DNA of 64,000 nucleotides, from the NCBI GenBank assembly GCA_036376245.1, contig DASVAS010000028.1, positions 29,339 to 93,338 on the forward strand. The letters are read 5' to 3'. This document shows positions 1 to 64,000 of this stretch, one piece after another. The notes beneath the pieces were generated by a model, which ran no database searches, had not been told where the DNA came from, and was given only the letters and a program-made list of their open reading frames with translations. Position 1 is the first letter of the stretch. Every line of letters begins with the position of its first letter. Source of the DNA: Thermoanaerobaculia bacterium. Lineage in GTDB: Bacteria > Acidobacteriota > Thermoanaerobaculia > Multivoradales > UBA5704. The position numbers and the translations under genes are program-made.

Positions 1-740
1 TCGACTCGCCCGAGCCGCAGGTGATGATCGAGGCGCGGATCGTGGAGACCACCAAGCGCTTCACCCGCGACCTCGGCATCGCCTGGGGCTTCGACGCGGT
101 GGCCAGCGCGGCGACCGGCAACACGACCGGCCTGGTCTTCCCCAACAACATCGACGCCTCGGGCGGCGTGAACCTCGGCAGCGCCGGCCAGAACGGCGTG
201 ATCAACCTGCGCCTGGGCAACGTGCTCAACACCTTCCAGCTCGACGTCGCCTTGCAGGCGGCCGAGAGCGAGGGCCTGATCACCATCCTCTCGGCGCCCA
301 AGGTGGCGACGCTGAACAACCAGCGGGCGTCGATCCAGAGCGGCTTGCAGATCCCGGTGCAGACGATCCTGAACAACACGGTGACGGTGCAGTTCATCAA
401 CGCCACCCTGCGCCTCGACGTGATCCCGCAGGTCACGGCCGAGGGCACGGTGCTGATGGACATCGACATCTCGAAGCGCGAGCCGCAGCTCGCCTTCCTG
501 GTGCCGGGCGCCACCAACGCCCCGATCGCCACCAAGGACGCCCGCACCCGGCTGGTGGTCCGCGACGGCGGCACGGCGGTGATCGGCGGCATCTACGAGG
601 TGCAGACCAGCAACGGCGAGAACCGCGTGCCGGGCCTCGCCAACATCCCGCTGATCGGCCACCTGTTCAAGAACCGCAGCCGCAGCGACGAGAACGACGA
701 GCTGCTGATTTTCATTACGCCCAGAATCATCAAGATCTGA
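1..740 (+). CDS. Secretin C-terminal fragment (PilQ/GspD family outer-membrane channel). The gene starts before the window; frame 3 is already open at position 3 (DSPEPQVMIEARIVE...).
   Basis: Secretin-domain motifs are present: IEARIVETTKRF, GLQIPVQT, VVRDGGTAVIGGIYE and NIPLIGHLFKNRSRSDENDELLIFITPRII. The frame is open from the first base of the window. Confidence 0.7.
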   Translation, partial: DSPEPQVMIEARIVETTKRFTRDLGIAWGFDAVASAATGNTTGLVFPNNIDASGGVNLGSAGQNGVINLRLGNVLNTFQLDVALQAAESEGLITILSAPKVATLNNQRASIQSGLQIPVQTILNNTVTVQFINATLRLDVIPQVTAEGTVLMDIDISKREPQLAFLVPGATNAPIATKDARTRLVVRDGGTAVIGGIYEVQTSNGENRVPGLANIPLIGHLFKNRSRSDENDELLIFITPRIIKI

Positions 741-756
741 CGATCGGGAGCGGACC

Positions 757-1302
757 ATGAAGACGAAATCCATCCTCCTTCTTCTGCTGATCGCCGCCGC
801 GCTGACGGTGTCGAGCTGCCGCTCCCGCACCGACCGGAGCGAGGGCACCGTCCTGCTGTCGGTCAGCGACTTCAACGGGCTGCCCATCTCCATCAGCCTG
901 GGGGACGGCAACGCGCCGTTCATCGTCGAGGAGATCGAGTTGCGCAACATCGCCAAGGACCCCAACGGCACCACCAGCGACCTGATGGACATCGAGCTGC
1001 GGAGCTACGAGGTGCGCTACCGGCGGCGCGACACCGGCACGCGGGTGCCGCCGCCCACGGTACAGGGCCTCTTCGGCATCGTGCCGGTGGGCGGCACCAC
1101 CGACCTGGAGAACGTGCCGTTCCTGTTCACCGACCAGCTCCAGAATCCGCCGTTGAAGGATCTGGTGGATTTCGGCCGCGACACGGAGACCGGGACCGCG
1201 GTGGTCGTCCTGGACGTTTCCCTGCGCTTCTTCGGCCGCACCCTGTCGGGTGACGACATCGTTTCGGATCCGGCAACGTTCACGATTGAAGTCCGGCCTT
1301 GA
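757..1302 (+). CDS. Hypothetical lipoprotein of 181 aa.
   Basis: N-terminal signal peptide with a lipobox (LLLLLIAAALTVSSC). It sits 17 nt downstream of the secretin stop and has no recognisable catalytic motif. Confidence 0.5.
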   Translation: MKTKSILLLLLIAAALTVSSCRSRTDRSEGTVLLSVSDFNGLPISISLGDGNAPFIVEEIELRNIAKDPNGTTSDLMDIELRSYEVRYRRRDTGTRVPPPTVQGLFGIVPVGGTTDLENVPFLFTDQLQNPPLKDLVDFGRDTETGTAVVVLDVSLRFFGRTLSGDDIVSDPATFTIEVRP

Positions 1303-1321
1303 GCCTCGCGGGAGCTTTGTT

Positions 1322-3169
1322 ATGAGACTTTTGAGGAACGCCTCTCTTCTGTCGCTGGCGCTGGCCCTGACGCTGGCCGTGGGCTGCACGGATTCGCCCA
1401 CCGAGCCTTCGGACAGCCCCGCCGTCACACCCAAGCCGCCGGCGCCCGTCACCACCTTCACGGTGTCGGTCTCGGCCAGCCCGTCGGAGATCACCGCGGG
1501 CGGCACCGGCACGAGCAATATCAACGTCCAGGTGCGGCGCACGGACAACGGGCAGGTGCCGCCGGACCTGACGGCGGTGACCCTGACCACCAACCTGGGC
1601 GCCTTCGGCAGCCCGGGCGGTCCGCAGACGCTGAACCTGCAACTGGTCAACGGCGAGGCCCAGGCCACGCTCTTCGCGGGGGACGCGACCGGCACCGCCA
1701 CCATCCGCGCCACGGTCGGCCCCAGCAGCGGTGCGGCCAACGTGCGCATCGGTGAGCCGGCGACGTTCTTCATCTCCTCGGTCTCGCCCAACGTCGGCAG
1801 CCCGCAGGGCGGCGAGCAGGTGACCATCCTCGGCGGCGGCTTCGAGCAGCCGGTGCGGGTGACCTTCAACGGCGCCACGGCCACCGTGCGGTCGGTCTCC
1901 CCGAACCGGATCGTCGTCACCACCCCCTCGGCCACGGCCGCCGGCGTGGACGTGGGCGTTGGGGAGAGCGAGTCGGTCAGCGTCGTGGTCACCATCAACG
2001 TCAACGAGGTCAACCAGGACACCGACACCATCGATCGCGGCTTCACCTACGCCTCGGGCGGCGGCACCCCCTCGCAGCCGCAGGTCTTCAGCGTCAGCCC
2101 GCAGTCGGGCAACAACGAGGGCGGCACCCGCGTGACCATCGTCGGCGAGGGCTTCCAGTCGCCGGTGCAGGTGCTCTTCGGCATCGGCACCAGCGCCGAG
2201 AGCTTCGACGGCGTCGAGGCCACGGTCGAGTCCGTGAGCTCGACCCGCATCGTCGCCAGGACCCCGGCGGCCACCGGCTTCGGGCAGAACCTGAACAACC
2301 AGCTCGTCGACATCCTGGTCAGGAACGTCAACACCGGCTTCAGCACCGTCCGCCGGCAGCAGTTCAAGTACGGCACCGACGTGCTGATCACGGCCATGGG
2401 ACCCGGCTCGGGCTCCTATCTCGGCGGCACCCGGGTGACCATCCAGGGCCAGGGCTTCGACGAGCCGGTCGCGGTCTCCTTCAACTTCTCCAACCCGTCG
2501 GTCGGCGTGGCGCAGCAGGTGGTCTCGGTCACCGGCACGCAGATCGTGGTCCTCACCTCCCCGGCGCCGCTGCCGGACACCTGCCCGGCGAACGGCCTGA
2601 TCTCGGTCGACTCCATCCGGGTGGTCAACATCGACTCGGGCGACTCGGACGACGCCGACATCGGCTTCAACTTCATCGTCCCGATCCCGCAGATCTTCAA
2701 CATCAACCCGTCGGGAGGAGCCCCGGGGGCCAACGCGGTGATCTCGGGCGCGAACTTCGGCTCGAACGTACAGGTGATCTTCGGCGCCGCGACGTCCGGC
2801 AGCGCGGCGCAGGTCCTCTCCAACACCGGGGGCTCGATCACCGTGCGGGTGCCGAACGCGCCGCAGGGCTTCGCCTTCATCCAGGAACCCTGCGACGGCA
2901 ACGGCGACGGCATCCCGGGCGGCATGCGCAACGCGCCGACGCCGATCACCGTCAACGTCCGCAACCTCGACGGCACGGGCTGCATCGGGACGCTGACCAA
3001 CGCGTACCTGCTGACGCCGCCGAACACCACCTGCAGCGGCGACAGCTCGACGCCGCCGCCGCCGCCGACCGTGCAGTGCAACGACGGCTTCGACAACGAC
3101 AGCGACGGGCTGATCGACGCCGCCGACCCGCAGTGCACGGGGCCGACGGACAACACCGAGGGCAGCTAG
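1322..3169 (+). CDS. Cell-surface lipoprotein with multiple IPT/TIG-like Ig-fold repeats and a C-terminal Cys/Asp-rich MopE-like putative metal-binding motif.
   Basis: ATG at 1322 is preceded by a GGGAG ribosome-binding site, and the product opens with a lipoprotein signal (LSLALALTLAVGC). The repeat pattern GGGFEQPVRVTFNG..ATVRSVSPNRIVVTTP recurs about five times and is typical of IPT/TIG. The C-terminus CNDGFDNDSDGLIDAADPQC resembles the C-x-DG-x-DND-x-DG-x-x-D repeat of the MopE/Cu-binding family. Confidence 0.65.
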   Translation: MRLLRNASLLSLALALTLAVGCTDSPTEPSDSPAVTPKPPAPVTTFTVSVSASPSEITAGGTGTSNINVQVRRTDNGQVPPDLTAVTLTTNLGAFGSPGGPQTLNLQLVNGEAQATLFAGDATGTATIRATVGPSSGAANVRIGEPATFFISSVSPNVGSPQGGEQVTILGGGFEQPVRVTFNGATATVRSVSPNRIVVTTPSATAAGVDVGVGESESVSVVVTINVNEVNQDTDTIDRGFTYASGGGTPSQPQVFSVSPQSGNNEGGTRVTIVGEGFQSPVQVLFGIGTSAESFDGVEATVESVSSTRIVARTPAATGFGQNLNNQLVDILVRNVNTGFSTVRRQQFKYGTDVLITAMGPGSGSYLGGTRVTIQGQGFDEPVAVSFNFSNPSVGVAQQVVSVTGTQIVVLTSPAPLPDTCPANGLISVDSIRVVNIDSGDSDDADIGFNFIVPIPQIFNINPSGGAPGANAVISGANFGSNVQVIFGAATSGSAAQVLSNTGGSITVRVPNAPQGFAFIQEPCDGNGDGIPGGMRNAPTPITVNVRNLDGTGCIGTLTNAYLLTPPNTTCSGDSSTPPPPPTVQCNDGFDNDSDGLIDAADPQCTGPTDNTEGS

Positions 3170-3199
3170 CCGAGCCCTCTTGCGTTGAGGTACCTTTTC

Positions 3200-3238
3200 G
3201 GGGCGGCCGTCCACGGACGGCCGCCCCGGTTCTTTTGT
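3200..3238 (+). terminator. Rho-independent terminator.
   Basis: A 13-bp GC stem (GGGGCGGCCGTCC / GGACGGCCGCCCC) with an ACG loop, followed by GGTTCTTTTGT, lies directly downstream of the 3169 stop. Confidence 0.6.
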
Positions 3239-3291
3239 GGGGCTCCCCCTGACTGGACGGACCGCGGCCCCGCTCCGTATACTGGGTCGCT

Positions 3292-4269
3292 ATGACTTCA
3301 AGAGCTGTCCTTCCATTGCTATTGTTGGTGACTCTGCTGCCGGCTGTGGGGTGCGACAAGGCGGCCCCGGTGGCGCCCTCGGGCACGACGCTCTCGATCA
3401 GCGCGAACCCCGCGAAGATCGATTCCCCCAGCGGCACCTCCACGATCACCGTGGTCGCGCTGCGCCCGAACGGCACCCCGGTGAACCCCGGGACCCAGAT
3501 CCGCTTCAGCACCGACCTGGGCTCCATCCAGGAGGTCGCGGAGGCTGACGATTCCGGCGTCGCCCGCGCCACTCTGAGAGGGGACGGGCGGCTCGGCACG
3601 GCCACGGTATCCGCGACGACGGGCGGCGTCGCCGAGGCGGCGACGCTGGAAGTCCAGATCGGAACGCCGGCGACGTCCATCAATCTGCAGCCCAATCCGA
3701 CCACCATTCCCGAGACCGGCGGCACCGTGCAACTGGTCGCGATCCTGACCGACGCCAGCGGCCGGCCCCTCCAGGGCCGCGGAGTGATCTTCTCCACCGA
3801 GGTCGGCGAGCTCCGTTCCAACGGCACCATCCGGCAGACCAACGCCAACGGCCAGGCCACCGACCGGCTCGACGTCGAGGCGGGAGACCTGACCAACGGC
3901 CAGACGAGCTTCACCGTCAGCGTCCAGGCCGCGGGCGGCGGCGGCGAGGGTGGCGGCGCCGTCACCGACACCTTCGAGATCCGTGTGCAGGGCGGCCGCC
4001 CCGAAGCGGACTTCGACGTTCAGCGCGGAGCCACGGCGAACGAGGTCGCTTTCATCAACCTCAGCACCGGCGGCGTCGGCAATCTCGAGTACAGGTGGGA
4101 CTTCGGCGAGCCCGGCAGGCCCAACAACACCTCGACCGAGGAGAACCCGACTCACACGTATCAGAGCCCCGGCACGTACACGGTCCGGCTCGACGTGGTC
4201 GACGATGCCAACCAGTCCTCCGTCTCGATCCAGCAGATCACCGTCCCGGTGGACGACGGCAGCAACTAG
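3292..4269 (+). CDS. Lipoprotein with bacterial Ig-like (Big) repeats and a C-terminal PKD domain.
   Basis: Lipoprotein signal (LLLLVTLLPAVGC). Ig-like repeats contain TATVSATTGG. The C-terminal block EYRWDFGEPGRPNNTSTEENPTHTYQSPGTYTVRLDVVDD matches the PKD-domain WDFGDG...HTY..GTYTV pattern. Confidence 0.65.
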   Translation: MTSRAVLPLLLLVTLLPAVGCDKAAPVAPSGTTLSISANPAKIDSPSGTSTITVVALRPNGTPVNPGTQIRFSTDLGSIQEVAEADDSGVARATLRGDGRLGTATVSATTGGVAEAATLEVQIGTPATSINLQPNPTTIPETGGTVQLVAILTDASGRPLQGRGVIFSTEVGELRSNGTIRQTNANGQATDRLDVEAGDLTNGQTSFTVSVQAAGGGGEGGGAVTDTFEIRVQGGRPEADFDVQRGATANEVAFINLSTGGVGNLEYRWDFGEPGRPNNTSTEENPTHTYQSPGTYTVRLDVVDDANQSSVSIQQITVPVDDGSN

Positions 4270-4292
4270 GTCTCGGACTGGCGCGGTGAAGG

Positions 4293-4335
4293 GCGAGGCG
4301 AGCTTCCATGAGGGGGCTCGCCTCTTCCTTTTCAG
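4293..4335 (+). terminator. Candidate intrinsic terminator.
   Basis: Stem GAGGCGAGC / GCTCGCCTC around a 13-nt loop, followed by TTCCTTTTCAG, directly after the stop at 4269. Confidence 0.45.
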
Positions 4336-4339
4336 GGAC

Positions 4340-4376
4340 TTCGAGCGGATCTGGAAGGCGTATGTTGCTATAATGC
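4340..4376 (+). promoter_or_regulatory. Candidate sigma70-type promoter with an extended -10 (TGcTATAAT) for the TPR gene.
   Basis: A perfect TATAAT lies at 4369-4374 with a TG dinucleotide one base upstream. It is about 75 nt upstream of the ATG at 4451, in a locally AT-richer segment. No good -35 is seen. Confidence 0.3.
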
Positions 4377-4450
4377 GGCCACTTTGCTGTCGTCCCTGAC
4401 GCATACCGCCCGTTCTCCGCGCGTCCAACCGCCGCCCGAGGTGCGCCCGC

Positions 4451-5845
4451 ATGAGTGACGGCGTGTTTCCCGACCGCCTCACCCAGCTCCGCAACCGCTG
4501 GGAGTCCGACCCTTCCTCCCGCGTCTTCCTCCAACTGGCGGAGGAGTACCGCCACCAGGGACGGGTCAAGGAGGCGCTGGACGTCCTGGAGAGGGGGCTC
4601 AAGGAGCACCCCGGCTATCTCTCGGCCCTGGTGGCCAAGGGACGGTGCCTCCTGGAGCTGGGAGAGCCCGATCCCGCCAGGGAGGTGCTCGAGCGCGTGG
4701 TCAAGCAGGACGCCACGCAGATGGTGGCCAACAAGCTGCTGGTGCGGGCGTATCTGGAGACCGGCGATCCCGACCGGGCGCGCGAGCGGCTCGACATCTA
4801 CTCCCTGCTGAACGACAGCGATCCCGAAATCGAAGAGCTGCGCCGGAGGCTGCGCACGATGGAACAACCGCCACAGGCCGCGAAGGCGAGCGACGACATC
4901 TTCGACCTCGGCCAGCCGGCGCCGGCGCCCCCGGCCGCGGCGCCGGCGATCCAGGACGATCCTTTCGCCGAGATCTTCGCCACGCCCGTTCCGGCCGCCG
5001 CCGCGCCCAGGCCGCCGGCGCCCGCGCTGGAGCCCGAGGCGCCCGAGGCGCCCGAGCCGGAGGACGTCCTCTTCCCCGGCCTGGCCTCCCGCGACAGCCG
5101 GCAGAGATACCTCTCCGCGCTCGCCGCCGAGGGGCTGTTCTCGTTCGAGCCGGAACCTGTCGTGGCAGCGCCGGAGCCGGTCGCGGAGTCGGCGCCGCCG
5201 CCTCCCGCGCCGGCGCCGCCCATCCCCGCCATCCCGCCCATGTCGCCGTTCCCGGAGCTCGAGACGCCGCTGCCCACCGAACAGGTGTTCTCCGGCTGGA
5301 CCCCGCCGGCGGAGCCGGTGCCGGCGGTCTTCGCGGTCGAGGCGGCGGCGCCCGTGGAAGTGGAAGAGGCGCCGGCCTGGGCCCCGGAGGCGCCGACGCT
5401 GGTCTGGCAACGGGAGGAGCCCGCGCCCGCCGCCGTGGAGGAGCCGCCGGTCTTCGAGATCGAGGAGCGGACGCCCTGGGCCGCGGAGCCGGCTCCGCTG
5501 GTGCCCGAGGCCGAGGCGCCGGAGGCCGCCGAAGCGGTCGTGCCGCAGCCCGTGGCCACGGTGACTCTGGGAGAGCTTTACCTGCGGCAGGGACATCTGG
5601 GGGAGGCCCGCCGGATCTTCGAGGAGATCCTGCTCCGCGAGCCGGACAGCGCCGCCGCGCGCGAAGGCCTGGCGCGGGTGGCGGAGCGGCGGCGGGAGAA
5701 GCGTCCCCTGGAGGTGCGCGACCTCATGGCCGGCTATGAGCCGGGGCACGAGGGGGGCGAGGCCGAGGTGCGCTCCCGCAAGGCGTACCTCCTGAGCAGT
5801 TACCTGAAGCGCCTGCGGGGAGGGAGCCACAGCGATGTTTCTTGA
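4451..5845 (+). CDS. TPR-repeat protein with a long Pro/Ala/Glu-rich low-complexity linker.
   Basis: TPR-like helices occur at the N-terminus (RVFLQLAEEYRHQGRVKEALDVLERGL...) and the C-terminus (GELYLRQGHLGEARRIFEEIL). The central roughly 250 aa are PAPE-rich. Confidence 0.7.
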   Translation: MSDGVFPDRLTQLRNRWESDPSSRVFLQLAEEYRHQGRVKEALDVLERGLKEHPGYLSALVAKGRCLLELGEPDPAREVLERVVKQDATQMVANKLLVRAYLETGDPDRARERLDIYSLLNDSDPEIEELRRRLRTMEQPPQAAKASDDIFDLGQPAPAPPAAAPAIQDDPFAEIFATPVPAAAAPRPPAPALEPEAPEAPEPEDVLFPGLASRDSRQRYLSALAAEGLFSFEPEPVVAAPEPVAESAPPPPAPAPPIPAIPPMSPFPELETPLPTEQVFSGWTPPAEPVPAVFAVEAAAPVEVEEAPAWAPEAPTLVWQREEPAPAAVEEPPVFEIEERTPWAAEPAPLVPEAEAPEAAEAVVPQPVATVTLGELYLRQGHLGEARRIFEEILLREPDSAAAREGLARVAERRREKRPLEVRDLMAGYEPGHEGGEAEVRSRKAYLLSSYLKRLRGGSHSDVS

Positions 5846-6191
5846 GCATCTGAACCGCGTCAGCAGCCGCATCGAGGGCGCCCTCGCGCTCTCCCTGGTC
5901 GCCCGGGACGGCATCCCGGTGGAGTCCGTCAGCTCGGACCCGGACCTCGACCTGGAGGTGCTGGCGGCCGAGCTGGTCTCCCAGGCGCGTTCGATCTCCA
6001 ACAACCATCGCGAGCTGGACGTGGGCGAGGTGCAACAGCTCTCGGTGAGCACCGACCGGCTGACCCTGATGGTAAGCTCCGTCACCTCGGACTATTATCT
6101 GCTTCTCGTCCTGGGCCCGGAGGGCAACTACGGGAAGGCCCGGTTCGAGCTCCGGCGAGCGCGGCTGCTCCTGGAGAGAGATCTCTCCTGA
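5835..6191 (+). CDS. Roadblock/LC7 (MglB-like) domain protein.
   Basis: A 118-aa protein with the roadblock pattern [16 protein letters not shown] ... [31 protein letters not shown]. Its start overlaps the TPR gene stop by 11 nt. Confidence 0.7.
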
Positions 6192-6246
6192 TCCCCCGGG
6201 CGCGGCAGCGCCGCGGCTCGGGGAGACAGGCCAAGGGGGCGTCCAC

Positions 6247-6750
<504 letters not shown>

Positions 6751-6758
6751 AGGCTCAT

Positions 6759-8122
<1,364 letters not shown>

Positions 8123-8126
<4 letters not shown>

Positions 8127-8740
8127 CCGGTCCCGTCTACGCCATCGCCGACGCCGAGGCGTTGGCTCCCACGCCCCTGCCGCGGGCGGTGGCGGAGATG
8201 GCGGCGGCGGGCATCCGCTGGATCCAGGTGCGGGGCAAGAAGCTCACCGGCGAAGCCTGGCACCGGACCCTGGAGGGTTGCTGCCGGGCCCTGGAGGGGA
8301 GCGGCGTCTCCCTCTGGGTGGACGACCGGGCCGACCTCGCGGCGCTCTTCCCGGTGGAAGGGCTCCATCTCGGGCAGTCGGACCTGCCGCCGGCCGCGGC
8401 CCGGCGGGTGGTGGGGAAGAGCCTGCGGATCGGCCTCTCCACCCATGGCGAGGAGCAGGTGGCGGCGGCGGACGAGGACCCGGAGGTGGACGTGGTGGCG
8501 GTGGGGCCGGTCTTCCCGACCACCGGCAAGGAGCGGCCCGACCCGGTGGTGGGGCTCGCCTTCGTGCGCCGGGCCCGCGCCCGCACGGCCAAGCCCCTGG
8601 TGGCGATCGGCGGCATCGACGCCGGCAACGTCGCCGAGGTGCTGGCGGCGGGGGCGGACGCCGCCGCCGTGATCGGCGCGGTCTGCCGGGGCGACGTGCG
8701 GGAAAACTGCCGGCGGCTGCTGGCGGCTGCTGGCGTATGA
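8123..8740 (+). CDS. thiE: Thiamine-phosphate synthase.
   Basis: The internal ATG at 8123 overlaps the accC stop (ATGA). The product has VYAIADAE..., [19 protein letters not shown] and [15 protein letters not shown], with a GGID-like C-terminus. Confidence 0.8.
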
Positions 8741-9252
8741 GGATCTACCTGACCGGCTTCATGGGGTCCGGCAAGACCACGGTGGGCCGCCTCCTCGCCG
8801 CGCGGCTCGGGGCGACGTTCCTGGACCTCGACGTGGAGATCGAGCGCCGCGCCGGTATGACGGTGCGTGAGATCTTCGAGCGGCAGGGGGAGCCGGCGTT
8901 CCGGCAGTTGGAGGCGGAGGCCCTGCGAGGGACTTTGGCGCTTCCCGACGTTGTGGTGGCGACGGGCGGCGGTACGATGGTGTTCGAAGGGAACTCCAGG
9001 CTGATCCGCTCGAACGGGCTTTCGGTCTGGCTCAACCCGCCGTTCGCGACCATCGCGGCGCGCATCGGCGGGGTGGGCAAGGCCGACCGGCCGCTGTTCA
9101 AGGACGAGGTCCAGGCCCTCGCGCTCTACCGCGAGCGGCTCCCGGCCTACCGCCGGGCGGACCTGACGGTGGACGTGGCCCCGCAGGAGGGGCCGGAGGA
9201 GATCGCGGCGAGGATCGCCCTCATGATCGGGGACCGACGGTGCGCTATCTGA
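8737..9252 (+). CDS. aroK: Shikimate kinase.
   Basis: ATG at 8737 overlaps the thiE stop (ATGA). The product begins [25 protein letters not shown] (Walker A) and contains the shikimate-kinase block DLDVEIERRAGMTVREIF. Confidence 0.85.
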   Translation: MRIYLTGFMGSGKTTVGRLLAARLGATFLDLDVEIERRAGMTVREIFERQGEPAFRQLEAEALRGTLALPDVVVATGGGTMVFEGNSRLIRSNGLSVWLNPPFATIAARIGGVGKADRPLFKDEVQALALYRERLPAYRRADLTVDVAPQEGPEEIAARIALMIGDRRCAI

Positions 9253-9983
9253 TTCTCTCCGACATGCACGCCAACTGGGACGCCTTCGAGACCGTCCTGC
9301 GGCGGGCCCGGCGCAAGCGCTACGACTCGGTGCTGGTGCTGGGAGACCTGGTGGGCTACGGCGGCGCGCCCAACCAGGTGGTGGACGCCGTGCGCCGTCT
9401 CGGCCCCCGCCTGTGGATCGTGCGCGGCAACCACGACAAGGTCGTGGCCGGCATCGACTCGGGGAGCAACTTCAACCACACCGCCCTGGCGGCGGCGCAG
9501 TGGACCACCGGCCGGCTCACCCCCGCCAACCTGCGCTACGTCCGGGAGCTGCCGCAGGGGCCGGTCGAGATCGAGAAGGGTGTCGCCATCTGCCACGGCT
9601 CCCCCCTGGACGAGGACACCTACGTCTTCTCCGACGTGGACGCCTGGGAGATCTTCTCCCGCTTCGACATGCCGGTGACCTTCTTCGGCCACACGCACAT
9701 CCCGTCGGTCTTCTGGCTGGAGGGGCGCGTGCTGGGGGTGCGGGCGCTGAAGGGGACGACGGGCCGGCTGGAGCTCGCCCCGGGCGGGCGCTACCTGCTC
9801 AACCCCGGCTCCATCGGCCAGCCCCGGGACCGCGACCGCAGGGCTTCCTACATGACCTACGACAGCGAGCGGCGGGTGGTGCGCTGGTACCGCGTGCCCT
9901 ACAACATCGCCGAGGCCCAGCGCCGCATCCGCCGGGCCGGCCTGCCCGGCAGCCTGGCGGACCGGCTGGCGGTAGGGGCTTAA
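9240..9983 (+). CDS. Metallophosphoesterase (calcineurin-like phosphoesterase family).
   Basis: LILSDMHANWDAFE, VLGDLVGYGG, GNHD and GHTH metal-binding motifs are present. It overlaps the aroK stop by 13 nt. Confidence 0.75.
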   Translation: MRYLILSDMHANWDAFETVLRRARRKRYDSVLVLGDLVGYGGAPNQVVDAVRRLGPRLWIVRGNHDKVVAGIDSGSNFNHTALAAAQWTTGRLTPANLRYVRELPQGPVEIEKGVAICHGSPLDEDTYVFSDVDAWEIFSRFDMPVTFFGHTHIPSVFWLEGRVLGVRALKGTTGRLELAPGGRYLLNPGSIGQPRDRDRRASYMTYDSERRVVRWYRVPYNIAEAQRRIRRAGLPGSLADRLAVGA

Positions 9984-9998
9984 GGGTTTACCGAAAAC

Positions 9999-10082
9999 AG
10001 GACCTAAAGGACATAAAGGACCTAAAGGACGGGGTGGTGGCGTCCTTTAGGCCCTTTAGGTCGTTTATGTCCTTTAGGTCCT
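9999..10082. repeat. Long imperfect palindrome built from tandem 9-mers (GGACCTAAA / GGACATAAA), which likely acts as a bidirectional terminator hairpin between convergent genes.
   Basis: Left arm AGGACCTAAAGGACATAAAGGACCTAAAGGACG, loop GGGTGGTGG, right arm CGTCCTTTAGGCCCTTTAGGTCGTTTATGTCCTTTAGGTCCT. It sits between the metallophosphoesterase stop (9983) and the ccmF stop (10074), and overlaps the last codons of ccmF. Confidence 0.6.
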
Positions 10083-12314
10083 TGCCGACCCTGCCGCCAC
10101 AGCTTCCCGGATCCGCACCTCCCGGAACCGCTGCACCGTCGACAGCAGTCCCCCGATGAAGATGATGTAGAGGCCGCCCCAGACGAGCTGGATGAGCGGC
10201 TTGCGGGTCACGTCCACCGAGAGCTTGGCCGGCAGCGCCATGCCCACGAGGTCCAACGTCACGGTGCGTTGCTCGGGATTGATGCCCGAGAGGACGATCT
10301 GGCCGCCGGTGGGGAGCTGCGCCGGCGGGGTCTCCACCGTGCCGTTCGCCGGGTTGATCCGGTAGAGCGTCATCACGTCGGCGGTCTGCCCGTCGCGGGT
10401 CACCGCCAGCCGCGCGCCCACCGTCACTGGCTGGCCCTCGGACATCGCCGCCATGGCGTTGCCCTCCACCTGGAGGTCGAAGCCCACGAACTTGATCTCC
10501 AGGTCCCCGAGCGTCCCGGACTCCCCCTGGGCGAGCTGGAGCTTCGGCTGGCCCGGATCGAAGTCGATGGGCGAGACGTAGAGGTCCTGGAACGGCGAGC
10601 TCTTGATGTCCGGGTTCGCCATCACCTGGCGGGTGCGGTCGTTGATGAACAGCTTCGGGTAGACCGTGACCGGCTTCTGGCCGTCGCGGGCGACCAGGAC
10701 CTCCATGCTCTCCTTCTCGTGGCCCTGCCGCGGGATGAAGCGCTGGAAGGTGAGCGTCATGCCCTCCACCTTCTTCGGCGTGCCCTGGACCAGCGTCACC
10801 TTGGTGCTGTGGTCGTAGGCCGAGGAGGCGATGAAGCCGAGCAGCATCACGCCGACTCCGATATGGGAGAGGTAGCCGCCCATGGCCTTGAGGCCGCCCA
10901 CCCGGTAGCGGGCGATCGTCTTCTGGACGTTGGCGGCGAGCGCCAGGGTGGCCAGGAAGACGAAGAGGATGTGGAAGACGTCGCGGACCTGCCAGACCGC
11001 CGCGGCCACGGTGACCACGAGGCTGAAGCCGAGCGGCCAGAGCATCCGGCGGAAGATTTCCCGCGGCGGCGTCCCCTTCCAGGCGAGGTAGGGAACCAGC
11101 GCCAGCAGCAGGCCGATCAGCAGGGCGATGGGCAGGTTGACCTTGTTGTAGAAGCTGGGGCCGACCTGGCTGGGGTCCGCCATGAAGCGGGTCAGCAGCG
11201 GCGCCGAGGTGCCGACGGTGATGATGACGGCGGAGATCGTCAGGGTGATCGTCGACAGCACCAGGAAGTTGCCGCGGGAGAAGAACGGGTCCTCGTTGGG
11301 GGCGGTGGGGATCTCCTTCCAGCGGGTGGCGAGCAGGTAGAGGCCGAAGAGGAGAAAACCGCCGAGGATGATGGTGAGCGGTCCCGCGATGCCGAGGTCC
11401 ACGAAGCTGTGGACGGAGAAATCGGCGAGCACGCCCGAGCGGGTGAGGAACGTGCCGTAGAGCACCGAGACGTAGGTCAGGATGGTGAACAGGTAGTTGG
11501 CCCGGCGGTAGCGCCCCTGGGTGCGCTCCAGGTAGAGGCCGTGGATCAGCACCGTGCCGAAGATCCAGGGGATCAGCGAGGCGTTCTCCACCGGGTCCCA
11601 GCCCCAGTAGCCGCCCCAGCCCAGGGTCTTGTAGGCCCAGTAGCCTCCCATCAGGATCGCCGTGCCGAGGACGAGGAAGCCGCCGAGCGCCCAGGGGAAG
11701 GCGCGGGCCGCCCAGCCGTCGTAGTCGCGGCGCAGCAGCGAGGCCATGGCGAAGGCGAAGGGGATGGCGGCCGAGGCGTAGCCGATGAACATGATCGGCG
11801 GGTGGATCACCATCCAGTCGTCCTGCAGCAGGGGGTTGAGCCCCGCGCCCTCGATGGGCGTCTGGCGCAGCATGACGAACGGGTTCTCCCGCACCAGGAT
11901 GAGCAGCAGGCTCATCAGGGTCAGCGTGTAGACCCCCATGACCAGGGGCTCGTTGCGGCCGGCGGTGCGGCGGACGAGCAGGCCGATCACGGCCCCCCAG
12001 AACAGCCAGATGAGGAAGCTCCCCTTCTGCCCGGCCCAGAAGGCGGCGAACTGGTAGTGCGCCGGCAGGTCCGTCCCCGAGTACTGGTACACGTACTCGA
12101 CGCGGAAGTCGCGCATGATCAGCAGCAGGCCCAGCACCACCGACGCGAGGACGATGGAGAGGGCGAAGAAGCCGTAGCAGCGGCGGGCGAACGGCAGCGA
12201 GCCGCCGTCGCCGGAATAGACCCGCGCGTAGCCGTAGAGGGCCGCGAAGGAGAAGAGGAGCGCGGACCAGATGGTGAGCGCCCCGGGGAGATAGAGCTGC
12301 GAGAGATAGTCCAC
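10074..12314 (-). CDS. ccmF: Cytochrome c-type biogenesis heme lyase CcmF.
   Basis: WWD domain (WGGYWGWDPVENASLIPW) and a multi-transmembrane architecture, immediately downstream of ccmE. Confidence 0.9.
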   Translation of the reverse strand: MDYLSQLYLPGALTIWSALLFSFAALYGYARVYSGDGGSLPFARRCYGFFALSIVLASVVLGLLLIMRDFRVEYVYQYSGTDLPAHYQFAAFWAGQKGSFLIWLFWGAVIGLLVRRTAGRNEPLVMGVYTLTLMSLLLILVRENPFVMLRQTPIEGAGLNPLLQDDWMVIHPPIMFIGYASAAIPFAFAMASLLRRDYDGWAARAFPWALGGFLVLGTAILMGGYWAYKTLGWGGYWGWDPVENASLIPWIFGTVLIHGLYLERTQGRYRRANYLFTILTYVSVLYGTFLTRSGVLADFSVHSFVDLGIAGPLTIILGGFLLFGLYLLATRWKEIPTAPNEDPFFSRGNFLVLSTITLTISAVIITVGTSAPLLTRFMADPSQVGPSFYNKVNLPIALLIGLLLALVPYLAWKGTPPREIFRRMLWPLGFSLVVTVAAAVWQVRDVFHILFVFLATLALAANVQKTIARYRVGGLKAMGGYLSHIGVGVMLLGFIASSAYDHSTKVTLVQGTPKKVEGMTLTFQRFIPRQGHEKESMEVLVARDGQKPVTVYPKLFINDRTRQVMANPDIKSSPFQDLYVSPIDFDPGQPKLQLAQGESGTLGDLEIKFVGFDLQVEGNAMAAMSEGQPVTVGARLAVTRDGQTADVMTLYRINPANGTVETPPAQLPTGGQIVLSGINPEQRTVTLDLVGMALPAKLSVDVTRKPLIQLVWGGLYIIFIGGLLSTVQRFREVRIREAVAAGSART

Positions 12315-12338
12315 GATCGCCTCCAGGGCCCGAAGGTC

Positions 12339-12734
12339 CTAGCTGTAGGTCTTGACCTCGGTCCCCTGATACTTGCTGGGGCACTTCACCAGCAGCTTCT
12401 CGGCATGGAACTCCTGCGCCTGGTCGTCGTAGCGGCCGATCGCCACGATGCTGACGGCGTCCTCGAAGTTGGCCGGCTTGAGGCCCTTGTAGCGGACCCG
12501 CAGGTTTTCGCCCGTCTTCGGGTCCTTGAGGGTGAAGAGGAGCGACTCCTGGGCGGACACATAGGAGGAGCTCCCCTTCTCCAGCCCGCCGGCCACCTGC
12601 ACGATGCGGTTGCCGTCGCGGGCCTTCTCGTAGGAGACGTAGGGAGTCATGGAGTCCTTGAACGCCGTGAACGAGAAGCCGGCGAAGGCCACCAGCAGCA
12701 GGCCGCCGAACATGTACAGTCGATTTTTATTCAT
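12339..12734 (-). CDS. ccmE: Cytochrome c maturation heme chaperone CcmE.
   Basis: A single N-terminal transmembrane helix followed by an OB-fold periplasmic domain (LRVRYKGLKPANFEDAVSIVAIG, EFHAEKLLVKCPSKYQ). Confidence 0.85.
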   Translation of the reverse strand: MNKNRLYMFGGLLLVAFAGFSFTAFKDSMTPYVSYEKARDGNRIVQVAGGLEKGSSSYVSAQESLLFTLKDPKTGENLRVRYKGLKPANFEDAVSIVAIGRYDDQAQEFHAEKLLVKCPSKYQGTEVKTYS

Positions 12735-12847
12735 GGCTCTTTCTCCATCTCCCGCAGCCTCTTGCCGAGGCGTAGCAGGTAGAGGAACAGTCCCGTCCAG
12801 ATGATCAGGTTCACCGCTACGATCCAGCCGTTCGCCCCCGTCAACAT
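12731..12847 (-). CDS. ccmD: Heme exporter protein CcmD (small single-pass membrane protein).
   Basis: A 38-aa product (MLTGANGWIVAVNLIIWTGLFLYLLRLGKRLREMEKEP) lies between ccmC and ccmE and overlaps ccmE by 4 nt. This is the typical CcmD position and size. Confidence 0.5.
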   Translation of the reverse strand: MLTGANGWIVAVNLIIWTGLFLYLLRLGKRLREMEKEP

Positions 12848-12858
12848 AACCCTACTCC

Positions 12859-13527
12859 TTAAGGTGCAGATTTCCGCTCCCAGAGGGTCAGGATGCGGCA
12901 CTGCAGGTTGTGGACCCAGAAGAAGAGCGCGGCGAAGCCCAGGCCGCTGGCGTACAGCACGTGCTGGATGCGCGGGTCCATCTCGACCTTGCCCGAGGCG
13001 TTGACCACGGGCTCCGGATGAAGCGAGAAGGTGATGCGGGGGACGATCCAGAACAGGAACGGCGTCACCACCAGTCCGAGCAGGGCGTAGGCCGCCGCCA
13101 GCCGCCCCCGTTTCTCGGGATCGTCCACCGACTGCCGGAGGGCCAGGTAGGCGGCGTAGAAGAGCAAAGCGGCCAGGATCGAGGTCTGGCGCGGGTCCCA
13201 GTTCCACCAGGCGCCCCACTCGATGCGCGCCCACACGGCACCGGTGACCGTGGCCAGGACGCCGAACAGCAGCCCGAGCTGGATGGCCACGGCGGCCGCC
13301 CGGTCATGGCGCGGGTCGCGGCGCAGCAGGTACCGCACGCTCCACACCGCGGCGGCGATGAAGCCGAGGAACGACGACCAGGCCATGGGCACGTGGAAGA
13401 ACACGATCCGGCTCGATCCCGGCACGCGGAAGCTCTCGGCGACCGGGGCATAGAAGAACGCTCCCACGATGACGAGGGAGATCCAGATCCAGAGCAGCCA
13501 GGCGAAGAGGGTCTTCATGGGTTCCAA
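12859..13527 (-). CDS. ccmC: Heme exporter protein CcmC.
   Basis: WWD motif (WNWDPRQTSILAALLFYAAYLAL), six transmembrane helices, and the position between ccmB and ccmD. Confidence 0.85.
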   Translation of the reverse strand: MEPMKTLFAWLLWIWISLVIVGAFFYAPVAESFRVPGSSRIVFFHVPMAWSSFLGFIAAAVWSVRYLLRRDPRHDRAAAVAIQLGLLFGVLATVTGAVWARIEWGAWWNWDPRQTSILAALLFYAAYLALRQSVDDPEKRGRLAAAYALLGLVVTPFLFWIVPRITFSLHPEPVVNASGKVEMDPRIQHVLYASGLGFAALFFWVHNLQCRILTLWERKSAP

Positions 13528-14219
13528 ACCACTGGAAAGAGCATGAGTCCGGCGACGGTTACGGCAGCATCATACAGAAGCAGCACGGGCAGGGCCACTC
13601 CGCCGGGGTCGCCGGTGACGGCGCCGCGGGTGAGCTCCACGGCCAGCACCAGCAGGGGGAGCAGCACCGGGAACGAGAGCACCGAGAAGAGGGTGCCCTT
13701 GCTGCGCGCCTGGGCGATGATGGAGGCCACCAGCGTGCTGCCCACGGCGAGGCCGTAGCCGCCGGCCGCCAGCACGGCCGCCAGCAGCCCGGGCGAGGCC
13801 ACGTCGAGGCTGGTCATGACCAGGTAGGCCGGGGTGACCAGCGCCTCCAGGGCCAGGACCAGGGTCAGCCCGTAGAGGAGCTTGCCGCAGAACAGGGCCG
13901 ACGGCGTGGCGGCGAGCCGCAGGGCCGTGGCCGTCTGGCTCTCCTCCTCCTGCACGAAGGCGCGCGGCAGGCCCGCCGCCACCGAGAACAGCAGGATGAT
14001 CCAGAGCAGCACCGGCAGCACCGAGGTCCCCTGGGATTTCATCACCCCCAGCGGCCCGAGGCTGAAGCTCACCACCACCAGCGTCGTGAAGGCGAAGAGG
14101 GCCAGCGTGTTGAGGGCGTAGCGGGTGCGGAACTCGCACCGCCACTCCTTGACGAACACGGAGGCCGCCTCGGCGGCCCACCGCCTCGCTTCAGCGGCCC
14201 AGGTCGAGTCGCTCGACAT
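13515..14219 (-). CDS. ccmB: Heme exporter ABC permease CcmB.
   Basis: Polytopic membrane protein whose N-terminus ([21 protein letters not shown]) is typical of CcmB. It overlaps ccmA and ccmC. Confidence 0.8.
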
Positions 14220-14805
14220 GATCGAAGTCCAGGTTGAAGGGGTTGGCGACCACGGCGAGGCCGCCCGCCGCCAGGTGCTCGGCCAGAAGCTCGCGGGAGA
14301 TGCGTTCGCCGGGCGCGTCGAAGTTCTGGAACGGCTCGTCCAGCAGCAGGAGCCGGGGGGAGTGGAGGAGCGCCCAGGCCCATCGAAGACGCTGCCGCAT
14401 GCCGGAGGAGAGCGCGCCCGCCATGCGGTCGAGCGGCAGGCTCAGGCGGTCCAGCACGGCGAGCCCCTTCTCGGGGCTCACCCGCCGCAACCGGGCGAAG
14501 AAGGCCAGGTTCTCCGCCACCGTCAGCTCGGAGTAGAAGGCGAGGTCCGGGGCCACGACCCCGATCCGCCGTCGCCGGGCGGCGGCGTCCAGGTCGGCGC
14601 CGTTCTCGCGGTACGCGATCCTGCCGCCGTCCGGCGCCAGGAGCCCCGCGAGGCAGCGCAGCAGGGTGCTCTTGCCCGAGCCGTTGGGGCCGGTGACGAG
14701 CAGCATGCCGCCGGTCTCCACGGCGCCCGAGACGCCCTCCAGCACGGAGAGCCGCCCGAAGCGGCGGCGGACGTTTTCGAAGTGGAGGGAAGCGGGCTCG
14801 GACAT
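14191..14805 (-). CDS. ccmA: Heme exporter ABC ATPase CcmA.
   Basis: Walker A (GPNGSGKST), the ABC signature (LSSGMRQRL) and Walker B (LLLLDEP). It is the first gene of the minus-strand ccm operon. Confidence 0.85.
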
Positions 14806-14931
14806 GTGCGCAATATAACCGCGATTCCCGCGGGCCGCCCCCGCCCATGGGGTGGGGCGGGCTTTCCTGCCTGGGAGGCCGCCCGCCTTTCGGGCCTACC
14901 CGATGGAGTGGGCCGCTTCGTATACCATTCC

Positions 14932-16941
14932 ATGACCATGACCACGAAGACGCCGCGCCGCGGTCTCGCCGCCGTCCTCCTGCTCCTGCTGTGCGCCTGC
15001 GCGTCCCGCCCCCGCACCGCGGCGGACCTCCCGGACCTCCAGGTCCCCTCCCTGGAGGAGCGGACCCTGCTGGCGCTCCTGGTGGACCGGCAGATCCTCG
15101 ACGACTTCGCCGTCCAGCAGGCGCTCAAAGGGGACGCCTCCCTGCGCGAGGACCTCGCCGTGGCCCTGGGGCGCATCCCCGACCCGCGGGGGCGGACGGT
15201 GCTGGAAGGGCTGCTGATCGACGAGGAGCCGGCGGTGCGGCGGGCGGCGGCGTTCGGCCTGGGAGAGCTGGAAGCCCCGGAGGCCCAGGAGGCCCTCTTC
15301 CGCGCCCTGCGCGATTCCGACCGCGAGACCGGCATGCTGGCCGTCGAGGCCCTGGGCAAGCTGGGCGCCCGGGTGGTGGACGTGGCCGAGGCCCTGCTCC
15401 CGCTGCCGGAAGAGGAGCGCTGGGCGCGGCTGCTGCCCCACCTCTTCCGCTTCAAGGAGGAGACCGTCGTGGCCCTGGCCGAGCGCGGGCTGACCAATGC
15501 GGACGCGGCGCTGCGCCTGCGCGCCGCCTACGCCCTCTCCCGCAACCCCCTCGCCCAGGGCCTGCCGGCGCTGCGCCGGCTGCTGGCCGACCCCGAGCCG
15601 CGCCTCCGCGCCTGGGCCGCCCGCGCGGTCGGGCTGGTGGGGGAAGGGGCGGATCTGGCGGCCCTGCGGCCGCTGCTGGACGACGCCGATCCCGGGCCGC
15701 TGGTCCAGGCCCTCCGCTCCGCCCGATCCCTGGTGGCGGGGGGCAAGGCCCCGGCGCCGGCGGACTGGGCGCCCCGCCTCACGGCGCTGCTGGAAGACCC
15801 GCGCCCCGGCGTGCGCACCAGCGCCCTGGAGGCGGCGGGCGCCTGGTCGGCGGCCTCGCCGGAGCTCGCCGCGGTCCTGATCGCCCGGGCGTCAGGCGGC
15901 GAGACCTGGGAGCGGGGGACCGCGCTGGTCTCCCTGGCGCAGGGGAAGCACCCGCGGGCCGCGGAGCTGATCGCCGCCGCCGCGGACTCCCCGGACGAGA
16001 GCCTGCGGGCGCGGGCCGCCGAGGCCGCCGGCGCCCTGGGGCTGCCGGCGGGCGGCGCGCTGCTGGAGCGCCTGGCCGGCGACGCCGTCGCCCGGGTGCG
16101 GAGCGCCGCCCTGTCGGCGTGGCTCGCGGCCGACCCGCAAGCCGGCGAGGTGGCCCGCAAGGCCCTGACCGACCCCGACCCCGGCGTCAAGGGGGTGGCC
16201 CTCGGCTGGCTGGAGGAGCACCCGGTGGCGCCGCTGGCGGAGATCCAGGCGGCCCTGCCGGCGGTCTACCGGCAGGGGCTGGAGGAGGAGGGGATGACGG
16301 CCGTGCGGGCGGTCGCCGCCCGCGCCGAGGCCGAGCCGCTGGAGCGCGGCGCCGCCGTCGCGCTGCTGGAGAGCGCCGCCGCCGCCGGCCCCTACGTGCT
16401 GCGGCGGGAGGCGGGGGCGAGCCTCGGCAAGCTGGGCCGGCCCGTGCCGCCGCTGGGTCCGGCCGACAACGGCCGGGGGGCGGACGCCTACCGGGCGATC
16501 GTGCAGCGCACGCGCAAGCCGCGCACGGTGGAGATCCGCACCCAGAGGGGCGTGATCACCGCCCGCCTGGACTGCCCCCAGGCCCCCTTCACCTGCCTGA
16601 GCTTCCTCAACCTGGCGGGCCAGGGGTTCTACGACGGCCTGACCTTCCACCGGGTGGTCCCCGACTTCGTGATCCAGGGCGGAGACCCCAAGGGGGACGG
16701 CACCGGCGGGCCGGGCTACACGATCCGCGACGAGATCAATCGCCTGCGCTACGGCCGCGGCGTGCTGGGCATGGCCCTGGCCGGCCCGGACACCGGCGGC
16801 AGCCAGTTCTTCATCACCCTCTCCCCGCAGCCCCACCTGGACGGCGGCTACACCGTCTTCGGCGAGGTCGTCGCGGGGGACGAGGTCCTGGACCAGATCC
16901 GGATCGGCGACAAAATCGAGACCATTACCGAGGTGAAATAG
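14932..16941 (+). CDS. Exported lipoprotein that fuses a long HEAT (PBS-lyase-like) repeat array to a C-terminal cyclophilin-type peptidyl-prolyl isomerase domain.
   Basis: The ATG at 14932 sits inside the longer listed ORF. Lipoprotein signal LLLLLCAC. Repeated [14 protein letters not shown]-type HEAT units. C-terminal cyclophilin motifs [15 protein letters not shown] and [21 protein letters not shown]. It is divergent from ccmA. Confidence 0.75.
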
Positions 16942-16964
16942 GGAGGTGAGGTAGACTCCACCTC

Positions 16965-17531
16965 ATGAAACACCGAATCACCGTCCCCGCCGTCCTTGTC
17001 CTTGGTGTCCTTGCCGTCCTTGTCCCCGCCGCCCAGGCCGATGACGAGAAGGACAAGAAGAAGGAGGAGAGCGTGCTGACCGGTACCGTCACCCGGGAGG
17101 CCATCGAGGCCGCCAACCCCGAGTGGGCGCAGGCGCAGGTGGAGGCGAAGCCGGACGCCGCGGCGGCGCAGGGCCTGGCGCAGGTCGAGCCGGGCGCGGA
17201 GGTCACCGTCTTCCTCGGCACCTGGTGCGGCGACAGCCGGCGCGAGGTGCCCCGCCTCTGGAGCGCCATCGACGTGGCCGGCGGCATGGTCCCCTTCAAG
17301 GTGACCTACATCGCCGTGGACCGCGACAAGAAGGATCCGGCGGGAGAGGCGGTGAAGAGCGACATCCGGTACGTGCCCACCCTGATCGTGGTCCGCGACG
17401 GCCGCGAGGTGGGCCGCATCGTCGAGACGTCGCCGCACGGCGTCGAAGCCGACCTGCTGGCCCTCCTCACGGGGAAGGCCCAGGGCGTCATCTCCACCCG
17501 GGAGGACCTGGGCGGCGGCTCCTCCCGCTAG
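16965..17531 (+). CDS. Secreted thioredoxin-fold protein with a single-cysteine CxxS active-site variant (WCGDS).
   Basis: Signal peptide (VLVLGVLAVLVPAAQA). Thioredoxin-like core VTVFLGTWCGDSRREVPRLW ... YVPTLIVVRDGREVGRI, in which the second Cys of the canonical WCxxC is replaced by Ser. Confidence 0.65.
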   Translation: MKHRITVPAVLVLGVLAVLVPAAQADDEKDKKKEESVLTGTVTREAIEAANPEWAQAQVEAKPDAAAAQGLAQVEPGAEVTVFLGTWCGDSRREVPRLWSAIDVAGGMVPFKVTYIAVDRDKKDPAGEAVKSDIRYVPTLIVVRDGREVGRIVETSPHGVEADLLALLTGKAQGVISTREDLGGGSSR

Positions 17532-17579
17532 GTCCAGGTCATACCCTGAAACTTTGATCCTGGGGCTGCGTATCCACCC

Positions 17580-18164
17580 ATGACGCGGGGAGCGGAGCCA
17601 TTGACCGACGAGGATCTGGTGACCGCGGTCCTCGAAGGCGATCGGGACCGCTTCGGCGAGCTGATCGACCGCTATCAGGGACGCCTCGTCAACTATCTGT
17701 TCCGGTTGCTGCGCAACGCTGACGACGCGCACGACCTGGCGCAGGAGGTCTTTGTCAAGGTGTATCAGGTCCTGGATCGTTTCGATCCGCACTACAAGTT
17801 CTCCACCTGGCTGTTCCGGGTGGCCCAGAACGCGGCGATCGATCAGATCCGCAGGCGCCGTCTGAAGGTGGTCTCGCTCCGGCAGGAGGACGACGAGGGG
17901 GAGAGCCGGGACTGGGACCTGCCCTCTCCGGAGCGGGGACCCTATGGCGAGATGCGCAACCAGGAGCGGGGGGAGGCGATCCATGAGGCGATCGAGACCC
18001 TGCCCTGGGAGTACCGGGAGCTGATCCTGCTGCGCCATTTCGGCGAGCTGCCCTACGAGGAGATCGCGCGGCTGAAGCAGATGCCGCTGGGGACCGTGAA
18101 GAACAAGCTTTTCCGGGGACGCCAGATGCTCAAGGAGAAGCTCCAGGACTTTCTCAGCGATTGA
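17580..18164 (+). CDS. ECF-family RNA polymerase sigma-70 factor.
   Basis: Region 2 (LVNYLFRLLRNADDAHDLAQEVFVKVYQ, FSTWLFRVAQNAAID) and a region 4 helix-turn-helix (LPWEYRELILLRHFGELPYEEIARLKQMPLGTVKNKLFRGR). Confidence 0.85.
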   Translation: MTRGAEPLTDEDLVTAVLEGDRDRFGELIDRYQGRLVNYLFRLLRNADDAHDLAQEVFVKVYQVLDRFDPHYKFSTWLFRVAQNAAIDQIRRRRLKVVSLRQEDDEGESRDWDLPSPERGPYGEMRNQERGEAIHEAIETLPWEYRELILLRHFGELPYEEIARLKQMPLGTVKNKLFRGRQMLKEKLQDFLSD

Positions 18165-18186
18165 AAAAGGGTTCGGGGGAGAGGTC

Positions 18187-18765
18187 ATGAACAGGCCCGA
18201 TCACAGCACCTACATCGAATGGTTGAACCTGGACGCCGACGGCCTGCTGGAAGGTGAGGAGCGGTCGCGCCTGGAAGAGCACCTGGCGGCCTGCGCCGAC
18301 TGCCGGCGCGAGCGGGAGGAGCTTCAGGCCCTGAACGGGCTGCTGCGGCGCTCCGCCATCGACGCGCGGCCGGGTTTCCGGCAGGCGGTCATGGCGTCTC
18401 TCCCCACGGCGGGCTGGGAGGTCCACTCTTCCCAGGGCTGGCGCTTCCCCGCGGCGGTGCTGGTGCTGCTGGGCGCTCTCGCGGCCGGCCTGCTGATCGC
18501 CGGCTCGGCCCCGTCCTCCGCCGGTTTCTCCACCCTGGTCGCCGTGGGCAGCCTCTTCCGCGCCGCTGTCCTGGCCGGGGCCGGCCTGCTCGCCGCCTCC
18601 TGGAAGGGGGTGGGCCTGGTCGTCGAGCGGGTGATCTCCTCGCCCGCCAGCCTGGGCGCTTTCGGCTTCCTGGTGCTCTGCCTCAACCTGCTGCTGATCT
18701 CGCTGCTCCGCCGCAAGCGCCCGGCCCGCCAGGCCGAGGGCGCGCCCTCCGATCCCAGACGGTGA
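18187..18765 (+). CDS. Membrane-anchored anti-sigma factor with an N-terminal zinc-finger (ZAS-like H-x3-C-x2-C) domain.
   Basis: EEHLAACADCRRE motif, then hydrophobic transmembrane segments. It lies 22 nt after the sigma gene and overlaps the next gene by 4 nt. Confidence 0.65.
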   Translation: MNRPDHSTYIEWLNLDADGLLEGEERSRLEEHLAACADCRREREELQALNGLLRRSAIDARPGFRQAVMASLPTAGWEVHSSQGWRFPAAVLVLLGALAAGLLIAGSAPSSAGFSTLVAVGSLFRAAVLAGAGLLAASWKGVGLVVERVISSPASLGAFGFLVLCLNLLLISLLRRKRPARQAEGAPSDPRR

Positions 18766-19649
18766 AGCTCTTCCTCTGCGCGACGCTGCTGTCCCTGCTC
18801 GCCCTGCCGGCGGGAGCCGGCGACGAGCCTGCGCTCCGCCTGGAGCCGGGGAGCACCACGCAACAGCTCGTGGGCGTGGGGCGGGACGTCATCGTCGACG
18901 GCGAGGTGCTGACCGACGTCGCGGCCCTGGACGGCTCGGTGGACGTCTCCGGCCACGTGAACGGGGACGTCGTGGTGCTGCGGGGCGACGCGCGGCTGGC
19001 CGCCACGGCCCGCGTCGACGGCGACGTCTTCGTGGTCGGTGGCACGGTGCGCACCCACGGCGGCGCCAAGGTCGGCGGGCGCATGGTCTCCTATCCCACC
19101 GCCTCCAGCGCCTGGCTCACCCTCCTGGAGGGGCCGAGCATCGGCCTCGGCTTCGCCTCCCGGCTGGTGCTGGGGACCAAGCTGGCCCTGGTCGCCGCCT
19201 GGGCGGCCCTCCTGCTCCTGTTCTTCGCCGCCAGCGGCCGGCAGGTGGTGGAGACCGCCGACGGCGTGCGGCGCGAGCCCTTCCGCAGCTTCTTCGTGGG
19301 CCTCACCGGCATCGTCTGCCTGGTCCTCACCGGCCTCTTCTTCAGCGCCTTCGCCCGCGGGGTGATCGGCGTGCCGCTGCTGGTGCTGGTGGTCCTGCTG
19401 GCCCTGGTGCTGAAGCTGTGGGGCATGGTCGCCGTCTTCTACGCCCTGGGCGAATGGATCTCCCGCAAGGTCCTGCGGCGCCGCTTCCGGCCCCTGAACG
19501 CGGCCACCCTCGGTCTGCTGGTGCTGGGGGCCGTGAAGTTCCTCCCCTGGTTCGGCGTCCTGGCCTGGACCACCGCCACGCTGATCGGCGTCGGCGCCGC
19601 CCTCTCCACCAAATTCGGCCGCCGCGAGCCCTGGTTCGAGCTGGCGTAG
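18762..19649 (+). CDS. Signal-peptide protein with a beta-helix, bactofilin-like repeat domain (DGxVxxDVxxxxGSVDVSGHVNGDVVV...) and a C-terminal 4-transmembrane domain. It is the third gene of the sigma/anti-sigma module.
   Basis: N-terminal signal LLSLLALPAGAG. A repeating G-D-V/x-V pattern characteristic of polymer-forming beta-helix (DUF583/DUF4097-like) proteins. Several C-terminal hydrophobic helices. Confidence 0.55.
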   Translation: MKLFLCATLLSLLALPAGAGDEPALRLEPGSTTQQLVGVGRDVIVDGEVLTDVAALDGSVDVSGHVNGDVVVLRGDARLAATARVDGDVFVVGGTVRTHGGAKVGGRMVSYPTASSAWLTLLEGPSIGLGFASRLVLGTKLALVAAWAALLLLFFAASGRQVVETADGVRREPFRSFFVGLTGIVCLVLTGLFFSAFARGVIGVPLLVLVVLLALVLKLWGMVAVFYALGEWISRKVLRRRFRPLNAATLGLLVLGAVKFLPWFGVLAWTTATLIGVGAALSTKFGRREPWFELA

Positions 19650-19712
19650 AACCCTATTCGCGAAATCTGATAAGTTACGCGCCAGAAACCTCCGTTCGAG
19701 GGAGTCACTGGC

Positions 19713-22700
19713 ATGCGCTCCGCGGTTGGGAGAGTCGCGCTTCTCCTGTTCGTCTCCGGCTTCTGCGCCCTGGTCTACCAGACGGCGTGGCTCCGCCTGT
19801 TCCGTCTGATCTTCGGCGCCTCCACGGCGGCCTCCGCCGCGGTGCTGGCCATCTTCATGGCCGGCCTGGGGCTGGGCGGCCTGCTGCTGGGCAAGCGGGC
19901 CGACCGCCACCCCTCGCCGCTGGGCCTCTACGCCCTGCTGGAGGCGGGCATCGCCGTCAGCGCCGGCCTGTCGCCCTGGCTGGTCGAGCTGGTGGAATGG
20001 ATCTACATCTCGCTCGGCGGCAGCGCCGCGCTGGGACTGACCGGCAGCACCCTGGTGCGGCTGCTGCTCTCCGTCCTGGTGCTCGGGCTGCCGACCTTCC
20101 TGATGGGCGGCACGCTGCCGGCCGTGGCGCGGGCGGTGGAGCGCTCGACGGACGCCGGCCGGCGGACCGTGGGCCTGCTCTACGCCGTCAACACCCTCGG
20201 GGCCGTGCTGGGGGTGATGCTCACCTCCTTCTTCGCCCTCGAGACGCTGGGGATCCGCAAGTCGGTGTGGATCGCGGCGCTGCTCAACCTGATCGTGGTG
20301 CTGGCCGCCCGCAGCCTGGCGCGCGAAATGACAGCCCGCCCGGAGGCGCCGGCCGCTCCGGAGGCCGCCCCCGAGCCGGACGGGGAGTCGCGGATCGGCT
20401 GGCTGGTGCCGCTGGCGGCCGGCGTGGTGGGCTTCGCCTTCCTGCTCATGGAGCTGGTCTGGTACCGCATGCTGGCGCCGCTGCTGGGCGGTTCCTCCTA
20501 CACCTTCGGGCTGATCCTGGCGGTGGCTCTGCTGGGGATCGGCGCCGGCGGCCTGCTCTACGGCGCGGGCGAGGCCCGGCGGCGGCCCACCATGCTCTCG
20601 TTCGCTGCCACCTGCTCTCTCGAAGCCCTGTTCATGGCCCTCCCCTTCGCCCTGGGCGACCGGGTGGCGGTGCTGGCCGCCCTGCTGCGGCCGCTGGGCA
20701 CCGCGGGCTTCCCGGCCCTGGTGGGGGCCTGGACGGCGATCACGGCCCTGGTGGTGCTGCCGGCGGCGATCGTGGCCGGCTACCAGTTCCCGCTGCTGAT
20801 CGCCCTGCTGGGCGAGGGGCGCCGCCGGGTGGGCCGGGAGGTGGGGGTGACCTACGCGGCCAACACCCTGGGGGCCATCCTGGGCTCCATCGCCGGCGGC
20901 TTCGGGCTGATCCCGCTGCTGACCGCGCCGGGCGTCTGGCGGCTGGTGACGGCCCTGCTGCTCGCTCTGGCGGCGCTGACGATCCTGGCCGGGCTGCGCG
21001 CCGGCGCGCAGCGCCGGGCCGCCCTGACGCCGCTGGCGGCGGGCGTCCTCGGCCTCCTCTTCTGCCTCTCCACGGGTCCCACCGCCTTCTGGCGGCATTC
21101 CCCGATCGGCGCCGGCCGCATGCCGACCGCCCACTGGACCGGGCCGAACGAGATCCGCAGCCAGGTCGACCAGAAGAGCCTGCGCACCGTCTGGGAGGCG
21201 GACGGGGTGGAGAGCAGCGTCGCCCTCGACCTCTCGGTCGAGTACGCCTTCATGATCAACGGCAAGTCCGACGGCAGCACGCTGGGGGACTCCCCCACCC
21301 AGGTGATGAGCGGCCTGGTGGCGGCGGCGCTGCACCCGAATCCGAAGCGGGTGCTGGTCATCGGCCTGGGCACGGGGAGCACGGCCGGCTGGCTCGCCCG
21401 CATCCCGTCCGTGGAGCGGGTGGACGTGGTGGAACTGGAGCCGGTCATCGAGCACGTGTCGCGCGTCCTCTCCAAGATCAACCTGGACGTGCTCTCCAAT
21501 CCCAAGGTCCGCCTCTACGAGGGGGACGGCCGGGAGTTCCTGCTCACCACGCGCGAGCGCTACGACATCATCTTCTCCGAGCCTTCGAACCCCTACCGGG
21601 CGGGGGTGGCGAGCCTGTTCAGCCAGGACTTCTACCGCGCCGCCATCGGGCGGCTGCAATCGGGCGGCATCTTCCTCCAGTGGCTGCAGGGCTACGAGGT
21701 GGACGCCCAGATGCTGCGCACGGCCTACGCCACGCTGACCTCGGTCTTCCCGACGGTCGAGAGCTGGCACGTCCATTACGCGGACACCCTGCTGATCGCC
21801 ACTCCCGAGCCCCTGGTCCATGACTTCGACCGCGTGCGGCGGCGCATGGCCCAGGAGCCGTACCGCACCGCCCTGGCCCGCACCTGGGGAGTCGACGGCG
21901 CCGAGGGTCTCTACGCCGGCTTCCTGGCCGCCCCCTCCTTCATCCGCGACGTGGCCGAGGCCGCGGGGGACAGCGTCAACACCGACGACCGCCCGATCCT
22001 GGAGTTCGGCTTCGCCAGGAACCTGGGCCGGCCGGGGCTGATCGACCTGTACGACGTGGCCAACCTGGTGAAGGCGCGCGGGGAGGACCGTCCGGCGGGC
22101 CGCGGCGCGCCCCTGGACTGGGGCCGGGTGGGAGAGATGCAGGTGGCGATCTCCGCCTACGAGGAGGAGATCTACCCCGATCCCGACCCGCGCGGCGACC
22201 GCGCGGCGCGGCTGCGCATCGCCGCCCGCCACGCCTGGGTGCGCGAGGACTTCCAGCGCGCCTGCGGCTACTGGTTCCGGCAGCCGCAGCCGCCCACCGC
22301 CCACGCCGACGTGCTGCTGGTGGCCGAGTGCCTCGCCGCGGCGGCGGACGCCCGCCTGCCGCAGGCCGCCGCCTGGCTCGCCCGCGAGCAACCCATCGAG
22401 GCCCAGATGGTCTTGGCCCGCTGGCACATGGCGTCCGGCCGGCCGCGGGAAGCGGCCGAGAGCCTGCTGACGGCTCTCCGCGGCTATCAGAATGACCCCT
22501 GGGTCTACCGCCCCCTGGTTCGGCGGACCCTCCCCATGGTCATCGACCTGGCGCGGTGGGACCGCGCCGTGGGGCTGCGGCTCTTCGAGACCCTGTCGCG
22601 GCCGTTCTCCACCGACATGTTCCACCACCAGCGGCTCCTCAACCGCATCTGGCTCGCCCGCGAGCTGGGCTCGCCGCGGCTGTGCGCCGAAGCCCTGGCC

Positions 22701-22856
22701 GCGTTCGAGCCCCACGTGCCGTGGGAGGAGCAGGTCCTGACCTTCCGCTACGAGTGCTACCAGGCGGCGAAGAGCCCGCTGTTGGACCGGGCGCGGGAGG
22801 ACCTGGAGGCCTACCGCGCCGCCGCGCCGCCCGCCATGACGATGGCGAGCCGATAG
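19713..22856 (+). CDS. Fused MFS-type membrane domain and spermidine-synthase-like domain protein, paralog 1 of 3 (1047 aa), with a divergent C-terminal helical domain.
   Basis: The N-terminal roughly 450 aa are polytopic. The middle is an aminopropyltransferase-like fold (VLVIGLGTGSTAGWLARIPSVERVDVVELEP..., EGDGREFL, YDIIFSEPSNPYRAGVASLFSQDFY). The C-terminal roughly 300 aa are helical. The protein is near-identical at the N-terminus to the two downstream copies. Confidence 0.8.
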   Translation: MRSAVGRVALLLFVSGFCALVYQTAWLRLFRLIFGASTAASAAVLAIFMAGLGLGGLLLGKRADRHPSPLGLYALLEAGIAVSAGLSPWLVELVEWIYISLGGSAALGLTGSTLVRLLLSVLVLGLPTFLMGGTLPAVARAVERSTDAGRRTVGLLYAVNTLGAVLGVMLTSFFALETLGIRKSVWIAALLNLIVVLAARSLAREMTARPEAPAAPEAAPEPDGESRIGWLVPLAAGVVGFAFLLMELVWYRMLAPLLGGSSYTFGLILAVALLGIGAGGLLYGAGEARRRPTMLSFAATCSLEALFMALPFALGDRVAVLAALLRPLGTAGFPALVGAWTAITALVVLPAAIVAGYQFPLLIALLGEGRRRVGREVGVTYAANTLGAILGSIAGGFGLIPLLTAPGVWRLVTALLLALAALTILAGLRAGAQRRAALTPLAAGVLGLLFCLSTGPTAFWRHSPIGAGRMPTAHWTGPNEIRSQVDQKSLRTVWEADGVESSVALDLSVEYAFMINGKSDGSTLGDSPTQVMSGLVAAALHPNPKRVLVIGLGTGSTAGWLARIPSVERVDVVELEPVIEHVSRVLSKINLDVLSNPKVRLYEGDGREFLLTTRERYDIIFSEPSNPYRAGVASLFSQDFYRAAIGRLQSGGIFLQWLQGYEVDAQMLRTAYATLTSVFPTVESWHVHYADTLLIATPEPLVHDFDRVRRRMAQEPYRTALARTWGVDGAEGLYAGFLAAPSFIRDVAEAAGDSVNTDDRPILEFGFARNLGRPGLIDLYDVANLVKARGEDRPAGRGAPLDWGRVGEMQVAISAYEEEIYPDPDPRGDRAARLRIAARHAWVREDFQRACGYWFRQPQPPTAHADVLLVAECLAAAADARLPQAAAWLAREQPIEAQMVLARWHMASGRPREAAESLLTALRGYQNDPWVYRPLVRRTLPMVIDLARWDRAVGLRLFETLSRPFSTDMFHHQRLLNRIWLARELGSPRLCAEALAAFEPHVPWEEQVLTFRYECYQAAKSPLLDRAREDLEAYRAAAPPAMTMASR

Positions 22857-22871
22857 GAGGAGCCTGAAGGG

Positions 22872-25800
22872 ATGCGTTCGGCCGTCGCGAGAGTCGCCCT
22901 CCTGCTGTTCGTCTCCGGTTTCTGCGCCCTGGTCTACCAGACGGCGTGGCTGCGGCTTTTCCGGCTGATCTTCGGCGCGTCCACCGCGGCCTCGGCCGCG
23001 GTGCTGGCCATCTTCATGGCCGGCCTGGGATTCGGCGGCCTGCTGCTGGGCAAGCGGGCCGACCGCCACCGCTCGCCGCTTGGCCTGTACGCCACGCTGG
23101 AGGCGGGTATCGCCATCTCGGCCGGCCTGTCGCCCTGGCTGGTGAAGCTGGTGGAATGGGTCTACATCTCGCTCGGCGGCAGCGCCGCGCTGGGGCTGGC
23201 CGGGAGCACCCTGGTGCGGCTGCTGCTCTCCGTCCTGGTGCTGGGAGTGCCGACCTTCCTGATGGGCGGCACGCTGCCGGCGGTGGCGCGGGCGGTCGAG
23301 CGCTCGACGGACGCCGGCCGGCGGACCGTGGGCCTGCTCTACGCCGTCAACACCCTGGGCGCGGTGCTGGGCGTGCTGCTGACCACCTTCTTCGCCATCG
23401 AGGAGCTGGGGGTCCGCAAGACGGTCTGGATCTCGGCGCTGCTCAACCTGCTGGTGGTGCTGGCGGCGCGGAGCCTGGCCCGGCGGCTGGGAGAGGGGCG
23501 GACGGAAGAAGCCGCGGTGGAGGAGGAGGCTCCCGGAGCGGAGTCCCGGATCGGCTGGCTGGCGCCGTTCGCGGCCGGGCTGGTGGGCTTCGCCTTCCTG
23601 CTGATGGAGCTGGTCTGGTACCGCATGCTGGCGCCGCTGCTGGGCGGCTCGGTCTACACCTTCGGCCTGATCCTGGCCGTGGCCCTGCTGGGGATCGGCC
23701 TCGGCGGCCTGCTCTACGGCGCCGGCGAGGCCCGGCGGCGGCCCGCCATGCTCTCCTTCGCCGCCACCTGCGCGCTGGAAGCCCTGTTCATGGCCCTTCC
23801 CTTCGCCCTGGGCGACCGGGTGGCGGTGATGGCAGCTCTGCTGCGCCCCCTCGGGGTCTACGGCTTCGCCTCCCTGGTGGGAGCCTGGTCGGCGATCACC
23901 GCCCTGGTGGTGCTGCCGGCGGCGATCGTCGCCGGCTACCAGTTCCCGCTGCTGATCGCCCTGCTGGGCGAGGGGCGCCGCCGGGTGGGCCGCGAGGTGG
24001 GGATCACCTACGCGGCCAACACCCTGGGGGCCATCCTGGGCTCCATCGCCGGCGGCTTCGGCTTGATCCCGCTGCTGACCGCGCCGGGCGTCTGGCGGCT
24101 GGTCGCGGCGCTGCTCCTGGGGCTCGCGGCGGTGACGACCGTGGTGGGCCTGCGGGCGGGGGCCCCGCGCCGGGCCGCCCTGGTCCCTGTGATGGCGGGC
24201 GTCCTGGGGGTCGTCTTCTGCCTCGCCACCGGCCCCACGGCCTTCTGGCGGCACTCGCCCATCGGCGCCGGCCGGGTGGAGACCGCGAAGTGGACGGGGC
24301 CGAACGACGTGCGGCGGAACATCGAGGACCTGCGGCGCCGCGTCGTCTGGGAGGCCGACGGCGTGGAGAGCAGCGTCGCCCTCGACCTCACCATGGAGTA
24401 CGCCTTCATCGTCAACGGCAAGGCCGACGGCAGCACCCTGGGGGATTCGCCGACCCAGGTGATGAGCGGCCTGGTGGGCGCGGCGCTGCATCCGAATCCG
24501 AAGCGGGTGCTGGTCATCGGCCTGGGGACGGGGAGCACGGCGGGCTGGCTCGCCCGCATCCCCTCCATCGAGCGGGTGGACGTGGTGGAGCTGGAGCCCG
24601 CCATCGAGCACGTGGCCAAGGTCCTCTCCAAGGTCAATCTGGACGTGCTCTCCAATCCCAAGGTCCACCGCTACGACGGCGACGGCCGGGAGTTCCTGCT
24701 GACCACGCGCGAGACCTACGACGTCATCTTCTCCGAGCCGTCCAACCCCTACCGGGCGGGGATCGCGAGCCTGTTCAGCCAGGACTTCTACCGGGCGGCC
24801 GTGGGCCGGCTGCGGCCGGGGGGCATCTTCCTCCAGTGGCTGCAGGGCTACGAGATGGACGCCCACATGCTGCGCACGGCCTACGCCACGCTGACCTCCG
24901 TCTTCCCGGCGGTCGAGAGCTGGCAGATCCACTACTCCGACCTGCTGCTGATCGCCACCGTCGAGCCCCTGGCGCACGACTTCGACCGCGTGCGGGCGCG
25001 GATGGCCGGCGAGCCCTACCGCACCGCCCTGGCCCGCACCTGGGGGGTGGCGGACGCCGAGGGCTTCTACGCCGGCTACCTGGCCGCGCCGTCCTTCGCG
25101 CGGGCGGTGAGCGAGGCCGGGGGGGACGACGTCGTCAACACCGACGACCGCCCCGTGCTCGAGTTCGGCTTCGCCAAGAGCCTGGGCCGGCTGGGTCTGT
25201 TCGACGTCGCCAACCTCCTGGACCTGGTGAAGGCGCGCGGGGAGCACCGCCCGGCGGGCCGGGGGGCGCCCCTGGACTGGGCCAGGGTGGGAGAGATGCA
25301 GGTCGCCATCTCCGCCTATGCCGAGGAGGTCTTCCCCGATCCGGACCCGCGGGGGGACCGCGGAGCGCGGCTGCGCATCGCCGCCCGCCACGCCGCGGCC
25401 CGCGACCAGCTCCGGGAGGCCTGCGGCCACTGGCTCGCCCAGCCCGAGCCCCCCCGTGTCCACGGCGACCTGCTGCTGGTGGCCGAGTGTCTGGCCGACG
25501 CCGCCCACCCCCGCCTGCCGCAGGCCGCGGCCTGGCTGGCCCGCGAGCAACCCATCGAGGCCGAGATGGTCCTGGCCCGCTGGCACGCCGCCGCCGGCCG
25601 TCCGAAGGAGGCGACCGATCACCTGGTGGCGGCGTTCCAGGCCTACCGGTCGGACCCCTGGGTCTACCGTCCCCTGGTCCGGCGGACCCTGCCGTTGGCC
25701 ATCGATCTGGCGCGGGGGGACCGCGCCCTGGGCGCGCGGCTCTACGACGGGCTGTCGCGGCCGTTTTCCACCGACATGCTGGAGCAGCTCCGCCGGCTGG

Positions 25801-26018
25801 TCCGCCTCTGGGTGGCCCGCGAGCTGGGCGAGCCCCGGCTGTGCGCCGAGGCCCTCGCCTCCCTGGAGCCCCACCCGCCGTGGGATGAGCAGGTCCTGGA
25901 GTTCCGGTACGAGTGCTACCAGGCGGCGGGGAGCCCGCTCGCGGACCGGGCGCGGCAGGCCCTGGAGGCGTTCCGGGCCGCCGCGCCGCCCGTCCTGAAA
26001 GCCGATCTGGCGAAGTAG
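22872..26018 (+). CDS. Fused MFS/spermidine-synthase-like protein, paralog 2 of 3 (1048 aa).
   Basis: It starts 15 nt after paralog 1, preceded by a GGAGG ribosome-binding site. It has the same architecture and roughly 85-90% nucleotide identity to copy 1 over the 5' half. Confidence 0.8.
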   Translation: MRSAVARVALLLFVSGFCALVYQTAWLRLFRLIFGASTAASAAVLAIFMAGLGFGGLLLGKRADRHRSPLGLYATLEAGIAISAGLSPWLVKLVEWVYISLGGSAALGLAGSTLVRLLLSVLVLGVPTFLMGGTLPAVARAVERSTDAGRRTVGLLYAVNTLGAVLGVLLTTFFAIEELGVRKTVWISALLNLLVVLAARSLARRLGEGRTEEAAVEEEAPGAESRIGWLAPFAAGLVGFAFLLMELVWYRMLAPLLGGSVYTFGLILAVALLGIGLGGLLYGAGEARRRPAMLSFAATCALEALFMALPFALGDRVAVMAALLRPLGVYGFASLVGAWSAITALVVLPAAIVAGYQFPLLIALLGEGRRRVGREVGITYAANTLGAILGSIAGGFGLIPLLTAPGVWRLVAALLLGLAAVTTVVGLRAGAPRRAALVPVMAGVLGVVFCLATGPTAFWRHSPIGAGRVETAKWTGPNDVRRNIEDLRRRVVWEADGVESSVALDLTMEYAFIVNGKADGSTLGDSPTQVMSGLVGAALHPNPKRVLVIGLGTGSTAGWLARIPSIERVDVVELEPAIEHVAKVLSKVNLDVLSNPKVHRYDGDGREFLLTTRETYDVIFSEPSNPYRAGIASLFSQDFYRAAVGRLRPGGIFLQWLQGYEMDAHMLRTAYATLTSVFPAVESWQIHYSDLLLIATVEPLAHDFDRVRARMAGEPYRTALARTWGVADAEGFYAGYLAAPSFARAVSEAGGDDVVNTDDRPVLEFGFAKSLGRLGLFDVANLLDLVKARGEHRPAGRGAPLDWARVGEMQVAISAYAEEVFPDPDPRGDRGARLRIAARHAAARDQLREACGHWLAQPEPPRVHGDLLLVAECLADAAHPRLPQAAAWLAREQPIEAEMVLARWHAAAGRPKEATDHLVAAFQAYRSDPWVYRPLVRRTLPLAIDLARGDRALGARLYDGLSRPFSTDMLEQLRRLVRLWVARELGEPRLCAEALASLEPHPPWDEQVLEFRYECYQAAGSPLADRARQALEAFRAAAPPVLKADLAK

Positions 26019-26031
26019 GAGTCATCGAAAA

Positions 26032-29000
26032 ATGCGTTCAGCGGTCGCAAGGGTCGCCCTTCTTCTCTTCGTCTCCGGCTTCTGCGCCCTGGTCTACCAG
26101 ACGGCGTGGCTCCGGCTGTTCCGCCTGGTCTTCGGCGCTTCAACCGCGGCCTCGGCCGCGGTGCTGGCCATCTTCATGGCCGGCCTGGGGTTCGGCGGCC
26201 TGCTGCTGGGCAAGCGGGCCGACCGCCACCGCTCGCCGCTGGGCCTGTACGCCGCGCTGGAGGCGGGCATCGCCATCAGCGCCGGCCTCTCGCCCTGGCT
26301 GGTGAAGCTGGTGGAATGGGTCTACATCTCGCTCGGCGGCAGCGCCGCGTTGGGGCTGGCCGGGAGCACCGTGGTGCGGCTGCTGCTCTCCACCCTGGTG
26401 CTGGGAGTCCCGACCTTCCTGATGGGGGGCACGCTGCCGGCCGTGGCGCGGGCCGTGGAGCGCGGCACCGACGCCGGCCGGCGGACCGTGGGCCTGCTCT
26501 ACGCCGTCAACACCCTGGGCGCGGTGCTGGGCGTCGGGCTGACCTCCTTCTTCGCCCTGGAGATGCTGGGCATCCGCAAGACGGTCTGGATCGCGGCGCT
26601 GCTCAACCTGCTGGTGGTGCTGGCGGCGCGCAGCCTGGCCCGGAGCCTCGCGGCGGAGAGGTCCGCCGAGGAAGCCGCGGAGGAGGCTGTGGAAGAGGGG
26701 GAGCGGTCGCGAATCGGCTGGCTGGTGCCGCTGGCGGCGGGGATCGTGGGCTTCGCCTTCCTGCTGATGGAGCTGGTCTGGTACCGCATGCTGGCGCCGC
26801 TCCTGGGCGGCTCCTCCTACACCTTCGGCCTGATCCTGGCCGTGGCCCTGCTGGGCATCGGCGTCGGCGGCCTGCTCTACGGCGCGGGGGAGGCGCGGCG
26901 GCGGCCGACGATGCTCTCCTTCGCCGCCACCTGCTCCCTGGAAGCCCTGTTCATGATCGTCCCCTTCGCCCTGGGGGACCGGCTGGCGGTGGCGGCCGCC
27001 CTCCTGCGGCCGATCGGCGGCGCCGGCTTCCCCGCCCTGGTGGGGGTCTGGACGCTGATCACGGCGCTGGTGGTGCTGCCGGCGGCGATCGTGGCCGGCT
27101 ACCAGTTCCCGCTCCTCATCGGCCTGCTGGGCCAGGGGCGCCGCCAGGTGGGCCGGGAGGTGGGGGTGACCTACGCCGCCAACACCCTGGGGGCCATCCT
27201 GGGCTCGATCGCCGGCGGCTTCGGCCTGCTGCCGCTGCTGACCGCGCCCGGGGTCTGGCGCCTGGTGGCGATCCTGCTCCTGGGGCTCGCGGCCGTGGCC
27301 GTGCTGGCCGGGTTGCGGGCCGGGGCCCCGCGCCGGGCGGTCCTGGTGCCCGCGGCGGCGGGCGTCCTGGGGCTCCTCCTCTGCTTCGCCACCGGGCCCT
27401 CGGCCTTCTGGCGGCATTCCCCCATCGGCGCCGGCCGGGTGGAGACCGCCAAGTGGACCGGGCCGAACGACATCCATGACCAGGTCTCGCAGATGCGCCA
27501 GCGCGTGACCTGGGAGGCGGAAGGGGTGGAAAGCAGCGTCGCCCTCGACCTGACGATGGAGTACTCGCTGATCGTCAACGGCAAGTCCGACGGCACCGCC
27601 ACCGCCGACGCGCCGACGCAGGTCCTCAGCGGTCTGATCGGCAGCATGGTCCACCCGAATCCCCGCCGCATCCTGGTCATCGGCCTGGGGACGGGGAGCA
27701 CGGCGGGCTGGCTCGCCCAGGTGCCGTCCGTCGAGCGGGTGGACGTGGTGGAGCTGGAGCCGGCCATCGCCCACGTGGGCCGCGTCCTCGCCAAGGTCAA
27801 CCTGGACGTAATGTCCAACCCCAAGGTCCACTTCTACGCCGGCGACGGCCGCGAGCTCCTCCTTGCCAAGGGGGATTCCTACGACCTGATCTTCTCCGAG
27901 CCCTCGAACCCCTACCGGGCCGGCGTCGCCAGCCTCTACAGCCAGGACTTCTACCGCGCCGCCCTGCGCCGCCTGCGGCCGGGCGGCCTCTTCCTCCAGT
28001 GGCTCCAGGGCTATGAGACCGACTTCCAGGTGGTGCGCACCGTCTACGCCACCCTGGGGTCGGTCTTCCCGGCGGTGGAGAGCTGGCAGACCCACCGGGT
28101 GGACCTGATGCTGATGGCGAGCCGCGAGCCGGTGGCGCACGACGTCTCCCTCGTGCGGAAACGGGCGGCCATGGAGCCCTACCGCACGGCCCTCTCCCGC
28201 ATCTGGGGGGTGGCGGGCGCCGAGGGCTTCTACTCCGCCTACGTGGCCCGGCCCTCCTTCGCGCGGGCCGTGGCCGACGCCGAGGGCTCCGCCGTCAACA
28301 CCGACGACCGCCCGATCCTGGAGTTCGGCTACGCCAAGAACCTCGGCCGCTTCAACATGTTCCAGCCCGCCGACCTCCACGCCCTGGCGAAGTCGCGGCG
28401 GGAGAACCGGCCGGCGACCCGCGGCGAGCCGCTCGACTGGGCGCGCGTCGAGGAGGCGCGGGTGGCGCGGGCGGCCTGGTGGGGAGAGTCCCTGGAGGCT
28501 GCCGACCCACAGGGCGACCCGGACGCGCGGCATCGGATCTCCGCGCGGCAGGCGTTCGTGGACGACCGCCTGCCGCAGGCCTGCGCCGCCTGGTTCCGGC
28601 AGCCGGAGCCGCCCCGGTTCCACGTCGACAAGATGCTGGTCAGCCTGTGCCTCGCCGCAGCCGGCCATCCCCGCGCTCCGGAGTACGCCGCCCTGCTGGC
28701 CGGGGAACAGCCCATCGAGGCCGACCTGGTGCTCGCCCAGTGGCACGCCGCCGCGGGCCGGCCGGCGGCAGCCGGCGAGCACCTCCTGAAGGCGTTCGAG
28801 GGATTCCGCCGCGACCCCTGGATCTTCCGCCCTCTCGTCCAGCGGGTGCTGCCCGCCACGGTCACCCTCGCGCGGCGCGATCCGGCCCTCGGCGAGCGGC
28901 TCCTCCGTTCCCTCGACCAGCCGTTCGCCGTCCGCATGTTCGACCGCCAGCGGCTGATCACGCGCATCTGGCTGACCCAGGGGCTGAGCGCGCCGGAGCT

Positions 29001-29193
29001 CTGCGCCCGGGCCATCGCCCCGTTCGAGCCGCACTCCCCCTGGGAGGAGAGCTTCCTGCGCTACCGCCACGAGTGCTACCGCAAGCTGCGGCACCCGCTG
29101 GAGGCCAGGGCGCGGCGCGACCTGGAAGACTTCCTGGAGCACACTCCCCCCAGGCTCGCGGAGGGCCTGGAGCCGGCGCGGCCCTCTTCTTGA
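26032..29193 (+). CDS. Fused MFS/spermidine-synthase-like protein, paralog 3 of 3 (1053 aa), which has the most divergent C-terminal domain.
   Basis: It starts 13 nt after paralog 2. The N-terminal and aminopropyltransferase-like core are conserved (IFSEPSNPYRAGVASLYSQDFY). The C-terminal 300 aa have diverged. Confidence 0.8.
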   Translation: MRSAVARVALLLFVSGFCALVYQTAWLRLFRLVFGASTAASAAVLAIFMAGLGFGGLLLGKRADRHRSPLGLYAALEAGIAISAGLSPWLVKLVEWVYISLGGSAALGLAGSTVVRLLLSTLVLGVPTFLMGGTLPAVARAVERGTDAGRRTVGLLYAVNTLGAVLGVGLTSFFALEMLGIRKTVWIAALLNLLVVLAARSLARSLAAERSAEEAAEEAVEEGERSRIGWLVPLAAGIVGFAFLLMELVWYRMLAPLLGGSSYTFGLILAVALLGIGVGGLLYGAGEARRRPTMLSFAATCSLEALFMIVPFALGDRLAVAAALLRPIGGAGFPALVGVWTLITALVVLPAAIVAGYQFPLLIGLLGQGRRQVGREVGVTYAANTLGAILGSIAGGFGLLPLLTAPGVWRLVAILLLGLAAVAVLAGLRAGAPRRAVLVPAAAGVLGLLLCFATGPSAFWRHSPIGAGRVETAKWTGPNDIHDQVSQMRQRVTWEAEGVESSVALDLTMEYSLIVNGKSDGTATADAPTQVLSGLIGSMVHPNPRRILVIGLGTGSTAGWLAQVPSVERVDVVELEPAIAHVGRVLAKVNLDVMSNPKVHFYAGDGRELLLAKGDSYDLIFSEPSNPYRAGVASLYSQDFYRAALRRLRPGGLFLQWLQGYETDFQVVRTVYATLGSVFPAVESWQTHRVDLMLMASREPVAHDVSLVRKRAAMEPYRTALSRIWGVAGAEGFYSAYVARPSFARAVADAEGSAVNTDDRPILEFGYAKNLGRFNMFQPADLHALAKSRRENRPATRGEPLDWARVEEARVARAAWWGESLEAADPQGDPDARHRISARQAFVDDRLPQACAAWFRQPEPPRFHVDKMLVSLCLAAAGHPRAPEYAALLAGEQPIEADLVLAQWHAAAGRPAAAGEHLLKAFEGFRRDPWIFRPLVQRVLPATVTLARRDPALGERLLRSLDQPFAVRMFDRQRLITRIWLTQGLSAPELCARAIAPFEPHSPWEESFLRYRHECYRKLRHPLEARARRDLEDFLEHTPPRLAEGLEPARPSS

Positions 29194-29259
29194 CCCTCCG
29201 TCTTTGATCCCGTACGCTCCCGTTTCGCCCGATCCAGGGCGGTTGGGAGGGGTTTATAG

Positions 29260-30120
<861 letters not shown>

Positions 30121-30139
30121 GGGAGAGAACACAGAGCCC

Positions 30140-31984
30140 ATGTACTGTCAGGTCTGTGGCGCCCCCAACCGGGACGACCACGAATTCTGCGTCCGCTGCC
30201 ACCAGAAGCTGCTGGTGCTGTCGGGCCCGATGCGCGAGGACGAGGACTCCTACGAAGAGACCGCCGAGGAGAGCTTCTCCTTCGACGAGCACCTCCTGGA
30301 GCGGATCTCCATCCTGGAAGAGGCGGTCAAGCGCACCGCCGAGACCGTCCGCCAGCTCCTCTCCGCCCTGCACAAGCAGGAGAAGAACATCCTGATCAAT
30401 CAGACCGGCCTCTCCGCCATGCGGGAGCTGCTGGAGCAGAAGAAGCTCATCGGCTGGGACGAGTGGAGCGAGCTGTGGGAGTCCAAGATGGACTACCAGC
30501 TCCTGGCGCTGGAGAAGCGCGAGCGGTTCCTGGCCATCAAGGAGCGCATCGCGGGCCTCTACCACGGCGACAAGCGGAAGCTCTTCCTCCAGCACCTGGA
30601 GGACGCCGAGTACGCCCTCTTCGCCTTCGACATCGAGCGGGCGGTGGCGGCCCTGGAAGCGGCCTACAAGCTCGACCGCGGCAACTACGAGCTCGCCTAC
30701 TTCCTGGGCGAGACCCACTTCAACGAGGCCGACACCGAGTCCGCGCTGACCTACTTCTCGCGCGTCCTGGAGGTCAAGCCCGACCACTACGAGGGGCTGG
30801 TCTACAGCGGCGTCATCCACTACGAGCGGGGGGATCACACGCGCGCCGAGGATTTCCTCAAGCGCGCGGTCGCCATCTACCCGGACAGCTTCCTGCCCCA
30901 CTTCAGCCTCGGCGCGGTCTACGCCGGCAAGGGCAACCTCGCCAAGGCCGTCTTCTACCTGGAGCGGGCGGTGCAGGTCGACCCCGTGCCGCAGGCCCTG
31001 TTCCTGCTCGGCAGCTGCTTCTATGAGATGGGCAAGCTCTCCTCGGCCGTGGACTACCTCCAGGAGGCCGTGCGGCACGACCCCGGCTTCGAGGAGGCCC
31101 ACCACCTGCTGGGGCTCGCCTACCTCGACCGCCACTGGACCCGCAAGGCCCTGGACTCCTTCCGCCAGGCCCAGCGGCTGAACCCCAAGCGCCTCCAGTA
31201 CCAGGACCTCGTGCGCTACCTCTCCGGCCACGCCGGCTCGCCGCTGCCCGAGGTGGACGGCGAGGCCGGCGTCTGGTTCAGGAAGGGGGAGGAGGCGCGC
31301 GCCCGCGACAACTTCAAGCAGGCCCACTCCTGCTACCGCCGCGCCCTCGCCCTGGACCCGGAGAACCCGACCCTGCTGATGTCCTACGCCCTCCTGTGCC
31401 TGCACATGAACCGCAACCAGGAGATCGAGGCGGTGACGCGCAAGGTGCTGGACCTCAACCCGGGCGAGACCCTCAAGGCCACGGCCTACGCCGCCCTGAT
31501 CGAGGCGCTGCGCAGCCAGGGCAAGTTCCGCGAGGGCAACCGCATCGGCGAACTGCTGCTCGACGAAGGCAGCTCCAACTTCACCAAGTCCATCGCCTAC
31601 TACGAGATGGCGTACAACCTGGCGGAGATGGAGGAGAGCCTCGACGAGGCCCTGGAGTACGCCCGCCGCTCCGTCGAGCTGGCGCCGGACGAGATCAAGC
31701 AGTTCCCCCTCGCCGCCCTGGGCTGGGTGCACTACAAGCGCAAGGAGTTCGACAAGGCGATCGACTTCCTCTCGCGGTCCAGCGAGCTGGGGCCGTCGTC
31801 CACCACCCTGACCCACCTTGGCATGGCCCTGCTGGCCCACGGCGAGGAGGACCAGGCGCGGACGGTGCTCGCCCACGCCCGCACCATGGGCGAGCGCGGC
31901 GAGGCGCTGCAGGAAAAGATGATGGAATGCATGAAGGATTCGACGCGTCTGATCGAACGGGCGCGCCGGGCCCCACGAAAATAG
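30140..31984 (+). CDS. TPR-repeat protein with an N-terminal zinc-ribbon (C-x2-C ... C-x2-H).
   Basis: MYCQVCGAPNRDDHEFCVRCHQKL at the N-terminus, followed by multiple TPR units (AYFLGETHFNEADTESALTYFSRVLEVKPD...). Confidence 0.7.
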   Translation: MYCQVCGAPNRDDHEFCVRCHQKLLVLSGPMREDEDSYEETAEESFSFDEHLLERISILEEAVKRTAETVRQLLSALHKQEKNILINQTGLSAMRELLEQKKLIGWDEWSELWESKMDYQLLALEKRERFLAIKERIAGLYHGDKRKLFLQHLEDAEYALFAFDIERAVAALEAAYKLDRGNYELAYFLGETHFNEADTESALTYFSRVLEVKPDHYEGLVYSGVIHYERGDHTRAEDFLKRAVAIYPDSFLPHFSLGAVYAGKGNLAKAVFYLERAVQVDPVPQALFLLGSCFYEMGKLSSAVDYLQEAVRHDPGFEEAHHLLGLAYLDRHWTRKALDSFRQAQRLNPKRLQYQDLVRYLSGHAGSPLPEVDGEAGVWFRKGEEARARDNFKQAHSCYRRALALDPENPTLLMSYALLCLHMNRNQEIEAVTRKVLDLNPGETLKATAYAALIEALRSQGKFREGNRIGELLLDEGSSNFTKSIAYYEMAYNLAEMEESLDEALEYARRSVELAPDEIKQFPLAALGWVHYKRKEFDKAIDFLSRSSELGPSSTTLTHLGMALLAHGEEDQARTVLAHARTMGERGEALQEKMMECMKDSTRLIERARRAPRK

Positions 31985-32002
31985 CGACAGAACGGAGACC
32001 CG

Positions 32003-33709
<1,707 letters not shown>

Positions 33710-33797
33710 GAAGGACACCAGGGACACCAGGGACCTCAGGGACAAAAGAGCTCCGTCCTTGAGGTCCTTGGTGTCTTTGGTGTCCTTGAGGTCCTTC
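33710..33797. repeat. Second copy of the palindromic tandem 9-mer element (GGACACCAG / GGACCTCAG units), a terminator-like hairpin after proS.
   Basis: Left arm GAAGGACACCAGGGACACCAGGGACCTCAGGGAC, loop AAAAGAGCTCC, right arm GTCCTTGAGGTCCTTGGTGTCTTTGGTGTCCTTGAGGTCCTTC. The arm mismatches are G:T, so they form G-U pairs only in the plus-strand transcript. It starts 1 nt after the proS stop. Confidence 0.6.
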
Positions 33798-33852
33798 TCT
33801 CTTAGACGACTGTGCTATTGTAGTCGTACACCACTTTCAGTGGACGACTACA

Positions 33853-34278
33853 ATGCCAAGCCTCCTGCGTATCGATCCCCGGGACGCCCGTCCGATCTGG
33901 CGGCAGATCGAGGAGGGGATGCAGCACCTGATCGCCCGCGGCGCCCTGCCGGCGGGCGCGCTCGTTCCCTCGGTGCGGGACCTCGCCCGCGAGCTGCAGA
34001 TCAATCCCGCCACGGTCTCCAAGGCCTACCAGCGCCTCACCGACGCCGGCGTCCTCTCCGTCCGCCGGGGGGAGGGGACGTTCGTGGCGGCGGCGCCGCC
34101 GCCCGCGTCCGACACCCGCCGCGCGGGCCGGCTGCGGGAAGAGGCGGTGCGCTACGCCAGCCTCGCCAAGACCCTGGGCGCCAGCCAGGAAGAAGCCGTC
34201 GCGACGCTCGAAGAAGCCTGGGACAGCCTGGAAGAAGAAGAGGATGAGTCATGGACCCGATCGTCCTTGAGGGCCTGA
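33853..34278 (+). CDS. GntR-family transcriptional regulator, short YtrA-like subtype.
   Basis: Winged helix-turn-helix (LPSVRDLARELQINPATVSKAYQRLTDAGVLSVRRGEGTFVA). It is a short 141-aa protein with an acidic tail, immediately upstream of an ABC ATPase. Confidence 0.8.
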   Translation: MPSLLRIDPRDARPIWRQIEEGMQHLIARGALPAGALVPSVRDLARELQINPATVSKAYQRLTDAGVLSVRRGEGTFVAAAPPPASDTRRAGRLREEAVRYASLAKTLGASQEEAVATLEEAWDSLEEEEDESWTRSSLRA

Positions 34279-35015
34279 CCGTCCGCTATGGCGAGCGGGC
34301 GGCTCTGGACGACGTCTCGCTGACCGTTCCGGAAGGGTCCGTCTGCGCGCTGCTGGGCCGCAACGGCGCCGGCAAGTCGTCCCTGGTCCGCTGCCTGCTG
34401 GGCCAGCAGAAGCCCACGTCGGGCCGCGCCCTGCTCTTCGGCCGCGACGCCTGGGACCGCCGCGCCGAGGTCCTGCACGAGGTCGGAGTCGTCCCCGAGG
34501 AGCCCGACGCGCCCCGGTCGATGACCGCGCGCCAGCTCTCCCGCTTCTGCGCCCGCCTCTACAGATCGTGGGACGGCAAGGGCCTGGAGGAGCGGCTGCG
34601 GCGGTTCGGCGTCTCCTCCAGCACCCCCTTCGGCCGGCTCTCCAAGGGGCAGAAGGCGCAGGTGGCCCTGGCCCTGGCGCTCGCCAGCTCGCCGCGCCTG
34701 CTGGTGCTGGACGATCCCACCCTGGGCCTCGACGCCGTGGCCCGCAAGGACCTCTTCGAGGAGCTGATCGGCGAGCTGGCCGACCGCGGCATCACCGTGC
34801 TCATCACCACCCACGACCTGGCGGGCGCCGAGCGCATCGCCGACCGGGTCGGCATCCTCCGCCGCGGCCGGCTGGTCCTCGACGAGGAGATGGAATCGCT
34901 CCGGAAACGGTTCCGGACGATGAGCTTCGCGGCCGTCGGAGGCGGCGAATCCAGGGTTTCCACCCTGACCCTGGAGGAGATCTTCATCGCCGCCACGGAC
35001 GAAGGGAAAGGCTGA
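34251..35015 (+). CDS. ABC transporter ATP-binding protein.
   Basis: Walker A GRNGAGKSS, signature LSKGQKAQVALA, Walker B LLVLDDPT. It overlaps the regulator and the permease. Confidence 0.85.
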   Translation: MDPIVLEGLTVRYGERAALDDVSLTVPEGSVCALLGRNGAGKSSLVRCLLGQQKPTSGRALLFGRDAWDRRAEVLHEVGVVPEEPDAPRSMTARQLSRFCARLYRSWDGKGLEERLRRFGVSSSTPFGRLSKGQKAQVALALALASSPRLLVLDDPTLGLDAVARKDLFEELIGELADRGITVLITTHDLAGAERIADRVGILRRGRLVLDEEMESLRKRFRTMSFAAVGGGESRVSTLTLEEIFIAATDEGKG

Positions 35016-36916
35016 TGCGAGGGTTCGCCGCGGTCTTCGGGCGCGAGGTGTCCGAGTGGTGGAAGTCCCTGGCTGTCGCGTCCCTGGCCCTCGGTGTGCT
35101 GGCGGCGGCGCTTCCCGCGTTCATGGATCGCCCGGAATTCCCCGTGGCGGAGCTGCGGAGCGCGATGTCGCTCCTGTTCGCGTTCCTGCTGAGCGCCGCG
35201 CTCGCGCTGCTCCTCGGCGGCACGGTCGTCTCCTCGGATCTGTCGGAGAAGCGGCTCGGCTTCTACTTCGCCCGCCCGCTTCCGGGTTGGGCGCTGTGGG
35301 CCGGCAAGATGACCGCGGCGGCGGCGCTGGCCTGTGGCGGCGGCTTTCTGGTCCTCGTCCCCTCTCTGCTCCTGGGGAGCGGCCCCGGGCTGCGCGGCGA
35401 CCTGGAGACGGTGTTCCCGGTGAGGATGGGCGACCTGGGATGGGTGCCGCTCCTGGGGATCGGCGTGCTCTATCTGCTCCTCGCCGCGCACGCCGTCAGC
35501 GTGATCCTCCGTGCCCGCTCGCCGTGGATCGGCCTCGACATCGCGGCTCTGGGATGCATCGCGGCCCTGTTCGTCATGGCGCGGGAGCGGCTGATCCTCG
35601 CCGGTCTGACGGGAGCCTCCCCGGTGCTGGCGACGGATTTCGGCCTGCTGCTGCTGGTTCTGCCGATCCTCTTCACGGCGGGCGCCGTCCAGGTCCTCCA
35701 CGGCCGGACCGACATCCGCCGGGGCCACCGTTTCCTCTCGGGCACGCTCTGGGGACTGCTCCTCGTCCTCATGCTGGTGTTCGAGGTCTCTTCCCGGTGG
35801 ATCGTCAACGCATCCCCGGGAGACCTGGTCGCCACCTTCCATGTGAGCGCCCCCCGCGAGGGCTCATGGATCGCTCTCAGCGGTCCGGCCCGGGGGCGGC
35901 TGGGTTACCAGCCGTCCTTTCTCTACGACGTATCCACGGGACGCTTCACCCGCCCGCGATTCGGGTTGAGCTACTACCAGGGTCCGACGCTGCCGGTCGC
36001 GTTCTCCGCGGACGGCAGGCGGGCGGTCTGGATGGAATTCCAGGACCGTCCGTTCCGGTCGCCTCTGGTCGTCCGCTATCAGGACCTCGACCGGCCGGAC
36101 GGCGAGCCGGTCCGCACGAACATCCTCTTCGAAAGCCCCCTGCCCGAGATCCTGGCCGTGTCGCCGGACGGCGCCCGCTTCGCCACGATCCACAAGCGGC
36201 GGATCCTGGTGACCGAGGTCGAGACGGGCCGGCTCCTGGCCTCGGTCCCCGAGCCTCTCGACATCCCGTTCTCCCGCCTGTTCTTCGTGGGCCCGGACCG
36301 CGTCCGGCTCTACGTCTCCACCGGCGTCCAGGACATGAATTCCGTGGTTTCGGAGCTGCGGGTGTTCGAGGTGAACGTCCCCGCCGCCACGGTGGAACCG
36401 ACCGGCCTCGTCTCGAGCCTCCCGGGCTACCGGGGCTGGAGCCTCAGCCCGGCGGGAGACCGGGCCATCCTCAGGAGCCGCAAGGAGCTGCGGCTGCACG
36501 ACGCCCGGACGGGCGAGCTGCTGGCCAGCCTGAATGGCGGCGGCCGGAGCTTCGCCTCGTTCCTGAGGGACGGCCGGGTGGCGGCGAGCCGCCCGACCCC
36601 GGAAGGCATGGAGCTGCGCATCCTCGCTTCCGATGGCCGGACCGAGCTGCAACGGTTCCGCTTCCCCGGGAGCCGGCGGCTGGCCATCGCGAATCAGCCC
36701 GCGGCGGACCGGCTGCGGATCGTCACCGCCTCGACCCTCGACAAGCCCAGGGATTGGGAGATCCGGCTCCTCGATCTCAGGACCGGCGGGGTCCGTTCGG
36801 TGGGCCGCCGCGCCATGACCGTGCTGGACATCCAGGGAACCATCGAGGACAGGGGAGGCGTCGTCTGGTTCGACTGGGAAGCCGGTCAGGAGCGGGCGAT
36901 TCTCGAGGATCTGTAG
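35015..36916 (+). CDS. ABC-2-type permease-like transmembrane domain fused to a C-terminal WD40/TolB-like beta-propeller domain (633 aa).
   Basis: The ATG at 35015 overlaps the ATPase stop. The N-terminal roughly 260 aa have six hydrophobic helices. The C-terminal half has repeated blade-like motifs (VAFSADGRRAVWME; LAVSPDGARFATIH; SLSPAGDRAILRS). Confidence 0.6.
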   Translation: MRGFAAVFGREVSEWWKSLAVASLALGVLAAALPAFMDRPEFPVAELRSAMSLLFAFLLSAALALLLGGTVVSSDLSEKRLGFYFARPLPGWALWAGKMTAAAALACGGGFLVLVPSLLLGSGPGLRGDLETVFPVRMGDLGWVPLLGIGVLYLLLAAHAVSVILRARSPWIGLDIAALGCIAALFVMARERLILAGLTGASPVLATDFGLLLLVLPILFTAGAVQVLHGRTDIRRGHRFLSGTLWGLLLVLMLVFEVSSRWIVNASPGDLVATFHVSAPREGSWIALSGPARGRLGYQPSFLYDVSTGRFTRPRFGLSYYQGPTLPVAFSADGRRAVWMEFQDRPFRSPLVVRYQDLDRPDGEPVRTNILFESPLPEILAVSPDGARFATIHKRRILVTEVETGRLLASVPEPLDIPFSRLFFVGPDRVRLYVSTGVQDMNSVVSELRVFEVNVPAATVEPTGLVSSLPGYRGWSLSPAGDRAILRSRKELRLHDARTGELLASLNGGGRSFASFLRDGRVAASRPTPEGMELRILASDGRTELQRFRFPGSRRLAIANQPAADRLRIVTASTLDKPRDWEIRLLDLRTGGVRSVGRRAMTVLDIQGTIEDRGGVVWFDWEAGQERAILEDL

Positions 36917-36983
36917 CCTCGCCGATCATTGGTACGCGCCGCCGATCAGAACCCATCCGCGCGTCTTCCGCTAAACCCTACAA

Positions 36984-37058
36984 GCCGCTGCTTTTCTGGA
37001 CAACTCTCCTGTTGTCCAAGAATATCTCGTCGTAACTCTTGACAAGACAGCCTTGTCC
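36984..37058 (+). promoter_or_regulatory. Sigma70-like promoter (TTGACA-15-TATATT) overlapped by inverted and direct TGGACAA / TTGTCCA operator-like repeats, upstream of the fasciclin gene.
   Basis: TTCTGGACAAC..GTTGTCCAAGAA forms an inverted repeat. TTGACAAG..CTTGTCCA overlaps the -35 hexamer. A further GTCCA follows the -10 hexamer. The segment is locally AT-rich. Confidence 0.4.
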
Positions 37059-37123
37059 ATATATTGTCCACATCGAAGGGCAGCAAGGATACGAACGAGC
37101 TCAACCAAGAGGAAACGACGATC

Positions 37124-37624
37124 ATGCGGAAGTCCCACCTTTTTTTCTCTCTCGTAATACTGGTCTGCGTCCTGGCCTTCAGCTTCCAGGCTTCGGCCGG
37201 GGACATGAAGAAGATGGACAAGTCGGCTGACATCGTGGACACGGCTGTGGCCGCCGGCGACTTCAAGACCCTGGCCAAGGCCCTCCAGGCCGCCGGCCTG
37301 GTCGACACTCTGAAGGGTCCCGGCCCGTTCACCGTCTTCGCTCCCACCGACGCGGCGTTCGCCAAGCTGCCGGCCGGCACCCTGGACGCTCTCCTGAAGG
37401 ACAAGGCGAAGCTCGCCAAGGTGCTGACCTACCACGTGGTCCCGGGCAAGGTCACGGCGGCTGACGTGGTCAAGCTGACCTCGGCCAAGACGGTCGAGGG
37501 CCAGAGCGTGGCGATCGACGCCAGCAACGGCGTCAAGGTCGGCAACGCCAAGGTGGTCAAGGCGGACGTGATGGCGAGCAACGGTGTGATCCACGTGATC
37601 GACACCGTCCTGATTCCGAACTGA
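37124..37624 (+). CDS. Secreted fasciclin (FAS1) domain protein.
   Basis: Signal peptide ([19 protein letters not shown]). FAS1 motifs [15 protein letters not shown] and [13 protein letters not shown]. Coding GC is lower than its surroundings. The ATG at 37124 is preceded by a GAGGAAA ribosome-binding site. Confidence 0.8.
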
Positions 37625-37631
37625 GTCGGAT

Positions 37632-37680
37632 TTCGGGTCCGGGCGCGGAGGGTGTGTGTGGGGGGGCGCCCGGACCCGAA
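37632..37680 (+). terminator. Strong perfect 15-bp hairpin (TTCGGGTCCGGGCGC / GCGCCCGGACCCGAA) around a G/T-rich loop. It has no U-tract and may act as an RNA stability element or weak terminator.
   Basis: Perfect inverted repeat 8 nt after the fasciclin stop. Confidence 0.35.
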
Positions 37681-37731
37681 GATCATAGGTAATGGACTCC
37701 GTGCTCCTTCCGAGCCGAGGCGTTCGGACAC

Positions 37732-37774
37732 GGGGGGCCGGCCGATTCCCCCGGCCCGGCCTCCCTCTTTTTTG
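37732..37774 (+). terminator. Intrinsic terminator-like GC hairpin followed by CTCTTTTTTG, immediately before the next gene's ribosome-binding site.
   Basis: GGGGCCGG..CCGGCCCG stem, then TCCCTCTTTTTTG, ending 12 nt before the ATG at 37786. Confidence 0.5.
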
Positions 37775-37785
37775 ACGGGAGCGTC

Positions 37786-38274
37786 ATGAACGAGATCTTC
37801 GAGCACCGCACATGGCTCCCGGCGCCAGCTGGAGAGGTGTTCCGCTGGCACGCCGAGCCGGGCACGCTCCAGCGCCTGACACCGCCCTGGGAGCGGGCCG
37901 AGGTGGTGCGGGAAGGGCGGATCGAGAAAGGGACCGAGGTCGTCCTCCGCGTCGGAATCGGGCCGCTCTCCCTGCCCTGGATAGCCCGCATCGTGGAATG
38001 CGTTCCCGGACGGAGCTTCCGCGATGTCCAGGTACGCGGTCCGTTCGCCCGTTGGGAGCATGAGCACCGGATGGAGCCGGACGGCGACGTCGCCTGCTGG
38101 CTCGTGGACAGGATCACCTACAGGCTGCCGTTCGGCGCGCTGGGCCGCTGGCTCGGAGGCCGGTTCGTCCGGGCGAAGCTGAAACGCATGTTCGACTACC
38201 GTCATCGCATGACCGAGGAGGCTTTCGCAGGCTGGAGGGCCGCCCGCAGGCTCGCGGTGGCGGGAGTCCTCTGA
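37786..38274 (+). CDS. SRPBCC-superfamily protein (polyketide cyclase/dehydrase-like, CoxG/START fold).
   Basis: A 162-aa protein with the pattern WLPAPAGEVFRWHAEPGTLQRLTPPW ... typical of SRPBCC ligand-binding proteins. GGGAG ribosome-binding site. Confidence 0.65.
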   Translation: MNEIFEHRTWLPAPAGEVFRWHAEPGTLQRLTPPWERAEVVREGRIEKGTEVVLRVGIGPLSLPWIARIVECVPGRSFRDVQVRGPFARWEHEHRMEPDGDVACWLVDRITYRLPFGALGRWLGGRFVRAKLKRMFDYRHRMTEEAFAGWRAARRLAVAGVL

Positions 38275-38571
38275 GGGGGGACGACCCCGAGGGATGAGGT
38301 GTAGCTCTGGGGACCGGCACCCGGAGGGGCGGCGGTGAAAGGGCGGCGGGGGGTGCGAGAGTGGGTGAGGGGTGAGAGAATGAACCGTGGGCGGGTGAGT
38401 GATCGTTGCCCTGCAACGATCTCCGGGTGCCGGCGTTTTTAGAGGTAGGACCCCGGCCGGCTGAGGGGGCTGGCCGGGAATCCGCGTTAGGAGGTTTGTG
38501 GAGGTTTATAGGGGGAACCAGACGACCACCAGCCGGGACTCATCCGTAGAAGGAATTGTAAGGAGACACCC

Positions 38572-38832
38572 ATGACCCACCGAACCACGGAACGACCCCC
38601 CACCCGCCACCTGGGGTATGGCTCCCTCCACCGGAGGAAGACCGTGGACTTCGTCGTGGAGTATCTGCGGACGGAGAACCGGGAGCCCGACCTGCGGCCG
38701 GACGCCGAGCTGCACGGCACGCGGCAGCGTCTCCGGCGTCAACCCTGGCGTCAACCCCTCCGCCCTGGCGTCCATGAGGTCTCCACCCTGGAGCTGATCC
38801 GCCGCTACGAGGCCAAGCTCAAGGGGCACTGA
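38572..38832 (+). CDS. Small hypothetical protein (86 aa, basic).
   Basis: Strong AAGGAG ribosome-binding site 7 nt upstream of the ATG. It follows a 300-nt G-rich untranslated region. No recognisable domain. Confidence 0.35.
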   Translation: MTHRTTERPPTRHLGYGSLHRRKTVDFVVEYLRTENREPDLRPDAELHGTRQRLRRQPWRQPLRPGVHEVSTLELIRRYEAKLKGH

Positions 38833-38863
38833 GACCGCTCGGAGTCATCCTCCTGGCCGGGCT

Positions 38864-39532
38864 GTGTCAAGATCCCCGGCCATGGACGCCGCCCCCTTTC
38901 CCGTTATTCATGAGCTGGATGGCTGGGACCTCTTCTGGGCCCGCCTGGAAGGGCTTCCTGGCGGCGAGGAGCGGATCGCCGGTATGCGGCGGTCCACCGT
39001 CGAGCGGGTCCGGTCCGTCTTCGATCCGGAGGCCCTGTCGTCGCATCCCACCGTAGCCGCCCTGCGGGGGCTGTTCCGGGCCGCCGGCTGCGATCCCACG
39101 CGCTACCGTCCGTCCTCGGAGGCGCTCCTGCGGCGGGTCCTCAAGGGGGACGACCTGCCGGCGATCCATCCCCTGGTGGACCTCAACAACTGCCTCTCGA
39201 TCCTGCTGGCCGTGCCCTGCTGCGTGATGGGGGAGGGGACGTTCACGCCGCCCGTGACGCTGCGGGCGGGGCGGCCCGGCGAGAGCTACGACTCGCTGCG
39301 CGGTCCCTTCAATCTCGAAGGGAAGCCGTTGATGGAGGACGCCGAGGGTCCGTTCGGGACGCCGATCACCGACAGTCACCGGGTCAAGGTGAAGGAGGGC
39401 ACCGCCGGCGCCTGGATCGTGGCCTACCTGCCGCGCGGCGTGGTGACCCCGGAAGCCGCCAGCGAGGCCCTGGACGCGCTCCTGGCCGGATCGGCGGTAG
39501 CACGGGTGTTGCAGTCAGGGTTTTCGCGATGA
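38864..39532 (+). CDS. B3/B4 tRNA-binding domain protein (paralog of the phenylalanyl-tRNA synthetase beta-subunit B3/4 domain).
   Basis: [26 protein letters not shown] matches the B3_4 domain core. Stand-alone 222-aa protein. Confidence 0.55.
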
Positions 39533-40137
39533 CCGTCACGCACCTGTTCACCGACCTGGGCGGAGTCCTGCTGACCAACGGCTGGGACCGCGGCCTGCGC
39601 AAGCTGGTGGCCGCCCGTTTCGGGATCGATCAGGCCGAGATGGACGAGCGCCATCACCTCACCTACGACACCTACGAGGCCGGCAAGATGCCCCTGGCGG
39701 AATACCTCCGGCGGGTGATCTTCTGGGAGCCCCGGAGCTTCACGCCGGACGAGGTGGTGGACTTCATGCTCTCCCAGGCGCGCTGCTTCCCCGAGATGAT
39801 CGAGCTGGTGAAGGGGCTCAAGGAGAAGTACCGCCTCAGGGTCGTGGTGGTGAGCAACGAAGGTCGGGAGCTGACGGCGGACCGCATCCGCCGGTTCCAC
39901 CTCAAGGAATTCGTGGACTTCTTCATCGTCTCGAGCTACGTCCACTTTCGCAAACCGGACGAGGACATCTTCCGCGTCGCCCTGGACGTCGCCCAGGCGG
40001 AGCGCGGCGAGGTGATCTACCTGGACGACCGCCAGATGTTCACCGAGGTAGCCGGCCGGATGGGGATGCGGTGTATCTGGCACCGGGATTACGCCACGAC
40101 GCGGGACGCGCTGGCGGAGATGGGGTTGGTGCTCTGA
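39529..40137 (+). CDS. HAD-superfamily hydrolase.
   Basis: Motif [14 protein letters not shown] (DxG), motif [10 protein letters not shown], and the C-terminal [21 protein letters not shown] (motif IV DD). Confidence 0.7.
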
Positions 40138-41621
40138 TGACGGCCTTCGTGATCTTCGGCGGCGGCGGCGACCTGACCTGGCGCAAGCTGGTCCCGGCTC
40201 TCTACAACCTCTGGCTCGACAAGGCCCTCGCCGAGCCGTTCCGCATCTTCGCGCTCGACCTCAAGGACATCTCCCAGGACGCCTTCCTACAGCATCTCCG
40301 GGAGGGGATCGACAAGTTCAGCCGTCGGGGCAAGGCCGACGAGGAGGCGTGGGGGAAGTTCGCCGCGCACATCGTCTATCGCCGGGCGGACTTCTCCGAG
40401 CCCGGAGCTTTCCAGCGGCTGGGCGAGGACCTCGCCGGCTTCGAGAAGGAGCTGGGCAAGCTGGCGGTGCGCGTCTTCTACCTGGCGGTCCCGCCCGCGG
40501 TGATGCGTCTGATCGCCGGCGGGCTCCATGATTCGGGCCTGGCCTCGGACGCCGAGCGGGCGCGGCTGGTCTTCGAGAAGCCCTTCGGGCACGACCTCCA
40601 GAGCGCCAGGGAGCTCAACGCCTTCCTGGCCGGGCTGTTCCAGGAGTCCCAGATCTACCGGATCGACCACTACCTGGGCAAGGAGCCGGTGCAGAACATC
40701 CTGGCCTTCCGCTTCGCCAACTCCGTCCACGAGCCGCTCTGGAACCGGCGCTACATCGATTCGGTGCAGATCACCGTGGCCGAGAGCGAGGGGGTGGGCA
40801 CCCGGGGCGGCTACTACGAGGGCGCCGGGGCCCTGCGGGACATGGTGCAGAACCACCTGATGCAGGTGCTCTGCCTCGTGGCCATGGAGCCGCCCGTCTC
40901 CTTCGAGGCGGACGAGCTGCGGAACAAGAAGATGGACGTGCTGCGGGCCATCCGCCGGATGAAGGTGGAGGAGGTCCACCAATTCGTGGAGCGCGGCCAG
41001 TACGTCGCCGGGCTCGTCCATGGCGAGAAGGAGCCGGGCTACCGCGAGGAGGCGGGGGTCGATCCCCAGTCCACCACCGAGACCTTCGTGGCCCTCAAGC
41101 TGTTCCTGGACAACTGGCGCTGGCAGGACGTCCCCTTCTACCTGCGCACGGGCAAGCGGCTGCCGGTGCGGGCCTCGGAGGTCTGCATCCAGTTCCGGCC
41201 GGTGCCCCACCAGGCCTTTCCGAAGTCGGCCATCGGCGAGATGGAGCCCAACCGCCTGCTCCTGGGCATCCAGCCGCACGAGGGGATCGTGATGCGCTTC
41301 CAGGCCAAACGCCCCGGAGCGAACATGCGCCTCGCCACCGTGGAGACGCGCTTCAGCTACGAGGAGGCGTTCCGTGTCCCGGAGCCCGAGGCGTACGAGA
41401 CCCTGCTCCTCGACGTGGTCGAAGGGGATCCCGCCCAGTTCATGCGCTGGGATCAGGTGGAGGAGGCGTGGGAGGTCGTGATGCCGATCCTCGAATACTG
41501 GGCGGAGCAGGGGCCGTCGGATCTGGGGACCTATCCCGCCGGCACCTGGGGGCCGGAGCAGGCGCACTTCCTGGCGGCCCGGGACGGGCGGGTGTGGGTG
41601 GAGCCGGGGGTTGCGCGGTAG
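40137..41621 (+). CDS. zwf: Glucose-6-phosphate 1-dehydrogenase.
   Basis: ATG at 40137 overlaps the HAD stop. The product has [20 protein letters not shown], the substrate-binding motif DHYLGKE, and [20 protein letters not shown]. Confidence 0.9.
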
Positions 41622-41634
41622 TCGCCGGGCCTGT

Positions 41635-43014
41635 TCACCTCAGAACTTCAAGAACCCGCCCCGGCGTCACCACCCGGTCCGCTGCCACTCCCTGAGCCGG
41701 CGTTTTGAGCCACAAGGCCTGGACGACCTCTTTCCCGGCGACGAAGGGCAGCCGTTCCGTCTTGGCTTCGAGCTCCGCGACGAGGCTTCTGGCGTCGCCC
41801 GGGGCCGCCCATTTCACCTCGCCGACCAGCACGCTGCCGCCGTCCAGGCTTTCGGCGACCAGATCGATCTCGAGCGGCCGGCGGTCGAGCCCGGGCCCCC
41901 ACCAGCGGCCGGCCGGTCCCCAGGCCCTGCCGCCGGGACGAAGCAGCGGCACGCTGGCCCGCGCCAGTTCCTCCCAGATTTCGCCGGTATGGTGCCCCAG
42001 ACGTTGGCCGATCTCTTCCTCCACCGCGGCCGCCTGGCCGGCCCCGAGACGGGAGCGGTTCACCTCGACGAAGCGGAACCAGAACCGCAGGAAGGGGTCC
42101 GAGATCTTGTAGAGGGTGCGCTTGCTGCTGCGCGGATCCTCCCCGAAGGGCGACTCGCGGAGGATGAGCTCCATGTCCAGCAGGCGCTGGAGCGGCCGGG
42201 ACAACGCGGTCGCCGGTTTGCCCAACCGCGCCGCGATCTCGGACATGCGGTGGCAGCCCTGGCCGATCAGGCTGAGGATCGACGCCGCCTGGGTCGTGTC
42301 GCGCATGTCGTCGAGCAGCAGGCGCAGCGGCTCTTCGGTGAGGACGCCCAGCGGGCTGAGGACGAGGGAACGGATCGCGGTCCGCAGATCGGGATGGTCC
42401 CGGGCCAACTCCCAGTAGCGCGGCGTACCGCCCCAGACCGCGAAGGCTTCCACGGCGCGTGCGGGATCGCGCAGATCCAGCGCGTCTCCGATCCAGCCGG
42501 CGGGGAGGGGGGAGATCTTGAGGATCTCGGTGGCGCGGCCGAAGAGAGGGGCCGTCCGGTCGAAGACGAGTCCCTGCATCATGCGCTGGGAGGAGCCGCT
42601 CAGGAGGAGATGGATGCCGCGTTCGGATTCGCGGTCCAGGCGCTTCTGCAACAGGCTTGGCAGCTCCGGGGCCACCGCGACCATGGCCGGGAGCTCATCC
42701 AGCGCCAATACGGTACCGGCCGGAGCCTCCCGCCACCAGCGATCGAGGAGAGATTCCCAGTCCGGGTAGGTGACCCGGTCGAAGCCGGGCAGCGCGCGGC
42801 CGATCTCGGTGGCCAGGCTGGCGAGCTGCAGGCTGCTCTCGCGGTCGTCGCCAACATAGTAGACGGCCCGCGGGGGCGTCAGGATCTCCCGTAAAAGCCT
42901 GGATTTGCCGCACCGCCGGCGGCCATAGAGGACCCCGAGCGAGCCTTCGGTACGGTCGAGGAGGCGCCGCAGGCGGGCGGTTTCTTCGGTGCGGTCGAGG
43001 AAGGGGAGCTTCAT
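41635..43014 (-). CDS. AAA+ ATPase of the DUF234/archaeal-ATPase type with a C-terminal winged-helix (ATP-binding protein).
   Basis: Walker A GRRRCGKSRLL. Walker B VLALDELP. The C-terminus is DUF234-like. Convergent with zwf. Confidence 0.7.
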   Translation of the reverse strand: MKLPFLDRTEETARLRRLLDRTEGSLGVLYGRRRCGKSRLLREILTPPRAVYYVGDDRESSLQLASLATEIGRALPGFDRVTYPDWESLLDRWWREAPAGTVLALDELPAMVAVAPELPSLLQKRLDRESERGIHLLLSGSSQRMMQGLVFDRTAPLFGRATEILKISPLPAGWIGDALDLRDPARAVEAFAVWGGTPRYWELARDHPDLRTAIRSLVLSPLGVLTEEPLRLLLDDMRDTTQAASILSLIGQGCHRMSEIAARLGKPATALSRPLQRLLDMELILRESPFGEDPRSSKRTLYKISDPFLRFWFRFVEVNRSRLGAGQAAAVEEEIGQRLGHHTGEIWEELARASVPLLRPGGRAWGPAGRWWGPGLDRRPLEIDLVAESLDGGSVLVGEVKWAAPGDARSLVAELEAKTERLPFVAGKEVVQALWLKTPAQGVAADRVVTPGRVLEVLR

Positions 43015-43036
43015 GCCGGTGAGGGACCTCGGGTGT

Positions 43037-43080
43037 CAGGATTATGCACCAGAAACATTATGTAGCTGGTGCATAATCCT
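43037..43080. promoter_or_regulatory. Perfect 16-bp AT-rich palindrome (CAGGATTATGCACCAG-N12-CTGGTGCATAATCCTG), which is an operator candidate 23 nt upstream of the AAA ATPase start or a terminator for the aldo/keto reductase.
   Basis: Exact inverted repeat in a locally AT-rich 80-nt intergenic segment. An internal ATTATG direct repeat is also present. Confidence 0.5.
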
Positions 43081-43095
43081 GACAAGCCCGCCGGC

Positions 43096-44076
43096 CTACT
43101 GGTTCACGCTCGACATATCGGGATACCGCTGCCCGGCCGCCGCTCCCTTGGGGGCGACTTCGTCGATCCGCCGCAGGTCCTCTTCCGTCAGCTCGACGTC
43201 CAGGGCTCCCACGTTCTCCTCCAGATACTTGCGCCGCTTGGTGCCGGGGATGGGCACGATGTGATCCCCCTGGGCCAGCACCCAGGCGAGGGCCAACTGG
43301 GCCGGTGTGCACTTCTTGGCGGCGGCGATCTCCTCGATGCGGGTCACGAGGTCGAGGTTCTTCTGGAAGTTCTCGCCCTGGAAGCGGGGGGAGTTGCGGC
43401 GGTAGTCGTCCTCCGGCAGATCGTCGAAGCTGCGGAACTGGCCGGTGAGGAAGCCGCGGCCGAGGGGGCTGTAGGCCACGAAGCCCACGGCCAGCTCCCG
43501 GCAGGCGGTGAGGATGTCGTCCTCCGGGTCGCGGCTCCACAGCGAGTACTCGGTCTGCAAAGCCTCGATGGGATGGACGGCGCAGGCGCGGCGGAGGGTG
43601 TCGGGACCGGCTTCCGAGAGGCCGAGGAAGCGCACCTTTCCTTCTTCCACGAGGCGGGCCATCTCCCCCACGGTGTCCTCGATGTGCGTGGCGGGATCCA
43701 CCCGATGCTGGTAGTAGAGGTCGATGGTGTCGATCCCCAAGCGGCGCAGGCTGGCCTCGCAGGCGGAGCGGACGTACTCCGGCTTGCCGCTGATGCCCTG
43801 CCAGCCGCCGTCCTCTGTGCGCATGATGCCGAACTTGGTGGCGACCACCACGCGGTCGCGCCGGCCCTTGAGGAACCGGCCCAGCAGCTCCTCGTTGGTG
43901 AACGGGCCGTACATGTCCGCGGTGTCGAAGAACGTGATCCCCAGCTCGAGGGCCCGCTCCAGGGTGGCCATCGACTCGGAGTCGTCCCGTCCGGCGTAGA
44001 AGTCGGACATTCCCATGCAACCCAGGCCCATCGCCGAAACGGTGAGCCCGCCGCGTCCCAGTTGTCGTGTCTTCAT
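43096..44076 (-). CDS. Aldo/keto reductase.
   Basis: [33 protein letters not shown] and IPGTKR motifs. Confidence 0.9.
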
Positions 44077-45707
44077 GGTGCGGTCTCCTTCTTGTCCTTG
44101 CTGTCCTTCTTGGCCGGCGGCGCCTGCGGCAGCGGCTTGCGCGGCAGGGGCTCCGGGCGCATGGCCGCGTTGTAGAGGAAGGCGGCCATGATCGTCGACG
44201 CCTGCTTCATGTCCTTCGGCTGAAGGTGGTCGTAGGTGTCCAGGTTCGTGTGGTGCGTGCGGGAGAAGTAGTCCAGGTCGTCCTGGATGAACTGGAACCC
44301 GGGGAGGCCCACCCGGTCCAGCGACACGTGGTCGGTGCCGCCCGTGGCGCGCAGGGTGACCGTGGTGGCTCCGAGGTCGTGGAAGGGCTCGAGCCAGGCT
44401 TCGAAGATCGGCTTCACGGCGGCGTTGGTCTCCGCGTAGATGCCGCGCACCATGCCGCTGCCGTTGTCGAGGTTGAAGTAGGCGGCGAGCTTGCCGTGCT
44501 CGGGCTTGAGCTGGAGCGGCCAGGTCTCCTCGCGGAAGCGCTCCGGCAGCGCCTTCTGCTCGGGATCGGTGGTCTCCGGCCGGGTGGCGAAGTGCTGCTT
44601 CGCGTAGGCGACGGAGCCGAGGAGGCCCTGCTCCTCGCCGGTCCAGAGGACGAACCGGATGGTGCGCCGGGGCTTGACGCCCAGAGCCTTGAGGATGCGC
44701 GCCGCCTCCATCACCACGGCGCTGCCGGCGGCGTTGTCCGTGGCGCCGGTCCCTCCATGCCAGGAGTCGAGGTGGGCACCGGCCATGACGATCTCGTCCT
44801 TCTTGTCCGTGCCGGGGATCTCCGCCACCACGTTGTAGGACTTGAGGTCGTCGTCATGGAAGCGGGCGGCGACGTCGACTTCCATCTCCACGGTCTTGCC
44901 GTTGTCCAGCAGGCGGAGGATCTGGTTGTAGTGCTCGGCGGCCATCACCAGGGCCGGGACGCCCACGCTTTCCCCCGGCTCCCAGGAGCCGCCGCCCGAC
45001 ACGCGAACGATCCCGTTGATGCGCCCGCTCGTCTCCACGGTCGCGAGGATCTTCTCCTGCTCCAGGAACTGGTTGAAAGCCTTGCGGAACTTCCAGCGCT
45101 TCAACGCGCCCGCCCGCCAGTTGCCCTCCTCCGAATCCGCGTCGAACTCGAATTCGGACATCTTCTCGAGGTCCTCCCGGGAATTGCGCTCGTACTGCGC
45201 GTCCGCCAACTTGTCGAACTCCGCGGCCTTGTCCAGGAGGAGAATCTTGCCCCCCAGTTTGCCACGCTGCTTCTCCAGGTCCTCTTCGGAGGAGATCTCG
45301 ACCTGGACCACCTGGCCGCGGATCGGGCCGTTGGTGCCCGGCGTCCAGGCCTTGGGCAAGGCGAGCAGCGGGAACGCCCGGGGCGAGGTCATGCGCACCT
45401 CGCAGGCGGTGAACGACCAGCCGCGGCCGAACTGGAAGCCTTCCAGGTGGGCGTTGGCGAGGCCCCAGTCCGCGAACTGGCTCCGGGTCCATTCGGTCGC
45501 TTCCTTGAGCTGCGGCGAGGCGGTGAGGCGGGGGCCGATGACGTCGGTCAGGTGGAACAGGTGGTCCATGACCTGGGACCGGTTGAGCCCCTCGTCGCGG
45601 ATGCGGGACATCATGCCGAGGTCCACCGTCTCGGTGGACGCGGGAAGGGGCAGGACCAGCAGAAGGATCAGGGCGAAGACGGAAATACGCGGCATAGGTT
45701 TCCCCAT
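44073..45707 (-). CDS. Secreted M28-family aminopeptidase with a PA domain.
   Basis: Signal peptide. Zinc-ligand blocks ([10 protein letters not shown]; [15 protein letters not shown]; [11 protein letters not shown]). It overlaps the aldo/keto reductase start by 4 nt. Confidence 0.8.
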
Positions 45708-45789
45708 TCTTGAAAAGACCGGACGGCGGGCAGTCTACCCGAATCCTCTCCTGCTAGGATTTCCTCCTCCGGACCACTGACGAGGTGCC

Positions 45790-47829
45790 TTGATGAACCG
45801 ACGATCCATCGCCCTGGCCGGCTTCGCCCTGGCCGTTCTCCTGGCCTCGCCGCTCGCCGCGGATGGGCCCCGTCCTCTGAAGGTGGACGACATCTTCTCG
45901 CTCAAGACGGTCGGCGATCCCCGGCTCAGTCCGGACGGCCGCTGGGTGGCCTACACCGTCCGCTCCCTCGATCCCAAGGCGGATTCCGCCAACACCGACG
46001 TCTACATGGTTCCCTTCGAGGGAGGCGCGGCCCTGCAGGTCACCTCCAGCCCCAAGCCGGAGACCCGCCCGCGCTTCAGCCCGGACGGCCGGTATCTCGC
46101 CTTCCTCTCCGGGCGCGACGGCAAGAAGACCCAGGTCTGGCTCCTCGACCGGCGCGGCGGCGAAGCCGTGAAGCTGACCGACTACAAGGCGGACGTCTCC
46201 GACCTCGCCTGGTCGCCGGACGGCAAGCGCCTGGCGCTGGTGGTGGGGGATGTCGATCCCGACGATGAGGACGAGGAGAAACAGGGCGGGGAGGCCTCCG
46301 GGGCGTCCAAGACCCCCAAGCCGATCGTCATCCGCCGCCTCCAGTTCAAGCGCGACGGCGAGGGCTACCTGCGGGACCTCCGGCAGCACATCTACGTCTT
46401 CGACGTCGAGTCGAAGAAGAGCGTCCAGGTCACCTCCGGCCCCTATGACGACTCCGATCCGGCCTGGTCCCCCGACGGTCGCTGGATCGCCTTCGCCAGC
46501 AACCGGACGCCGGACCCGGACGCCAACGACAACAGCGACATCTTCGTCGTCGAGGCCAAGGAGAAGCAGAGCCCGAAGGCCCTCACCACGTGGGAGGGCA
46601 ACGACGGGAACCCGGCTTTCAGCCCGGACGGCCAGTGGATCGTCTACCTGGCGGGCGGCGATCCCAAGGACGTCTGGTACGACACCAATGCCGTCGCCGT
46701 GGTGCCGGTCCAGGGCGGCGCGCCCCGGCTGCTGACCAGGACGCTCGACCGCAACGCCGGGAATCCGCGTTTCTCGCCGGACGGCCAGTCGGTCTTCTTC
46801 GTTCTGGAGGACGGCGGCAACGAGCACCTCGCCCGCGTCCCGGTCTCCGGCGGGCCGGTGGAGCGGGTGGTCTCCGGCGAGCGGTCGATCCAGACGTACG
46901 ACGTGGGGCGGCAGGGGGAGGTCGTGGTGCTGGAGAGCACGCCGCAGCGGCCGTTCGAGGTCTCGGCCGTGGACGGCGGCTCCCTGCGCCGCCTGAGCGG
47001 GGCCAACGACGACTTCCTGAAGGGCATCCGTCTCGGCGAGGTGCGGCGCTTCCAGGCCACCAGCCCGGACGGCACCAAGGTCGACGCCTTCCTGACCCTG
47101 CCGCCCGACGCGCCGGCGGGAAAGCGGCTGCCCACGATTCTGCGCATCCACGGCGGTCCGGTGGCCCAGTTCAACACCTCGTTCAACCTCGAGTGGCAGG
47201 TCCTGGCCGCCCACGGCTACGCGGTGATCGGGGCGAACCCGCGGGGCTCTTCGGGCTACGGCCGCGAGTTCAGCCGGGCCATCTGGGCCGATTGGGGGAA
47301 CAAGGATTTCCAGGACGTGATGGCCGCCGTGGACGCCGCCGTCGCGATGGGCGCGGCCGATCCGGACCGTCTGGGAGTGGGGGGATGGAGCTATGGCGGC
47401 ATCCTGACCAACTACGTCATCACCAAGACCGGCCGCTTCAAGGCCGCGACCTCGGGGGCGAGCGAGGTCCTCTACCTCTCCAACTACGGAACGGACCACT
47501 ACCAGAAAGAGTGGGAGGGCGAGTTGGGGCTGCCGTGGGAGAAGACCGATCAGTGGATCAAGATCTCCCCCTTCTTCCAGGTGGCCAAGGTCACCACGCC
47601 GACCCTGATCCTCTGCGGCGAGGAGGACGTCAACGTGCCGCTCCTCAACTCCGAGCAGCTCTACCAGGCCCTGCGCCGCCTCGGCCGGGAGACGGAGCTG
47701 GTGATCTACCCGGGCCAGAGCCACGGCATCACCAGGCCGACCTACCAGAAGGACCGGTTCGAGCGGTATCTGGCGTGGTATGACAAGTACTTGAAAGGGG
47801 CCGTCAAGGCGGAGGCGAAGGCGCCGTAG
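45790..47829 (+). CDS. S9-family serine peptidase (acylaminoacyl-peptidase/dipeptidyl-peptidase-like) with an N-terminal TolB-like beta-propeller.
   Basis: Signal peptide. Repeated SPDGRW/FSPDG blades. Catalytic GGWSYGG nucleophile elbow. C-terminal alpha/beta hydrolase region (ILCGEEDVNVP, GQSHGI). Confidence 0.85.
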   Translation: MMNRRSIALAGFALAVLLASPLAADGPRPLKVDDIFSLKTVGDPRLSPDGRWVAYTVRSLDPKADSANTDVYMVPFEGGAALQVTSSPKPETRPRFSPDGRYLAFLSGRDGKKTQVWLLDRRGGEAVKLTDYKADVSDLAWSPDGKRLALVVGDVDPDDEDEEKQGGEASGASKTPKPIVIRRLQFKRDGEGYLRDLRQHIYVFDVESKKSVQVTSGPYDDSDPAWSPDGRWIAFASNRTPDPDANDNSDIFVVEAKEKQSPKALTTWEGNDGNPAFSPDGQWIVYLAGGDPKDVWYDTNAVAVVPVQGGAPRLLTRTLDRNAGNPRFSPDGQSVFFVLEDGGNEHLARVPVSGGPVERVVSGERSIQTYDVGRQGEVVVLESTPQRPFEVSAVDGGSLRRLSGANDDFLKGIRLGEVRRFQATSPDGTKVDAFLTLPPDAPAGKRLPTILRIHGGPVAQFNTSFNLEWQVLAAHGYAVIGANPRGSSGYGREFSRAIWADWGNKDFQDVMAAVDAAVAMGAADPDRLGVGGWSYGGILTNYVITKTGRFKAATSGASEVLYLSNYGTDHYQKEWEGELGLPWEKTDQWIKISPFFQVAKVTTPTLILCGEEDVNVPLLNSEQLYQALRRLGRETELVIYPGQSHGITRPTYQKDRFERYLAWYDKYLKGAVKAEAKAP

Positions 47830-47916
47830 GAGCCCCCGGAATTGCTCACGCAGGCCCGGCGGTTCTGAAAACTGCCGATCTCCTCGCGACCGATTCGTGA
47901 GAGAGTTCCCCTGACG

Positions 47917-48732
47917 ATGTACAACCAGTTCTACGGCTTCCGCGAATCGCCGTTCAACATCACCCCCGATCCGCGGTTCCTGTTCTTCAGTGACCGCCAC
48001 CGGGAGGCGTACAACCACATCCTGTTCGGCATCCGGGAACGCAAGGGGTTCATCCAGGTCACCGGCGAGGTCGGCGCGGGCAAGACCACCCTCTGCCGGG
48101 CACTCCTGGACGAGCTGGGTCCCAACTACGTCACGGCCCTGATCCTCAACCCCTATCTGAAAAACCCCACCCAGCTCCTGCGGGCCATCCTGGCCGAGCT
48201 CGGGCTCCAGCCTGGCAAGGCCGACCTCGTGACCTGCCTGGAGATGCTCAACCGGTTCCTCCTGGAGCAGCTCGAGAAGGGTAACGACGTGGTGCTCCTG
48301 ATCGACGAGGCCCAGGACCTCGACTCCGAGATGCTGGAGCAGGTCCGGCTCCTCTCCAATCTGGAGACCGATCAGCGCAAGCTCCTCCAGATCGTCCTCA
48401 TCGGCCAGCCGGAGCTCCGGGAGAAGCTGAACGACCGCAGCCTGCGGCAGCTCCGCCAGCGGATCACCGTGCGGTATCACCTGACGCCGCTGTCGCGCCC
48501 GGAGGTGGAGCATTACATCCGGCACCGTCTGCAGATCGCCGGCGGCAACGGGCGGCCGGCCTTCACTCCGTGGGCGATCCGCTCGATCTTCCGGTACTCG
48601 GGCGGCGTGCCGCGGCTCGTCAACGCGGTCTGCGACAAGGCGCTGCTGGCCGGGTTCGTGGACGGGTCGGACTTGCTGACCTGGCGGCAGATCCGGCGGG
48701 CGATCCGCGAGCTGGAGGGGGACGTTTCATGA
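47917..48732 (+). CDS. ExeA/GspA-like AAA ATPase (general secretion pathway protein A family).
   Basis: YGFRESPFNITPDPRFLFFSDRHREAYNHIL, Walker A GEVGAGKTTLCRAL and Walker B VLLIDEAQ are the typical ExeA N-terminal region. Confidence 0.75.
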   Translation: MYNQFYGFRESPFNITPDPRFLFFSDRHREAYNHILFGIRERKGFIQVTGEVGAGKTTLCRALLDELGPNYVTALILNPYLKNPTQLLRAILAELGLQPGKADLVTCLEMLNRFLLEQLEKGNDVVLLIDEAQDLDSEMLEQVRLLSNLETDQRKLLQIVLIGQPELREKLNDRSLRQLRQRITVRYHLTPLSRPEVEHYIRHRLQIAGGNGRPAFTPWAIRSIFRYSGGVPRLVNAVCDKALLAGFVDGSDLLTWRQIRRAIRELEGDVS

Positions 48733-49493
48733 GCCTGATCAGCGAAGCCTTGAAGAAGGCCCGGCAGGAGGCCGCACGCCAGGACGCCGCAAGACAGAGC
48801 TTGCCCTACGCGGTAGGGGCGACGGAGACGCAGTCTCCGCGGAACACCCTCCTGATGGGCCTGGCGGGCCTGGGAGCGGGATGCCTCCTCGCCGGCGCCC
48901 TGTTCGCCATGGCCTATTTCGGAGGCTGGGGACCGTTCGCCAAGCCCCAGGCGGCTCCCGCGCCTCGGGTGGCGCAGGTTCCGCCACCGCCCGCCGCCGT
49001 TCCTTCGGCCCCTGTCCAGATAGAGCCCGCTCCGGTCGAGGTCCAGGAAGAGGAACAGGTGCCCGCCGCCTCTACGCCTCCGGCCCCGGTGACGGCTCCT
49101 CCCCCTCAAGTTACGCCGGAAGCTCAACCCTCCATCGAGATCCGGCCTGCGACGCCGGAGCCCCAGCCCGAGCCCGTGCCGGTTGCGCCGCCACCCGCGC
49201 CTGTCGAGGAGGAGCGTCCGGCCGCTCCAGCCCCCGCTCCCGATCCCGCTCCGGCGGCTCCCGCGGGGGGCCTGGTGGAGGGGCGGACCTACACCGGGGA
49301 AGTCCCCGTTCCCGGAGGCGGCGTGGTCCGGCTGAACGGCATCGCCTTCTCCCAGGAGCGCCCGGTCGTGGTGCTCGACGGCCGCGTCATGGGAACGGGC
49401 GAGGTCGTCCAGGGTTTCACAGTGGTCGAGATCGAGGCCGGCCGCGTGAAGCTCCAGGGTCACGGCGCGACCGTGTACGTCTCCCCGAAGTAA
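48729..49493 (+). CDS. GspB-like proline-rich membrane-anchored protein, partner of ExeA.
   Basis: ATG at 48729 overlaps the ExeA stop. The product has one transmembrane helix (LLMGLAGLGAGCLLAGALFAMAYF), a long PAPV-rich linker, and a conserved C-terminal block (GVVRLNGIAFSQERPVVVLDGRVMGTGEVVQGFTVVEIE) like GspB/ExeB C-termini. Confidence 0.45.
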   Translation: MSLISEALKKARQEAARQDAARQSLPYAVGATETQSPRNTLLMGLAGLGAGCLLAGALFAMAYFGGWGPFAKPQAAPAPRVAQVPPPPAAVPSAPVQIEPAPVEVQEEEQVPAASTPPAPVTAPPPQVTPEAQPSIEIRPATPEPQPEPVPVAPPPAPVEEERPAAPAPAPDPAPAAPAGGLVEGRTYTGEVPVPGGGVVRLNGIAFSQERPVVVLDGRVMGTGEVVQGFTVVEIEAGRVKLQGHGATVYVSPK

Positions 49494-49530
49494 GGGACCT
49501 GGCAGGGGATGAGCATAGACTAGCCCTGCC

Positions 49531-50550
49531 ATGGAAGACGATCTGCAATCCCTGGGCGAGGCCACGCTCGAAAAGGTCCGGCGGGACGTCCAGGTCTTCG
49601 GCTGGCATCTGCTGCTGGTCACCGGGGGTGTGGGCGAGCCGGCCTTCCTCTTCACCATCGGTCTGTGGGAGAGCTTCCGGCATCCGGAGATCATCCTGTT
49701 CGTCCCCTCCAACGATCCCCAGGACATGGCGGGGAACCTCCAGGCCGTGGTGAACAGGATCCAGCAGGGGGAGAGCTTCCAGAACGGACAGGACAAAGAG
49801 GGGCTCTTCGGCCACTTCCCGGGAGCGTTCCGGCCGGTCGCCAAGCTCTGGTACCCCCTCTTTCTCGGGACGGCCATGGCCTATTACGGCGGCGACGGCT
49901 TCCCTGCGCTGCAGCTTTTCTGGCCGGACCCGGAGAGCCGCTTCCCCTGGGAAGAAGGCTTCGCTTCGGGGCTCATGCCGTTCCAGCCTCTGCTCCACCA
50001 GACCGTCCTGAACCTCGCCAACCTGCCGGACCGGCTGGTGGAGGAGCTGGAGGACTCCGGGAGCGTCCAGAACGTCACCTTCGTCGCCGAGGACCTCTTC
50101 CTCGACCTGGATCAGGAGACGCAGGAGAGCTTCCTGGACGAGTGGCGATGGCTGGTGGGGCCGGGCGCCGAGGTCTTCCTGGTGACGGTCTTCGGAGACG
50201 TCTTCTTCAAGACCCCCGACGGCCGGGTCTGTTGGCTGGACACCGGCTGGGCCAGCTACGTGGAAGTCGCCGACAGCGAGGACGAATGGGTGGACCAGGT
50301 CGAGGAGCGCGGCCACGAGTGGTTCCACGCCAAGATCCGTCTCGACCTCCTGCTGCGGGACAACCACCTGGAGGAAGGCCAGGCCTACGGCTGGCTCCAG
50401 CCGCCGATGCTGGGAGGGGAGGAGACGGCGGAGAACATCGAGCGGGTGGACGCAGCCGAGTACATCGCCAAGCTGGGGAAGCTCGGCAGGACGATCCAGC
50501 AGCTCACTCCGGAGCCGGGGGACGACGAGGTCGGCTCCGACGTCTTCTAA
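49531..50550 (+). CDS. DUF4262-domain protein fused to a C-terminal Tdi1/DUF1851-like domain. This architecture is often seen in immunity-type proteins of polymorphic toxin systems.
   Basis: N-terminus VFGWHLLLVTGGVGEPAFLFTIGLWESFRHPEIILF ... LFWPDPESRFPWEEGF matches DUF4262 from memory. The C-terminus YGWLQPPMLGGEETAENIERVDAAEYI resembles the Tdi1 C-terminal domain. Recalled from memory and not searched. Confidence 0.45.
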   Translation: MEDDLQSLGEATLEKVRRDVQVFGWHLLLVTGGVGEPAFLFTIGLWESFRHPEIILFVPSNDPQDMAGNLQAVVNRIQQGESFQNGQDKEGLFGHFPGAFRPVAKLWYPLFLGTAMAYYGGDGFPALQLFWPDPESRFPWEEGFASGLMPFQPLLHQTVLNLANLPDRLVEELEDSGSVQNVTFVAEDLFLDLDQETQESFLDEWRWLVGPGAEVFLVTVFGDVFFKTPDGRVCWLDTGWASYVEVADSEDEWVDQVEERGHEWFHAKIRLDLLLRDNHLEEGQAYGWLQPPMLGGEETAENIERVDAAEYIAKLGKLGRTIQQLTPEPGDDEVGSDVF

Positions 50551-50562
50551 AATCATCCCCCC

Positions 50563-51525
50563 ATGGACCTCTACGACACCCTGATCGTGGGCGGCGGCCC
50601 GGCCGGCCTCTCGGCGGCGCTCCATCTGGCCTGGCACCGGCGCAAGGTGCTGGTGATCGACCGCGTCACCGGCCCTCTGTTCTTCACGCTGGAGAAGCTC
50701 TGGAACGTCCCCGGCATGCCCGGCGCGACCGGGGCGGAGATCCAGAAGAGCCTCAAGGCCCAGGCGTTGGAGATGGGGGCCGAGGTCCAGCGCGGCAGCG
50801 TGGTCCGGGCGGAGGGACAGGAAGGGGAGTTCCTCCTCACCGGCAGCAAGGGAGAGCAGTGGCGGGGCCGCACCCTGCTGCTGGCCACGGGGGTGGCGCG
50901 CTATCACCCGACCGTGGACGGCGACTTCACTCCCTGCTTCAGCTACGCGGGCAAGGGCAACCTCTTCTACTGCACGGACTGCGAAGGGCCGGAGCTGTTC
51001 GGCCGCGACACGGTCGTCCTCGGCGCCGGCCCGGCGGACTGGGCGGCGGGCATGGCCGTGGGGCTCTCCCGCTACACGGACAGGATGCGGGTGCTCCTCA
51101 CCGGCGGCCAGGACCTCTCGGAGCGCTGGGCCGAGCGGCTGCGGGAGCGGAACATCCCGGTGCTGAAGGGCGAGATCCAGCGGCTGATCGGCGAGAAGCG
51201 CCACCTGACGGGAGTGGAGCTCAAGGACGGGACGGTCGTGGAGGCGGAGGCCTTTTTCGTATCGAGCCCGGCCCGGGGGCGGACGGACCTCGCCGTCCAG
51301 CTCGGCGTCGAGATCGCCCCCACCGGCCACCACGCCCAGCCGCTGTCGCAGCGCGGGGACACCAACGTTCCCGGCGTGTGGGTGGCGGGGGACCTGCGGC
51401 CGATGACGCAGCAGGTGGCGGTCGCGCTGGGGACGGGGAACATCGCGGCCGTGATGATCGACCAGCACCTGCGCAGGCGTGAGGTGGAGGGCCGGCGGGA
51501 TATGATCTCCCCCGGAGCAGAGTAG
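50563..51525 (+). CDS. FAD/NAD(P)-dependent oxidoreductase (thioredoxin-reductase-like).
   Basis: FAD motif YDTLIVGGGPAGLSAALHLA, a second NAD(P) Rossmann motif VLGAGPADWAAGMAV, and GD motif VWVAGDL. No CxxC redox pair was seen. Confidence 0.7.
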   Translation: MDLYDTLIVGGGPAGLSAALHLAWHRRKVLVIDRVTGPLFFTLEKLWNVPGMPGATGAEIQKSLKAQALEMGAEVQRGSVVRAEGQEGEFLLTGSKGEQWRGRTLLLATGVARYHPTVDGDFTPCFSYAGKGNLFYCTDCEGPELFGRDTVVLGAGPADWAAGMAVGLSRYTDRMRVLLTGGQDLSERWAERLRERNIPVLKGEIQRLIGEKRHLTGVELKDGTVVEAEAFFVSSPARGRTDLAVQLGVEIAPTGHHAQPLSQRGDTNVPGVWVAGDLRPMTQQVAVALGTGNIAAVMIDQHLRRREVEGRRDMISPGAE

Positions 51526-52020
51526 ATGAACCTTTCCCCGAGCGCCGGCCGGACCCTGGTCCTGATCCTCTCCCTCTGCGGCTGCATGGCCTGCACGGGA
51601 GCGCGCGATCCGAAGACTCCCGCGTCCGAACCCAGGACGGCCCTGGAGATGCTGCGGGACCGCGCGTCCGGCGTGCAGTGGGACGCGGCGAGCCAGCGGA
51701 AGGCCGACTTCGATCAGGACGGACAGCAGGACGCGGCCTTCCTGGGATTCCGCAAGGACAAGGCCGTCGTGGGCATCGTCCAGGGGCCGATGACGTCCCG
51801 CAGGCGGATCTCGCTCCTGGAGTTCGACCGGGGAGGCGGCGGTCAGGACGACCTCTGTTCCGAAAAGGTCGGGATCGACCTCGAACGCCTGGAAGAGCTG
51901 GAGAGCCCCGAGGAGGTCCCGGTCAAAGGGATCGGGGTCAACCTCCACGACGACCGGTGCGATGCGTTCCACATCTACTGGGACCCGGTGAACCGGCGCT
52001 TCGACTGGTGGAGGCTCTGA
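51526..52020 (+). CDS. Hypothetical lipoprotein.
   Basis: Lipobox LILSLCGCMAC. No known domain. Its stop overlaps the next gene's start. Confidence 0.45.
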   Translation: MNLSPSAGRTLVLILSLCGCMACTGARDPKTPASEPRTALEMLRDRASGVQWDAASQRKADFDQDGQQDAAFLGFRKDKAVVGIVQGPMTSRRRISLLEFDRGGGGQDDLCSEKVGIDLERLEELESPEEVPVKGIGVNLHDDRCDAFHIYWDPVNRRFDWWRL

Positions 52021-52448
52021 TGGACATCATCTGCCTCGACGACTCCGGCTGCCTTTTCCTCTCGCCCAAGATCACCGACTGGCGGTACCTGGACGAGCAC
52101 GGGATCACGGTGGTGATCGACCTCGAAGGGGAGATCGACCACGGCATCCCGACGATGCCCAACCACGTCCTCTACATCTACTACCCCATCTACGACGAGG
52201 ACCTCCCGGACCTCCCCAAGCTCCTCTCCGTGGCGCGGCTCGGCGCCTCCCTGGTGGAGAGCGGCCATCGGGTGCTCTCCCATTGCGGCATGGGGTTCAA
52301 CCGCTCGGCCCTGGTGGCGGGGCTGATCCTCATGCACCTCGGCATGAGCGGGGAAGAGGTGGTGGCGCACCTGCGCGGCAAGCGGCCGGGGGCCCTCTTC
52401 AACGAGCGGTTCGCCGAATACCTCCTCAGCCATCCAGGCTTCCGATGA
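52020..52448 (+). CDS. Dual-specificity protein phosphatase (Cys-based protein tyrosine phosphatase).
   Basis: Catalytic P-loop VLSHCGMGFNRSA (HCxxGxxRS) in a roughly 140-aa protein. Confidence 0.7.
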   Translation: MDIICLDDSGCLFLSPKITDWRYLDEHGITVVIDLEGEIDHGIPTMPNHVLYIYYPIYDEDLPDLPKLLSVARLGASLVESGHRVLSHCGMGFNRSALVAGLILMHLGMSGEEVVAHLRGKRPGALFNERFAEYLLSHPGFR

Positions 52449-53227
52449 GCCGGGACCCAAGCTGGTGGTTCGCCTTCCGGGGGAGCGAGCTTCTCGTCCG
52501 GGTGGAAGGCCCCGGCGCCCGCCTGCTCACCGGCGCCGAATGGACGGCTTTCGGTCTCGCCGGGGACGAGGTCCACGCCCTGGGCGACTGGGAGGACGCC
52601 GTCTATTACGCCGTCGGGCTGGCGGAGGGGACGGAGCCGCCCGAGGGCACGGCCTTCCACGGCCTGCGGCGCCTCTGGGGGATGCTGGACGAGGAGGCGT
52701 GGAAGCTCGCCGGCCGGGCCGTACAGATCGTGGAATGGGACCGCAACCACCGCTTCTGCGGCCGCTGCGGCGCGGCGACGGAGCGCAACCCAGGGGAGCT
52801 CGCCCGCGTCTGCCCCCGCTGCGGCCTCCAGCAGTTCCCGCGCATCTCGCCGGCGGTGATCGTCCGCGTCGAGCATGGGGACCGCATCCTCCTGGCCCGC
52901 TCGCCGCACTTCGCGCCCGGGGTCTACAGCACCCTGGCGGGGTTCGTCGAGCCGGGGGAGTCCCTGGAGGACACCGTGATCCGGGAGGTGCGGGAGGAGT
53001 CGGGCGTCACCGTGACCAACGTCCGCTACTTCGGCAGCCAGCCCTGGCCCTTTCCCCACTCGCTGATGATCGGCTTCGTGGCCGACTATGAGTCCGGCGA
53101 GGTCCGCGCCCAGGAAGGCGAGATCGAGGACGTCCGCTGGTTCGGGGTGGACGACCTGCCCGGGCTCCCTTCCCGCTTCAGCATCGCCCGCGCGCTGATC
53201 GACGAATTCATCGCGGCGCGGAAGTAG
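52445..53227 (+). CDS. nudC: NAD+ diphosphatase (NudC-type NUDIX hydrolase with a zinc ribbon).
   Basis: Zinc ribbon FCGRCGAATERNPGELARVCPRCG. Nudix box GFVEPGESLEDTVIREVREESGV. Typical NudC SQPWPFP motif. Confidence 0.8.
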   Translation: MSRDPSWWFAFRGSELLVRVEGPGARLLTGAEWTAFGLAGDEVHALGDWEDAVYYAVGLAEGTEPPEGTAFHGLRRLWGMLDEEAWKLAGRAVQIVEWDRNHRFCGRCGAATERNPGELARVCPRCGLQQFPRISPAVIVRVEHGDRILLARSPHFAPGVYSTLAGFVEPGESLEDTVIREVREESGVTVTNVRYFGSQPWPFPHSLMIGFVADYESGEVRAQEGEIEDVRWFGVDDLPGLPSRFSIARALIDEFIAARK

Positions 53228-53894
53228 CGATGTAGAGGATGTGGGCGTGGGGGTAGCCCGCGCCGACCTCCACGGCCTCGACGCCGCTGAAGCCCGCCTG
53301 GAGGAGGCGCTCGCGGACGCGGGCCCGCGGCTCGTAGCTGAACGCCTCTCCCAGGGTCAGGCCGATGCGGTCGGAAACCATCTCCTGCGCCCGGTTCCAG
53401 AACGCCTTCAGCCGGTGCTCCGGGTCGAGATCCTTGACCATCAGGACGCCCCCCGGCGCCAGCCTCTCCCGCGCCCAGCGGAAGAAGGGGTCCCATTCGT
53501 CCAGCGGAAACCGGTAGAGCACGTCGAACAGGGTCACGGCGTCGAACGTTCCGCGGACGCCGGAATGGAAGCTCCCCACGACCTTGAGGCCCGGGCGGCG
53601 GGGGATCAGGAAGATCTTGCGCAGATCCGGCTCCACGCCCACCACCTCCCGGGCTCCCGCTCGGAGGGCAAGATGTGCGAAGATTCCATGACCAGCTCCG
53701 ACATCCAGGATTCGCGACGCCGGCGGGAGATGTTTCAGCACCCGCAGGAACGGACAGGTAAGAAGACGTCCCAGGACGTGCAGCCGGGTCGGCGGGGGAG
53801 CCGACCCGTAAAGGCCGCGCACCAGGGACAGAGCCTGGAAGGGGCTGAGAGGGTTCACGGCGACTGCATATCCGCTGCTCGATGGAAGTGTCAA
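53208..53894 (-). CDS. Class I SAM-dependent methyltransferase.
   Basis: Motif I ILDVGAGHGIFAHL, then the acidic loop VVGVEPD and the post-I/II pattern. It converges on and overlaps nudC by 20 nt. Confidence 0.7.
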   Translation of the reverse strand: MTLPSSSGYAVAVNPLSPFQALSLVRGLYGSAPPPTRLHVLGRLLTCPFLRVLKHLPPASRILDVGAGHGIFAHLALRAGAREVVGVEPDLRKIFLIPRRPGLKVVGSFHSGVRGTFDAVTLFDVLYRFPLDEWDPFFRWARERLAPGGVLMVKDLDPEHRLKAFWNRAQEMVSDRIGLTLGEAFSYEPRARVRERLLQAGFSGVEAVEVGAGYPHAHILYIATSAPR

Positions 53895-55690
53895 CCTTTT
53901 CGCGCTCCGCCGCCTGGCGGCCTTCCGCCTGTGCTCTGACCGGCCTTGCCCTGGTGGCCGCCGTCCGGGCGTTCACGCTGCCCCGCAGCCTGTGGGAGCT
54001 GGACGAGATCCTCTTCTCCCGCGGGGTGGAGATGTTCGACCCCGTCTCCCACCGGCCGCATCCGCCGGGCTATCCGCTCCTCGTCGCGCTCGGCAAGCTG
54101 TTCGCGCTCGTCTTCCGGGACCCCTTCCCCAGCCTGGTGGCCCTGAGCTTCGTCTCGTGCCTGATCGGCTACTGGGCCCTGGTCGCGGCCTTCCGGCGGA
54201 TCGGCGGCGACGACCGGGTGGCCGTGGCCGCGGCGCTGCTCTTCCATCTCTCCCCCGTGATGCTGGTCCAGGGGCCGCTTCCGATGTCGGACCCCCCGGC
54301 CCTGATGTTCGTCGCCCTGGCGCTGGCCGCGGCGGCGGGCCTCGCGGGCCCGGACGGCGGCGGCTCCGTCTGGACGGCCGTGGCCCTGGGGGCCTTCGCC
54401 TCGGCGGCGGTGGGATGCCGGCCGCAGCTCGCCCTGGTGGTCCTGCCCATGCTGGCGGTGGCGCTCTGGCAGATCCCGGGCTGGCGGCGGCGCTTCGTGG
54501 CCGTGGGCGCCTTCGCCGTCGTCTCCCTCGGCTGGTTCGTGCCCCTGGTCATGGCCACGGGAGGATGGGACGGCTTCGTGGCCTATCAGATGAAGCAGGC
54601 CGGGTCCGTGGCCAAGAACGACATGAACGCTTCCCGGGCGGGGCTCTCCTGGGTCCGGCTGGCGTCGCGGTTCATCGCTCACCCCTGGGGGCCGCACTGG
54701 CTGGCCCTGCCGGTGCTGGCGCTGGCGGCGGCGGGGGCCGTCGATCTCGTCCGTCGCCGGCGGACCCTGGCCCTGCCCCTGGCGGTCATGGCGGCGGCCC
54801 AGATCGCCGTCTGCCTGCTGGTCATGGACCCCGGGGACGGTCCTCGCTACGCCCTGCCGGCGGTGCTGGCGGCGGCCTTCGCGGCGGCGGCGGGAGGCGC
54901 GGTCCTGGCGCGGCTGGCCCGAAGGCCGGCGGTGATCTGGGCGATCGTCGGGATCGTCTTCGCCGCCGGAGCGGTCTACGCCCGGCCGGTGCTGGCCGTC
55001 CGCTCCTCGGAGATATCGCCGGCCCTCCAGGCGGTCCGCTGGGCGGAGCGCCACCTGCCGCGCGATACCGTCATCCTGGTCGGGGACGAGATGGCGCCCT
55101 ATGGCACCTTCCTGCTGCGGGACTACGACGTCGCCTTCGTCGAGGACGGCCTGCGCCGGACGGCCCGGCGGCCGCGAACGCCCGTGTACCTGCTGGCGGA
55201 AGGGGAGAGCGGGTGGAAGGGGGCGGTGACCTTCCGCTGGCCGGACGGCGACGCCTACCGCCGCCTCACCCGCAACCACTACCGGGTGGTCTCCTGGAGC
55301 CCCATCCCGCCGGACCGGCGGTTCCAGGCCGTGCGGGGCGTCCACGGCTGGGAGCCCAGCTTCCGGGACGCCCGGTGGCGGTGGCTGGAGCCCGAGGCCG
55401 CCGTCCTTCTCTATCCCCGTGGCGCCGGGGCCGCGGGCGTCACGCTGAGCCTCGACTCCGCGGCGCCCATCCCCGAAAACACCGTGGCGGTCTCCATCAA
55501 CGGCGCGCCCGCCGGAACGGTGGAGATTCACCGCGGAGACACCCGGACCGTAGAGCTGGCCCTGCCCGCCGGCCCCGCCGAGATCGCCTTCCGCTCGGCG
55601 CGGTCGTTCGTCCCCGCCGAGGCCGGGATCGGGACGGACACCCGCCGCCTGTCCGTGCAGCTTGTTTCCGTGGAGCGGCTCGTCCGCTGA
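53882..55690 (+). CDS. GT-C-fold polytopic glycosyltransferase of the ArnT/PMT/FlmK type, with a C-terminal soluble domain.
   Basis: First-loop motifs WELDEILFSRGVEMF (DE-type catalytic loop) and HRPHPPGYPLL resemble the DEx...KPPL loop of ArnT/PMT-type transferases. About ten transmembrane helices and a roughly 200-aa C-terminal domain. Confidence 0.55.
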   Translation: MEVSTFSRSAAWRPSACALTGLALVAAVRAFTLPRSLWELDEILFSRGVEMFDPVSHRPHPPGYPLLVALGKLFALVFRDPFPSLVALSFVSCLIGYWALVAAFRRIGGDDRVAVAAALLFHLSPVMLVQGPLPMSDPPALMFVALALAAAAGLAGPDGGGSVWTAVALGAFASAAVGCRPQLALVVLPMLAVALWQIPGWRRRFVAVGAFAVVSLGWFVPLVMATGGWDGFVAYQMKQAGSVAKNDMNASRAGLSWVRLASRFIAHPWGPHWLALPVLALAAAGAVDLVRRRRTLALPLAVMAAAQIAVCLLVMDPGDGPRYALPAVLAAAFAAAAGGAVLARLARRPAVIWAIVGIVFAAGAVYARPVLAVRSSEISPALQAVRWAERHLPRDTVILVGDEMAPYGTFLLRDYDVAFVEDGLRRTARRPRTPVYLLAEGESGWKGAVTFRWPDGDAYRRLTRNHYRVVSWSPIPPDRRFQAVRGVHGWEPSFRDARWRWLEPEAAVLLYPRGAGAAGVTLSLDSAAPIPENTVAVSINGAPAGTVEIHRGDTRTVELALPAGPAEIAFRSARSFVPAEAGIGTDTRRLSVQLVSVERLVR

Positions 55691-55705
55691 ACCGAGGTCA
55701 TCGCC

Positions 55706-56479
55706 ATGTCCAGCCAACCCACCGTCTCGCTCGTGATCCCGATGTTCAACGAGGAGGAGAACATCGAACATGCCGTGGCCTGCGCCGTCGAGGCTCTGGA
55801 GCGCCACAGCGGCGGCTATGAGGTCGTGATCGTGGACGACGCCTCGACGGACCGTTCCGCCGAGATCGTCTCCCGGCTCGCCGCGGAGAACCCGGCCATC
55901 CGGCTGCTGCGGCACGAGGTGAACCGGAAGCTGGGCGCGACGCTGAAGACGGGCTTCGCCGCCGTCCGCATGGACATGGTGCTCTACATGGACGCCGACC
56001 TGCCGTTCGATCCCGAGGCCGTCGGCCGCGCCCTCCAGGCCATGCGGGTGACGCGGGCGGACGTCATCGCCGGCTACCGGCTGGACCGCACCACCGAGGG
56101 GTTCCGGCGGACGGTCTACTCCTACCTCTACAACTCCCTGATCGGGGTCCTCTTCGGCTGGCCCCACCGCGACATCAACTTCTCCTTCAAGCTGATGCGG
56201 CGGGAGGTCCTGGAGGCGATGGAGCTGCGCTCCGAGGGCTCGCTGATCGACGCCGAGATGATCGTCAAGGCCAGGAACCTGGGCTTCGTCATCCAGCAGC
56301 TCGGCCTCGACTACTTTCCCCGCACCCGCGGGAGCTCGACGCTGTCGTCGCCGTCCGTGATCCTCAAGATCCTGCGCGAGCTGGTGACCCTCTACCCGGA
56401 GATGAAGCATCCCAGGCGCCGGCAGAGCCCGCCGCGGGGTGAGACCGTGCCCGTCGAAGCCACGAGCCCGGGCCGTTGA
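55706..56479 (+). CDS. GT2-family polyprenyl-phosphate sugar transferase (ArnC/FlmF2/DPM1-like).
   Basis: VSLVIPMFNEEENI, VVIVDDASTDRS and MDADLPFDP (DxD) motifs. Confidence 0.85.
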   Translation: MSSQPTVSLVIPMFNEEENIEHAVACAVEALERHSGGYEVVIVDDASTDRSAEIVSRLAAENPAIRLLRHEVNRKLGATLKTGFAAVRMDMVLYMDADLPFDPEAVGRALQAMRVTRADVIAGYRLDRTTEGFRRTVYSYLYNSLIGVLFGWPHRDINFSFKLMRREVLEAMELRSEGSLIDAEMIVKARNLGFVIQQLGLDYFPRTRGSSTLSSPSVILKILRELVTLYPEMKHPRRRQSPPRGETVPVEATSPGR

Positions 56480-57327
56480 GAGCGCTGGTCGTCACCGCCG
56501 ACGACGCCGGGCTCCATCCCGGCATGACCCTCGGCGTCGTCAAGGCCCACGACGAGGGGATCGTCACCGCCTGCAGCGTCGTGACCGCCGGCCGCGCCTT
56601 CGAGCACGCCGTGCCGCTGCTGCGGGAGCGGCCGGAACTGGACGTCGGAATCCACTTCACACTGGTGGGCGAGCGGCCGCTGTCGCCGCCGGAGCGGGTG
56701 CGGTCCCTCCTGGGCCGGGACGGCGCCTTCCTGCCGGACTTCCGGGCCTTCACCCTGCGCTACCTGGCGGGCGGGATCGACCCGGCTGAAATCGAGGCGG
56801 AGCTGCGGCGCCAGTTGGAGCGCCTCCTCGCGGCGGGCCTCCCGGTCGTCCACGCCAACAGCCACCAGCACCTGCACGTCCTGCCAGGCGTCTTCGAGGC
56901 CGTGCTGCGATTGGCGGAGGAGAACGCCATCCCCTACGTGCGCATCCCCGGCGATCCCGCCGCCGTCCGCCGTCCCTCGCCGCGGTCGGCGCAGATCGCG
57001 GTGCTGGGCCTTCTCGGACAGAGGGCGCGCTGGCGCCTGGAGGAGCGCGGCACGTCACGGGCCGCGGACCGCGCCGTGGGCGTCCTCGACGCCGGGAGGC
57101 TGACCTCCGCACGTCTGATCCACATCCTGGCGGACGTCGACGGCGTCACCGAGCTGGTCTGCCATCCCGGGCAGGGGGACGCGGAGCTCGCGAGGGACTA
57201 CGACTGGGGCTACGGCTGGGACGAGGAGACGGCGGCGCTCCGTGATCCCGCCGTGGCGGAAGCCTTGCGGTCGGAGGAGATCCGGCTCACCTCGTTCTCG
57301 CGCCTGCGGAGCGTCCTGATCTCGTAG
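56476..57327 (+). CDS. YdjC/ChbG/HpnK-family carbohydrate deacetylase.
   Basis: N-terminal MRALVVTADDAGLHPGMTLGVVKAHDEGIVTACSVV and the metal-ligand region GIHFTLV ... HQHLHVLP are typical of the YdjC superfamily. ATG overlaps the GT2 stop. Confidence 0.75.
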   Translation: MRALVVTADDAGLHPGMTLGVVKAHDEGIVTACSVVTAGRAFEHAVPLLRERPELDVGIHFTLVGERPLSPPERVRSLLGRDGAFLPDFRAFTLRYLAGGIDPAEIEAELRRQLERLLAAGLPVVHANSHQHLHVLPGVFEAVLRLAEENAIPYVRIPGDPAAVRRPSPRSAQIAVLGLLGQRARWRLEERGTSRAADRAVGVLDAGRLTSARLIHILADVDGVTELVCHPGQGDAELARDYDWGYGWDEETAALRDPAVAEALRSEEIRLTSFSRLRSVLIS

Positions 57328-58823
57328 AGCGCGCCTCCGTTCTCGTCCGAGACCAGCCGGTAGTACCGCCGCAGGCGTTGATCCAGGCCCATCCCCCCGG
57401 GCATCTTCCAGACGTAGACCGTGTCGACCAGGCCCCGGTTGAACCGCGGGCGGTAGAGGTTCGGCGCGAACGCGATCCCGGGAGTGTCGGGAAAGACCAC
57501 CGACTCGCGGAAGCGGACGGGGAAGAACGGCACCTTGGCCTCGTAGTTCTCCCAGTCGATCAGTCCCTTCTCGATGGCCGCGTACCCCGCCGCGTGGGAC
57601 TGGATGTGCATGTGGGCCGCGCGGGAGTCGAGCCGGAAGTTGAGGGTGAGCAGCCGCGTGTTGGGCCGTGCCGCCGCGAGCCCATTCACATAGTCCCGCA
57701 TCTCGCGCCCCAGCAGGCCGTACCAGTGGACCAGATAGCCGAGGTACAGCAGCGCCGTGACGGTGAGCACGGCGGCGCCGATCCGCTCCCCGGACCGCCC
57801 CAGCCGCGGCGAGAGCCACGCGAACAGGAGGAGGTAAGGGTAGAGGCTGAGCCGCTGCTTCATCAGGTAGCCGCCGGACATCCCCTCCGGGCTGAGGAAG
57901 AAGAGCACGGTGAAGAGGACCGCCAGGAGCAGGAAGACGTCCGTCTCCCGCGACATCGGCCGGCCGCTTACGAAGCTCTCGCGCCGGACGGTGAGGATCA
58001 TCAGCAGGAGGAAGACCGCGGCCACCGCCGTCCCGAGCCAGACCTGGACGGGGCTGAAGGAGAGGAACACTTCGAGCCGGGTGAAGTACAGCAGGAGCTG
58101 CCGGAACCCCCAGTCCCTTTCGATCACGTCGCTGCCCTGGACCGAGAAGAACCAGAGAGGGAGGATCACCTGCGGCGCCAGGATCGGGATGTGGAGCAGA
58201 TGCCGGCGCCAGACTTCCTTCCGCAGCGTCGCGAGCCAGCACACGGAGATGGCGATCAGCGCCAGGCCGAACGAGAGGATGTGCGAGAACCAGCACAGCC
58301 AGAGCAGGAGGTTGATCCCCACCGCGAAGCCCGGCGTGGGCGTGTGCCGGCGTCTCCACCAGAAGCCCAGGATGATCGGGAACAGCGCCACGCTGAGCGA
58401 GAAGTTGTAGAAGCCGTACTGGAAGAGCTGCTGATAAGCGAACGGAAAAGCCAGGAAGGCGATCCATCGCTGATCGCTCCGCACCGCCCCGCAGAAGTAC
58501 CAGATCCCGCCCAGGAACGTCAGCACGTAGAGGCTCGCCATCAGCTTTTCCGCCGCGAGCGGCGGGACCACGAACATCAGCAGCGCCGTCACCGCGTGGC
58601 CGGTCCAGTTCGGATAGGGCCGCGCGTTGATCTCGTAATGCTCCTGGAAGAGCGGGTACTCCTCGACGTTGTGGTACTGCCGCAGGATCCAGGCGTTGTA
58701 GGTGTGGCAGGCGCCGTCGATCGTGGGCAGATAGCGGACGGTCCAGAGCGGGAGGACGTACAGCAGGGCGAGCGCGAAGAAGAGACGGCGCAGCCGCCTC
58801 TCATCCCGGAGGAGATCGTTCAA
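57210..58823 (-). CDS. Polytopic membrane protein, paralog A of 3 (537 aa). It is a putative glycosyl/lipid transferase partner of the adjacent GT2/GT-C genes.
   Basis: Eleven or so transmembrane helices. A conserved first-loop block PTIDGACHTYNAWILRQ. A roughly 140-aa soluble C-terminal domain. The 3' end overlaps the convergent ydjC-like gene by 118 nt. Confidence 0.6.
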   Translation of the reverse strand: MNDLLRDERRLRRLFFALALLYVLPLWTVRYLPTIDGACHTYNAWILRQYHNVEEYPLFQEHYEINARPYPNWTGHAVTALLMFVVPPLAAEKLMASLYVLTFLGGIWYFCGAVRSDQRWIAFLAFPFAYQQLFQYGFYNFSLSVALFPIILGFWWRRRHTPTPGFAVGINLLLWLCWFSHILSFGLALIAISVCWLATLRKEVWRRHLLHIPILAPQVILPLWFFSVQGSDVIERDWGFRQLLLYFTRLEVFLSFSPVQVWLGTAVAAVFLLLMILTVRRESFVSGRPMSRETDVFLLLAVLFTVLFFLSPEGMSGGYLMKQRLSLYPYLLLFAWLSPRLGRSGERIGAAVLTVTALLYLGYLVHWYGLLGREMRDYVNGLAAARPNTRLLTLNFRLDSRAAHMHIQSHAAGYAAIEKGLIDWENYEAKVPFFPVRFRESVVFPDTPGIAFAPNLYRPRFNRGLVDTVYVWKMPGGMGLDQRLRRYYRLVSDENGGALYEIRTLRRRENEVSRISSDRKASATAGSRSAAVSSSQP

Positions 58824-60352
58824 CGGCGGGCCTCTTGCCGCACCCGAAGCCGGTTTTCCCAGAGCACGCCGCCGTTTTTATCAGAAATCTTCACAAAATA
58901 CTTTTGAAGACGTCTCTCCAGCGGAGCGCCGGGAGGCAGACCCCAGGTGTACACGTAGTCCGCGCGTCTCTTCCAGGGTTGCAGGTACAACTCGGCCGGC
59001 TCGGCTTCGATGTGCCAGATCGAGGGCCGCGCCTCGGGACGGAACCGGGTCGGGAAAAACTCCGCCGCGGCTTCGTAGTTGTCCCAATCCACCAGTCCCT
59101 TCTCGAGGGCCGCGTAGCTGGTGACGTGACCGAAGAGGAGGAGCCTGGAGGTGGGGCCGCGGTGCTCGAACAGCAGCGGCAGGACCCGGGTGTCGGGCTG
59201 GACGAGCTCGAGACCGGCCAGGAACCCCCCGATCTCGCCGTCGAGCCGGTCGTACCACCGGATTTGATACCCCAGGTTGAGCGCGGCCAACGACGCGAGG
59301 ACCGCGACCCCCGCCGTCTGAGCGGTCCGGCCCAGCCGGGGGGAAAGCCACGGGATCAGCAGCAGCCAGGGATAGAGGCTCAGACGGTTCTTGAGGAACG
59401 ATCCCCCCGCCAGATCGTTCGGAATGGCGAAGTAGAGAAGGAGGACCACAGCCGTGAGGAGGAGGAAGGCGTCCCGGTCCTGGAACGACCGCCGCCGGAT
59501 GTTCTCGCGCCAGAGGGTGAGCGACAGGAGAAGGCCGAACACGACCGCCAGACCGCGGGCGTACGGTTGCTGGTTCTCGCTGAAGGTGATCAGCACCTCC
59601 AGGTAGCGGAGGTAGTCCAGGGCGACGTCGAAAGACCAATTGGGAGGCCACGCCGTCGGCCCCCGGTCCGAGAAGTACCAGATCGGCAGGAGGATCTGCG
59701 GCGCCAGCAGAAGGATGTGCCGCGGGTGCCGCCGCCAGTCGTCGCGCCGCAGCGTCGCCAGCCAGAGGACGGCGATGGAGATGATCGCCACCACGAACGA
59801 GACGACGTGAGAGAACCAGCAGAGCCACAGGAGCAGGTTGATCTTCAGCGCGAAGGCGAGGCTCGGGTCGGCGCGGTTGCGCCACCACAGCCCGAGGATC
59901 CAGGGGAACAGCGCCAGGCTGATCGAGAAGTTGTAGAACCCGAACTGGAACAGGTGGTTGTAGGGGAACGGAAACGCCAGGAACGCGAGCCATCGCTGCT
60001 CCCGCCAGACGGAGCCCACGAGGTACCAGACGCCGAAGAGGAACGTCAGGACGTACCCGCTCACCAGGATCTTCTCCGCGATCAGGGGCGGCACGGCGTG
60101 CATCAACAGCGCCATGGCGCCATGGCTCACCCAGTTGGGGTAAGGCCTGGCATTGATCTCGAAATACCGCTGGAACAGAGGGAAGTCTTCGGTGTTGCCG
60201 TACTGGCGCAGGATCCAGGCGTTGTAGGTATGACACGGTCCGTCGACCGTGGGGATGTACTCCACGATCCAGAAAGGCAGGATGTAGAGGAAGGCCAGGA
60301 GGAAGAAGATCCGTCGGACCCACATCTCCCCTGGCGTGCCGAAGCTCGTCAT
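58820..60352 (-). CDS. Polytopic membrane protein, paralog B of 3 (510 aa).
   Basis: Same architecture (PTVDGPCHTYNAWILRQYGNTEDFPLFQRYFEINARPYPNW). Its stop overlaps the paralog A start by 4 nt. Confidence 0.6.
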   Translation of the reverse strand: MTSFGTPGEMWVRRIFFLLAFLYILPFWIVEYIPTVDGPCHTYNAWILRQYGNTEDFPLFQRYFEINARPYPNWVSHGAMALLMHAVPPLIAEKILVSGYVLTFLFGVWYLVGSVWREQRWLAFLAFPFPYNHLFQFGFYNFSISLALFPWILGLWWRNRADPSLAFALKINLLLWLCWFSHVVSFVVAIISIAVLWLATLRRDDWRRHPRHILLLAPQILLPIWYFSDRGPTAWPPNWSFDVALDYLRYLEVLITFSENQQPYARGLAVVFGLLLSLTLWRENIRRRSFQDRDAFLLLTAVVLLLYFAIPNDLAGGSFLKNRLSLYPWLLLIPWLSPRLGRTAQTAGVAVLASLAALNLGYQIRWYDRLDGEIGGFLAGLELVQPDTRVLPLLFEHRGPTSRLLLFGHVTSYAALEKGLVDWDNYEAAAEFFPTRFRPEARPSIWHIEAEPAELYLQPWKRRADYVYTWGLPPGAPLERRLQKYFVKISDKNGGVLWENRLRVRQEARR

Positions 60353-60445
60353 TCCTGCCTTGAGCTCCCTGTTGCCGGTCTCTACGGACCGGCGGGCGTC
60401 AGCGTTTAAGGCGTGGAATGAATGCGAGATCCGTGCCGGAAATCT

Positions 60446-62029
60446 TCAGGGCTGAAGCGGGGACCGCGCCTCCCAGAGCACGCCGCCGTCCTGGTCGGAG
60501 ATCCGCGCGAAGTGTCTTCCGAGGCTCTGCGCCAGGGGATCGCCGAAAGGCATCCTCCAGGTGTAGACGTAATCAACGCGGCCCTGCCAACTCGCGACCA
60601 GGGTCTCCGGGTCGGCTCCGATCCTCTGGACCGGGGGCGGCGGCGTGGAGGCCCGGAACCGGGTCGGAAAGAAGTCCACCGCCGCCTCGTAGTTGTCCCA
60701 GTTCACCAGCCCCTTTTCGAGAGCGGCGTAGTCGGCGGCGTGAGTGTAGATGGGGAACTGGGAGCTGCGGCCGTTGTGCTCGAACAGCAGCGGCACGAAA
60801 CGGCTGTTCGGCCGGACGCTCTCCAGACCGGCCAGGAATCGGGCCATCTCGCCGTCGAGCCTGTGATACCACCGGATCTGGTAGCTCAGGTTCAGCGCGG
60901 CCAGCAGAACGAGGACCGCGAGCCCCGCCGCCTGGGCCCTCCGCCCCAGCCGTGGAGAGAGCCAGGGGATCAGCAGCAGCCAGGGGAACAGGCTCAGCCG
61001 CATCTTGAGCATCGTTCCTCCGCCGACCGCGTTCGGACTGAGGAAGTACACCACGATCAACAGCAGGCCGAGGAGGAAGAAGGCATCCTCTTCCCGTAGC
61101 CGCCGGTCGCGGTAGACCCCGCGCCAGAGGGTCAGCAGGACGAGCACGGCGAAGAGGACCGCCATGGTCCGCGCAAACCAGAGGTGATCCGGGCTGAAGG
61201 AGAGCAGCACGCCCATGTTCAGGAAATAGCCCAGGGCCATCTCGAAGGGCCACCGGGAAGCCCGCGTCGCCGCCCCCTGGGCCGAGAAGTACCAGAGCGG
61301 CAGGATCACCTGGGGCAGGAGGATCGGGACGTGCCGCAGGTGCCGCCGCCAGGTCTCGCGCCGGATCGTCGCCAGCCATAGAACCCCGATGGCGAGGAGC
61401 GACAGCGCGAACGGGACGATGTGGGAGAGCCAGCACAGCCAGAGGAGCAGGTTGATCTTCACCGCGAAGCCGGGGGTCGGGCTCGCGCGGCGCCGCCACC
61501 AGAGTCCCAGGATCCAGGGGAGCAGCGCCACGCCCAGCGAGAAGTTGTAGAACCCGAACTGCGACGTGAGGTTGTAGGGAAAGGCGAAGGCCAGGAAGCT
61601 CAGCCAGCCCTGGTCAGGCCGCACGGAGCGCGCCAGATAGCGGAGGCCGAAGAGCAGGAGCAGCACATAGCCGCTCAGCAGGATCTTCTCCGCCACCAGC
61701 GGCGGCACGGCGAACATCAGCAGCGCCATGACCCCGTGTCCCAGCCAGTTCGGATAGGGCTTGGCGTTGATCTCGAGGTACCGCTGGAACAGCGGGAAAT
61801 CCTCCGCGTTCCCATGCTGCCTCAGGATCCAGGCATTGTAGGTATGGCACGGACCGTCGACCGTGGGGATGTAGTCAACGATCCAGAAGGGGAGAACGTA
61901 GAAAAGAGCCAGGAAGACGAAGATCCACCGGCTCCAGGCCATCCTCGGCATACCGGGGCCGCTCGGTTCTTCCGTCGGGCGCACCATGGGCGGCATTCTA
62001 TGGGCTGTTCGACCCCGCGTGGACGCCAT
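60446..62029 (-). CDS. Polytopic membrane protein, paralog C of 3. The listed ORF start is probably too far upstream.
   Basis: The same conserved blocks are present (PTVDGPCHTYNAWILRQHGNAEDFPLFQRYLEINAKPYPNW). By alignment with paralogs A and B, the true start is likely the internal Met of MPRMAWSRWIF, near 61951. Confidence 0.6.
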   Translation of the reverse strand: MASTRGRTAHRMPPMVRPTEEPSGPGMPRMAWSRWIFVFLALFYVLPFWIVDYIPTVDGPCHTYNAWILRQHGNAEDFPLFQRYLEINAKPYPNWLGHGVMALLMFAVPPLVAEKILLSGYVLLLLFGLRYLARSVRPDQGWLSFLAFAFPYNLTSQFGFYNFSLGVALLPWILGLWWRRRASPTPGFAVKINLLLWLCWLSHIVPFALSLLAIGVLWLATIRRETWRRHLRHVPILLPQVILPLWYFSAQGAATRASRWPFEMALGYFLNMGVLLSFSPDHLWFARTMAVLFAVLVLLTLWRGVYRDRRLREEDAFFLLGLLLIVVYFLSPNAVGGGTMLKMRLSLFPWLLLIPWLSPRLGRRAQAAGLAVLVLLAALNLSYQIRWYHRLDGEMARFLAGLESVRPNSRFVPLLFEHNGRSSQFPIYTHAADYAALEKGLVNWDNYEAAVDFFPTRFRASTPPPPVQRIGADPETLVASWQGRVDYVYTWRMPFGDPLAQSLGRHFARISDQDGGVLWEARSPLQP

Positions 62030-62059
62030 CCGTCACGAGGGGCGTGCGGCTCGACCTCC

Positions 62060-62245
62060 GGGGCGAGGGCCCTGCCCCGTTGGGTCGGCCACCCGCCTCC
62101 CGGAGCACGTGACTCGCCCCGCGACGTGGGAGTCTCGCGCCATGGTGCAAGCGGCTCGCCCCGCAAGGTCAGGAGTGCGGCTCGCGGGGCGAGGGGCTCG
62201 CCCCCCGGAGCCAGGTGACCGACCGCGGGGCGAGAAGCTTGCCCC
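62060..62245. repeat. Cluster of GGGGCGAG / CTCGCCCC inverted repeats in a divergent intergenic region.
   Basis: GGGGCGAG occurs at about 62060, 62186 and 62227. CTCGCCCC occurs at about 62113, 62155 and 62197. Several pairs form 8-10 bp palindromes, for example CTCGCCCCGC..GCGGGGCGAG. Confidence 0.5.
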
Positions 62246-62275
62246 GTGATGCCAGGACCTCACGATACGGGGCGG

Positions 62276-64000
62276 ATGGCTCGCGTCACCTCCCGCGTCC
62301 CCCACGTTGCAACCCGCGGCTCCCCCGCCCGTATACGGCTCCAAACGGCAAGACGCCGGACGAGGTCAGCCTTGAGACGAATCCTTCCGTTGCCCTTCCT
62401 GCTCCTGCTCCTCGCTTCCCTCTCCGTCGAGGCCGGCGACTGGCCGCGTTTCCAGGGGGAGAAGCAGGATGGGATTTCTCCCGAGAGCGGCCTGCCCCGG
62501 AGCTGGCCCGCGGAGGGGCCGCGGGTGGTGTGGAAGCGGGCGATCGGCGAAGGCTATTCGACCTTCAGCGTCGCCGCCGGACGGCTCTATACCATGGACT
62601 CGGACGCGAAGACCGAGTACGTGCTCGCCCTGGACGCGGCCACCGGCAACGAGATCTGGCGCGTCCCGATCGGCGACAAGCTCGTGGACCCGATGGGCAA
62701 CGGCCCGCGCGGCACCCCGACGGTCGACGGCGGCACGATTTACGCCCTGGGCTCCCTGGGCCGGCTCCTCGCCTTGAAGGCGGCGGACGGCGCGAAGCTC
62801 TGGGAGGTGGAGCTCACCCAGGCCTTCGGCGCCAAGCGGCCCACCTGGGGATACTCGGGCTCGCCGCTCGTGGACGGCGACCTGCTGATCCTCGAAGTGG
62901 GCGGGACCGAGAAGCGAGCAATCGTGGCGTTCGAGAAGGCGACCGGCAAGGTCCGCTGGGCTTCCCAGGAGGGGGACGCGGCGTACAGCACCCCGGTCCT
63001 GATGACCATCGGCGGCGTCCGGCAGTACGTCACCGCCCGCCGCGCCGGACCGGAGGTCGTCTCGCTCCTCCCGGACGGCACGCTTCACTGGAAGCATCCC
63101 GGACCGCCCACGGTCATCGTGAGCCCGCTCTTCATCCCGCCGGACAAGGTCTACGTCTCGGCCGGGGACGACGGCGGCGCGGTCCTCTTCCGGGTGAGGA
63201 CCGAGGGCGGCAGGGCCACGACCGAGGAGATCTGGAAGACCCGCGGGATGAAGAACCACTTCAACAGCGCGGTCCGTGTTGGCGACCACGTCTACGGCTT
63301 CGACAACGCCACCTTCAAGTGCATCTCCCTGGCGACCGGCGAGCCGGCCTGGGCCATGCGCGGCCTGGGCAAGGGCTCGCTCCTCGCCACGGCGGACGGC
63401 CTCCTCGTCGTGCTGTCTGACCGCGGCAAGCTCCTGCTCGTCGAGGCGACTCCCGAGAGCTACAAGGAGCTCGCGAGCTTCCAGGCCCTGGAAGGAAAGG
63501 CCTGGACCTCTCCCGTGCTCGCCAACGGCAAGGTCTATCTGCGGGACGAGGACGAAATGATCGCCCTCGACCTCGGGGTTCCCGGGGTTCCGGCGGCCGG
63601 CCGGGACGCAGAAACTGTCTCCGCACGGGCCGAGAAGAGTTCCGCCTCGGCAAACAATGAGGCCGGATCGGCCGATGACATCGTTGCCAGGCACGTGGCC
63701 GCACACGGCGGCGCGGCGCGGTGGAAGGCGGTCCGGTCGCTGGAGGTCTCCGGGACGTACACGAGCTTCAGCGAAGCCCACCCGTTCAACTTGAAGCGCC
63801 AGCGGCCGGGCCGCTACCGCTTCGAGACCCGCACGATGCGAGCGCCGGTCACCGTGGCCCACGACGGCACGTCCGCCTGGTGGATCTTCCCGCCCTACGG
63901 CGTCGACCAGGCGGCGAAGCCGCCCGAGCCCGACGCCGTCCTGATCGCCCGGGAGGCGGAGATCGAGCCGGTCTTCGTGGCCTGGAAGGAGAAGGGCCAC
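62276..64000 (+). CDS. PQQ-like beta-propeller repeat protein (BamB/PQQ enzyme-repeat family), secreted. The 3' end lies beyond the window, which is why it is absent from the ORF track.
   Basis: Frame 2 is open from 62276 to the window end. A signal peptide (LPLPFLLLLLASLSVEA) follows an in-frame TTG at 62372. Repeated blade motifs (RVVWKRAIGEGYSTFSVAAGRLYTMD; LALDAATGNEIWRV; TVDGGTIYALGSLGRLLALKAADGAKLWEV). The minus-strand ORF 62366..64000 has no features and is taken as a shadow. Confidence 0.6.
   Translation, partial: MARVTSRVPHVATRGSPARIRLQTARRRTRSALRRILPLPFLLLLLASLSVEAGDWPRFQGEKQDGISPESGLPRSWPAEGPRVVWKRAIGEGYSTFSVAAGRLYTMDSDAKTEYVLALDAATGNEIWRVPIGDKLVDPMGNGPRGTPTVDGGTIYALGSLGRLLALKAADGAKLWEVELTQAFGAKRPTWGYSGSPLVDGDLLILEVGGTEKRAIVAFEKATGKVRWASQEGDAAYSTPVLMTIGGVRQYVTARRAGPEVVSLLPDGTLHWKHPGPPTVIVSPLFIPPDKVYVSAGDDGGAVLFRVRTEGGRATTEEIWKTRGMKNHFNSAVRVGDHVYGFDNATFKCISLATGEPAWAMRGLGKGSLLATADGLLVVLSDRGKLLLVEATPESYKELASFQALEGKAWTSPVLANGKVYLRDEDEMIALDLGVPGVPAAGRDAETVSARAEKSSASANNEAGSADDIVARHVAAHGGAARWKAVRSLEVSGTYTSFSEAHPFNLKRQRPGRYRFETRTMRAPVTVAHDGTSAWWIFPPYGVDQAAKPPEPDAVLIAREAEIEPVFVAWKEKGH

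Follow-up and report, generated by a model that had tools for sequence, protein, structure and literature searches.

Palindromes of tandem GGAC nonamers at bacterial gene ends: a probable REP-like repeat family

Introduction

What are the two long palindromes of tandem 9-nt units that adjoin stop codons in this contig: RNA structures evolved as such for the genes that they follow, or copies of a repeat that arrived by insertion? The window, by which we mean the whole 64-kb stretch of DNA analysed, carries one of them (element 1) where a metallophosphoesterase gene and ccmF converge, and the other (element 2) at the 3' end of proS. A sequence-only reading had proposed both answers at once, namely a structured repeat family of the REP/MITE type located at gene ends, and terminator or stability hairpins shaped for the plus-strand RNA. 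The first proposal is now borne out by many further copies at gene ends; the second is not supported in the form in which it was put. The explanation that we favour, and consider likely, is that both window palindromes belong to a dispersed family of non-autonomous repeats, similar in behaviour to REP elements or MITEs. Literature searches with phrases and sequence strings turned up no account of this family, which is apparently undescribed.

Anatomy of the two copies

Both copies follow one plan of three and a half GGACNNNNN units, an 11-nt loop and four and a half inverted units, and both adjoin stop codons (Table 1; boundaries were read from the sequence and with repeat finders). This agrees with the earlier description of two palindromes of the same design with a short loop and an extra unit in the right arm; the unit consensus given there, GGACNTNAR, is corrected to GGACMYMAR. 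The two copies are only ~65% identical to one another. Element 1 starts ACAGGAC and belongs to a CTAAA/ATAAA subfamily. Its five right-arm cores are GTCC, GCCC, GTCG, GTCC and GTCC, of which GCCC and GTCG are degenerate. Element 2 starts GAAGGAC, belongs to a CTCAR/ACCAR subfamily and has the right-arm cores GTCC, GTCC, GTCT, GTCC and GTCC; its right arm agrees with that of the family consensus described later in the text. The placement of the copies after the metallophosphoesterase gene and proS is upheld by Pfam matches for the genes. Element 2 begins 1 nt past the TAG stop of proS, and the TAA stop of CcmF (10074-10076, minus strand) lies within the last right-arm unit of element 1, so the overlap previously noticed there is real.

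The arm mismatches had been described as G:T. This holds for element 2, which has four, every one at the identical unit position and all able to pair only in the proS-sense RNA. Element 1 has no G:T mismatch; its arms differ by one G/G and one A/C. As the four in element 2 share one position in the unit, they probably stem from a single event that was later homogenized. The predicted RNA folds are very stable, at -54 and -67 kcal/mol (z-scores between -7.0 and -8.6 whichever strand is folded). The preference of the sequence-only reading for the plus strand fails for element 1, the RNA of which folds equally well from either strand.

The pattern GGACN5GGACN5GGAC has five matches in the window against 0.03 expected. 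At the Rfam gathering threshold there was no match at the window elements or in 18 loci from other phyla, and the sub-threshold resemblances were to microRNA hairpins only. One three-unit match to the GGAC pattern, at 16998-17019, is not a palindrome. It is a period-9 GTCCTTGNN run that encodes the hydrophobic core of a signal peptide, VLVLGVLAVLV, in a thioredoxin-like open reading frame (ORF; 16965-17531), and the relative L245 has an identical array in the homologous ORF. Between element 2 and the GntR-family gene lies a separate 15-nt inverted repeat, ATTGTAGTCGTACAC / GTGGACGACTACAAT (33817-33854), which ends at the start codon of that gene and is closely preceded by a related GACGACTGTGCTATTGTAGTC; it probably serves this gene as its operator.

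Table 1. Coordinates of the elements, their flanking genes, the empty sites and the four-helix-bundle suffix genes (window positions unless a locus is named)
Feature	Position	Strand	Details
Metallophosphoesterase gene	9240-9983	+	Pfam
Element 1, entire insert	9984-10089		106 nt; occupies the gap between the convergent stop codons
Element 1, palindrome	9999-10083		~85 nt
Element 1, left arm	9999-10030		3.5 units: A-GGACCTAAA-GGACATAAA-GGACCTAAA-GGAC
Element 1, left-arm GGAC cores	10000, 10009, 10018, 10027
Element 1, loop	10031-10041		11 nt, GGGGTGGTGGC, non-palindromic
Element 1, right arm	10042-10083		4.5 inverted units: GTCCTTTAG-GCCCTTTAG-GTCGTTTAT-GTCCTTTAG-GTCC-T
CcmF gene	10074-12314	-	Pfam
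ProS gene	32003-33709	+	Pfam; TAG stop 33707-33709
Element 2, palindrome	33710-33797		88 nt
Element 2, left arm	33710-33743		3.5 units: GAA-GGACACCAG-GGACACCAG-GGACCTCAG-GGAC
Element 2, left-arm GGAC cores	33713, 33722, 33731, 33740
Element 2, loop	33744-33754		11 nt, AAAAGAGCTCC
Element 2, right arm	33755-33797		4.5 units: GTCCTTGAG-GTCCTTGGT-GTCTTTGGT-GTCCTTGAG-GTCC-TTC
GntR-family gene	start 33853		Pfam; downstream of element 2
Empty sites in relatives	L245:11485-11515, L244:3615-3642		ccmF/metallophosphoesterase overlap of 4 nt (CTAA)
Four-helix-bundle suffix genes	L193:3019-3642, L226:1743-2396, L217:6135-6800, L196:3-359, L499:166-843
Further four-helix-bundle suffix genes	L190:6431-7129, L253:3853-4524, L335:4913-5568, L212:3-194

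Insertion of element 1

In two relatives, L245 (CcmF 87% identical) and L244 (90%), ccmF and the phosphoesterase gene still converge, and their stop codons overlap. Their empty site reads ...GGGGGCCTAAGCCCCC... (also written ...GTGGCGGGGGCCTAAGCCCCCACCGCC...), and the gene ends form a small GC hairpin, GGGGGC-CTAA-GCCCCC, in the loop of which element 1 sits. Alignment to both empty sites leaves a clean block of 106 nt (~9984-10089) that is present in the window only. This block has the ends CCGAAAAC-AGGAC ... GTCC-TTGCCG, similar to the (CCGG)AAAGGAC ... GTCCTTT(CCGG) termini of the family. The insert supplies the last four codons of CcmF and its TAA stop, and the tail of the protein is changed from SVAGA* or AAAGG* in the relatives to AVAAGSART* in the window; the tail of the phosphoesterase is unaltered. 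Element 1 is thus shown to be inserted DNA and not a terminator that evolved locally.

The evidence for insertion is a single filled/empty comparison, which we count against the insertion reading, and in that comparison no target-site duplication was found beyond a 4-nt CCGA, possibly due to chance. Flanks of the metagenome copies, read by eye, gave no recurrent direct repeat. Close relatives yielded no copy of the palindrome in ~150 kb of sequence. ProS identity to relatives reaches 98%. What follows proS is different in every relative. Element 2 has no clean empty site because each relative has a different gene 3' of proS, and we infer that it too arrived by insertion. Insertion into the loop of a pre-existing hairpin, as for element 1, is no general rule: the paired bases between flanks number 5.4 against 4.3 in the control.

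Distribution and structure of the family

The pattern used on a genome collection comprised four GGAC units followed by GTCC-N5-GNCC at a distance of 7-14 nt, chosen so as to avoid the collagen phase, and it found at least 118 loci. Together with the window these loci contain 99 sites in which GGAC and GTCC arrays lie at most 30 nt apart, and nearly all are clear palindromes of the same plan. A second pattern, narrow and fitted to the two window copies, found at least 120 loci in metagenomes, which gave 74 palindromes, with dozens of copies in each of the metagenomes Ga0268265 and Ga0068862. Further copies, as expected of a repeat family, are therefore plentiful; the source genome was covered within the 64-kb window. 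Both patterns imposed GGAC, and other cores may exist; in contigs from sediment, GGAC arrays have arrays of different nonamers as neighbours.

The family is abundant in the source lineage, Thermoanaerobaculia, which accounts for ~45 of the listed genome loci, and one metagenome-assembled genome (SMAG_U2052) has at least nine copies. Other Acidobacteriota are also among the listed loci. Carriers in the PVC group are Verrucomicrobiota (Akkermansia), Lentisphaerae (Oligosphaera), Kiritimatiellae, Planctomycetota and Chlamydiota, and outside it Hydrogenedentota, Sumerlaeota, Desulfobacterota, Nitrospirota, Fibrobacterota, Chlorobaculum, Ignavibacteriota and Kapaibacteria. Three carriers are cultured: Desulfosarcina widdelii (complete chromosome), Oligosphaera ethanolica and Chlorobaculum thiosulfatiphilum. 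Matches of the Streptomyces type look like GC-rich coding repeats.

Copies are ~70-105 nt long, typically ~73 nt. The left arm typically has three and a half 9-nt units, each comprising an invariant GGAC, two to three variable bases and two lineage-specific bases; the commonest form has four cores in each arm. The loop of 8-13 nt is neither conserved nor palindromic. The palindrome does not run through its centre, and its loops are real and unconserved, which speaks against a simple snap-back origin. The metagenome consensus is (CCGG)AAA-GGACCTCAA-GGACACCAA-GGACCTCAA-GGAC on the left, followed by the loop, and GTCC-TTGAGGTCC-TTGGTGTCC-TTGAGGTCC-TTT(CCGG) on the right. Units alternate with an 18-nt super-period. 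At the termini AAA|GGAC is conserved to 95-99% and CCGG to 35-48%. A second unit type ends GGGGAACGATA|GGAC...GTCC|TATCGTTCCCC, with the termini GGAACGATAGGAC...GTCCTATCGTTCC, and lineage types can be told apart by the bases 5' of the core: AAGGAC, ATAGGAC and RTGGAC (R being A or G). Polarity in the metagenome loci, which were chosen for forward arrays, is forward in 74 copies and reversed (GTCC arm first) in none.

Within an element GGAC is fixed, and positions 4-5 of the pentamer are ~90% constant against only ~55% for positions 1-2. Median identity between arms is 82%, and the variable triplets mirror each other between arms at 0.52, against 0.51 in a control with shuffled unit order. The core and the period are kept and pairing at the variable positions is not; therefore, it is the GGAC period that is conserved rather than perfect pairing. 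The absence of mirroring, taken with the ~65% identity of the window copies, also means that simple copy-and-paste from a single master does not explain everything. The fixed 9-nt period of GGAC points to a sequence-specific constraint, for which insertion and spread of a REP-like repeat would not by themselves account. Arrays reach 26 units. Between L253 and L335, which are apparently homologous loci, the length of one arm varies by about two units.

GGAC nonamer arrays also occur without an inverted partner (L250, L257, L259, L261, L263, L301, L309, L311, L324, L334 and others). In contigs of the L250 type, from the Ga0315xxx metagenomes, they adjoin long arrays of CCTCCAGCC/TCTCAAGCC and CAGCACTCAGTCCT, and these contigs also carry a conserved hairpin, GTAGGATGGGCCTTGGCCCAT; such arrays are a different, composite tandem-repeat element.

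Position relative to genes

By gene calls that are approximate, from a crude ORF caller filtering on third-position GC, the genome set comprises 41 co-directional, 25 convergent and five divergent sites, with 14 more intragenic. The median distance between the upstream stop codon and the first GGAC is ~10 nt. In the metagenome set many copies are only 0-2 nt away, since their terminal AAA is shared in part with the stop (TAA, or TGA followed by A), and in the ATAGGAC type the element's own TAG is the stop. Copies in frame within ORFs exist as well, two of them in a 1659-amino-acid ORF of L220. The neighbours are assorted, unrelated housekeeping genes. Among the 66 flanking genes of at most 330 amino acids (of 144 flanking genes) there was no transposase, no RAYT-like gene and no enriched Pfam family.

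The course of events that we envisage is as follows. Copies arrive by insertion, as shown by element 1, which entered exactly at the overlap of the ccmF and phosphoesterase stops. They accumulate 0-15 nt from stop codons, often providing the stop, and are sometimes tolerated in frame in genes. Their arms gain and lose whole units, as other loci show. Once in place, a copy would be co-transcribed as a long 3'-UTR hairpin; slower exonuclease decay or insulation of convergent transcription may follow as side effects. Such elements are also a likely, if putative, cause of contig breaks and mis-called gene ends in metagenome-assembled genomes.

Terminators, coding remnants or inserted repeats?

The placement of the elements makes an effect on transcript 3' ends plausible, and one may ask whether host selection produced them, as bidirectional terminators or 3'-end stabilizers evolved for that role. 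Like intrinsic terminators they are stable hairpins that follow directly on stops and often lie between convergent genes. In the genome set the sense RNA is the more stable in 28 elements against 13 (binomial p = 0.03, Wilcoxon p = 0.09), a weak preference seen also in the metagenome set (14 against 8; Wilcoxon p = 0.15), and the G:T mismatches of element 2, pairing in the proS-sense RNA only, tend the same way. However, a terminator consensus scan called neither window copy, both having 11-nt loops and no T-tract, although it did call the T-tract sites at 3198 and 4295 in the same window. Intrinsic terminators have loops of 3-8 nt, and the stems of the GGAC elements, at 30-33 bp, are low in GC for a genome of ~70% GC. 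Transition mismatches throughout the family are evenly divided, 51 favouring the sense strand and 51 the antisense. Some copies lie in frame within genes, element 1 is a recent insertion absent from two relatives, and host selection for a hairpin would leave unexplained a 9-nt GGAC period conserved without conserved pairing at the variable positions. We therefore regard hairpins selected by the host as unlikely, and the claim that the window copies are terminator or stability hairpins shaped for the plus-strand RNA is, as worded, not supported in view of the 106-nt insertion, the lack of a terminator call, the in-frame copies and the even division of mismatches. With no terminator call, no strand bias in the mismatches and unmirrored arms, effects of the hairpins in the 3'-UTR are treated as a likely consequence of the elements rather than as their demonstrated purpose.

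A more sceptical view would put the palindromes down to chance, to a relic of collagen-like (Gly-X-Y) coding sequence or to an artefact of assembly. It is true that GGACCNNNN reads as Gly-Pro-X, that collagen-like genes dominate the matches to loose patterns and that the source is a metagenome-assembled genome. In viral contigs, where loose GGAC/GTCC patterns were also tried, the matches were almost all collagen-like Gly-Pro-X genes and were set aside. Against this view, the GTCC arm is in phase 6 mod 9 and not in the collagen phase of 1 mod 9. Only one long ORF (9988-12384, minus strand) runs across element 1, and Pfam gives no match for it; element 2 is situated between the stop of proS and the start of the GntR-family gene. 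Hundreds of independent assemblies, cultured isolates included, carry such palindromes, and the expectation per window is the 0.03 given earlier. This view is effectively refuted, and we would give it almost no weight. A dispersed repeat family spread by insertion remains the preferred explanation, the partner protein considered in a later section being compatible with it.

The two terminator-like sites in the window, at 3198-3229 and 4295-4324 on the plus strand, each combine a strong GC stem with a T-tract and lie downstream of ORFs that end at ~3169 and ~4269. They suggest that the organism has canonical intrinsic terminators.

Comparison with known repeats

The REP and BIME elements, tagged with GTAG/CGTC, are mobilized by RAYT transposases (Y1 HUH). 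Like the GGAC elements, they are high-copy imperfect palindromes located outside genes, at gene 3' ends, where they often donate the stop codon, and only occasionally within ORFs (PMC3733652). It is the termini of GTAG-tagged REPs that often donate a TAG stop, and some of these REPs are found inside ORFs (PMC3733652). The lack of a target-site duplication is a further likeness. The GGAC elements nevertheless exceed REPs two- to fourfold in length (the window copies measure 84 and 88 nt, compared with 20-40 nt for a REP). They lack the GTAG/CGTC tag, their termini being AAAGGAC...GTCCTTT, and their arms are made of tandem 9-nt units with a higher-order alternation of 18 nt. No RAYT gene was seen near them among the 66 small flanking genes scanned.

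Bacterial MITEs such as Correia/NEMIS, Nezha and RUP are short, non-autonomous inserts with inverted ends and many copies. Terminal inverted repeats and conserved ends are shared with the GGAC elements, but in the latter the entire element is an inverted repeat, the internal tandem units have no MITE counterpart, there is no target-site duplication at the one site examined and no parent insertion sequence is known. Rickettsia palindromic elements are palindromic repeats that can sit in frame in protein-coding genes and be translated; they differ in sequence and lineage, and most GGAC copies are intergenic. The cyanobacterial STRR are dispersed intergenic arrays of very short tandem units, but these are heptamers, do not form two inverted arms and belong to another phylum.

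In bacteria, REPs and MITEs influence how genes end, how stable transcripts are and how plastic the genome is; they have been characterized mainly in Proteobacteria. The GGAC family has another building principle, tandem 9-nt units in two inverted arms. It is abundant in poorly studied phyla of soil and sediment, and it rewrites C-termini and stop codons.

A candidate partner protein

That core and period are fixed across phyla, with drift in the remaining sequence, implies a sequence-specific partner. The only recurrent partner gene found belongs to the four-helix-bundle suffix family. Such genes join TIGR02436, as the N-terminal domain, to a suffix domain, TIGR04258, and match Pfam PF05635, the family of 23S rRNA intervening sequence proteins (S23p); TIGR02436 and TIGR04258 are also related to the accessory protein Avd of diversity-generating retroelements (DGRs). 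In loci from five phyla these genes hold a GGAC/GTCC nonamer palindrome at the junction between the two domains, or are flanked by arrays. Each of the eight family genes present in ~2 Mb of retrieved bacterial loci has an array within it or in contact with it, and the palindrome was seen directly in the DNA of five loci (L193, L226, L217, L196 and L499). The gene of L499 lies inside a type I restriction-modification operon and combines a palindrome within the gene with a GGAC array 5' of it. At L253, the arrays on the flanks of the gene have the local AAGGAC unit type.

The protein sequences carry a trace of the same motif. Across the 120 best homologues of one member, the linker follows the scheme (G-[QHRLP]-x)n...(S-[TMI]-x)n-YPEIAAN, at least partly in nearly all. 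Serine recurs at period 3 in 109 of the 120 (control region, 1 of 120) and glycine in 87 (control region, 13). The residues allowed after glycine (GGA-Cnn) and serine (TCC-A[CT]n) are restricted; it is therefore the DNA motif RTGGAC that is conserved and not the peptide.

These observations suggest, by analogy with REP-RAYT systems, which the arrangement resembles, that the four-helix-bundle proteins are the candidate sequence-specific partner. The arrays may, on this argument, be putative DNA- or RNA-binding platforms for an oligomeric, GGAC-specific protein, the best candidate for which is the TIGR02436/TIGR04258 family, and the dispersed copies may be ORF-less relatives of the gene-associated arrays, as REPs are to RAYT genes. 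An invariant GGAC and 9-nt spacing across phyla, with drift at the other positions and in arm pairing, is what a binding platform would predict. The contact of all eight genes with an array, the period-3 serine of the linker, the five palindromes seen directly and the matching unit type at L253 point the same way. Yet most dispersed copies have no such gene nearby, and there is none in the 64-kb window. The association was spotted post hoc in loci that had been selected for arrays, and the linker could derive from one ancient in-frame insertion. On balance a binding platform is a possibility that we entertain with some doubt. Equally tentative is the corollary that the GGAC-nonamer hairpins are the putative cognate element of the TIGR02436/TIGR04258 proteins, the dispersed palindromes being their ORF-less derivatives or sites. 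If correct, there would be a REP-RAYT-like partnership over eight or more phyla, and a function for the four-helix-bundle family.

The link with PF05635 invites comparison with the intervening sequences of 23S rRNA, long hairpin-forming inverted repeats with an S23p/four-helix-bundle ORF that are located in helix 25 or 45 and excised by RNase III. Long inverted repeats physically associated with PF05635 genes are common to both. The GGAC elements, however, are outside rRNA genes, have arms of GGAC nonamers and in most copies contain no ORF. Rfam found no rRNA in the window, where both copies follow protein-coding genes.

Other features of the window

Two further structures were observed in the window. 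At 43034-43084, in a genome of ~70% GC, there is an AT-rich, near-perfect palindrome of 25 + 25 nt, TGTCAGGATTATGCACCAGAAACAT / ATGTAGCTGGTGCATAATCCTGACA, located between two minus-strand genes and having no relation to the nonamer family. Between 19713 and 29193 lie three tandem paralogous ORFs of ~1050 amino acids each (19713-22856, 22872-26018 and 26032-29193). In the equivalent position the relatives L247 and L249 carry just one gene, for a protein of 1051-1060 amino acids with a spermine-synthase-like Pfam match.

Follow-up and report, generated by a model that had tools for sequence, protein, structure and literature searches.

Does a cytochrome c maturation (ccm) operon devoid of ccmG and ccmH depend on the unusual genes that surround it, or is it complete as it stands? 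This question is raised by region 10074-17531 of the window, i.e. the whole 64-kb stretch of DNA that was analysed, where all four elements reported by the first-pass annotation are present: the ccm operon, a gene encoding a HEAT-repeat protein fused to a cyclophilin, a gene encoding a thioredoxin-like (Trx-like) protein, and the ccmG/ccmH gap (Table 1). The six ccm genes are complete and tightly packed, as first described. They occupy the minus strand (10074-14805) and are transcribed in the order ccmA-B-C-D-E-F, with junctions ranging from -29 to +24 bp (A/B, -29; B/C, -13; C/D, +11; D/E, -4, which corresponds to the 4-bp overlap between ccmD and the start of ccmE; E/F, +24).

Table 1. Position of the features of the locus and of the downstream sigma factor block in the window. 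The evidence column gives the match, motif or position on which each feature was called.
Feature	Position	Strand	Evidence
ccmF, heme lyase, 746 aa	10074-12314	(-)	Pfam Cytochrom_C_asm + CcmF_C
ccmE, heme chaperone, 131 aa	12339-12734	(-)	Pfam CcmE 1.3e-17
ccmD, alternative type, 38 aa	12731-12847	(-)	TIGR04391 CcmD_alt_fam
ccmC, 222 aa	12859-13527	(-)	WWD motif WGAWWNWDP, His46 + His170
ccmB, ABC permease, 234 aa	13515-14219	(-)	Pfam CcmB 5.8e-17
ccmA, ABC ATPase, 204 aa	14191-14805	(-)	Pfam ABC_tran
ccmA / HEAT-cyclophilin intergenic region, 126 bp, divergent	14806-14931		
HEAT-repeat + cyclophilin PPIase lipoprotein, 669 aa	14932-16941	(+)	Pfam Pro_isomerase + HEAT_2 x3
GGTAGACT box, candidate own -10 element of the Trx-like gene	16950-16957	(+)	7 nt before ATG
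Exported monothiol Trx-like protein, 188 aa, signal peptide	16965-17531	(+)	Translation, Pfam Thioredoxin
Predicted ECF-type promoter, GAAAC-N16-CGTA	17548-17572	(+)	Ends 7 nt before sigma ATG
ECF sigma	17580-18164	(+)	Pfam, Sigma70_r2 + r4_2
zf-HC2 anti-sigma, HxxxCxxC, three predicted TM segments	18187-18765	(+)	Pfam
Exported bactofilin-like/DUF8173 membrane protein	18762-19649	(+)	DUF8173, Bactofilin annotation of relatives

From the cysteine-type CcmE and the alternative-type CcmD, we propose that the cluster is, on its sequence features, a System I* operon in a Thermoanaerobaculia (Acidobacteriota) genome from soil, System I* being the variant of the Ccm machinery encountered in Desulfovibrio spp. 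and in archaea (Allen et al. 2006 FEBS Lett 580:4827; Goddard et al. 2010 JBC 285:22882; PMC3601427). First, the C-terminal motif of CcmE is C118-P-S-K-Y122 (codons 12369-12383), which replaces HxxxY and corresponds to the Cys-type motif as defined in PMC3601427, where CPSKY is the majority form of the CcmE motif in System I*. The LLVKCPSKY stretch was kept in 28/28 related loci; the sole PDB sequence match of CcmE was 2KCT, the Cys-type CcmE of D. vulgaris, with an alignment running through KCP; and the scores of CcmE against the NCBIfam CcmE equivalogs did not exceed 45.7 bits, for cutoffs of at least 126. The CPSKY motif had been overlooked in the first-pass annotation. Second, CcmD scored 43.9 bits against TIGR04391 (CcmD_alt_fam; cutoff 24), and the CcmD of a relative matched PF20077 (CcmD_alt). 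The five other Ccm proteins all fell under the canonical NCBIfam cutoffs, slightly in the case of CcmA (best match TIGR01189, 122.7 bits for a cutoff of 131.6), and with scores of 28.2 for CcmB (cutoff 156.2), 120.6 for CcmC (cutoff 186) and 312.7 bits for CcmF against CcmF/NrfE (cutoff 569). The core of the system, from CcmA to CcmF, is present, and CcmC and CcmF both have WWD motifs as well as histidines where ligands are expected. CcmF, which is 100% identical to the NCBI protein P0241 from a Thermoanaerobaculia MAG, possesses the WWD motif and His171, His258, His302 and His484, which we take to be the conserved heme-ligand positions, as in E. coli CcmF.

The operon shares with the E. coli System I (CcmABCDEFGH plus DsbD) the CcmAB ABC exporter, the WWD proteins CcmC and CcmF, an OB-fold CcmE and a small CcmD, but it differs from it in that CcmE lacks the heme-binding histidine and that neither CcmH nor CcmG occurs in the operon or in the window. 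The canonical System I (CcmABCDEFGH) was rejected because a cysteine replaces CcmE's heme-binding histidine, and because five proteins are under the canonical cutoffs. One could still argue for an ordinary System I with ccmG, ccmH and dsbD/ccdA encoded elsewhere in the genome, considering that ccm genes are scattered over several loci in many organisms, that the visible portion of this genome is 64 kb, and that CcmH is present in about one third of the bacteria with a Cys-type CcmE, its absence from System I* being frequent, not universal (PMC3601427). We regard this as very unlikely in view of the missing histidine, which defines the canonical system, of the alternative type of CcmD and the sub-canonical scores of the five other proteins, and of the fact that ccmG, ccmH and ccdA adjoin ccm in none of the relatives examined, including two loci with other ccm neighbours.

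The likeness to System I* comprises the CxxxY form of CcmE (CPSKY), the ccmABCDEF set without ccmH or ccmG in the operon, the presence of CcmD, as in the Desulfovibrio System I*, and a single-polypeptide CcmF with its WWD motif and four histidines, which is not split, unlike that of the archaeal System I*. The Desulfovibrio ccm genes are arranged as ccmEFABCD, an order that differs from the one observed here. The host also differs, since PMC3601427 lists delta-proteobacteria, Chloroflexi and Firmicutes for System I*; with our finding, the range of the Cys-type CcmE system comes to include a class of Acidobacteriota that is widespread in soil and sediment.

The absence of CcmG and CcmH from the cluster, pointed out by the first-pass annotation, was confirmed and extended to the 64-kb window, in which no CcmG, CcmH, CcdA/DsbD or CxxCH cytochrome was detected by Pfam (about 50 called ORFs, i.e. 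most of them) and CxxC/CxxCH motif scans (all 54 ORFs). We attribute this absence to the Cys-type nature of CcmE (C118-PSK-Y122), that is to System I*. It is worth noting that, when placed in E. coli, the Desulfovibrio System I* operon yields holocytochrome c in the absence of both CcmH and CcmG (PMC3601427), and that in Methanosarcina ccmABCEF is enough, the ccmG/ccdA deletions being without effect (PMC9084895). Since the Desulfovibrio system works without CcmH and CcmG, no missing part would have to be replaced here and, by analogy, the absence of ccmG and ccmH is a known trait of System I*, not a gap calling for a substitute. By extrapolation from the Desulfovibrio and Methanosarcina systems, which have been characterised, CcmABCD would load heme on CcmE via Cys118 of CPSKY instead of the canonical histidine, and CcmF, which has a WWD domain and four conserved histidines, would on its own pass heme to the CxxCH cysteines of the apocytochrome, the thiol reduction of which would be dispensable or ensured by unlinked genes. 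The ccm operons of Thermoanaerobaculia that seem incomplete would be complete System I* operons, not to be counted in annotation as devoid of a capacity for cytochrome c maturation.

Turning to the neighbours, the gene diverging from ccmA was rightly described as encoding an exported HEAT-cyclophilin fusion, with its lipobox and its Pro_isomerase and HEAT_2 matches. The coding sequence lies in the frame of ORF 14125-16941; the mechanically called ORF 14847-16949 was discarded, as it is in a different frame and has no Pfam match. The C-terminal domain has the signature of a cyclophilin-type PPIase and is predicted to be one, from its match to PF00160 (amino acids 533-661; E-value 1.6e-41; 142.6 bits for a cutoff of 21.7) and its catalytic Arg, Phe, Gln and Phe residues. 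It shares 40% identity with human CypA, of which it retains the equivalents of Arg55, Phe60, Gln63 and Phe113, while those of Trp121 and His126 are His and Tyr. The fusion resembles the E. coli PpiA type by this C-terminal cyclophilin domain of 130 amino acids with the four catalytic residues, but it differs from it in being fused to about 500 amino acids of HEAT repeats and lipid-anchored. Among 120 homologues, the LLCAC lipobox was found in 104 and a cysteine pair inside the PPIase domain in 117. The protein, named merely 'peptidylprolyl isomerase' in Thermoanaerobaculia MAGs, would be periplasmic and would most likely operate as a folding catalyst or a scaffold.

Directly after this gene, we found the announced secreted thioredoxin-fold protein with a WCGDS active site, which reads W87-C88-G-D-S91 (17223-17237) and is accompanied by a YVPT cis-Pro loop. 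The CxxS form is family-wide: WC[GSDE]DS occurs in 118/120 homologues, and the residue at the resolving position is a serine throughout the 26 sequences aligned (26/26). The family, with the motif WCxDSRRxVPR, totals more than 1,200 detected homologues in several phyla. Like CcmG, DsbE, ResA and TlpA, the protein is exported and has a thioredoxin fold, a nucleophilic cysteine after a tryptophan and a cis-Pro loop; unlike them, it has CGDS instead of CxxC and an N-terminal three-helix extension, in place of which TlpA-type proteins have a beta-hairpin and a central insert. No CcmG, TlpA, Redoxin, AhpC-TSA or TIGR00385 HMM match was obtained with Pfam and NCBIfam; the matches recorded were Thioredoxin (24.9 bits) and, at a score that does not reach the gathering cutoff of 25, Thioredoxin_9 (PF14595; 17.1 bits) in Pfam, a weak thioredoxin match in NCBIfam, and thioredoxins only in the PDB profile search. 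Similarly, CcmG, ResA and TlpA are not among the 50 best Foldseek matches of the AF2 model (pLDDT 83), the best of these 50 being 1Z6N (PA1234 of Pseudomonas aeruginosa), followed by classical thioredoxins. PA1234 aligns over 151 columns, more than the classical thioredoxins among the top matches, with 15% identity and a TM-score of 0.47-0.52, which denotes a resemblance, not a membership. Presumably of the Thioredoxin_9 (PF14595) type, PA1234 is functionally uncharacterised, so that the match gives no mechanism for the Trx-like protein. Assignment of the latter to CcmG, DsbE or ResA was rejected on account of CGDS replacing CxxC, the lack of CcmG/TlpA model or structure matches and the inconstant link to ccm. 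The name 'TlpA family protein disulfide reductase' given to some homologues in databases is considered as an over-annotation, and the CxxS neighbour protein should not be named CcmG, TlpA or DsbE. As Cys88 is nucleophilic and has no resolving counterpart, this protein would form only a sulfenate or a mixed disulfide, which a partner or a small thiol would have to resolve.

Gene order in relatives bears on whether these two proteins work with the ccm products. The HEAT-cyclophilin gene diverges from ccmA in 27 of the 29 species loci where this could be tested; the Trx-like gene directly adjoins the HEAT-cyclophilin gene in 29 out of 33. Such adjacency persists down to CcmF identities of about 57%, which makes a lineage-specific functional link possible. 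The linkage evoked by the first-pass annotation is frequent, but it is broken in several species. In 6/39 species loci the Trx-ECF block is found with neither the HEAT-cyclophilin gene nor ccm; three loci (L016, L038 and L003) have the HEAT-cyclophilin gene but no ccm, and a fourth (L087) has it alone; in L001/L010, L003, L008, L009, L013, L014, L016, L038 and L062, the Trx-like gene has no ccm nearby; and insertions are seen at both junctions. On the closed 8.8-Mb chromosome OY970330.1, ccm (4.80 Mb), the HEAT-cyclophilin gene (6.55 Mb) and the Trx-ECF block (6.47 Mb) are mutually unlinked, the Trx-like gene and ccm being 1.7 Mb apart. An unrelated metallophosphoesterase gene is equally syntenic (19/22 loci). 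Outside Acidobacteriota, the window's ccm genes were undetected in 29 Trx-like loci, and the Trx-like homologues of Myxococcota and Bacteroidota have neither this ECF sigma gene nor these ccm genes nearby. We consider it probable that the ccm genes form a System I* operon, and that its neighbours are separate units held nearby by conserved local gene order.

Could the HEAT-cyclophilin lipoprotein, with or without the Trx-like protein, be a lineage-specific accessory that stands in for CcmH/CcmI/CcmG in Thermoanaerobaculia by chaperoning apocytochromes or handling their thiols in the periplasm? The divergent arrangement in nearly all the testable loci, over a shared 126-bp control region (in which a simple scan found no sigma-70 consensus), and the export of both proteins to the compartment of heme attachment are in line with such a role. 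So are the HEAT repeats, which weakly match the bilin-lyase type proteins NblB, CpcE and CpcF, which also make Cys-vinyl thioethers; however, these matches are far under cutoff, and sub-cutoff matches of this kind are common among bacterial HEAT repeats. Helpers are plausible in that CcmI raises the output of System I* (PMC3601427), yet System I* functions heterologously without extra factors (PMC3601427, PMC9084895). Furthermore, synteny is just as strong for unrelated housekeeping genes; L003, L016, L038 and L087/L088 have lost the linkage while keeping all the genes; no ccm gene of the window is present within 10 kb of the Trx-like homologues of other phyla; and the Trx-like protein is devoid of CcmG-like features. 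We find this accessory role very unlikely. A related possibility, to which we give a slim chance, is a System I* with a recruited HEAT-cyclophilin apocytochrome chaperone, possibly plus the monothiol Trx-like protein: the CxxCH segment, still unfolded, would be bound by the alpha-solenoid and folded with the help of the PPIase, and one heme-binding cysteine would be tied up in a mixed disulfide with the single cysteine of the Trx-like protein. It would be compatible with the 27/29 divergent loci, and with the co-occurrence of ccm, HEAT-cyclophilin and Trx-ECF in the genome of OY970330.1, the single closed genome examined. We found in this analysis no evidence that either protein acts as a ccm helper, and the apocytochrome-handling module imagined in the first-pass annotation is not supported, as System I* needs none, CcmG features are lacking and the linkage breaks. 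The monothiol WCxDSRRxVPR thioredoxin-fold proteins and the HEAT-cyclophilin lipoproteins are nonetheless worth flagging as two uncharacterised exported families, which leave the picture of cytochrome c biogenesis unchanged unless the low-probability accessory role is true.

The genes lying downstream of the Trx-like gene have the hallmarks of an ECF sigma factor and a ZAS anti-sigma factor, including a predicted AAC-N16-CGT autoregulatory promoter. The zinc finger of the anti-sigma is H32-x3-C36-x2-C39; GAAAC-N16-CGTA has a single match in the window, and each related locus has an equivalent promoter-like block directly 5' of its sigma gene. The ECF block comes right after the Trx-like gene in 47/47 Acidobacteriota loci. 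Since this ECF sigma/ZAS-type anti-sigma/DUF8173 block is the only constant partner of the Trx-like gene in Acidobacteriota, a role in envelope thiol stress appears more likely for the Trx-like protein than apocytochrome handling.

It is tempting, though doubtful, to go further and regard the Trx-like protein as a working part of the ECF sigma module, unrelated to ccm, either as a periplasmic redox sensor or input acting on the membrane anti-sigma, or as a co-expressed effector. Six of the 47 loci lack HEAT-cyclophilin and ccm, the gap between the Trx-like and sigma genes is 48 bp in the window, and a natural CxxS suits a stable mixed disulfide or sulfenate, a possible signal. However, the conserved ECF-type promoter is 3' of the Trx-like gene, with no copy 5' of it; the anti-sigma has nearly no periplasmic domain, and its sole cysteine outside the zinc finger is in a TM helix; the 55-aa membrane peptide that relatives encode in the interval from the Trx-like to the sigma gene is cysteine-free and missing here; and the Trx-like family stands beside this sigma in 0/25 non-Acidobacteriota loci. 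Because the promoter is so placed, the Trx-like gene is a constant neighbour, not demonstrated in the sigma-autoregulated transcript. The suggestion in the first-pass annotation that it belongs with the ECF genes holds as regards synteny, but the position of the sigma promoter argues against it. The Trx-like gene possibly has its own -10 element, the box at 16950-16957: among the 26 loci that have the box, GGTA(A/G)ACT sits 5-10 nt 5' of the Trx-like start in 24, and it is present both with and without an upstream HEAT-cyclophilin gene.

Judging from its sequence, the ccm cluster of the window is a System I*, the Ccm variant with a Cys-type CcmE (CPSKY instead of HxxxY) and an alternative-type CcmD. 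First, the C-terminal end of CcmE reads ...EKLLVK-C118-PSK-Y122-QGTEVKTYS, with a cysteine at the position of the heme-binding histidine of the canonical HxxxY, and LLVKCPSKY occurs in all 28 of the 28 related ccmE genes recovered. Second, a PDB sequence search with CcmE gave a sole match, 2KCT (the Cys-type CcmE of Desulfovibrio vulgaris), with an alignment running through KCP. Third, the 38-aa CcmD scores above the curated cutoff of the NCBIfam model TIGR04391 ("CcmD_alt_fam"), and CcmA, CcmB, CcmC, CcmE and CcmF match the canonical NCBIfam models, each under the curated cutoff. The WWD motifs are kept in both CcmC and CcmF, and CcmF has histidines at positions 171, 258, 302 and 484, which we take, from E. 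coli CcmF, to be the conserved ligand positions. The original System I* references are reportedly Allen et al. 2006 and Goddard et al. 2010.

No CcmG, CcmH, CcdA/DsbD or CxxCH cytochrome was found in the 64-kb window (Pfam, about 50 of the called ORFs; CxxC/CxxCH motif scan, all 54). The first-pass annotation, which had singled out the missing ccmG and ccmH, overlooked the Cys-type CcmE; the known variant explains this absence, which is a recognised feature of the system and for that reason implies no substitute. A cysteine instead of the histidine of CcmE is found in archaea and in some bacteria including Desulfovibrio, CPSKY being present in most Cys-type CcmEs (25/36); CcmH is still present in about one-third of the bacteria with a Cys-type CcmE, and CcmI raises the yield of System I* and is not required (FEBS J review, PMC3601427). 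In Methanosarcina, ccmABCEF are sufficient, the cysteine of CxxxY is required, and the deletion of ccmG and ccdA had no effect under laboratory conditions (eLife, PMC9084895). All the heme-delivery and ligation parts of System I* are present in the window and intact in sequence. By homology to the characterised systems, CcmABCD would load heme on Cys118 of CcmE and CcmF would pass it to the CxxCH motif without CcmH, the reduction of apocytochrome thiols being presumably dispensable or unlinked. We regard this cluster as a further example of a known system, found in a phylum new for it and flanked by two uncharacterised and widespread exported families.

Because the G+C content of the window is about 70%, spurious frames are abundant in mechanical ORF lists; genes were called by third-position GC (GC3) and confirmed with Pfam and NCBIfam. 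The layout that the first-pass annotation described, with its ccm cluster, divergent HEAT-cyclophilin gene and CxxS thioredoxin-like (Trx-like) protein, was right, the sole correction being the frame of the HEAT-cyclophilin gene: the ORF 14847-16949 has no Pfam match, and both GC3 and the translation point to another frame. The successive junctions from ccmA to ccmF measure -29, -13, +11, -4 and +24 bp.

Features of the ccm, HEAT-cyclophilin and Trx-ECF region (window coordinates), and a small gene present in related loci (coordinates of those loci)
Feature	Coordinates	Strand	Basis or position
ccmA	14191-14805	-	GC3 + Pfam/NCBIfam
ccmB	13515-14219	-	GC3 + Pfam/NCBIfam
ccmC	12859-13527	-	GC3 + Pfam/NCBIfam
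ccmD	12731-12847	-	38-aa ORF
ccmE	12339-12734	-	GC3 + Pfam/NCBIfam
ccmF	10074-12314	-	GC3 + Pfam/NCBIfam
HEAT-cyclophilin, 669 aa	14932-16941	+	diverges from ccm across a 126-bp spacer
Trx-like protein, 188 aa, signal peptide	16965-17531	+	starts 23 bp after HEAT-cyclophilin gene
ECF sigma	17580-18164	+	from 48 bp past Trx-like gene
zf-HC2 (HxxxCxxC) anti-sigma, three predicted membrane helices	18187-18765	+	
Exported bactofilin-like/DUF8173 membrane protein	18762-19649	+	
55-56-aa peptide gene, related locus L001	10615-10782		
55-56-aa peptide gene, related locus L003	10629-10796		
55-56-aa peptide gene, related locus L005	10587-10757		

As to helper proteins, a conserved ccmI was considered and rejected: the exported TPR gene directly 3' of ccmF in L088 (the ccm locus of chromosome OY970330.1) is without counterpart in the other loci, and the similarity found in the window is weak and of TPR level. 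The L088 gene (12280-13299), which starts 8 bp after ccmF, encodes an exported 339-aa TPR protein that is a possible CcmI-like helper. Within the conserved synteny block, the window encodes a 614-aa protein (30140-31984, +) with a zinc ribbon at the N-terminus and numerous TPR repeats; it matches TPR_CcmH_CycH (52.5 versus a Pfam gathering score of 42) among 26 overlapping TPR families, which is probably a generic TPR cross-match and not CcmI. In two more distant Acidobacteriota species (L045, 4611-7700, and L046), there is apparently only ccmC, a 69-aa ccmD-like gene and a 658-aa ccmF beside the HEAT-cyclophilin gene, and ccmE, ccmA and ccmB were not detected in that cluster.

One genome per GTDB species was scanned with an alignment of the Trx-like protein, yielding at least 570 confirmed loci, of which the best 80 were kept and the window proteins placed in their flanks by tblastn. 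Of these best 80 of at least 570 loci, 51 belong to the Acidobacteriota type. In every one of the Acidobacteriota-type loci that extend far enough downstream (47/47), the ECF sigma gene lies directly 3' of the Trx-like gene; HEAT-cyclophilin is encoded upstream of the Trx-like gene in 33 of 39 loci (directly adjoining in 29), and HEAT-cyclophilin and ccm are divergently arranged in 27 of 29. An unrelated metallophosphoesterase gene beyond ccmF keeps its position in 19 of 22 loci, as well as the candidate partners do, and we therefore consider the adjacency of ccm, HEAT-cyclophilin and Trx-like genes as general local synteny within one class. Furthermore, the linkage to ccm is broken in several species. 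Trx-ECF (the Trx-like gene with the ECF sigma block) occurs without HEAT-cyclophilin or ccm in six species (L008, L009, L010, L013, L014, L062), and HEAT-cyclophilin, Trx and ECF occur together without ccm in L016 and L038. In L003/L004, HEAT-cyclophilin lies 5 kb from the Trx-like gene, with ccm about 12 kb beyond on the same contig. Other genes are inserted at both the ccmA/HEAT-cyclophilin and HEAT-cyclophilin/Trx junctions in L050, and the gene spacing implies insertions at the same two junctions in L051. In the closed 8.78-Mb chromosome OY970330.1 the three units are mutually distant, ccmABCDEF being at 4.80 Mb, still beside accBC-thiE-aroK-metallophosphoesterase (L088), HEAT-cyclophilin alone at 6.55 Mb (L087) and Trx-ECF at 6.47 Mb (L062). 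Outside the phylum, tblastn found none of the window's ccm, HEAT-cyclophilin and ECF genes in the fetched flanks of 29 loci (Myxococcota, Bradymonadales, Calditrichota and Flavobacteriaceae); the WCGDS protein of Nannocystis is a lipoprotein, and its gene has a P450-like gene on one side and a leucine-rich-repeat gene on the other.

The other proposal of the first-pass annotation, that the Trx-like gene belongs to the ECF operon, has the adjacency of the sigma gene in its favour (47/47), but the conserved putative promoter sits after the Trx-like gene, and the window-type ECF sigma is found in 0/25 non-Acidobacteriota loci with enough downstream sequence. The block TG(A/C)AACCTT-N13-15-CGTA, located a few nucleotides 5' of the sigma ATG in every related locus, is presumably an autoregulatory ECF-type promoter; in the window, GAAAC-N16-CGTA has its sole match at 17548-17572, within the 48 bp that separate the sigma gene from the Trx-like gene. 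No second copy precedes the Trx-like or the HEAT-cyclophilin gene in the window, and four related loci have a few additional matches, all within the region coding for the Trx-like signal peptide, which are probably coincidental. As for the Trx-like gene itself, the window carries the candidate box GGTAGACT at 16950-16957, and of the 26 loci with a GGTA(A/G)ACT box, 24 have it 5-10 nt 5' of the start codon of the Trx-like gene, with or without HEAT-cyclophilin upstream, which suggests that this gene has its own transcription start. Convincing terminators or sigma-70 promoters were not found by a simple consensus scan.

In the window (17548-17582) and in most loci, the -10 element (CGTA) of the predicted ECF-type promoter ends 7 nt before the sigma ATG, and would therefore imply a leaderless or nearly leaderless sigma mRNA. 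In many relatives, the interval between the Trx-like and sigma genes encodes a conserved peptide of 55-56 aa that has two predicted TM segments and lacks cysteine; its gene is absent from the window (17532-17579) and the closest relative, L007, where the gap is only about 50 bp.

The Trx-like protein bears the motif FLGTW-C88-GD-S91, and WC[GSDE]DS occurs in 118 of its 120 top homologues; on such sequence grounds, the serine at the resolving position is not a lesion. An alignment of 26 sequences shows no variation at C88, D90, S91, R93, E94, P96, R97 and W99, and conservation extends to the cis-Pro loop. In Pfam it matches Thioredoxin (24.9 bits) and, under cutoff, Thioredoxin_9 (17.1 bits), and nothing else; NCBIfam gives a single weak match, to thioredoxin, and in neither database did a Redoxin, AhpC-TSA, TlpA or DsbE model match. 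Similarly, the matches of a PDB profile search were all classical thioredoxins, none scoring above about 28 bits. The AlphaFold model (mean pLDDT 83) shows a thioredoxin fold preceded by an N-terminal extension of three helices; its top Foldseek match is PA1234 of P. aeruginosa (1Z6N, no known function; TM-score 0.47-0.52), classical thioredoxins come next, and no CcmG, ResA or TlpA structure figures among the 50 best matches. The name "TlpA family protein disulfide reductase", given to homologues in some sources, is unsupported by the motif, HMM, PDB-profile and structure tests. With neither a CcmG/TlpA signal nor a consistent linkage to ccm, the earlier idea that the Trx-like protein could be a non-canonical apocytochrome-handling module is not supported, and seems unlikely.

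Since the Trx-like protein has a nucleophilic cysteine and a cis-Pro loop and no resolving cysteine, it would act only through a mixed disulfide or a sulfenate. A literature search on exported CxxS thioredoxins gave nothing relevant to this family. A role in envelope thiol stress, tentative and rather doubtful, is favoured because the ECF module is the sole constant partner of the Trx-like gene in Acidobacteriota. Against such a link speak the position of the promoter, the lack of the ECF neighbour in other phyla, and the fact that the anti-sigma factor and the DUF8173 protein lack periplasmic cysteines; neither these two proteins nor the 55-aa peptide offer a conserved periplasmic cysteine as a partner of Cys88.

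In the HEAT-cyclophilin protein, an LLCAC lipobox and HEAT_2 repeats are combined with a cyclophilin domain at the C-terminus (PF00160, 1.6e-41). This domain is 40% identical to human CypA, has all four catalytic residues (Arg, Phe, Gln and Phe) conserved, and probably has PPIase activity, being held at the membrane by a lipid anchor, with the HEAT solenoid as a binding platform. An LxC-x6-C pair opening this domain (Cys548 and Cys555, codons 16573-16596), found in 117 of 120 homologues, could form a structural or regulatory periplasmic disulfide. MAGs of Thermoanaerobaculia and other Acidobacteriota are the source of all close homologues.

Elsewhere, the window begins (1-4269, +) within a secretin gene (21-740), and large genes for surface proteins with TIG/IPT, invasin-D3, Big_1 and PKD domains come next; in L088, the secretin and surface-protein genes likewise flank the ccm locus, on its accBC side. 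Downstream of the ECF module (19713-29193, +) stand three paralogues in tandem, each of about 1,050 aa (19713-22856, 22872-26018 and 26032-29193), all with MFS-like membrane segments fused to a spermidine/spermine synthase-like domain; the related loci with gene tables examined have one copy only at this position. The stretch 33853-36916 (+) holds a GntR-family regulator, an ABC ATPase and, after them, an ORF of some 634 aa (35012-36916, uncertain start) with no Pfam match, which may be the permease partner. Finally, three consecutive genes of 510-537 aa (57210-62029, -; 57210-58823, 58820-60352 and 60446-62029), with no Pfam match at E <= 0.001, have a coding-type GC3.

Follow-up and report, generated by a model that had tools for sequence, protein, structure and literature searches.

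A tandem triplet of fused MFS/aminopropyltransferase-fold proteins with replaced active-site residues, adjoining an ECF sigma module and possibly acting as periplasm-facing methyltransferases

The open reading frames of the locus are co-directional and encode, in order, an ECF sigma factor, a zinc-finger anti-sigma factor, a 295-aa membrane protein and three large paralogs, A, B and C. The following features were located in the window (the whole 64-kb stretch of DNA analysed):

17548..17572, + strand: GAAAC-N16-CGTA, a motif resembling an ECF promoter of the sigmaW type; the -10 element ends 8 nt upstream of the sigma ATG
17580..18164, + strand: ECF sigma factor, 194 aa (Pfam Sigma70_r2, Sigma70_r4_2; TIGR02937)
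18187..18765, + strand: membrane anti-sigma factor, 192 aa, with N-terminal zf-HC2 (H-x3-C-x2-C; Pfam zf-HC2)
18762..19649, + strand: 295-aa protein with signal peptide, bactofilin-like repeats and C-terminal membrane helices, as read from the translation
19666..19676, + strand: TCTGnTAnnnT box, extended -10-like, a putative promoter within the 63-nt spacer before paralog A
19713..22856, + strand: paralog A, 1047 aa (NF037959, 122 bits, cut-off 40)
19713..21080, + strand: paralog A residues 1-456, 12-helix MFS domain and 13th transmembrane helix (434-451)
21150..21992, + strand: paralog A residues 480-760, aminopropyltransferase-fold (SpdS-like) domain with GLGTGS, E574, D605 and SEPSNPYRAG
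22035..22853, + strand: paralog A residues 775-1047, TPR-like alpha-solenoid with covarying Cys pairs 851/873 and 991/1015
22872..26018, + strand: paralog B, 1048 aa, with the three-domain layout of A
26032..29193, + strand: paralog C, 1053 aa, with the layout of A; its SpdS-like and TPR-like domains are the most divergent

A preliminary description of this DNA had placed three head-to-tail paralogs of about 1050 aa, with spacers of 13-15 nt, directly downstream of an ECF sigma/anti-sigma pair and in the same direction. The open reading frames lie exactly there (spacers of 15 nt between A and B and 13 nt between B and C), and Pfam and NCBIfam matches agree on the pair. An assembly artefact can be dismissed as the source of the triplication: DNA identity between the copies is 79-85% (15-21% difference), and a second long contig (L001/L002), assembled independently from another metagenome, has orthologs of all three, 91-95% identical. 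With dN/dS values of 0.14-0.49 for the ortholog pairs, purifying selection acts on all three paralogs.

The sigma factor, 81-98% identical among related loci, scored 115 bits with TIGR02937 (cut-off 42.9). The module resembles those of the SigW/RsiW type in three respects: SigW is the top equivalog of the sigma factor, the anti-sigma carries an H-x3-C-x2-C zinc motif (HLAACADC in the translation; zf-HC2 at 35.2 bits, Pfam cut-off 22.2), and the promoter-like motif upstream of the sigma gene reads TGAAAC-N16-CGTA, which we take to match the B. subtilis sigmaW consensus. It differs in that the SigW score of 155 bits lies under the equivalog cut-off of 209, in that the anti-sigma, which has several membrane helices, nearly lacks an extracytoplasmic domain, and in the presence of a third co-conserved gene. 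This gene, whose first 4 nt overlap the end of the anti-sigma gene, accompanies the sigma/anti-sigma pair in 30 loci. Its 295-aa product had been called a beta-helix membrane protein; the membrane helices are there at the C-terminus, but for the "beta-helix" part there is only a sub-threshold Bactofilin match (18.9 bits, Pfam cut-off 27.9), and searches of NCBIfam and the PDB with this protein gave no match.

The paralogs had also been described as being under ECF control, which overstates the link. The GAAAC-N16-CGTA motif has a single match in the window, upstream of the sigma gene. Of 27 related loci, 18 retain it 32 nt ahead of the sigma start (40 nt in L007), and the sequence of its spacer varies among them. 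Paralog A is preceded by its own extended -10-like box, which also occurs once in the window; of the 11 related loci aligned, 10 keep it in the orthologous spacer. The ECF module adjoins the paralogs in 27/79 loci, all from Thermoanaerobaculia/Holophagales, and was absent when looked for next to the approximately 50%-identical orthologs of Myxococcota and Binatia. Among the neighbourhoods compared, no partner or substrate gene is conserved near the paralogs outside the ECF block. The tie to the ECF module is a conserved gene order in one acidobacterial clade and regulation is putative: the paralogs may be read through from an autoregulated sigma promoter, and a promoter-like box of their own is also present.

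Profile searches and the AlphaFold2 model of paralog A (pLDDT 88.7, pTM 0.87) agree with the proposed fusion of a polytopic domain, a spermidine-synthase fold and a helical C-terminal domain. Pfam Spermine_synth was matched at residues 536-683 of all three paralogs (E 1e-13 to 1e-17). The structures nearest to the membrane domain are the amine/cation antiporters VMAT2, VAChT and NorA, and its helices contain the invariant acidic residues E77, E177, E247, E304 and D316. Identity between paralogs is 87% in the MFS domain and 67-82% in the SpdS-like domain; the expression "nearly identical", previously used for both, therefore applies to the membrane part alone, where gene conversion of the 5' portion of the genes has probably maintained the similarity. 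The C-terminal domains have indeed diverged from one another, with the lowest identity (51-71%) on an otherwise shared engine.

Alignment with the T. maritima spermidine synthase (1INL) confirmed that GLGTGS and SEPSNP stand in all three copies where GGGDGG and DSTDP are found in the enzyme. The dcSAM-recognising Asp (D101) is replaced by T554, the two catalytic Asp residues D170 and D173 by E623 and N626, and the catalytic Tyr (Y76) by T529, the last assignment being extrapolated three residues past the printed alignment. The ribose-binding Glu (E121) is retained as E574, and D605, the adenine-binding Asp, aligns with N152, a position occupied by Asp in most spermidine synthases. The Gly-loop and the ribose and adenine contacts of a class I SAM enzyme are thus kept. 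Scores against the aminopropyltransferase equivalogs were far under the cut-offs (TIGR00417, 53-70 vs 249.55; PRK00811, 75-92 vs 260; PRK03612, 99-104 vs 472); together with the four replaced dcSAM/catalytic residues, this bears out the earlier statement that the paralogs are not canonical spermidine synthases. The mapped residues are conserved in 74-76 of 76 full-length homologs from Acidobacteriota, Myxococcota, Binatia and Gemmatimonadota (Thr for the dcSAM-binding Asp in 75), and GLGTG and SEPSNP occur together in 29/38 full-length 50%-cluster representatives. Such near-invariance of the replacement residues argues for a working site and not for decay.

The paralogs belong to a large, catalogued bacterial family, NF037959 ("fused MFS/spermidine synthase"; 114-123 bits, cut-off 40), with more than 4,500 homologs. 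The altered motifs are not peculiar to this locus; they are the conserved signature of that family. A 100%-identical protein bears the family name at NCBI, and other sources give "spermidine synthase" or "predicted membrane-bound spermidine synthase"; no characterised bacterial member was found.

The orientation of the proteins was assessed by the positive-inside rule and the MFS paradigm. The model of paralog A has 13 helices. The predicted cytoplasmic loops have a K+R sum of 19.9, compared with 6.8 for the opposite ones, a GKRADR resembling motif A separates helices 2 and 3, and a half-size relative (P0142) has 8 arginines in the loop preceding its last helix. Of the 76 homologs, 38 have both Cys851 and Cys873, 37 have neither and 1 has one of them, and Cys991 and Cys1015 occur together in 68; this co-occurrence could also reflect a single clade-level gain and not a disulfide. 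From the loop charges, the odd helix count and the covarying Cys pairs, the last 590 residues are predicted to be periplasmic; two arginines within 15 residues following helix 13 run counter to this placement.

The closest characterised relative is fungal NHMT (Aspergillus nidulans AN4663), which consists of seven transmembrane helices and a SpdS-like domain (Batth et al. 2023, Nat Commun 14:4202, PMC10349129). NHMT is an ER-resident SAM methyltransferase that methylates the N-terminal His of secreted proteins and requires its membrane domain; the acidic residue of its Gly-loop is replaced by Ile322, and E340A abolishes activity (PMC10349129). For comparisons its sequence was rebuilt from Supplementary Note 3 of that article. 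Its best NCBIfam model is NF037959 (61.5 bits, cut-off 40), above all aminopropyltransferase models. In hhalign, the SpdS-like profile of the paralog family matched NHMT with a probability of 93.9%, and the membrane domains had no detectable homology (probability 0.2%). In the alignment of the two, I322 falls on T554 and E340 on E574.

Tentatively, and with somewhat less than even confidence, we favour the view that each paralog combines an MFS transporter, an extracytoplasmic SAM methyltransferase-like domain and a target-binding TPR-like domain. The 12-helix MFS domain would reside in the inner membrane and the 13th helix would take the chain to the periplasmic side, where the SpdS-fold domain and then the TPR-like solenoid would be located. 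The former would transfer methyl groups in the manner of NHMT, and the latter would pick the target, most likely an exported protein or peptide. The MFS domain may move cofactor or substrate across the membrane; that it exports SAM is speculation. Triplication would then have produced three enzymes that share a conserved engine and differ in the domain for target recognition. We know of no bacterial periplasmic SAM-dependent enzyme, and a literature search for one found none. The suggestion of an undescribed envelope-modification system survives in part: an envelope role is plausible and strengthened by the predicted periplasmic position, but the family was already catalogued.

The loss of the canonical catalytic residues, and a predicted site without a known SAM or dcSAM pool, would also suit a functional transporter, for example an amine or cation:proton antiporter, whose SpdS-fold and TPR-like parts form a pseudoenzyme or sensor for ligand binding, gating or partner binding. 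The antiporters among the nearest structures, the invariant membrane-helix acids, the adjoining envelope-stress sigma system and the half-size relatives, which retain the C-terminal domain despite clearly degenerate motifs, are in line with this explanation. We consider it unlikely. An alkyl (aminopropyl or aminocarboxypropyl) transferase acting on an envelope lipid or glycan, with the MFS domain flipping the lipid-linked acceptor or the donor, seems to us improbable. The domain is nearest in sequence to true aminopropyltransferases, nearer than to METTL13, the only solved SpdS-like protein methyltransferase (family profile against the PDB: thermospermine synthase, E 1e-20; METTL13, E 9e-5), which is equally a counterpoint to the methyltransferase reading. 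Glu623 could still serve as base, and the predicted periplasmic position and the neighbouring sigma factor would fit. However, the residue replaced by Thr is the very Asp responsible for binding the aminopropyl amine of dcSAM, and putrescine N-methyltransferase has a change of the same kind. Proteins or peptides are the usual ligands of TPR-like domains, and the neighbourhoods compared have no conserved genes for lipid or glycan biosynthesis. NHMT, with Ile322 at the equivalent acidic position, is a SAM methyltransferase (PMC10349129); since this closest characterised relative modifies proteins, it points to methyl transfer onto exported proteins and away from the aminopropyl or alkyl transfer to lipid or glycan first proposed. 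Least credible, and very improbable, is that the database annotation is correct and that the paralogs are polyamine aminopropyltransferases bound to the membrane, their catalytic domain lying in the cytoplasm: the Spermine_synth match, the source names and the fold agree with it, but the equivalog scores, the replacement of D101, D170, D173 and Y76, the predicted topology and the absence of conserved polyamine pathway genes in the neighbourhoods compared all speak against it.

Compared with polyamine aminopropyltransferases (SpeE and thermospermine synthase; 1INL/1JQ3, T. thermophilus 1UIR, Medicago TSPS 6BQ2), the paralogs have GLGTGS for GGGDGG, SEPSNP for D(S/T)(S/T)DP and Thr for the catalytic Tyr; they add invariant K518 and R629, and their domain is fused to a membrane domain and predicted to be periplasmic. 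They share with NF037959 the order of membrane and SpdS-like domains. Its model spans 480 positions, about half an MFS and the fold domain, whereas the paralogs carry two copies of the membrane half, giving a full 12-helix MFS, and a TPR-like domain of about 270 aa outside the model; the family name implies spermidine synthesis, which their residues do not support. The putative plant Golgi SAM transporters GoSAMT1/2, studied as MFS members (10.1101/2021.07.06.451061), are MFS-fold proteins proposed to carry cytosolic SAM into a non-cytosolic compartment, feeding methyltransferases. Being separate eukaryotic polypeptides, they serve here as precedent solely for the proposed cofactor supply. The C-terminal SpdS-like domain of human METTL13 (5WCJ), the first non-aminopropyltransferase PDB match of the family profile, methylates the N-terminus of eEF1A with SAM and is cited by the NHMT authors as the closest human analogue of NHMT (PMC10349129); unlike the paralogs, METTL13 is soluble and cytosolic, lacks membrane and TPR-like domains and is weakly similar in sequence. 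NHMT itself differs in its seven helices, whose fold its authors call unique (PMC10349129), in the lack of a TPR-like domain, in its eukaryotic, ER-resident nature and in its post-beta4 motif (HDVFTG for SEPSNP), and identity to the paralogs is only about 28% over 126-145 residues. It nevertheless shares with them a multi-helix membrane domain followed by a SpdS-like Rossmann domain on the non-cytosolic side (predicted for the paralogs), a replaced Gly-loop acidic residue (Ile322 and Thr554), a retained SAM-binding Glu (E340 and E574) and an automatic annotation as spermidine synthase.

The genes for paralogs A, B and C lie in tandem on the plus strand, in a window of about 70% GC, directly downstream of an ECF sigma/anti-sigma module. 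The features of the locus are the following:

about 10074-17531: upstream block, syntenic in 15-27 related loci
within about 10074-17531, minus strand: ccm cytochrome c maturation genes, assigned by orthology to L001, a locus of an independently assembled close relative
frame of 14125-16941: HEAT-repeat cyclophilin-type PPIase
16965-17531: thioredoxin-like protein with a signal peptide and a WCGDS motif
17548-17572, plus strand: ECF promoter-like motif GAAAC-N16-CGTA, the sole match in the window
17580-18164, plus strand: ECF sigma factor (ORF, HMM)
18187-18765, plus strand: zf-HC2 anti-sigma factor (ORF, HMM)
18762-19649, plus strand: 295-aa membrane protein, whose start overlaps the anti-sigma stop
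19666-19676, plus strand: conserved TCTGnTAnnnT box, extended -10-like, in the spacer that precedes paralog A, some 40 nt ahead of its ATG
19713-22856, plus strand: paralog A, separated from the 295-aa gene by a 63-nt spacer
22872-26018, plus strand: paralog B, 15 nt after A
26032-29193, plus strand: paralog C, 13 nt after B
29260-30120, plus strand: 3-hydroxyacyl-CoA dehydrogenase, downstream of the paralogs
30140-31984, plus strand: zinc-ribbon and multi-TPR protein
32003-33709, plus strand: prolyl-tRNA synthetase

A Shine-Dalgarno-like sequence precedes each of the three paralog genes. An NCBI protein with 100% identity to paralog A already bears the name 'fused MFS/spermidine synthase'. 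The tandem triplication noticed in the preliminary description is real, and the observation as a whole was confirmed. The copies share 79-85% identity at the DNA level (15-21% of positions differ) and 72-82% at the protein level, and the same six genes are present on a 694-kb contig of an independent assembly (L001/L002), where A, B and C each have an ortholog with 91-95% identity. The dN/dS ratio of each copy relative to its ortholog on this contig ranges from 0.14 to 0.49, indicating that all three copies are maintained. The extent of the DNA differences, the three genes on an independent contig and the purifying selection acting on the orthologs together rule out an assembly artefact. A 3-hydroxyacyl-CoA dehydrogenase gene is also found immediately downstream of the three copies in L001. 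When paralog A was used as the query of a translated search, the window gave matches to the three plus strand genes and to nothing else. A 2516-aa reading frame on the minus strand (18324-25874), opposite the genes for the anti-sigma factor, the 295-aa protein, A and B, is of the long, spurious type that a GC content of 70% leads one to expect.

The AlphaFold2 model of paralog A (pLDDT 88.7, pTM 0.87) shows a membrane domain of 6 + 6 + 1 helices fused upstream of a spermidine synthase-fold (SpdS-like) domain and a helical C-terminal domain. By fold search the first twelve helices, arranged in two six-helix halves, belong to the MFS; helix 13 (residues 434-451) is hydrophobic. The MFS identity was detected by fold search only: the scores for Pfam MFS_1 (21.8-30.9 bits) did not reach the gathering score of 33.4, and the membrane-domain profile had no match among PDB sequences. 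The C-terminal domain adopts the helical-hairpin solenoid fold of TPR-like proteins, with Pfam TPR models below cut-off (TPR_7, 21.3 vs 27.9; TPR_14, 17.7 vs 23.5). It occurs in 1,052 representative clusters at 50% identity; all full-length representatives listed, as well as the fragments, have it at their C-terminal end.

The N-terminus and loops 2/3, 4/5, 6/7, 8/9, 10/11 and 12/13 are cytoplasmic in every known MFS protein. In the family alignment, the sum of Lys and Arg residues in these segments is 19.9, vs 6.8 on the opposite side, and loop 2/3 (GKRADR) resembles MFS motif A. With 13 helices and this distribution of charges, helix 13 would take the chain outward, and the SpdS-like and TPR-like domains, i.e. 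the last 590 residues, are predicted to be periplasmic. The distribution of cysteines is consistent with this placement. The C-terminal domains of A, B and C contain exactly four cysteines, on adjacent helices; among 76 full-length homologs, Cys851 and Cys873 occur together in 38 and are both missing from 37, the remaining one having a single cysteine of this pair, and Cys991 and Cys1015 occur together in 68. Four half-size relatives of about 740-770 aa (P0142, P0167, P0177 and P0182) have seven helices and the same C-terminal TPR-like domain, and P0142 carries eight arginines in the loop before its last helix. The SpdS-like motifs of these relatives are degenerate (e.g. GLGDG, no SEPSNP); the proteins could form a subfamily of their own or act as non-catalytic partners.

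The active site of the SpdS-like domain was compared with that of the Thermotoga maritima spermidine synthase (1INL). Thr554 aligns to the dcSAM-specific Asp101, and Asp170 and Asp173, involved in catalysis and amine binding, correspond to Glu623 and Asn626; the catalytic Tyr76 corresponds to Thr529 when the alignment is extrapolated three residues past its printed end. The ribose-binding Glu121 is retained as Glu574, and Asp605 occupies the adenine-binding position. Throughout the 76 homologs, down to 47% identity, these replaced and retained positions and the residues around them show no or almost no variation (at position 554, 75 homologs have Thr and one has Ser). The homologs span Acidobacteriota, Myxococcota, Binatia and Gemmatimonadota, and include the cultured Myxococcota Myxococcus dinghuensis, Citreicoccus inhibens and Minicystis rosea. 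They share the motifs NGKxDG, D526, T529-Q530, GLGTGSTAGW, VELEP, GDG and SEPSNPYRAG, and both GLGTG and SEPSNP are present in 29 of 38 more distant full-length representatives. The GLGTGS and SEPSNP replacements had thus been read correctly in the preliminary description; they are a signature of the family and not a peculiarity of this locus.

The proposal that the active site is non-canonical was borne out both by the alignment, in which the Gly-loop acidic residue, both aspartates and the tyrosine are replaced, and by HMM searches. Scores for the aminopropyltransferase equivalogs were far below cut-off (TIGR00417, 53-70 vs 249.55; PRK00811, 75-92 vs 260; PRK03612, 99-104 vs 472), and NF037959, 'fused MFS/spermidine synthase', with a cut-off of 40 bits, was exceeded by A (122.3), B (123.5) and C (114.0). 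The family is catalogued yet uncharacterised in bacteria, under a name that misdescribes its proteins; literature searches on the family name, on membrane-bound or transmembrane spermidine-synthase-like proteins of bacteria and on spermidine synthase in Myxococcus xanthus returned nothing relevant.

The three domains have diverged to different extents. Identity is 87% in every pair for the membrane domain, 67-82% for the middle SpdS-like domain and 51-71% for the C-terminal domain. In the part coding for the membrane domain (19713-21080, 22872-24240 and 26032-27400) dS is flat, at 0.24-0.29 for all pairs, and it is higher in the part coding for the C-terminal domain (0.37, 0.53 and 0.68 across pairs), these values being rough given the strong GC3 bias. 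In neighbour-joining trees of the domains, built without support values, A, B and C cluster together for the membrane domain only and the trees disagree. Combined, the low and uniform dS and the discordant trees suggest that gene conversion has acted on the 5' halves of the three copies. In other genomes, L015 (6775-13129) has two full copies in tandem, and in L054 (6869-13087) a full copy follows one that is split or frameshifted; these independent duplications indicate that tandem expansion is recurrent in the family.

The sigma factor comprises sigma-70 regions 2 and 4 only, as ECF factors do, and scores above the cut-off of TIGR02937; its best match is SigW, yet under the equivalog cut-off. 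The anti-sigma factor belongs to the ZAS group (zf-HC2, 35.2 bits vs 22.2), with the H-x3-C-x2-C motif present as HLAACADC. The 295-aa protein scored 18.9 bits against Pfam Bactofilin (cut-off 27.9) and had no PDB match. As base 17547 is a T, the promoter-like motif reads TGAAAC-N16-CGTA, which matches the Bacillus subtilis sigmaW consensus. Of 27 related loci, 18 have the GAAAC-N16-CGTA motif at 32 nt ahead of the sigma start (40 nt for the related locus L007); the sequence of the N16 spacer varies between them. This conservation makes it a good footprint of a putative autoregulated promoter. Its -10 element ends 8 nt before the sigma ATG, with the same geometry in the 18 loci, so that the sigma mRNA would be leaderless or nearly so.

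The preliminary description had placed the paralogs under ECF control. Adjacency stands, and read-through from the module is possible since no terminator was predicted between the genes. On the other side, the motif was seen upstream of the sigma gene only, and no second ECF promoter was found ahead of the paralogs in the window or in the related loci; the paralogs are preceded by a -10-like box of their own; and the module is absent from distant family members. The TCTGnTAnnnT box could act as an extended -10 promoter in its own right or as an operator. The spacer carrying it (19650-19712) is AT-rich in a 70% GC genome, and a GAGGGAG ribosome-binding site follows the box. No credible Rfam match to a riboswitch, such as a SAM riboswitch, was found in the leaders (16800-30300).

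Of 79 loci, 27 have the sigma/anti-sigma/295-aa module ahead of the giant gene. These 27 come from Thermoanaerobaculia, Holophagales or unclassified Acidobacteriota, their giant protein shares about 60% identity or more with A, and with few exceptions they carry a single copy. The gap between module and giant is below 250 nt in 18 of 26 loci, and 0.6-5 kb are inserted in the other eight. The conserved block extends further upstream to the thioredoxin-like protein, the HEAT-repeat cyclophilin and the ccm genes, and looks like clade-level synteny; its genes all have envelope or periplasmic folding functions. Orthologs of about 50% identity in Myxococcota, Binatia and others have neither the module nor any other conserved neighbour, and at about 50 distant orthologs no conserved partner gene was found beyond clade-level synteny. 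ECF control of the three paralogs is thus possible but unproven, and does not extend to the family as a whole. Like the ECF adjacency, the tandem triplication is lineage-specific.

Starting from the three folds and the conserved residue replacements established here, we tentatively favour a mechanism in which the SpdS-fold domain would be a SAM-dependent methyltransferase, of the kind of METTL13-C and of the fungal N-terminal histidine methyltransferase (NHMT) of Aspergillus nidulans. The MFS domain would carry cofactor or substrate across the membrane, the TPR-like domain would pick a protein or peptide target, and the three paralogs would differ mainly in target selection. Taken as a whole, this reading has in our view somewhat less than an even chance. 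A far more specific version, which we find improbable as it stands, is that the MFS domain exports SAM from the cytoplasm to its own fused periplasmic NHMT-like domain, which methylates N-termini or side chains of exported envelope proteins. The TPR-like domain would choose these proteins, each of the three paralogs would serve its own set of targets, and the system would be induced with an envelope-stress ECF regulon.

The tight conservation of the altered motifs speaks for a functional site whose chemistry differs, and against decay. That the proteins are transporters with a non-catalytic periplasmic binding module we regard as unlikely. The interpretation in the preliminary description is supported in part; alkyl transfer to a lipid or glycan, as proposed there, appears rather improbable to us. 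As to the function given by the database name, the replaced residues, the HMM cut-offs and the predicted topology rule out a canonical spermidine synthase, and we consider true polyamine synthesis very improbable indeed. Part of the probability goes to none of these readings.

Thousands of proteins from Acidobacteriota, Myxococcota, Binatia and Gemmatimonadota are named 'spermidine synthase' or 'fused MFS/spermidine synthase', a name that misleads on their chemistry and probably on their compartment. If they are periplasm-facing methyltransferases, the methylation of exported proteins or of other envelope molecules outside the cytoplasm, and the route taken by SAM, would become questions in a field largely blank in bacteria; NHMT, of biotechnological interest for LPMO production, would gain a large set of bacterial relatives for its catalytic domain. 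Should the SAM-exporting machine prove true, the bacterial periplasm would have its first demonstrated system of SAM-dependent protein methylation. The tandem copies, alike in their homogenised engine and diverging in the domain for recognition, amount to a natural experiment on target specificity.

The closest characterised relative is the fungal NHMT. This A. nidulans protein (AN4663), automatically annotated as a spermidine synthase, has seven transmembrane helices followed by a SpdS-like domain (Batth et al. 2023, Nat Commun, PMC10349129; bioRxiv 10.1101/2022.10.03.510680). It methylates the N-terminal histidine of secreted LPMOs with SAM as methyl donor, is ER-resident, requires its membrane domain and has Ile322 in place of the Gly-loop acidic residue; the E340A mutant was made to serve as catalytically dead enzyme. 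We rebuilt the 558-aa sequence from Supplementary Note 3 by correcting 13 OCR-damaged 10-nt blocks, which left no stop codon; the block of codons 321-324 was corrected by hand to GLGIG, in line with the published Ile322. NF037959 was the best NCBIfam model for the rebuilt NHMT (61.5 bits vs a cut-off of 40, with canonical aminopropyltransferase models at about 34 bits), as it was for the window proteins. The SpdS-like profile of the window family matched NHMT with an hhalign probability of 93.9%, Ile322 aligning with Thr554 and Glu340 with Glu574. Both are thus SpdS-like domains that lack the Gly-loop acidic residue and keep the SAM-binding Glu. The first match of the family profile in the PDB outside the aminopropyltransferases was METTL13 (E 9e-5), a SpdS-like N-terminal methyltransferase of eEF1A.

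The two systems differ in other respects. The membrane domain of NHMT has seven helices, whereas the window proteins have a 12-helix MFS domain and one further helix, and no homology of the membrane domain to NHMT residues 1-222 was detected (hhalign probability 0.2%). The motif following beta4 is HDVFTG in NHMT and SEPSNP here. A non-cytosolic catalytic domain like that of NHMT is in our case a prediction from the 13 helices, the loop charges, the cysteine pairs and the arginine-rich loop of P0142. For cofactor supply by an MFS protein, a precedent is offered by putative plant Golgi SAM transporters, studied as MFS members (10.1101/2021.07.06.451061). Among membrane-integral SpdS-like methyltransferases, a full MFS domain joined to an NHMT-like SpdS fold, predicted to face outward, and to a TPR-like domain would be a new combination.

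What the first reader, a model, noticed from the sequence alone, without database searches (positions are those of the whole stretch)
53882..62029. Polyprenyl-phosphate aminosugar modification module (GT-C plus GT2 plus YdjC deacetylase) facing three tandem paralogous polytopic membrane proteins.
The trio of an ArnT/FlmK-like GT-C transferase, an ArnC/FlmF2-like GT2 polyprenyl-P sugar transferase and a YdjC/NaxD-like deacetylase matches two known pathways. In Francisella, FlmF2-NaxD-FlmK adds galactosamine to lipid A. In the Arn pathway, ArnD is a different deacetylase family.
- A hopanoid HpnI/HpnK-like pair is an alternative reading.
- Convergent to the trio, and overlapping its last gene by 118 bp, are three tandem paralogs of about 520 aa with a conserved first-loop DG(P/A)CHTYNAWIL block. 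These could be additional transferases that use the lipid-linked aminosugar donor on different acceptors.
- This is the second tandem triplication of membrane proteins in the same window.
Basis: partly seen in the sequence, partly recalled or inferred. Interest (0 to 1): 0.7.

Follow-up and report, generated by a model that had tools for sequence, protein, structure and literature searches.

The report
Aminosugar-lipid operon beside three unnamed GT-C transferases
In an uncultured Thermoanaerobaculia (Acidobacteriota) genome, an operon that probably makes and uses a lipid-linked amino sugar lies tail-to-tail with three tandem copies of a large, unnamed family of membrane glycosyltransferase-fold proteins, but gene order in related genomes gives no support for the two units working together.

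Summary
All six ORFs are at the stated coordinates. The three ~510-537 aa paralogs are 51-61% identical pairwise and share the first-loop DG(P/A)CHTYNAWIL block. The 118-bp convergent overlap is real.

**Coupling not supported.**
- The commonest neighbour I tested for is argH (30 of 38 loci).
- The trio abuts the paralogs in 5 of 38 loci, besides the window.
- In at least two more species it lies ~10 kb away behind an ABC-exporter block.
- It is absent near the Poribacteria homologues.

Verdict: a new sequence family within a known fold, beside a new member of a known pathway type. Interest is moderate.

The parts
53208..53894 (-). SAM-dependent methyltransferase (Methyltransf_23), divergent from the trio. 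It is a conserved neighbour, but its membership in the pathway is uncertain.
   Evidence: Pfam PF13489, 55.8 bits. It is found next to the GT-C gene in all 7 related loci examined. A NUDIX gene is equally conserved there, so this may be plain synteny.
53882..55690 (+). GT-C-fold glycosyltransferase, 602 aa, of the PMT_2/GT39-like family. It has the first-loop motif LWELDE and a C-terminal beta-sandwich resembling carbohydrate-binding modules.
55706..56479 (+). GT2 of the polyprenyl-phosphate sugar synthase type (DPM1/ArnC/GtrB-like), 257 aa. It has no C-terminal TM helices. DD and DxD motifs are at D44-D45 and D96-D98.
   Evidence: PF00535, 106 bits. Best NCBIfam hit is ArnC, 73.9 bits, far below its cut-off. 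Best PDB relatives are DPMS 5mlz, ArnC 9hwj/9bhc/8vxh and GtrB 5ekp. It starts 15 nt after the GT-C stop.
56476..57327 (+). YdjC-family carbohydrate deacetylase, 283 aa. I saw no N-terminal signal peptide or TM segment by eye, so it is presumed cytoplasmic.
   Evidence: PF04794, 207.9 bits. NCBIfam HpnK 172.7 bits (cut-off 232.6) and ChbG 126 bits (cut-off 227). Its start overlaps the GT2 stop in TTGA.
57210..58823 (-). Paralog A, 537 aa, a member of an unnamed GT-C-fold family. It groups with the downstream copy of the ancient tandem pair. Its non-conserved C-terminal tail overlaps YdjC by 118 bp.
   Evidence: Alignment. All family-invariant residues are kept. NJ tree. Its start overlaps the paralog B stop in TTGA.
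58820..60352 (-). Paralog B, 510 aa, a member of the unnamed GT-C-fold family. This is the copy that was modelled.
60446..62029 (-). Paralog C, 527 aa, a member of the unnamed GT-C-fold family. It arose with B by a recent duplication shared with the closest relative, L007.
   Evidence: Alignment. NJ tree. L007 also has three copies.
57210..57327 (.). 118-bp overlap of the convergent 3' ends of YdjC and paralog A.
   Evidence: Coordinates. In relatives, a GIY-YIG gene, a GIY-YIG plus ABC-F pair, or a ~10-kb ABC-exporter block fills this position.

Best explanation
Two separate envelope-glycosylation units lie tail to tail.

**Unit 1 (53882-57327, + strand)**
- This is an operon of the Lgm / Flm-NaxD kind.
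- The membrane-peripheral GT2 transfers an N-acetylhexosamine from a nucleotide sugar to polyprenyl phosphate on the cytoplasmic face.
- The cytoplasmic YdjC enzyme removes the acetyl group, giving polyprenyl-P-hexosamine.
- After flipping by a flippase that is not encoded in the cluster, the 602-aa GT-C enzyme transfers the cationic amino sugar to a periplasmic acceptor.
- The enzyme's CBM-like C-terminal domain suggests that the acceptor is a glycan (LPS core/O-chain, or another envelope polysaccharide) rather than the lipid A phosphate.

**Unit 2 (62029-57210, - strand)**
- This is a three-gene operon of paralogous members of a large, unnamed GT-C-fold family.
- Each member has about 11 TM helices, a periplasmic first loop with invariant D-G-x-x-H, and a periplasmic C-terminal alpha/beta domain.
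- Each most likely transfers a sugar from a polyprenyl-phosphate-linked donor to an envelope acceptor.
- The copies have probably diverged in acceptor or linkage specificity, as in the mycobacterial embCAB genes.

**What is shown and what is inferred**
- Shown: the folds, domain families, motifs, operon junctions and synteny.
- Inferred by analogy: the chemistry, the sugar identity, the acceptors, and any sharing of donor between the two units.
For: **Trio**
- Junctions are tight: a 15-nt gap and a TTGA overlap.
- The same three genes in the same order occur in L004, L007, L019, L020, L027, L079 and L080.
[quoted passage not shown] **Paralogs**
- The model is confident.
- Two independent structure searches return GT-C enzymes as every strong hit, while transporters appear only at probability <=0.2.
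- D37, G38, H41, G138, H182, P218, P311 and R323 are invariant. E93-K94 is nearly invariant across members down to 25% identity.
- All of these residues are kept in all three window copies.
- Loop charges follow the positive-inside rule with loop 1 outside.
- A split homologue on an Azospirillum thermophilum plasmid lies ~1.9 kb from, and divergent to, an AglJ/dolichyl-P-hexose-type GT2, with one hypothetical gene between.
- Two of three distant members have a sugar-nucleotide epimerase gene adjacent.
- The tandem pair is old: the A-type and B/C-type clades each contain copies from many species.
Against: - There is no biochemical evidence for any step.
- No flippase candidate (GtrA/SMR-like small hydrophobic ORF) lies within 40-64 kb.
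- The GT2 and the YdjC protein fall below every NCBIfam equivalog cut-off, so sugar identity is open.
- Most neighbourhoods are uninformative.
Confidence: 0.6

Rival explanations
1. All six genes form one system, and the three paralogs take the polyprenyl-P-aminosugar made by the GT2 and YdjC enzymes and place it on different acceptors.
For: - The two units are adjacent, within 2.2 kb or less, in 5 of 38 related species-level loci, besides this window.
- They lie about 10 kb apart on the same contig in at least two more species.
- Matching contig lengths suggest that many contigs carry both.
- All four membrane proteins have a GT-C fold.
Against: - The two units are convergent, so they are not co-transcribed.
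- The spacing varies from an overlap to more than 10 kb, with unrelated genes in between (ABC exporter, GIY-YIG, ABC-F, toxin-antitoxin).
- argH, a functionally unrelated gene, is the far more constant neighbour (30 of 38 loci). This shows that regional synteny alone explains the linkage.
- At least 12 loci with 8.5-10 kb of downstream flank have no trio in range.
- The 33 Poribacteria loci and the distant members have no YdjC or similar GT2 nearby.
Confidence: 0.2
2. The GT2/YdjC pair is a hopanoid HpnI/HpnK pair that makes bacteriohopanetetrol glucosamine.
For: The best NCBIfam hit for the YdjC protein is the HpnK model, at 172.7 bits.
Against: - That score is below HpnK's cut-off of 232.6.
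- The GT2 scores 13.7 bits on HpnI (cut-off 310) and resembles DPMS, ArnC and GtrB instead.
- No squalene-hopene cyclase, HpnJ/HpnH radical-SAM or other hpn domain turned up among the ~44 window ORFs I scanned against Pfam.
- The constant operon partner is a GT-C enzyme, which to my knowledge has no part in the hopanoid pathway.
Confidence: 0.03
3. The trio is a protein O-glycosylation system. The 602-aa GT-C acts like a PMT/TMEM260-type enzyme, putting a sugar from a polyprenyl-P donor on Ser/Thr of secreted proteins.
For: - The only direct Pfam hits are TMEM260-like and PMT, both just under their cut-offs.
- JGI names some homologues 'dolichyl-phosphate-mannose-protein mannosyltransferase'.
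Against: - ArnT, ALG12 and AglB score almost the same as Pmt4, and ArnT has the highest identity at 15%.
- No PMT-type MIR domain was detected: no MIR Pfam hit, and the extra domain is a C-terminal CBM-like beta-sandwich.
- To my knowledge, a deacetylase partner is known from lipid A aminosugar pathways, not from PMT systems.
Confidence: 0.15
4. The paralogs are not glycosyltransferases. They would be either transporters or non-catalytic GT-C-fold scaffolds like PIG-U/GAB1.
For: - No sequence family assignment exists.
- One database member is fused to an ABC ATPase domain (P0223).
Against: - Transporters reach only Foldseek probability <=0.2 and TM <=0.15.
- Invariant D, H, E-K and R residues sit on the predicted periplasmic side, where GT-C active sites lie.
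- The P0223 fusion sits on a 4-kb metagenome contig and may be a gene-calling artefact.
Confidence: 0.07

Closest known systems
Bordetella LgmA-LgmB-LgmC and Francisella FlmF2-NaxD-FlmK (lipid A glucosamine / galactosamine modification)
   Same: The three-enzyme content is the same: an ArnC/DPM1-type GT2, a YdjC-family deacetylase and a GT-C transferase, encoded contiguously. lgmA-C are required for the GlcN modification (PMC4993483).
   Different: - The gene order differs.
- The GT2 lacks C-terminal TM helices.
- The GT-C is no closer to ArnT than to PMT or ALG enzymes, and it has an added CBM-like beta-sandwich domain.
- No NCBIfam equivalog threshold is met.
- The acceptor is unknown and may be a glycan or a protein rather than lipid A.
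- The host is an uncultured Acidobacteriota lineage.
ArnT (GT83) and the GT-C_A structural class (PMT, STT3/PglB/AglB, AftD)
   Same: - The membrane architecture matches: TM1, a long first outer loop with an invariant Asp, multiple TM helices, and a soluble C-terminal domain.
   Different: - There is no detectable sequence similarity: 6-13% identity in structural alignments, no PDB hit with the family profile, no Pfam hit for 36 diverse members, and hhalign probability 1.5% against the neighbouring PMT_2-like family.
- The motif is D-G-x-x-H rather than the DE/DxD-type motifs I recall for PMT and PglB.
Mycobacterial embC-embA-embB (tandem paralogous GT-C arabinosyltransferases)
   Same: Three adjacent paralogous GT-C genes occur in one orientation. 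From my own knowledge, the Emb paralogs use one lipid-linked donor on different acceptors.
   Different: - These proteins are about half the size and have no CBM domains.
- Copy number varies from 1 to 3 between related species.
Three-component periplasmic glycosylation systems (GtrA/GtrB/Gtr*; GT136 system of Citrobacter)
   Same: The logic is the same: a polyprenyl-P sugar synthase plus a GT-C enzyme that modifies a glycan in the periplasm (PMC11127046).
   Different: - No flippase gene lies in or near the cluster.
- There is an extra deacetylation step.
- The GT-C families are different.

Membership tests
GT-C glycosyltransferase superfamily (three paralogs) | Polytopic membrane protein with the GT-C fold | tested here: met
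   [not shown]
GT-C glycosyltransferase superfamily (three paralogs) | Conserved acidic residue in the first extracytoplasmic loop | tested here: met
   D37 is invariant in 36 members down to 25% identity. It lies a few residues after TM1. Loop 1 is net negative and the alternate loops are net positive. The side of the membrane is predicted, not measured.
GT-C glycosyltransferase superfamily (three paralogs) | Sequence membership in a described GT-C family (Pfam/NCBIfam) | tested here: not met
   No Pfam or NCBIfam hit for the three copies. No Pfam hit at E<=0.01 for 36 diverse members. No PDB sequence hit with the family profile. CAZy could not be searched.
GT-C glycosyltransferase superfamily (three paralogs) | Uses a polyprenyl-phosphate-linked sugar donor | not testable with these tools
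   Only circumstantial evidence exists: a Dol-P-hexose-type GT2 ~1.9 kb from the Azospirillum homologue.
ArnT/FlmK/LgmB-type lipid A aminosugar transferase (602-aa GT-C) | GT-C fold with a first-loop acidic motif | tested here: met
   [not shown]
ArnT/FlmK/LgmB-type lipid A aminosugar transferase (602-aa GT-C) | Specific sequence affiliation with ArnT (GT83) rather than other GT-C families | tested here: not met
   No NCBIfam hit. Pfam gives only sub-threshold TMEM260-like and PMT hits. Pmt4, ALG12 and AglB score as high as or higher than ArnT. There is an extra CBM-like domain.
ArnT/FlmK/LgmB-type lipid A aminosugar transferase (602-aa GT-C) | Acceptor is a lipid A phosphate | not testable with these tools
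   This needs lipid A mass spectrometry.
Polyprenyl-phosphate sugar synthase GT2 (ArnC/FlmF2/LgmA/DPM1/GtrB) | GT2 catalytic domain with DD and DxD motifs, closest to known polyprenyl-P GT2s | tested here: met
   PF00535, 106 bits. The top PDB relatives are DPMS, ArnC and GtrB. D44-D45 and D96-A-D98 are read from the sequence.
Polyprenyl-phosphate sugar synthase GT2 (ArnC/FlmF2/LgmA/DPM1/GtrB) | Equivalog-level match to a specific enzyme (ArnC, PpgS, and others) | tested here: not met
   ArnC 73.9 bits against a cut-off of 529. PpgS 38 bits against 370. The donor sugar is therefore unassigned.
NaxD/LgmC-type YdjC deacetylase | YdjC-family domain | tested here: met
   PF04794, 207.9 bits, covering profile positions 2-265 of 266.
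NaxD/LgmC-type YdjC deacetylase | Deacetylates a polyprenyl-P-HexNAc | not testable with these tools
   No NaxD-specific model was available. The inference rests on the operon partners.
Hopanoid HpnI/HpnK(/HpnJ) module | YdjC protein reaches the HpnK threshold | tested here: not met
   172.7 bits against a cut-off of 232.6.
Hopanoid HpnI/HpnK(/HpnJ) module | GT2 is HpnI | tested here: not met
   13.7 bits against a cut-off of 310, E = 0.02.
Hopanoid HpnI/HpnK(/HpnJ) module | hpnJ radical-SAM, shc or other hpn genes nearby | tested here: not met
   None among the ~44 GC3-supported window ORFs scanned against Pfam; a few smaller ORFs were not scanned.
Three-component (synthase / flippase / GT-C) glycosylation system | Dedicated small flippase gene (GtrA/SMR/MATE) in the cluster | tested here: not met
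   No hydrophobic ORF of 60-180 aa lies in 40-64 kb, and the intergenic gaps are at most 190 bp.

The most novel reading that the evidence does not exclude
The three paralogs would be founding members of a large, previously undescribed GT-C glycosyltransferase family. It has about 7,500 50%-identity clusters across Acidobacteriota, Poribacteria, Thermodesulfobacteriota and Alphaproteobacteria, and a D-G-x-x-H catalytic loop. It would build or decorate an as yet unknown envelope glycan. In Thermoanaerobaculia, it would draw on the cationic polyprenyl-P-hexosamine made by the neighbouring GT2/YdjC pair, so that one donor feeds four GT-C enzymes with distinct acceptors.
Probability: 0.15. Interest if true: 0.6.

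Novelty: new variant of a known kind. Interest (0 to 1): 0.42.

Why it matters
GT-C enzymes build and decorate lipid A, O-antigens, arabinogalactan, teichoic acids and glycoproteins. New GT-C families are still being defined experimentally; GT136 was founded in 2024 (PMC11127046).

This work identifies a family of thousands of sequences that current HMM libraries miss. It assigns the family a fold and a candidate active-site motif. It also shows that the family is maintained as an ancient tandem pair or triplet in a widespread but uncultured soil class.

The neighbouring trio extends the Lgm/NaxD-type aminosugar logic, so far known to me from pathogens, to Acidobacteriota. Here it comes with a CBM-bearing transferase, which hints at cationic decoration of a glycan rather than of lipid A. 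Cationic decoration of this kind affects resistance to cationic peptides and envelope charge.

None of this overturns current understanding. It supplies targets for Pfam/CAZy curation and for biochemical work.

Tried and rejected
- **Sequence-level links of the paralogs to known families.** Pfam and NCBIfam on the three copies found nothing. Pfam at E<=1 on 36 diverse members gave only scattered noise. The family profile against all PDB sequences found nothing. hhalign against the neighbouring PMT_2-like family gave probability 1.5%.
- **AFDB50 fold search.** It would have given annotated predicted relatives, but the library was not available.
- **Fusions as functional clues.** Of ten long members, one has a YfhO (GT-C) region and one an N-terminal ABC ATPase. 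The ~700-aa forms have no Pfam domain in their extension. This was too sparse to use.
- **Poribacteria neighbourhoods (33 loci).** The conserved neighbours are a Laminin_G_3 protein, hypotheticals, TenA, a histidine kinase, DHDPS, EPSP synthase and a GT4 several kb away. No donor-synthesis genes appear.
- **Distant members.** The P0260 context is unrelated. P0391 and P0393 have an epimerase gene adjacent. This is a weak carbohydrate link only.
- **Names of distant cluster members.** All are 'hypothetical'. One is from Thermodesulfobacteriota.
- **The NaxD paper (PMC3841722).** It is not held, so statements about NaxD and FlmK chemistry rest on its title as cited and on my own knowledge.
- **Hopanoid reading.** Rejected.
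- **Transporter reading.** Rejected.
- **Guess that the other triplication encodes RND pumps.** Rejected. They are MFS-like/spermidine-synthase fusions.

Full report
**1. Source and observation**

The window comes from a Thermoanaerobaculia (Acidobacteriota) metagenome-assembled genome. Paralog B is 100% identical to a protein NCBI lists as 'MAG TPA: hypothetical protein VF789_12395 [Thermoanaerobaculia bacterium]' on a 158-kb contig. All six ORFs of the finding exist at the stated coordinates. They show the high third-position GC of real genes in this ~70% GC sequence.

On the plus strand lie three genes:
- a 602-aa polytopic protein (53882-55690)
- a 257-aa GT2 (55706-56479)
- a 283-aa YdjC protein (56476-57327)

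The first gap is 15 nt. The GT2 stop and the YdjC start overlap in TTGA. This is a compact arrangement consistent with one operon.

On the minus strand lie three paralogs:
- C (60446-62029)
- B (58820-60352)
- A (57210-58823)

C and B are 94 nt apart, and the B stop overlaps the A start in TTGA. A is 51-53% identical to B and C, and B and C are about 60% identical. The DG(P/A)CHTYNAWIL block is present in all three, right after the first hydrophobic helix. The 118-bp overlap with YdjC is real. It falls in a 30-residue low-complexity tail that only paralog A has.

**2. The trio**

*GT2.* It matches PF00535 (106 bits). Its closest solved relatives are all enzymes that load a sugar onto a polyprenyl or dolichyl phosphate: Pyrococcus DPMS, three ArnC structures and GtrB. 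Its best NCBIfam hit is ArnC, far below the equivalog cut-off. HpnI is essentially a non-hit, at 13.7 bits against 310. At 257 aa it lacks the C-terminal TM helices of ArnC and GtrB. From my own knowledge, this resembles DPM1, Ppm1 and PpgS.

*YdjC.* The third protein is a full-length YdjC domain (208 bits). Its best specific models, HpnK and ChbG, are both sub-threshold.

*Conservation.* The trio occurs in the same order in L004, L007, L019, L020, L027, L079 and L080. It always has a divergent Methyltransf_23 gene, and where checked a NUDIX gene, upstream.

[quoted passage not shown] From my own knowledge it also equals Francisella flmF2-naxD-flmK; the NaxD paper is cited but could not be read.

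The GT2 is not HpnI and the YdjC protein is below the HpnK cut-off. No shc, hpnJ or hpnH domain appeared among the ~44 window ORFs scanned against Pfam.

*Flippase.* No flippase-like small membrane ORF is present.

**3. The paralogs**

*No named family.* Neither Pfam nor NCBIfam recognises the paralogs.

*Family size and range.* A profile search of 1.84 billion representatives finds 7,573 at E<=1e-3 and 1,695 at E<=1e-30. Members occur in these groups:
- Thermoanaerobaculia
- Candidatus Poribacteria, as ~705-aa forms
- a Thermodesulfobacteriota MAG
- an Azospirillum thermophilum plasmid

*Conserved residues.* Across 36 members down to 25% identity, the invariant residues are D37, G38, H41, G138, H182, P218, P311 and R323. 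N73, A92-E93-K94, F139 and W470 are nearly invariant. All are kept in A, B and C, so all three look functional.

*Topology.* Loop charges fit an N-in topology:
- Predicted cytoplasmic loops are net positive (IL3 +3.0, IL4 +1.4, IL5 +1.6).
- Loop 1 is net negative (-1.4).
- The short predicted outer loops carry G138 and H182.

The D-G-x-x-H motif is therefore predicted to be periplasmic, as GT-C catalysis requires. From memory, the set of Asp, Glu-Lys, His and Arg recalls the catalytic Asp and phosphate-binding Lys/Arg of ArnT. I could not superpose coordinates, so this remains a lead and not a result.

**4. Are the two units coupled?**

I fetched 75 loci from one-genome-per-species contigs. 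I mapped the window's proteins and marker genes onto them. Of the 38 Thermoanaerobaculia loci:
- argH lies directly upstream of the paralog block on the same strand in 30.
- The trio is adjacent and convergent, with a gap of 0-2.2 kb, in 5 (L004, L007, L019, L020, L027).
- In L001/L079 and L011/L080 the trio lies about 10 kb downstream. It sits behind a block of HlyD, ABC, OEP, ABC2, GIY-YIG and ABC-F genes, in one case plus a toxin-antitoxin pair.
- At least 12 loci with 8.5-10 kb of downstream flank show no trio.

The window's tail-to-tail overlap is thus the most compact state of a variable syntenic region. Its constant members (arg operon, NUDIX) are functionally unrelated.

Outside the class, the evidence is thin:
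- No YdjC or similar GT2 lies within 10 kb of the 33 poribacterial genes.
- Three distant members show either nothing relevant or only an adjacent sugar-nucleotide epimerase gene.
- One independent hint links the family to lipid-linked donors. A split Azospirillum homologue lies ~1.9 kb from, and divergent to, a GT2 that scores 204 bits on AglJ and 95 bits on dolichyl-phosphate hexose transferase, with one hypothetical gene between.

This supports 'uses a polyprenyl-P-sugar' in general. It does not support 'uses the YdjC product'.

**5. History of the copies**

Copy number is 1-3 in tandem across species. In an NJ tree without bootstrap, A groups with the downstream copies of other species, and B and C group with the upstream copies. 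The B/C split is shared only with the 91%-identical relative L007. The first duplication is therefore old and both lineages have been retained. That fits divergence of specificity, much as for embCAB.

**6. Verdict**

- The trio is a new member of the Lgm/NaxD kind of pathway. Its acceptor is uncertain and probably differs from lipid A.
- The paralogs are an undescribed sequence family within the GT-C fold.
- The proposed sharing of the aminosugar donor is not excluded, but it has no comparative support.

Interest is moderate. The result is useful for family curation and envelope biochemistry of uncultured Acidobacteriota, but it does not overturn anything known.

Noticed in passing
window 19674-29193 (+): Three tandem ~1060-aa paralogs, 72-81% identical to the first. 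The one copy scanned has an MFS-like polytopic N-terminal part fused to a spermidine/spermine synthase domain, with a long C-terminal region that has no Pfam hit. They are far more similar to each other than the GT-C paralogs are, so this triplication is recent.
   Followed up: partly
window 62036-62284: The intergenic region sits between paralog C and the divergent PQQ_2/BamB-like beta-propeller gene. It holds 4-6 imperfect copies of a GC-rich palindromic unit (CGGGGCGAG-N4-CTCGCCCCG) spaced about 41-42 nt apart. The core 12-mer is not enriched elsewhere in the window. It may be an operator array or a REP-like element upstream of the paralog operon.
   Followed up: partly
L004-L040 (Thermoanaerobaculia loci): The paralog block sits directly downstream of argH, at the end of the arginine biosynthesis operon, in 30 of 38 species-level loci. 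In this window and in L007 that link is broken by inserted genes, including the PQQ_2 beta-propeller gene.
   Followed up: yes
L081 (Azospirillum thermophilum plasmid NZ_CP029358.1) 6060-10600: A family member in a cultured bacterium is annotated as two adjacent hypothetical genes, so it is possibly frameshifted. It lies ~1.9 kb from, and divergent to, an AglJ/dolichyl-P-hexose-type GT2, with a 423-aa hypothetical protein between. This could be an experimental entry point.
   Followed up: partly
L042-L077 (Candidatus Poribacteria loci): Sponge-symbiont homologues are about 705 aa. Similar ~700-aa database members show no Pfam domain in their C-terminal extension. In about 20 of 33 loci a Laminin_G_3 (ConA-like lectin) protein follows them.
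   Followed up: partly
P0153 and P0223 (metagenome proteins): One family member is fused to a C-terminal YfhO-type GT-C region (1331 aa). Another is fused to an N-terminal ABC ATPase domain (858 aa). Both are on short contigs, so these may be gene-calling fusions.
   Followed up: no
window 49531-50550 (+): This protein combines DUF4262 with a C-terminal T6SS immunity Tdi1_C domain. The window also holds a secretin fragment at 3-740 and TIG/PKD/invasin-like surface proteins at 1157-4269.
   Followed up: no
window 53208-53894 (-) and 52283-53227 (+): A Methyltransf_23 gene is always found divergent from the GT-C gene in the 7 related loci. An NADH-pyrophosphatase-type NUDIX gene is found just beyond it where checked, and the DSPc phosphatase and Pyr_redox_2 genes lie further upstream in L079 and L080. 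Whether the methyltransferase modifies the aminosugar is unknown.
   Followed up: partly
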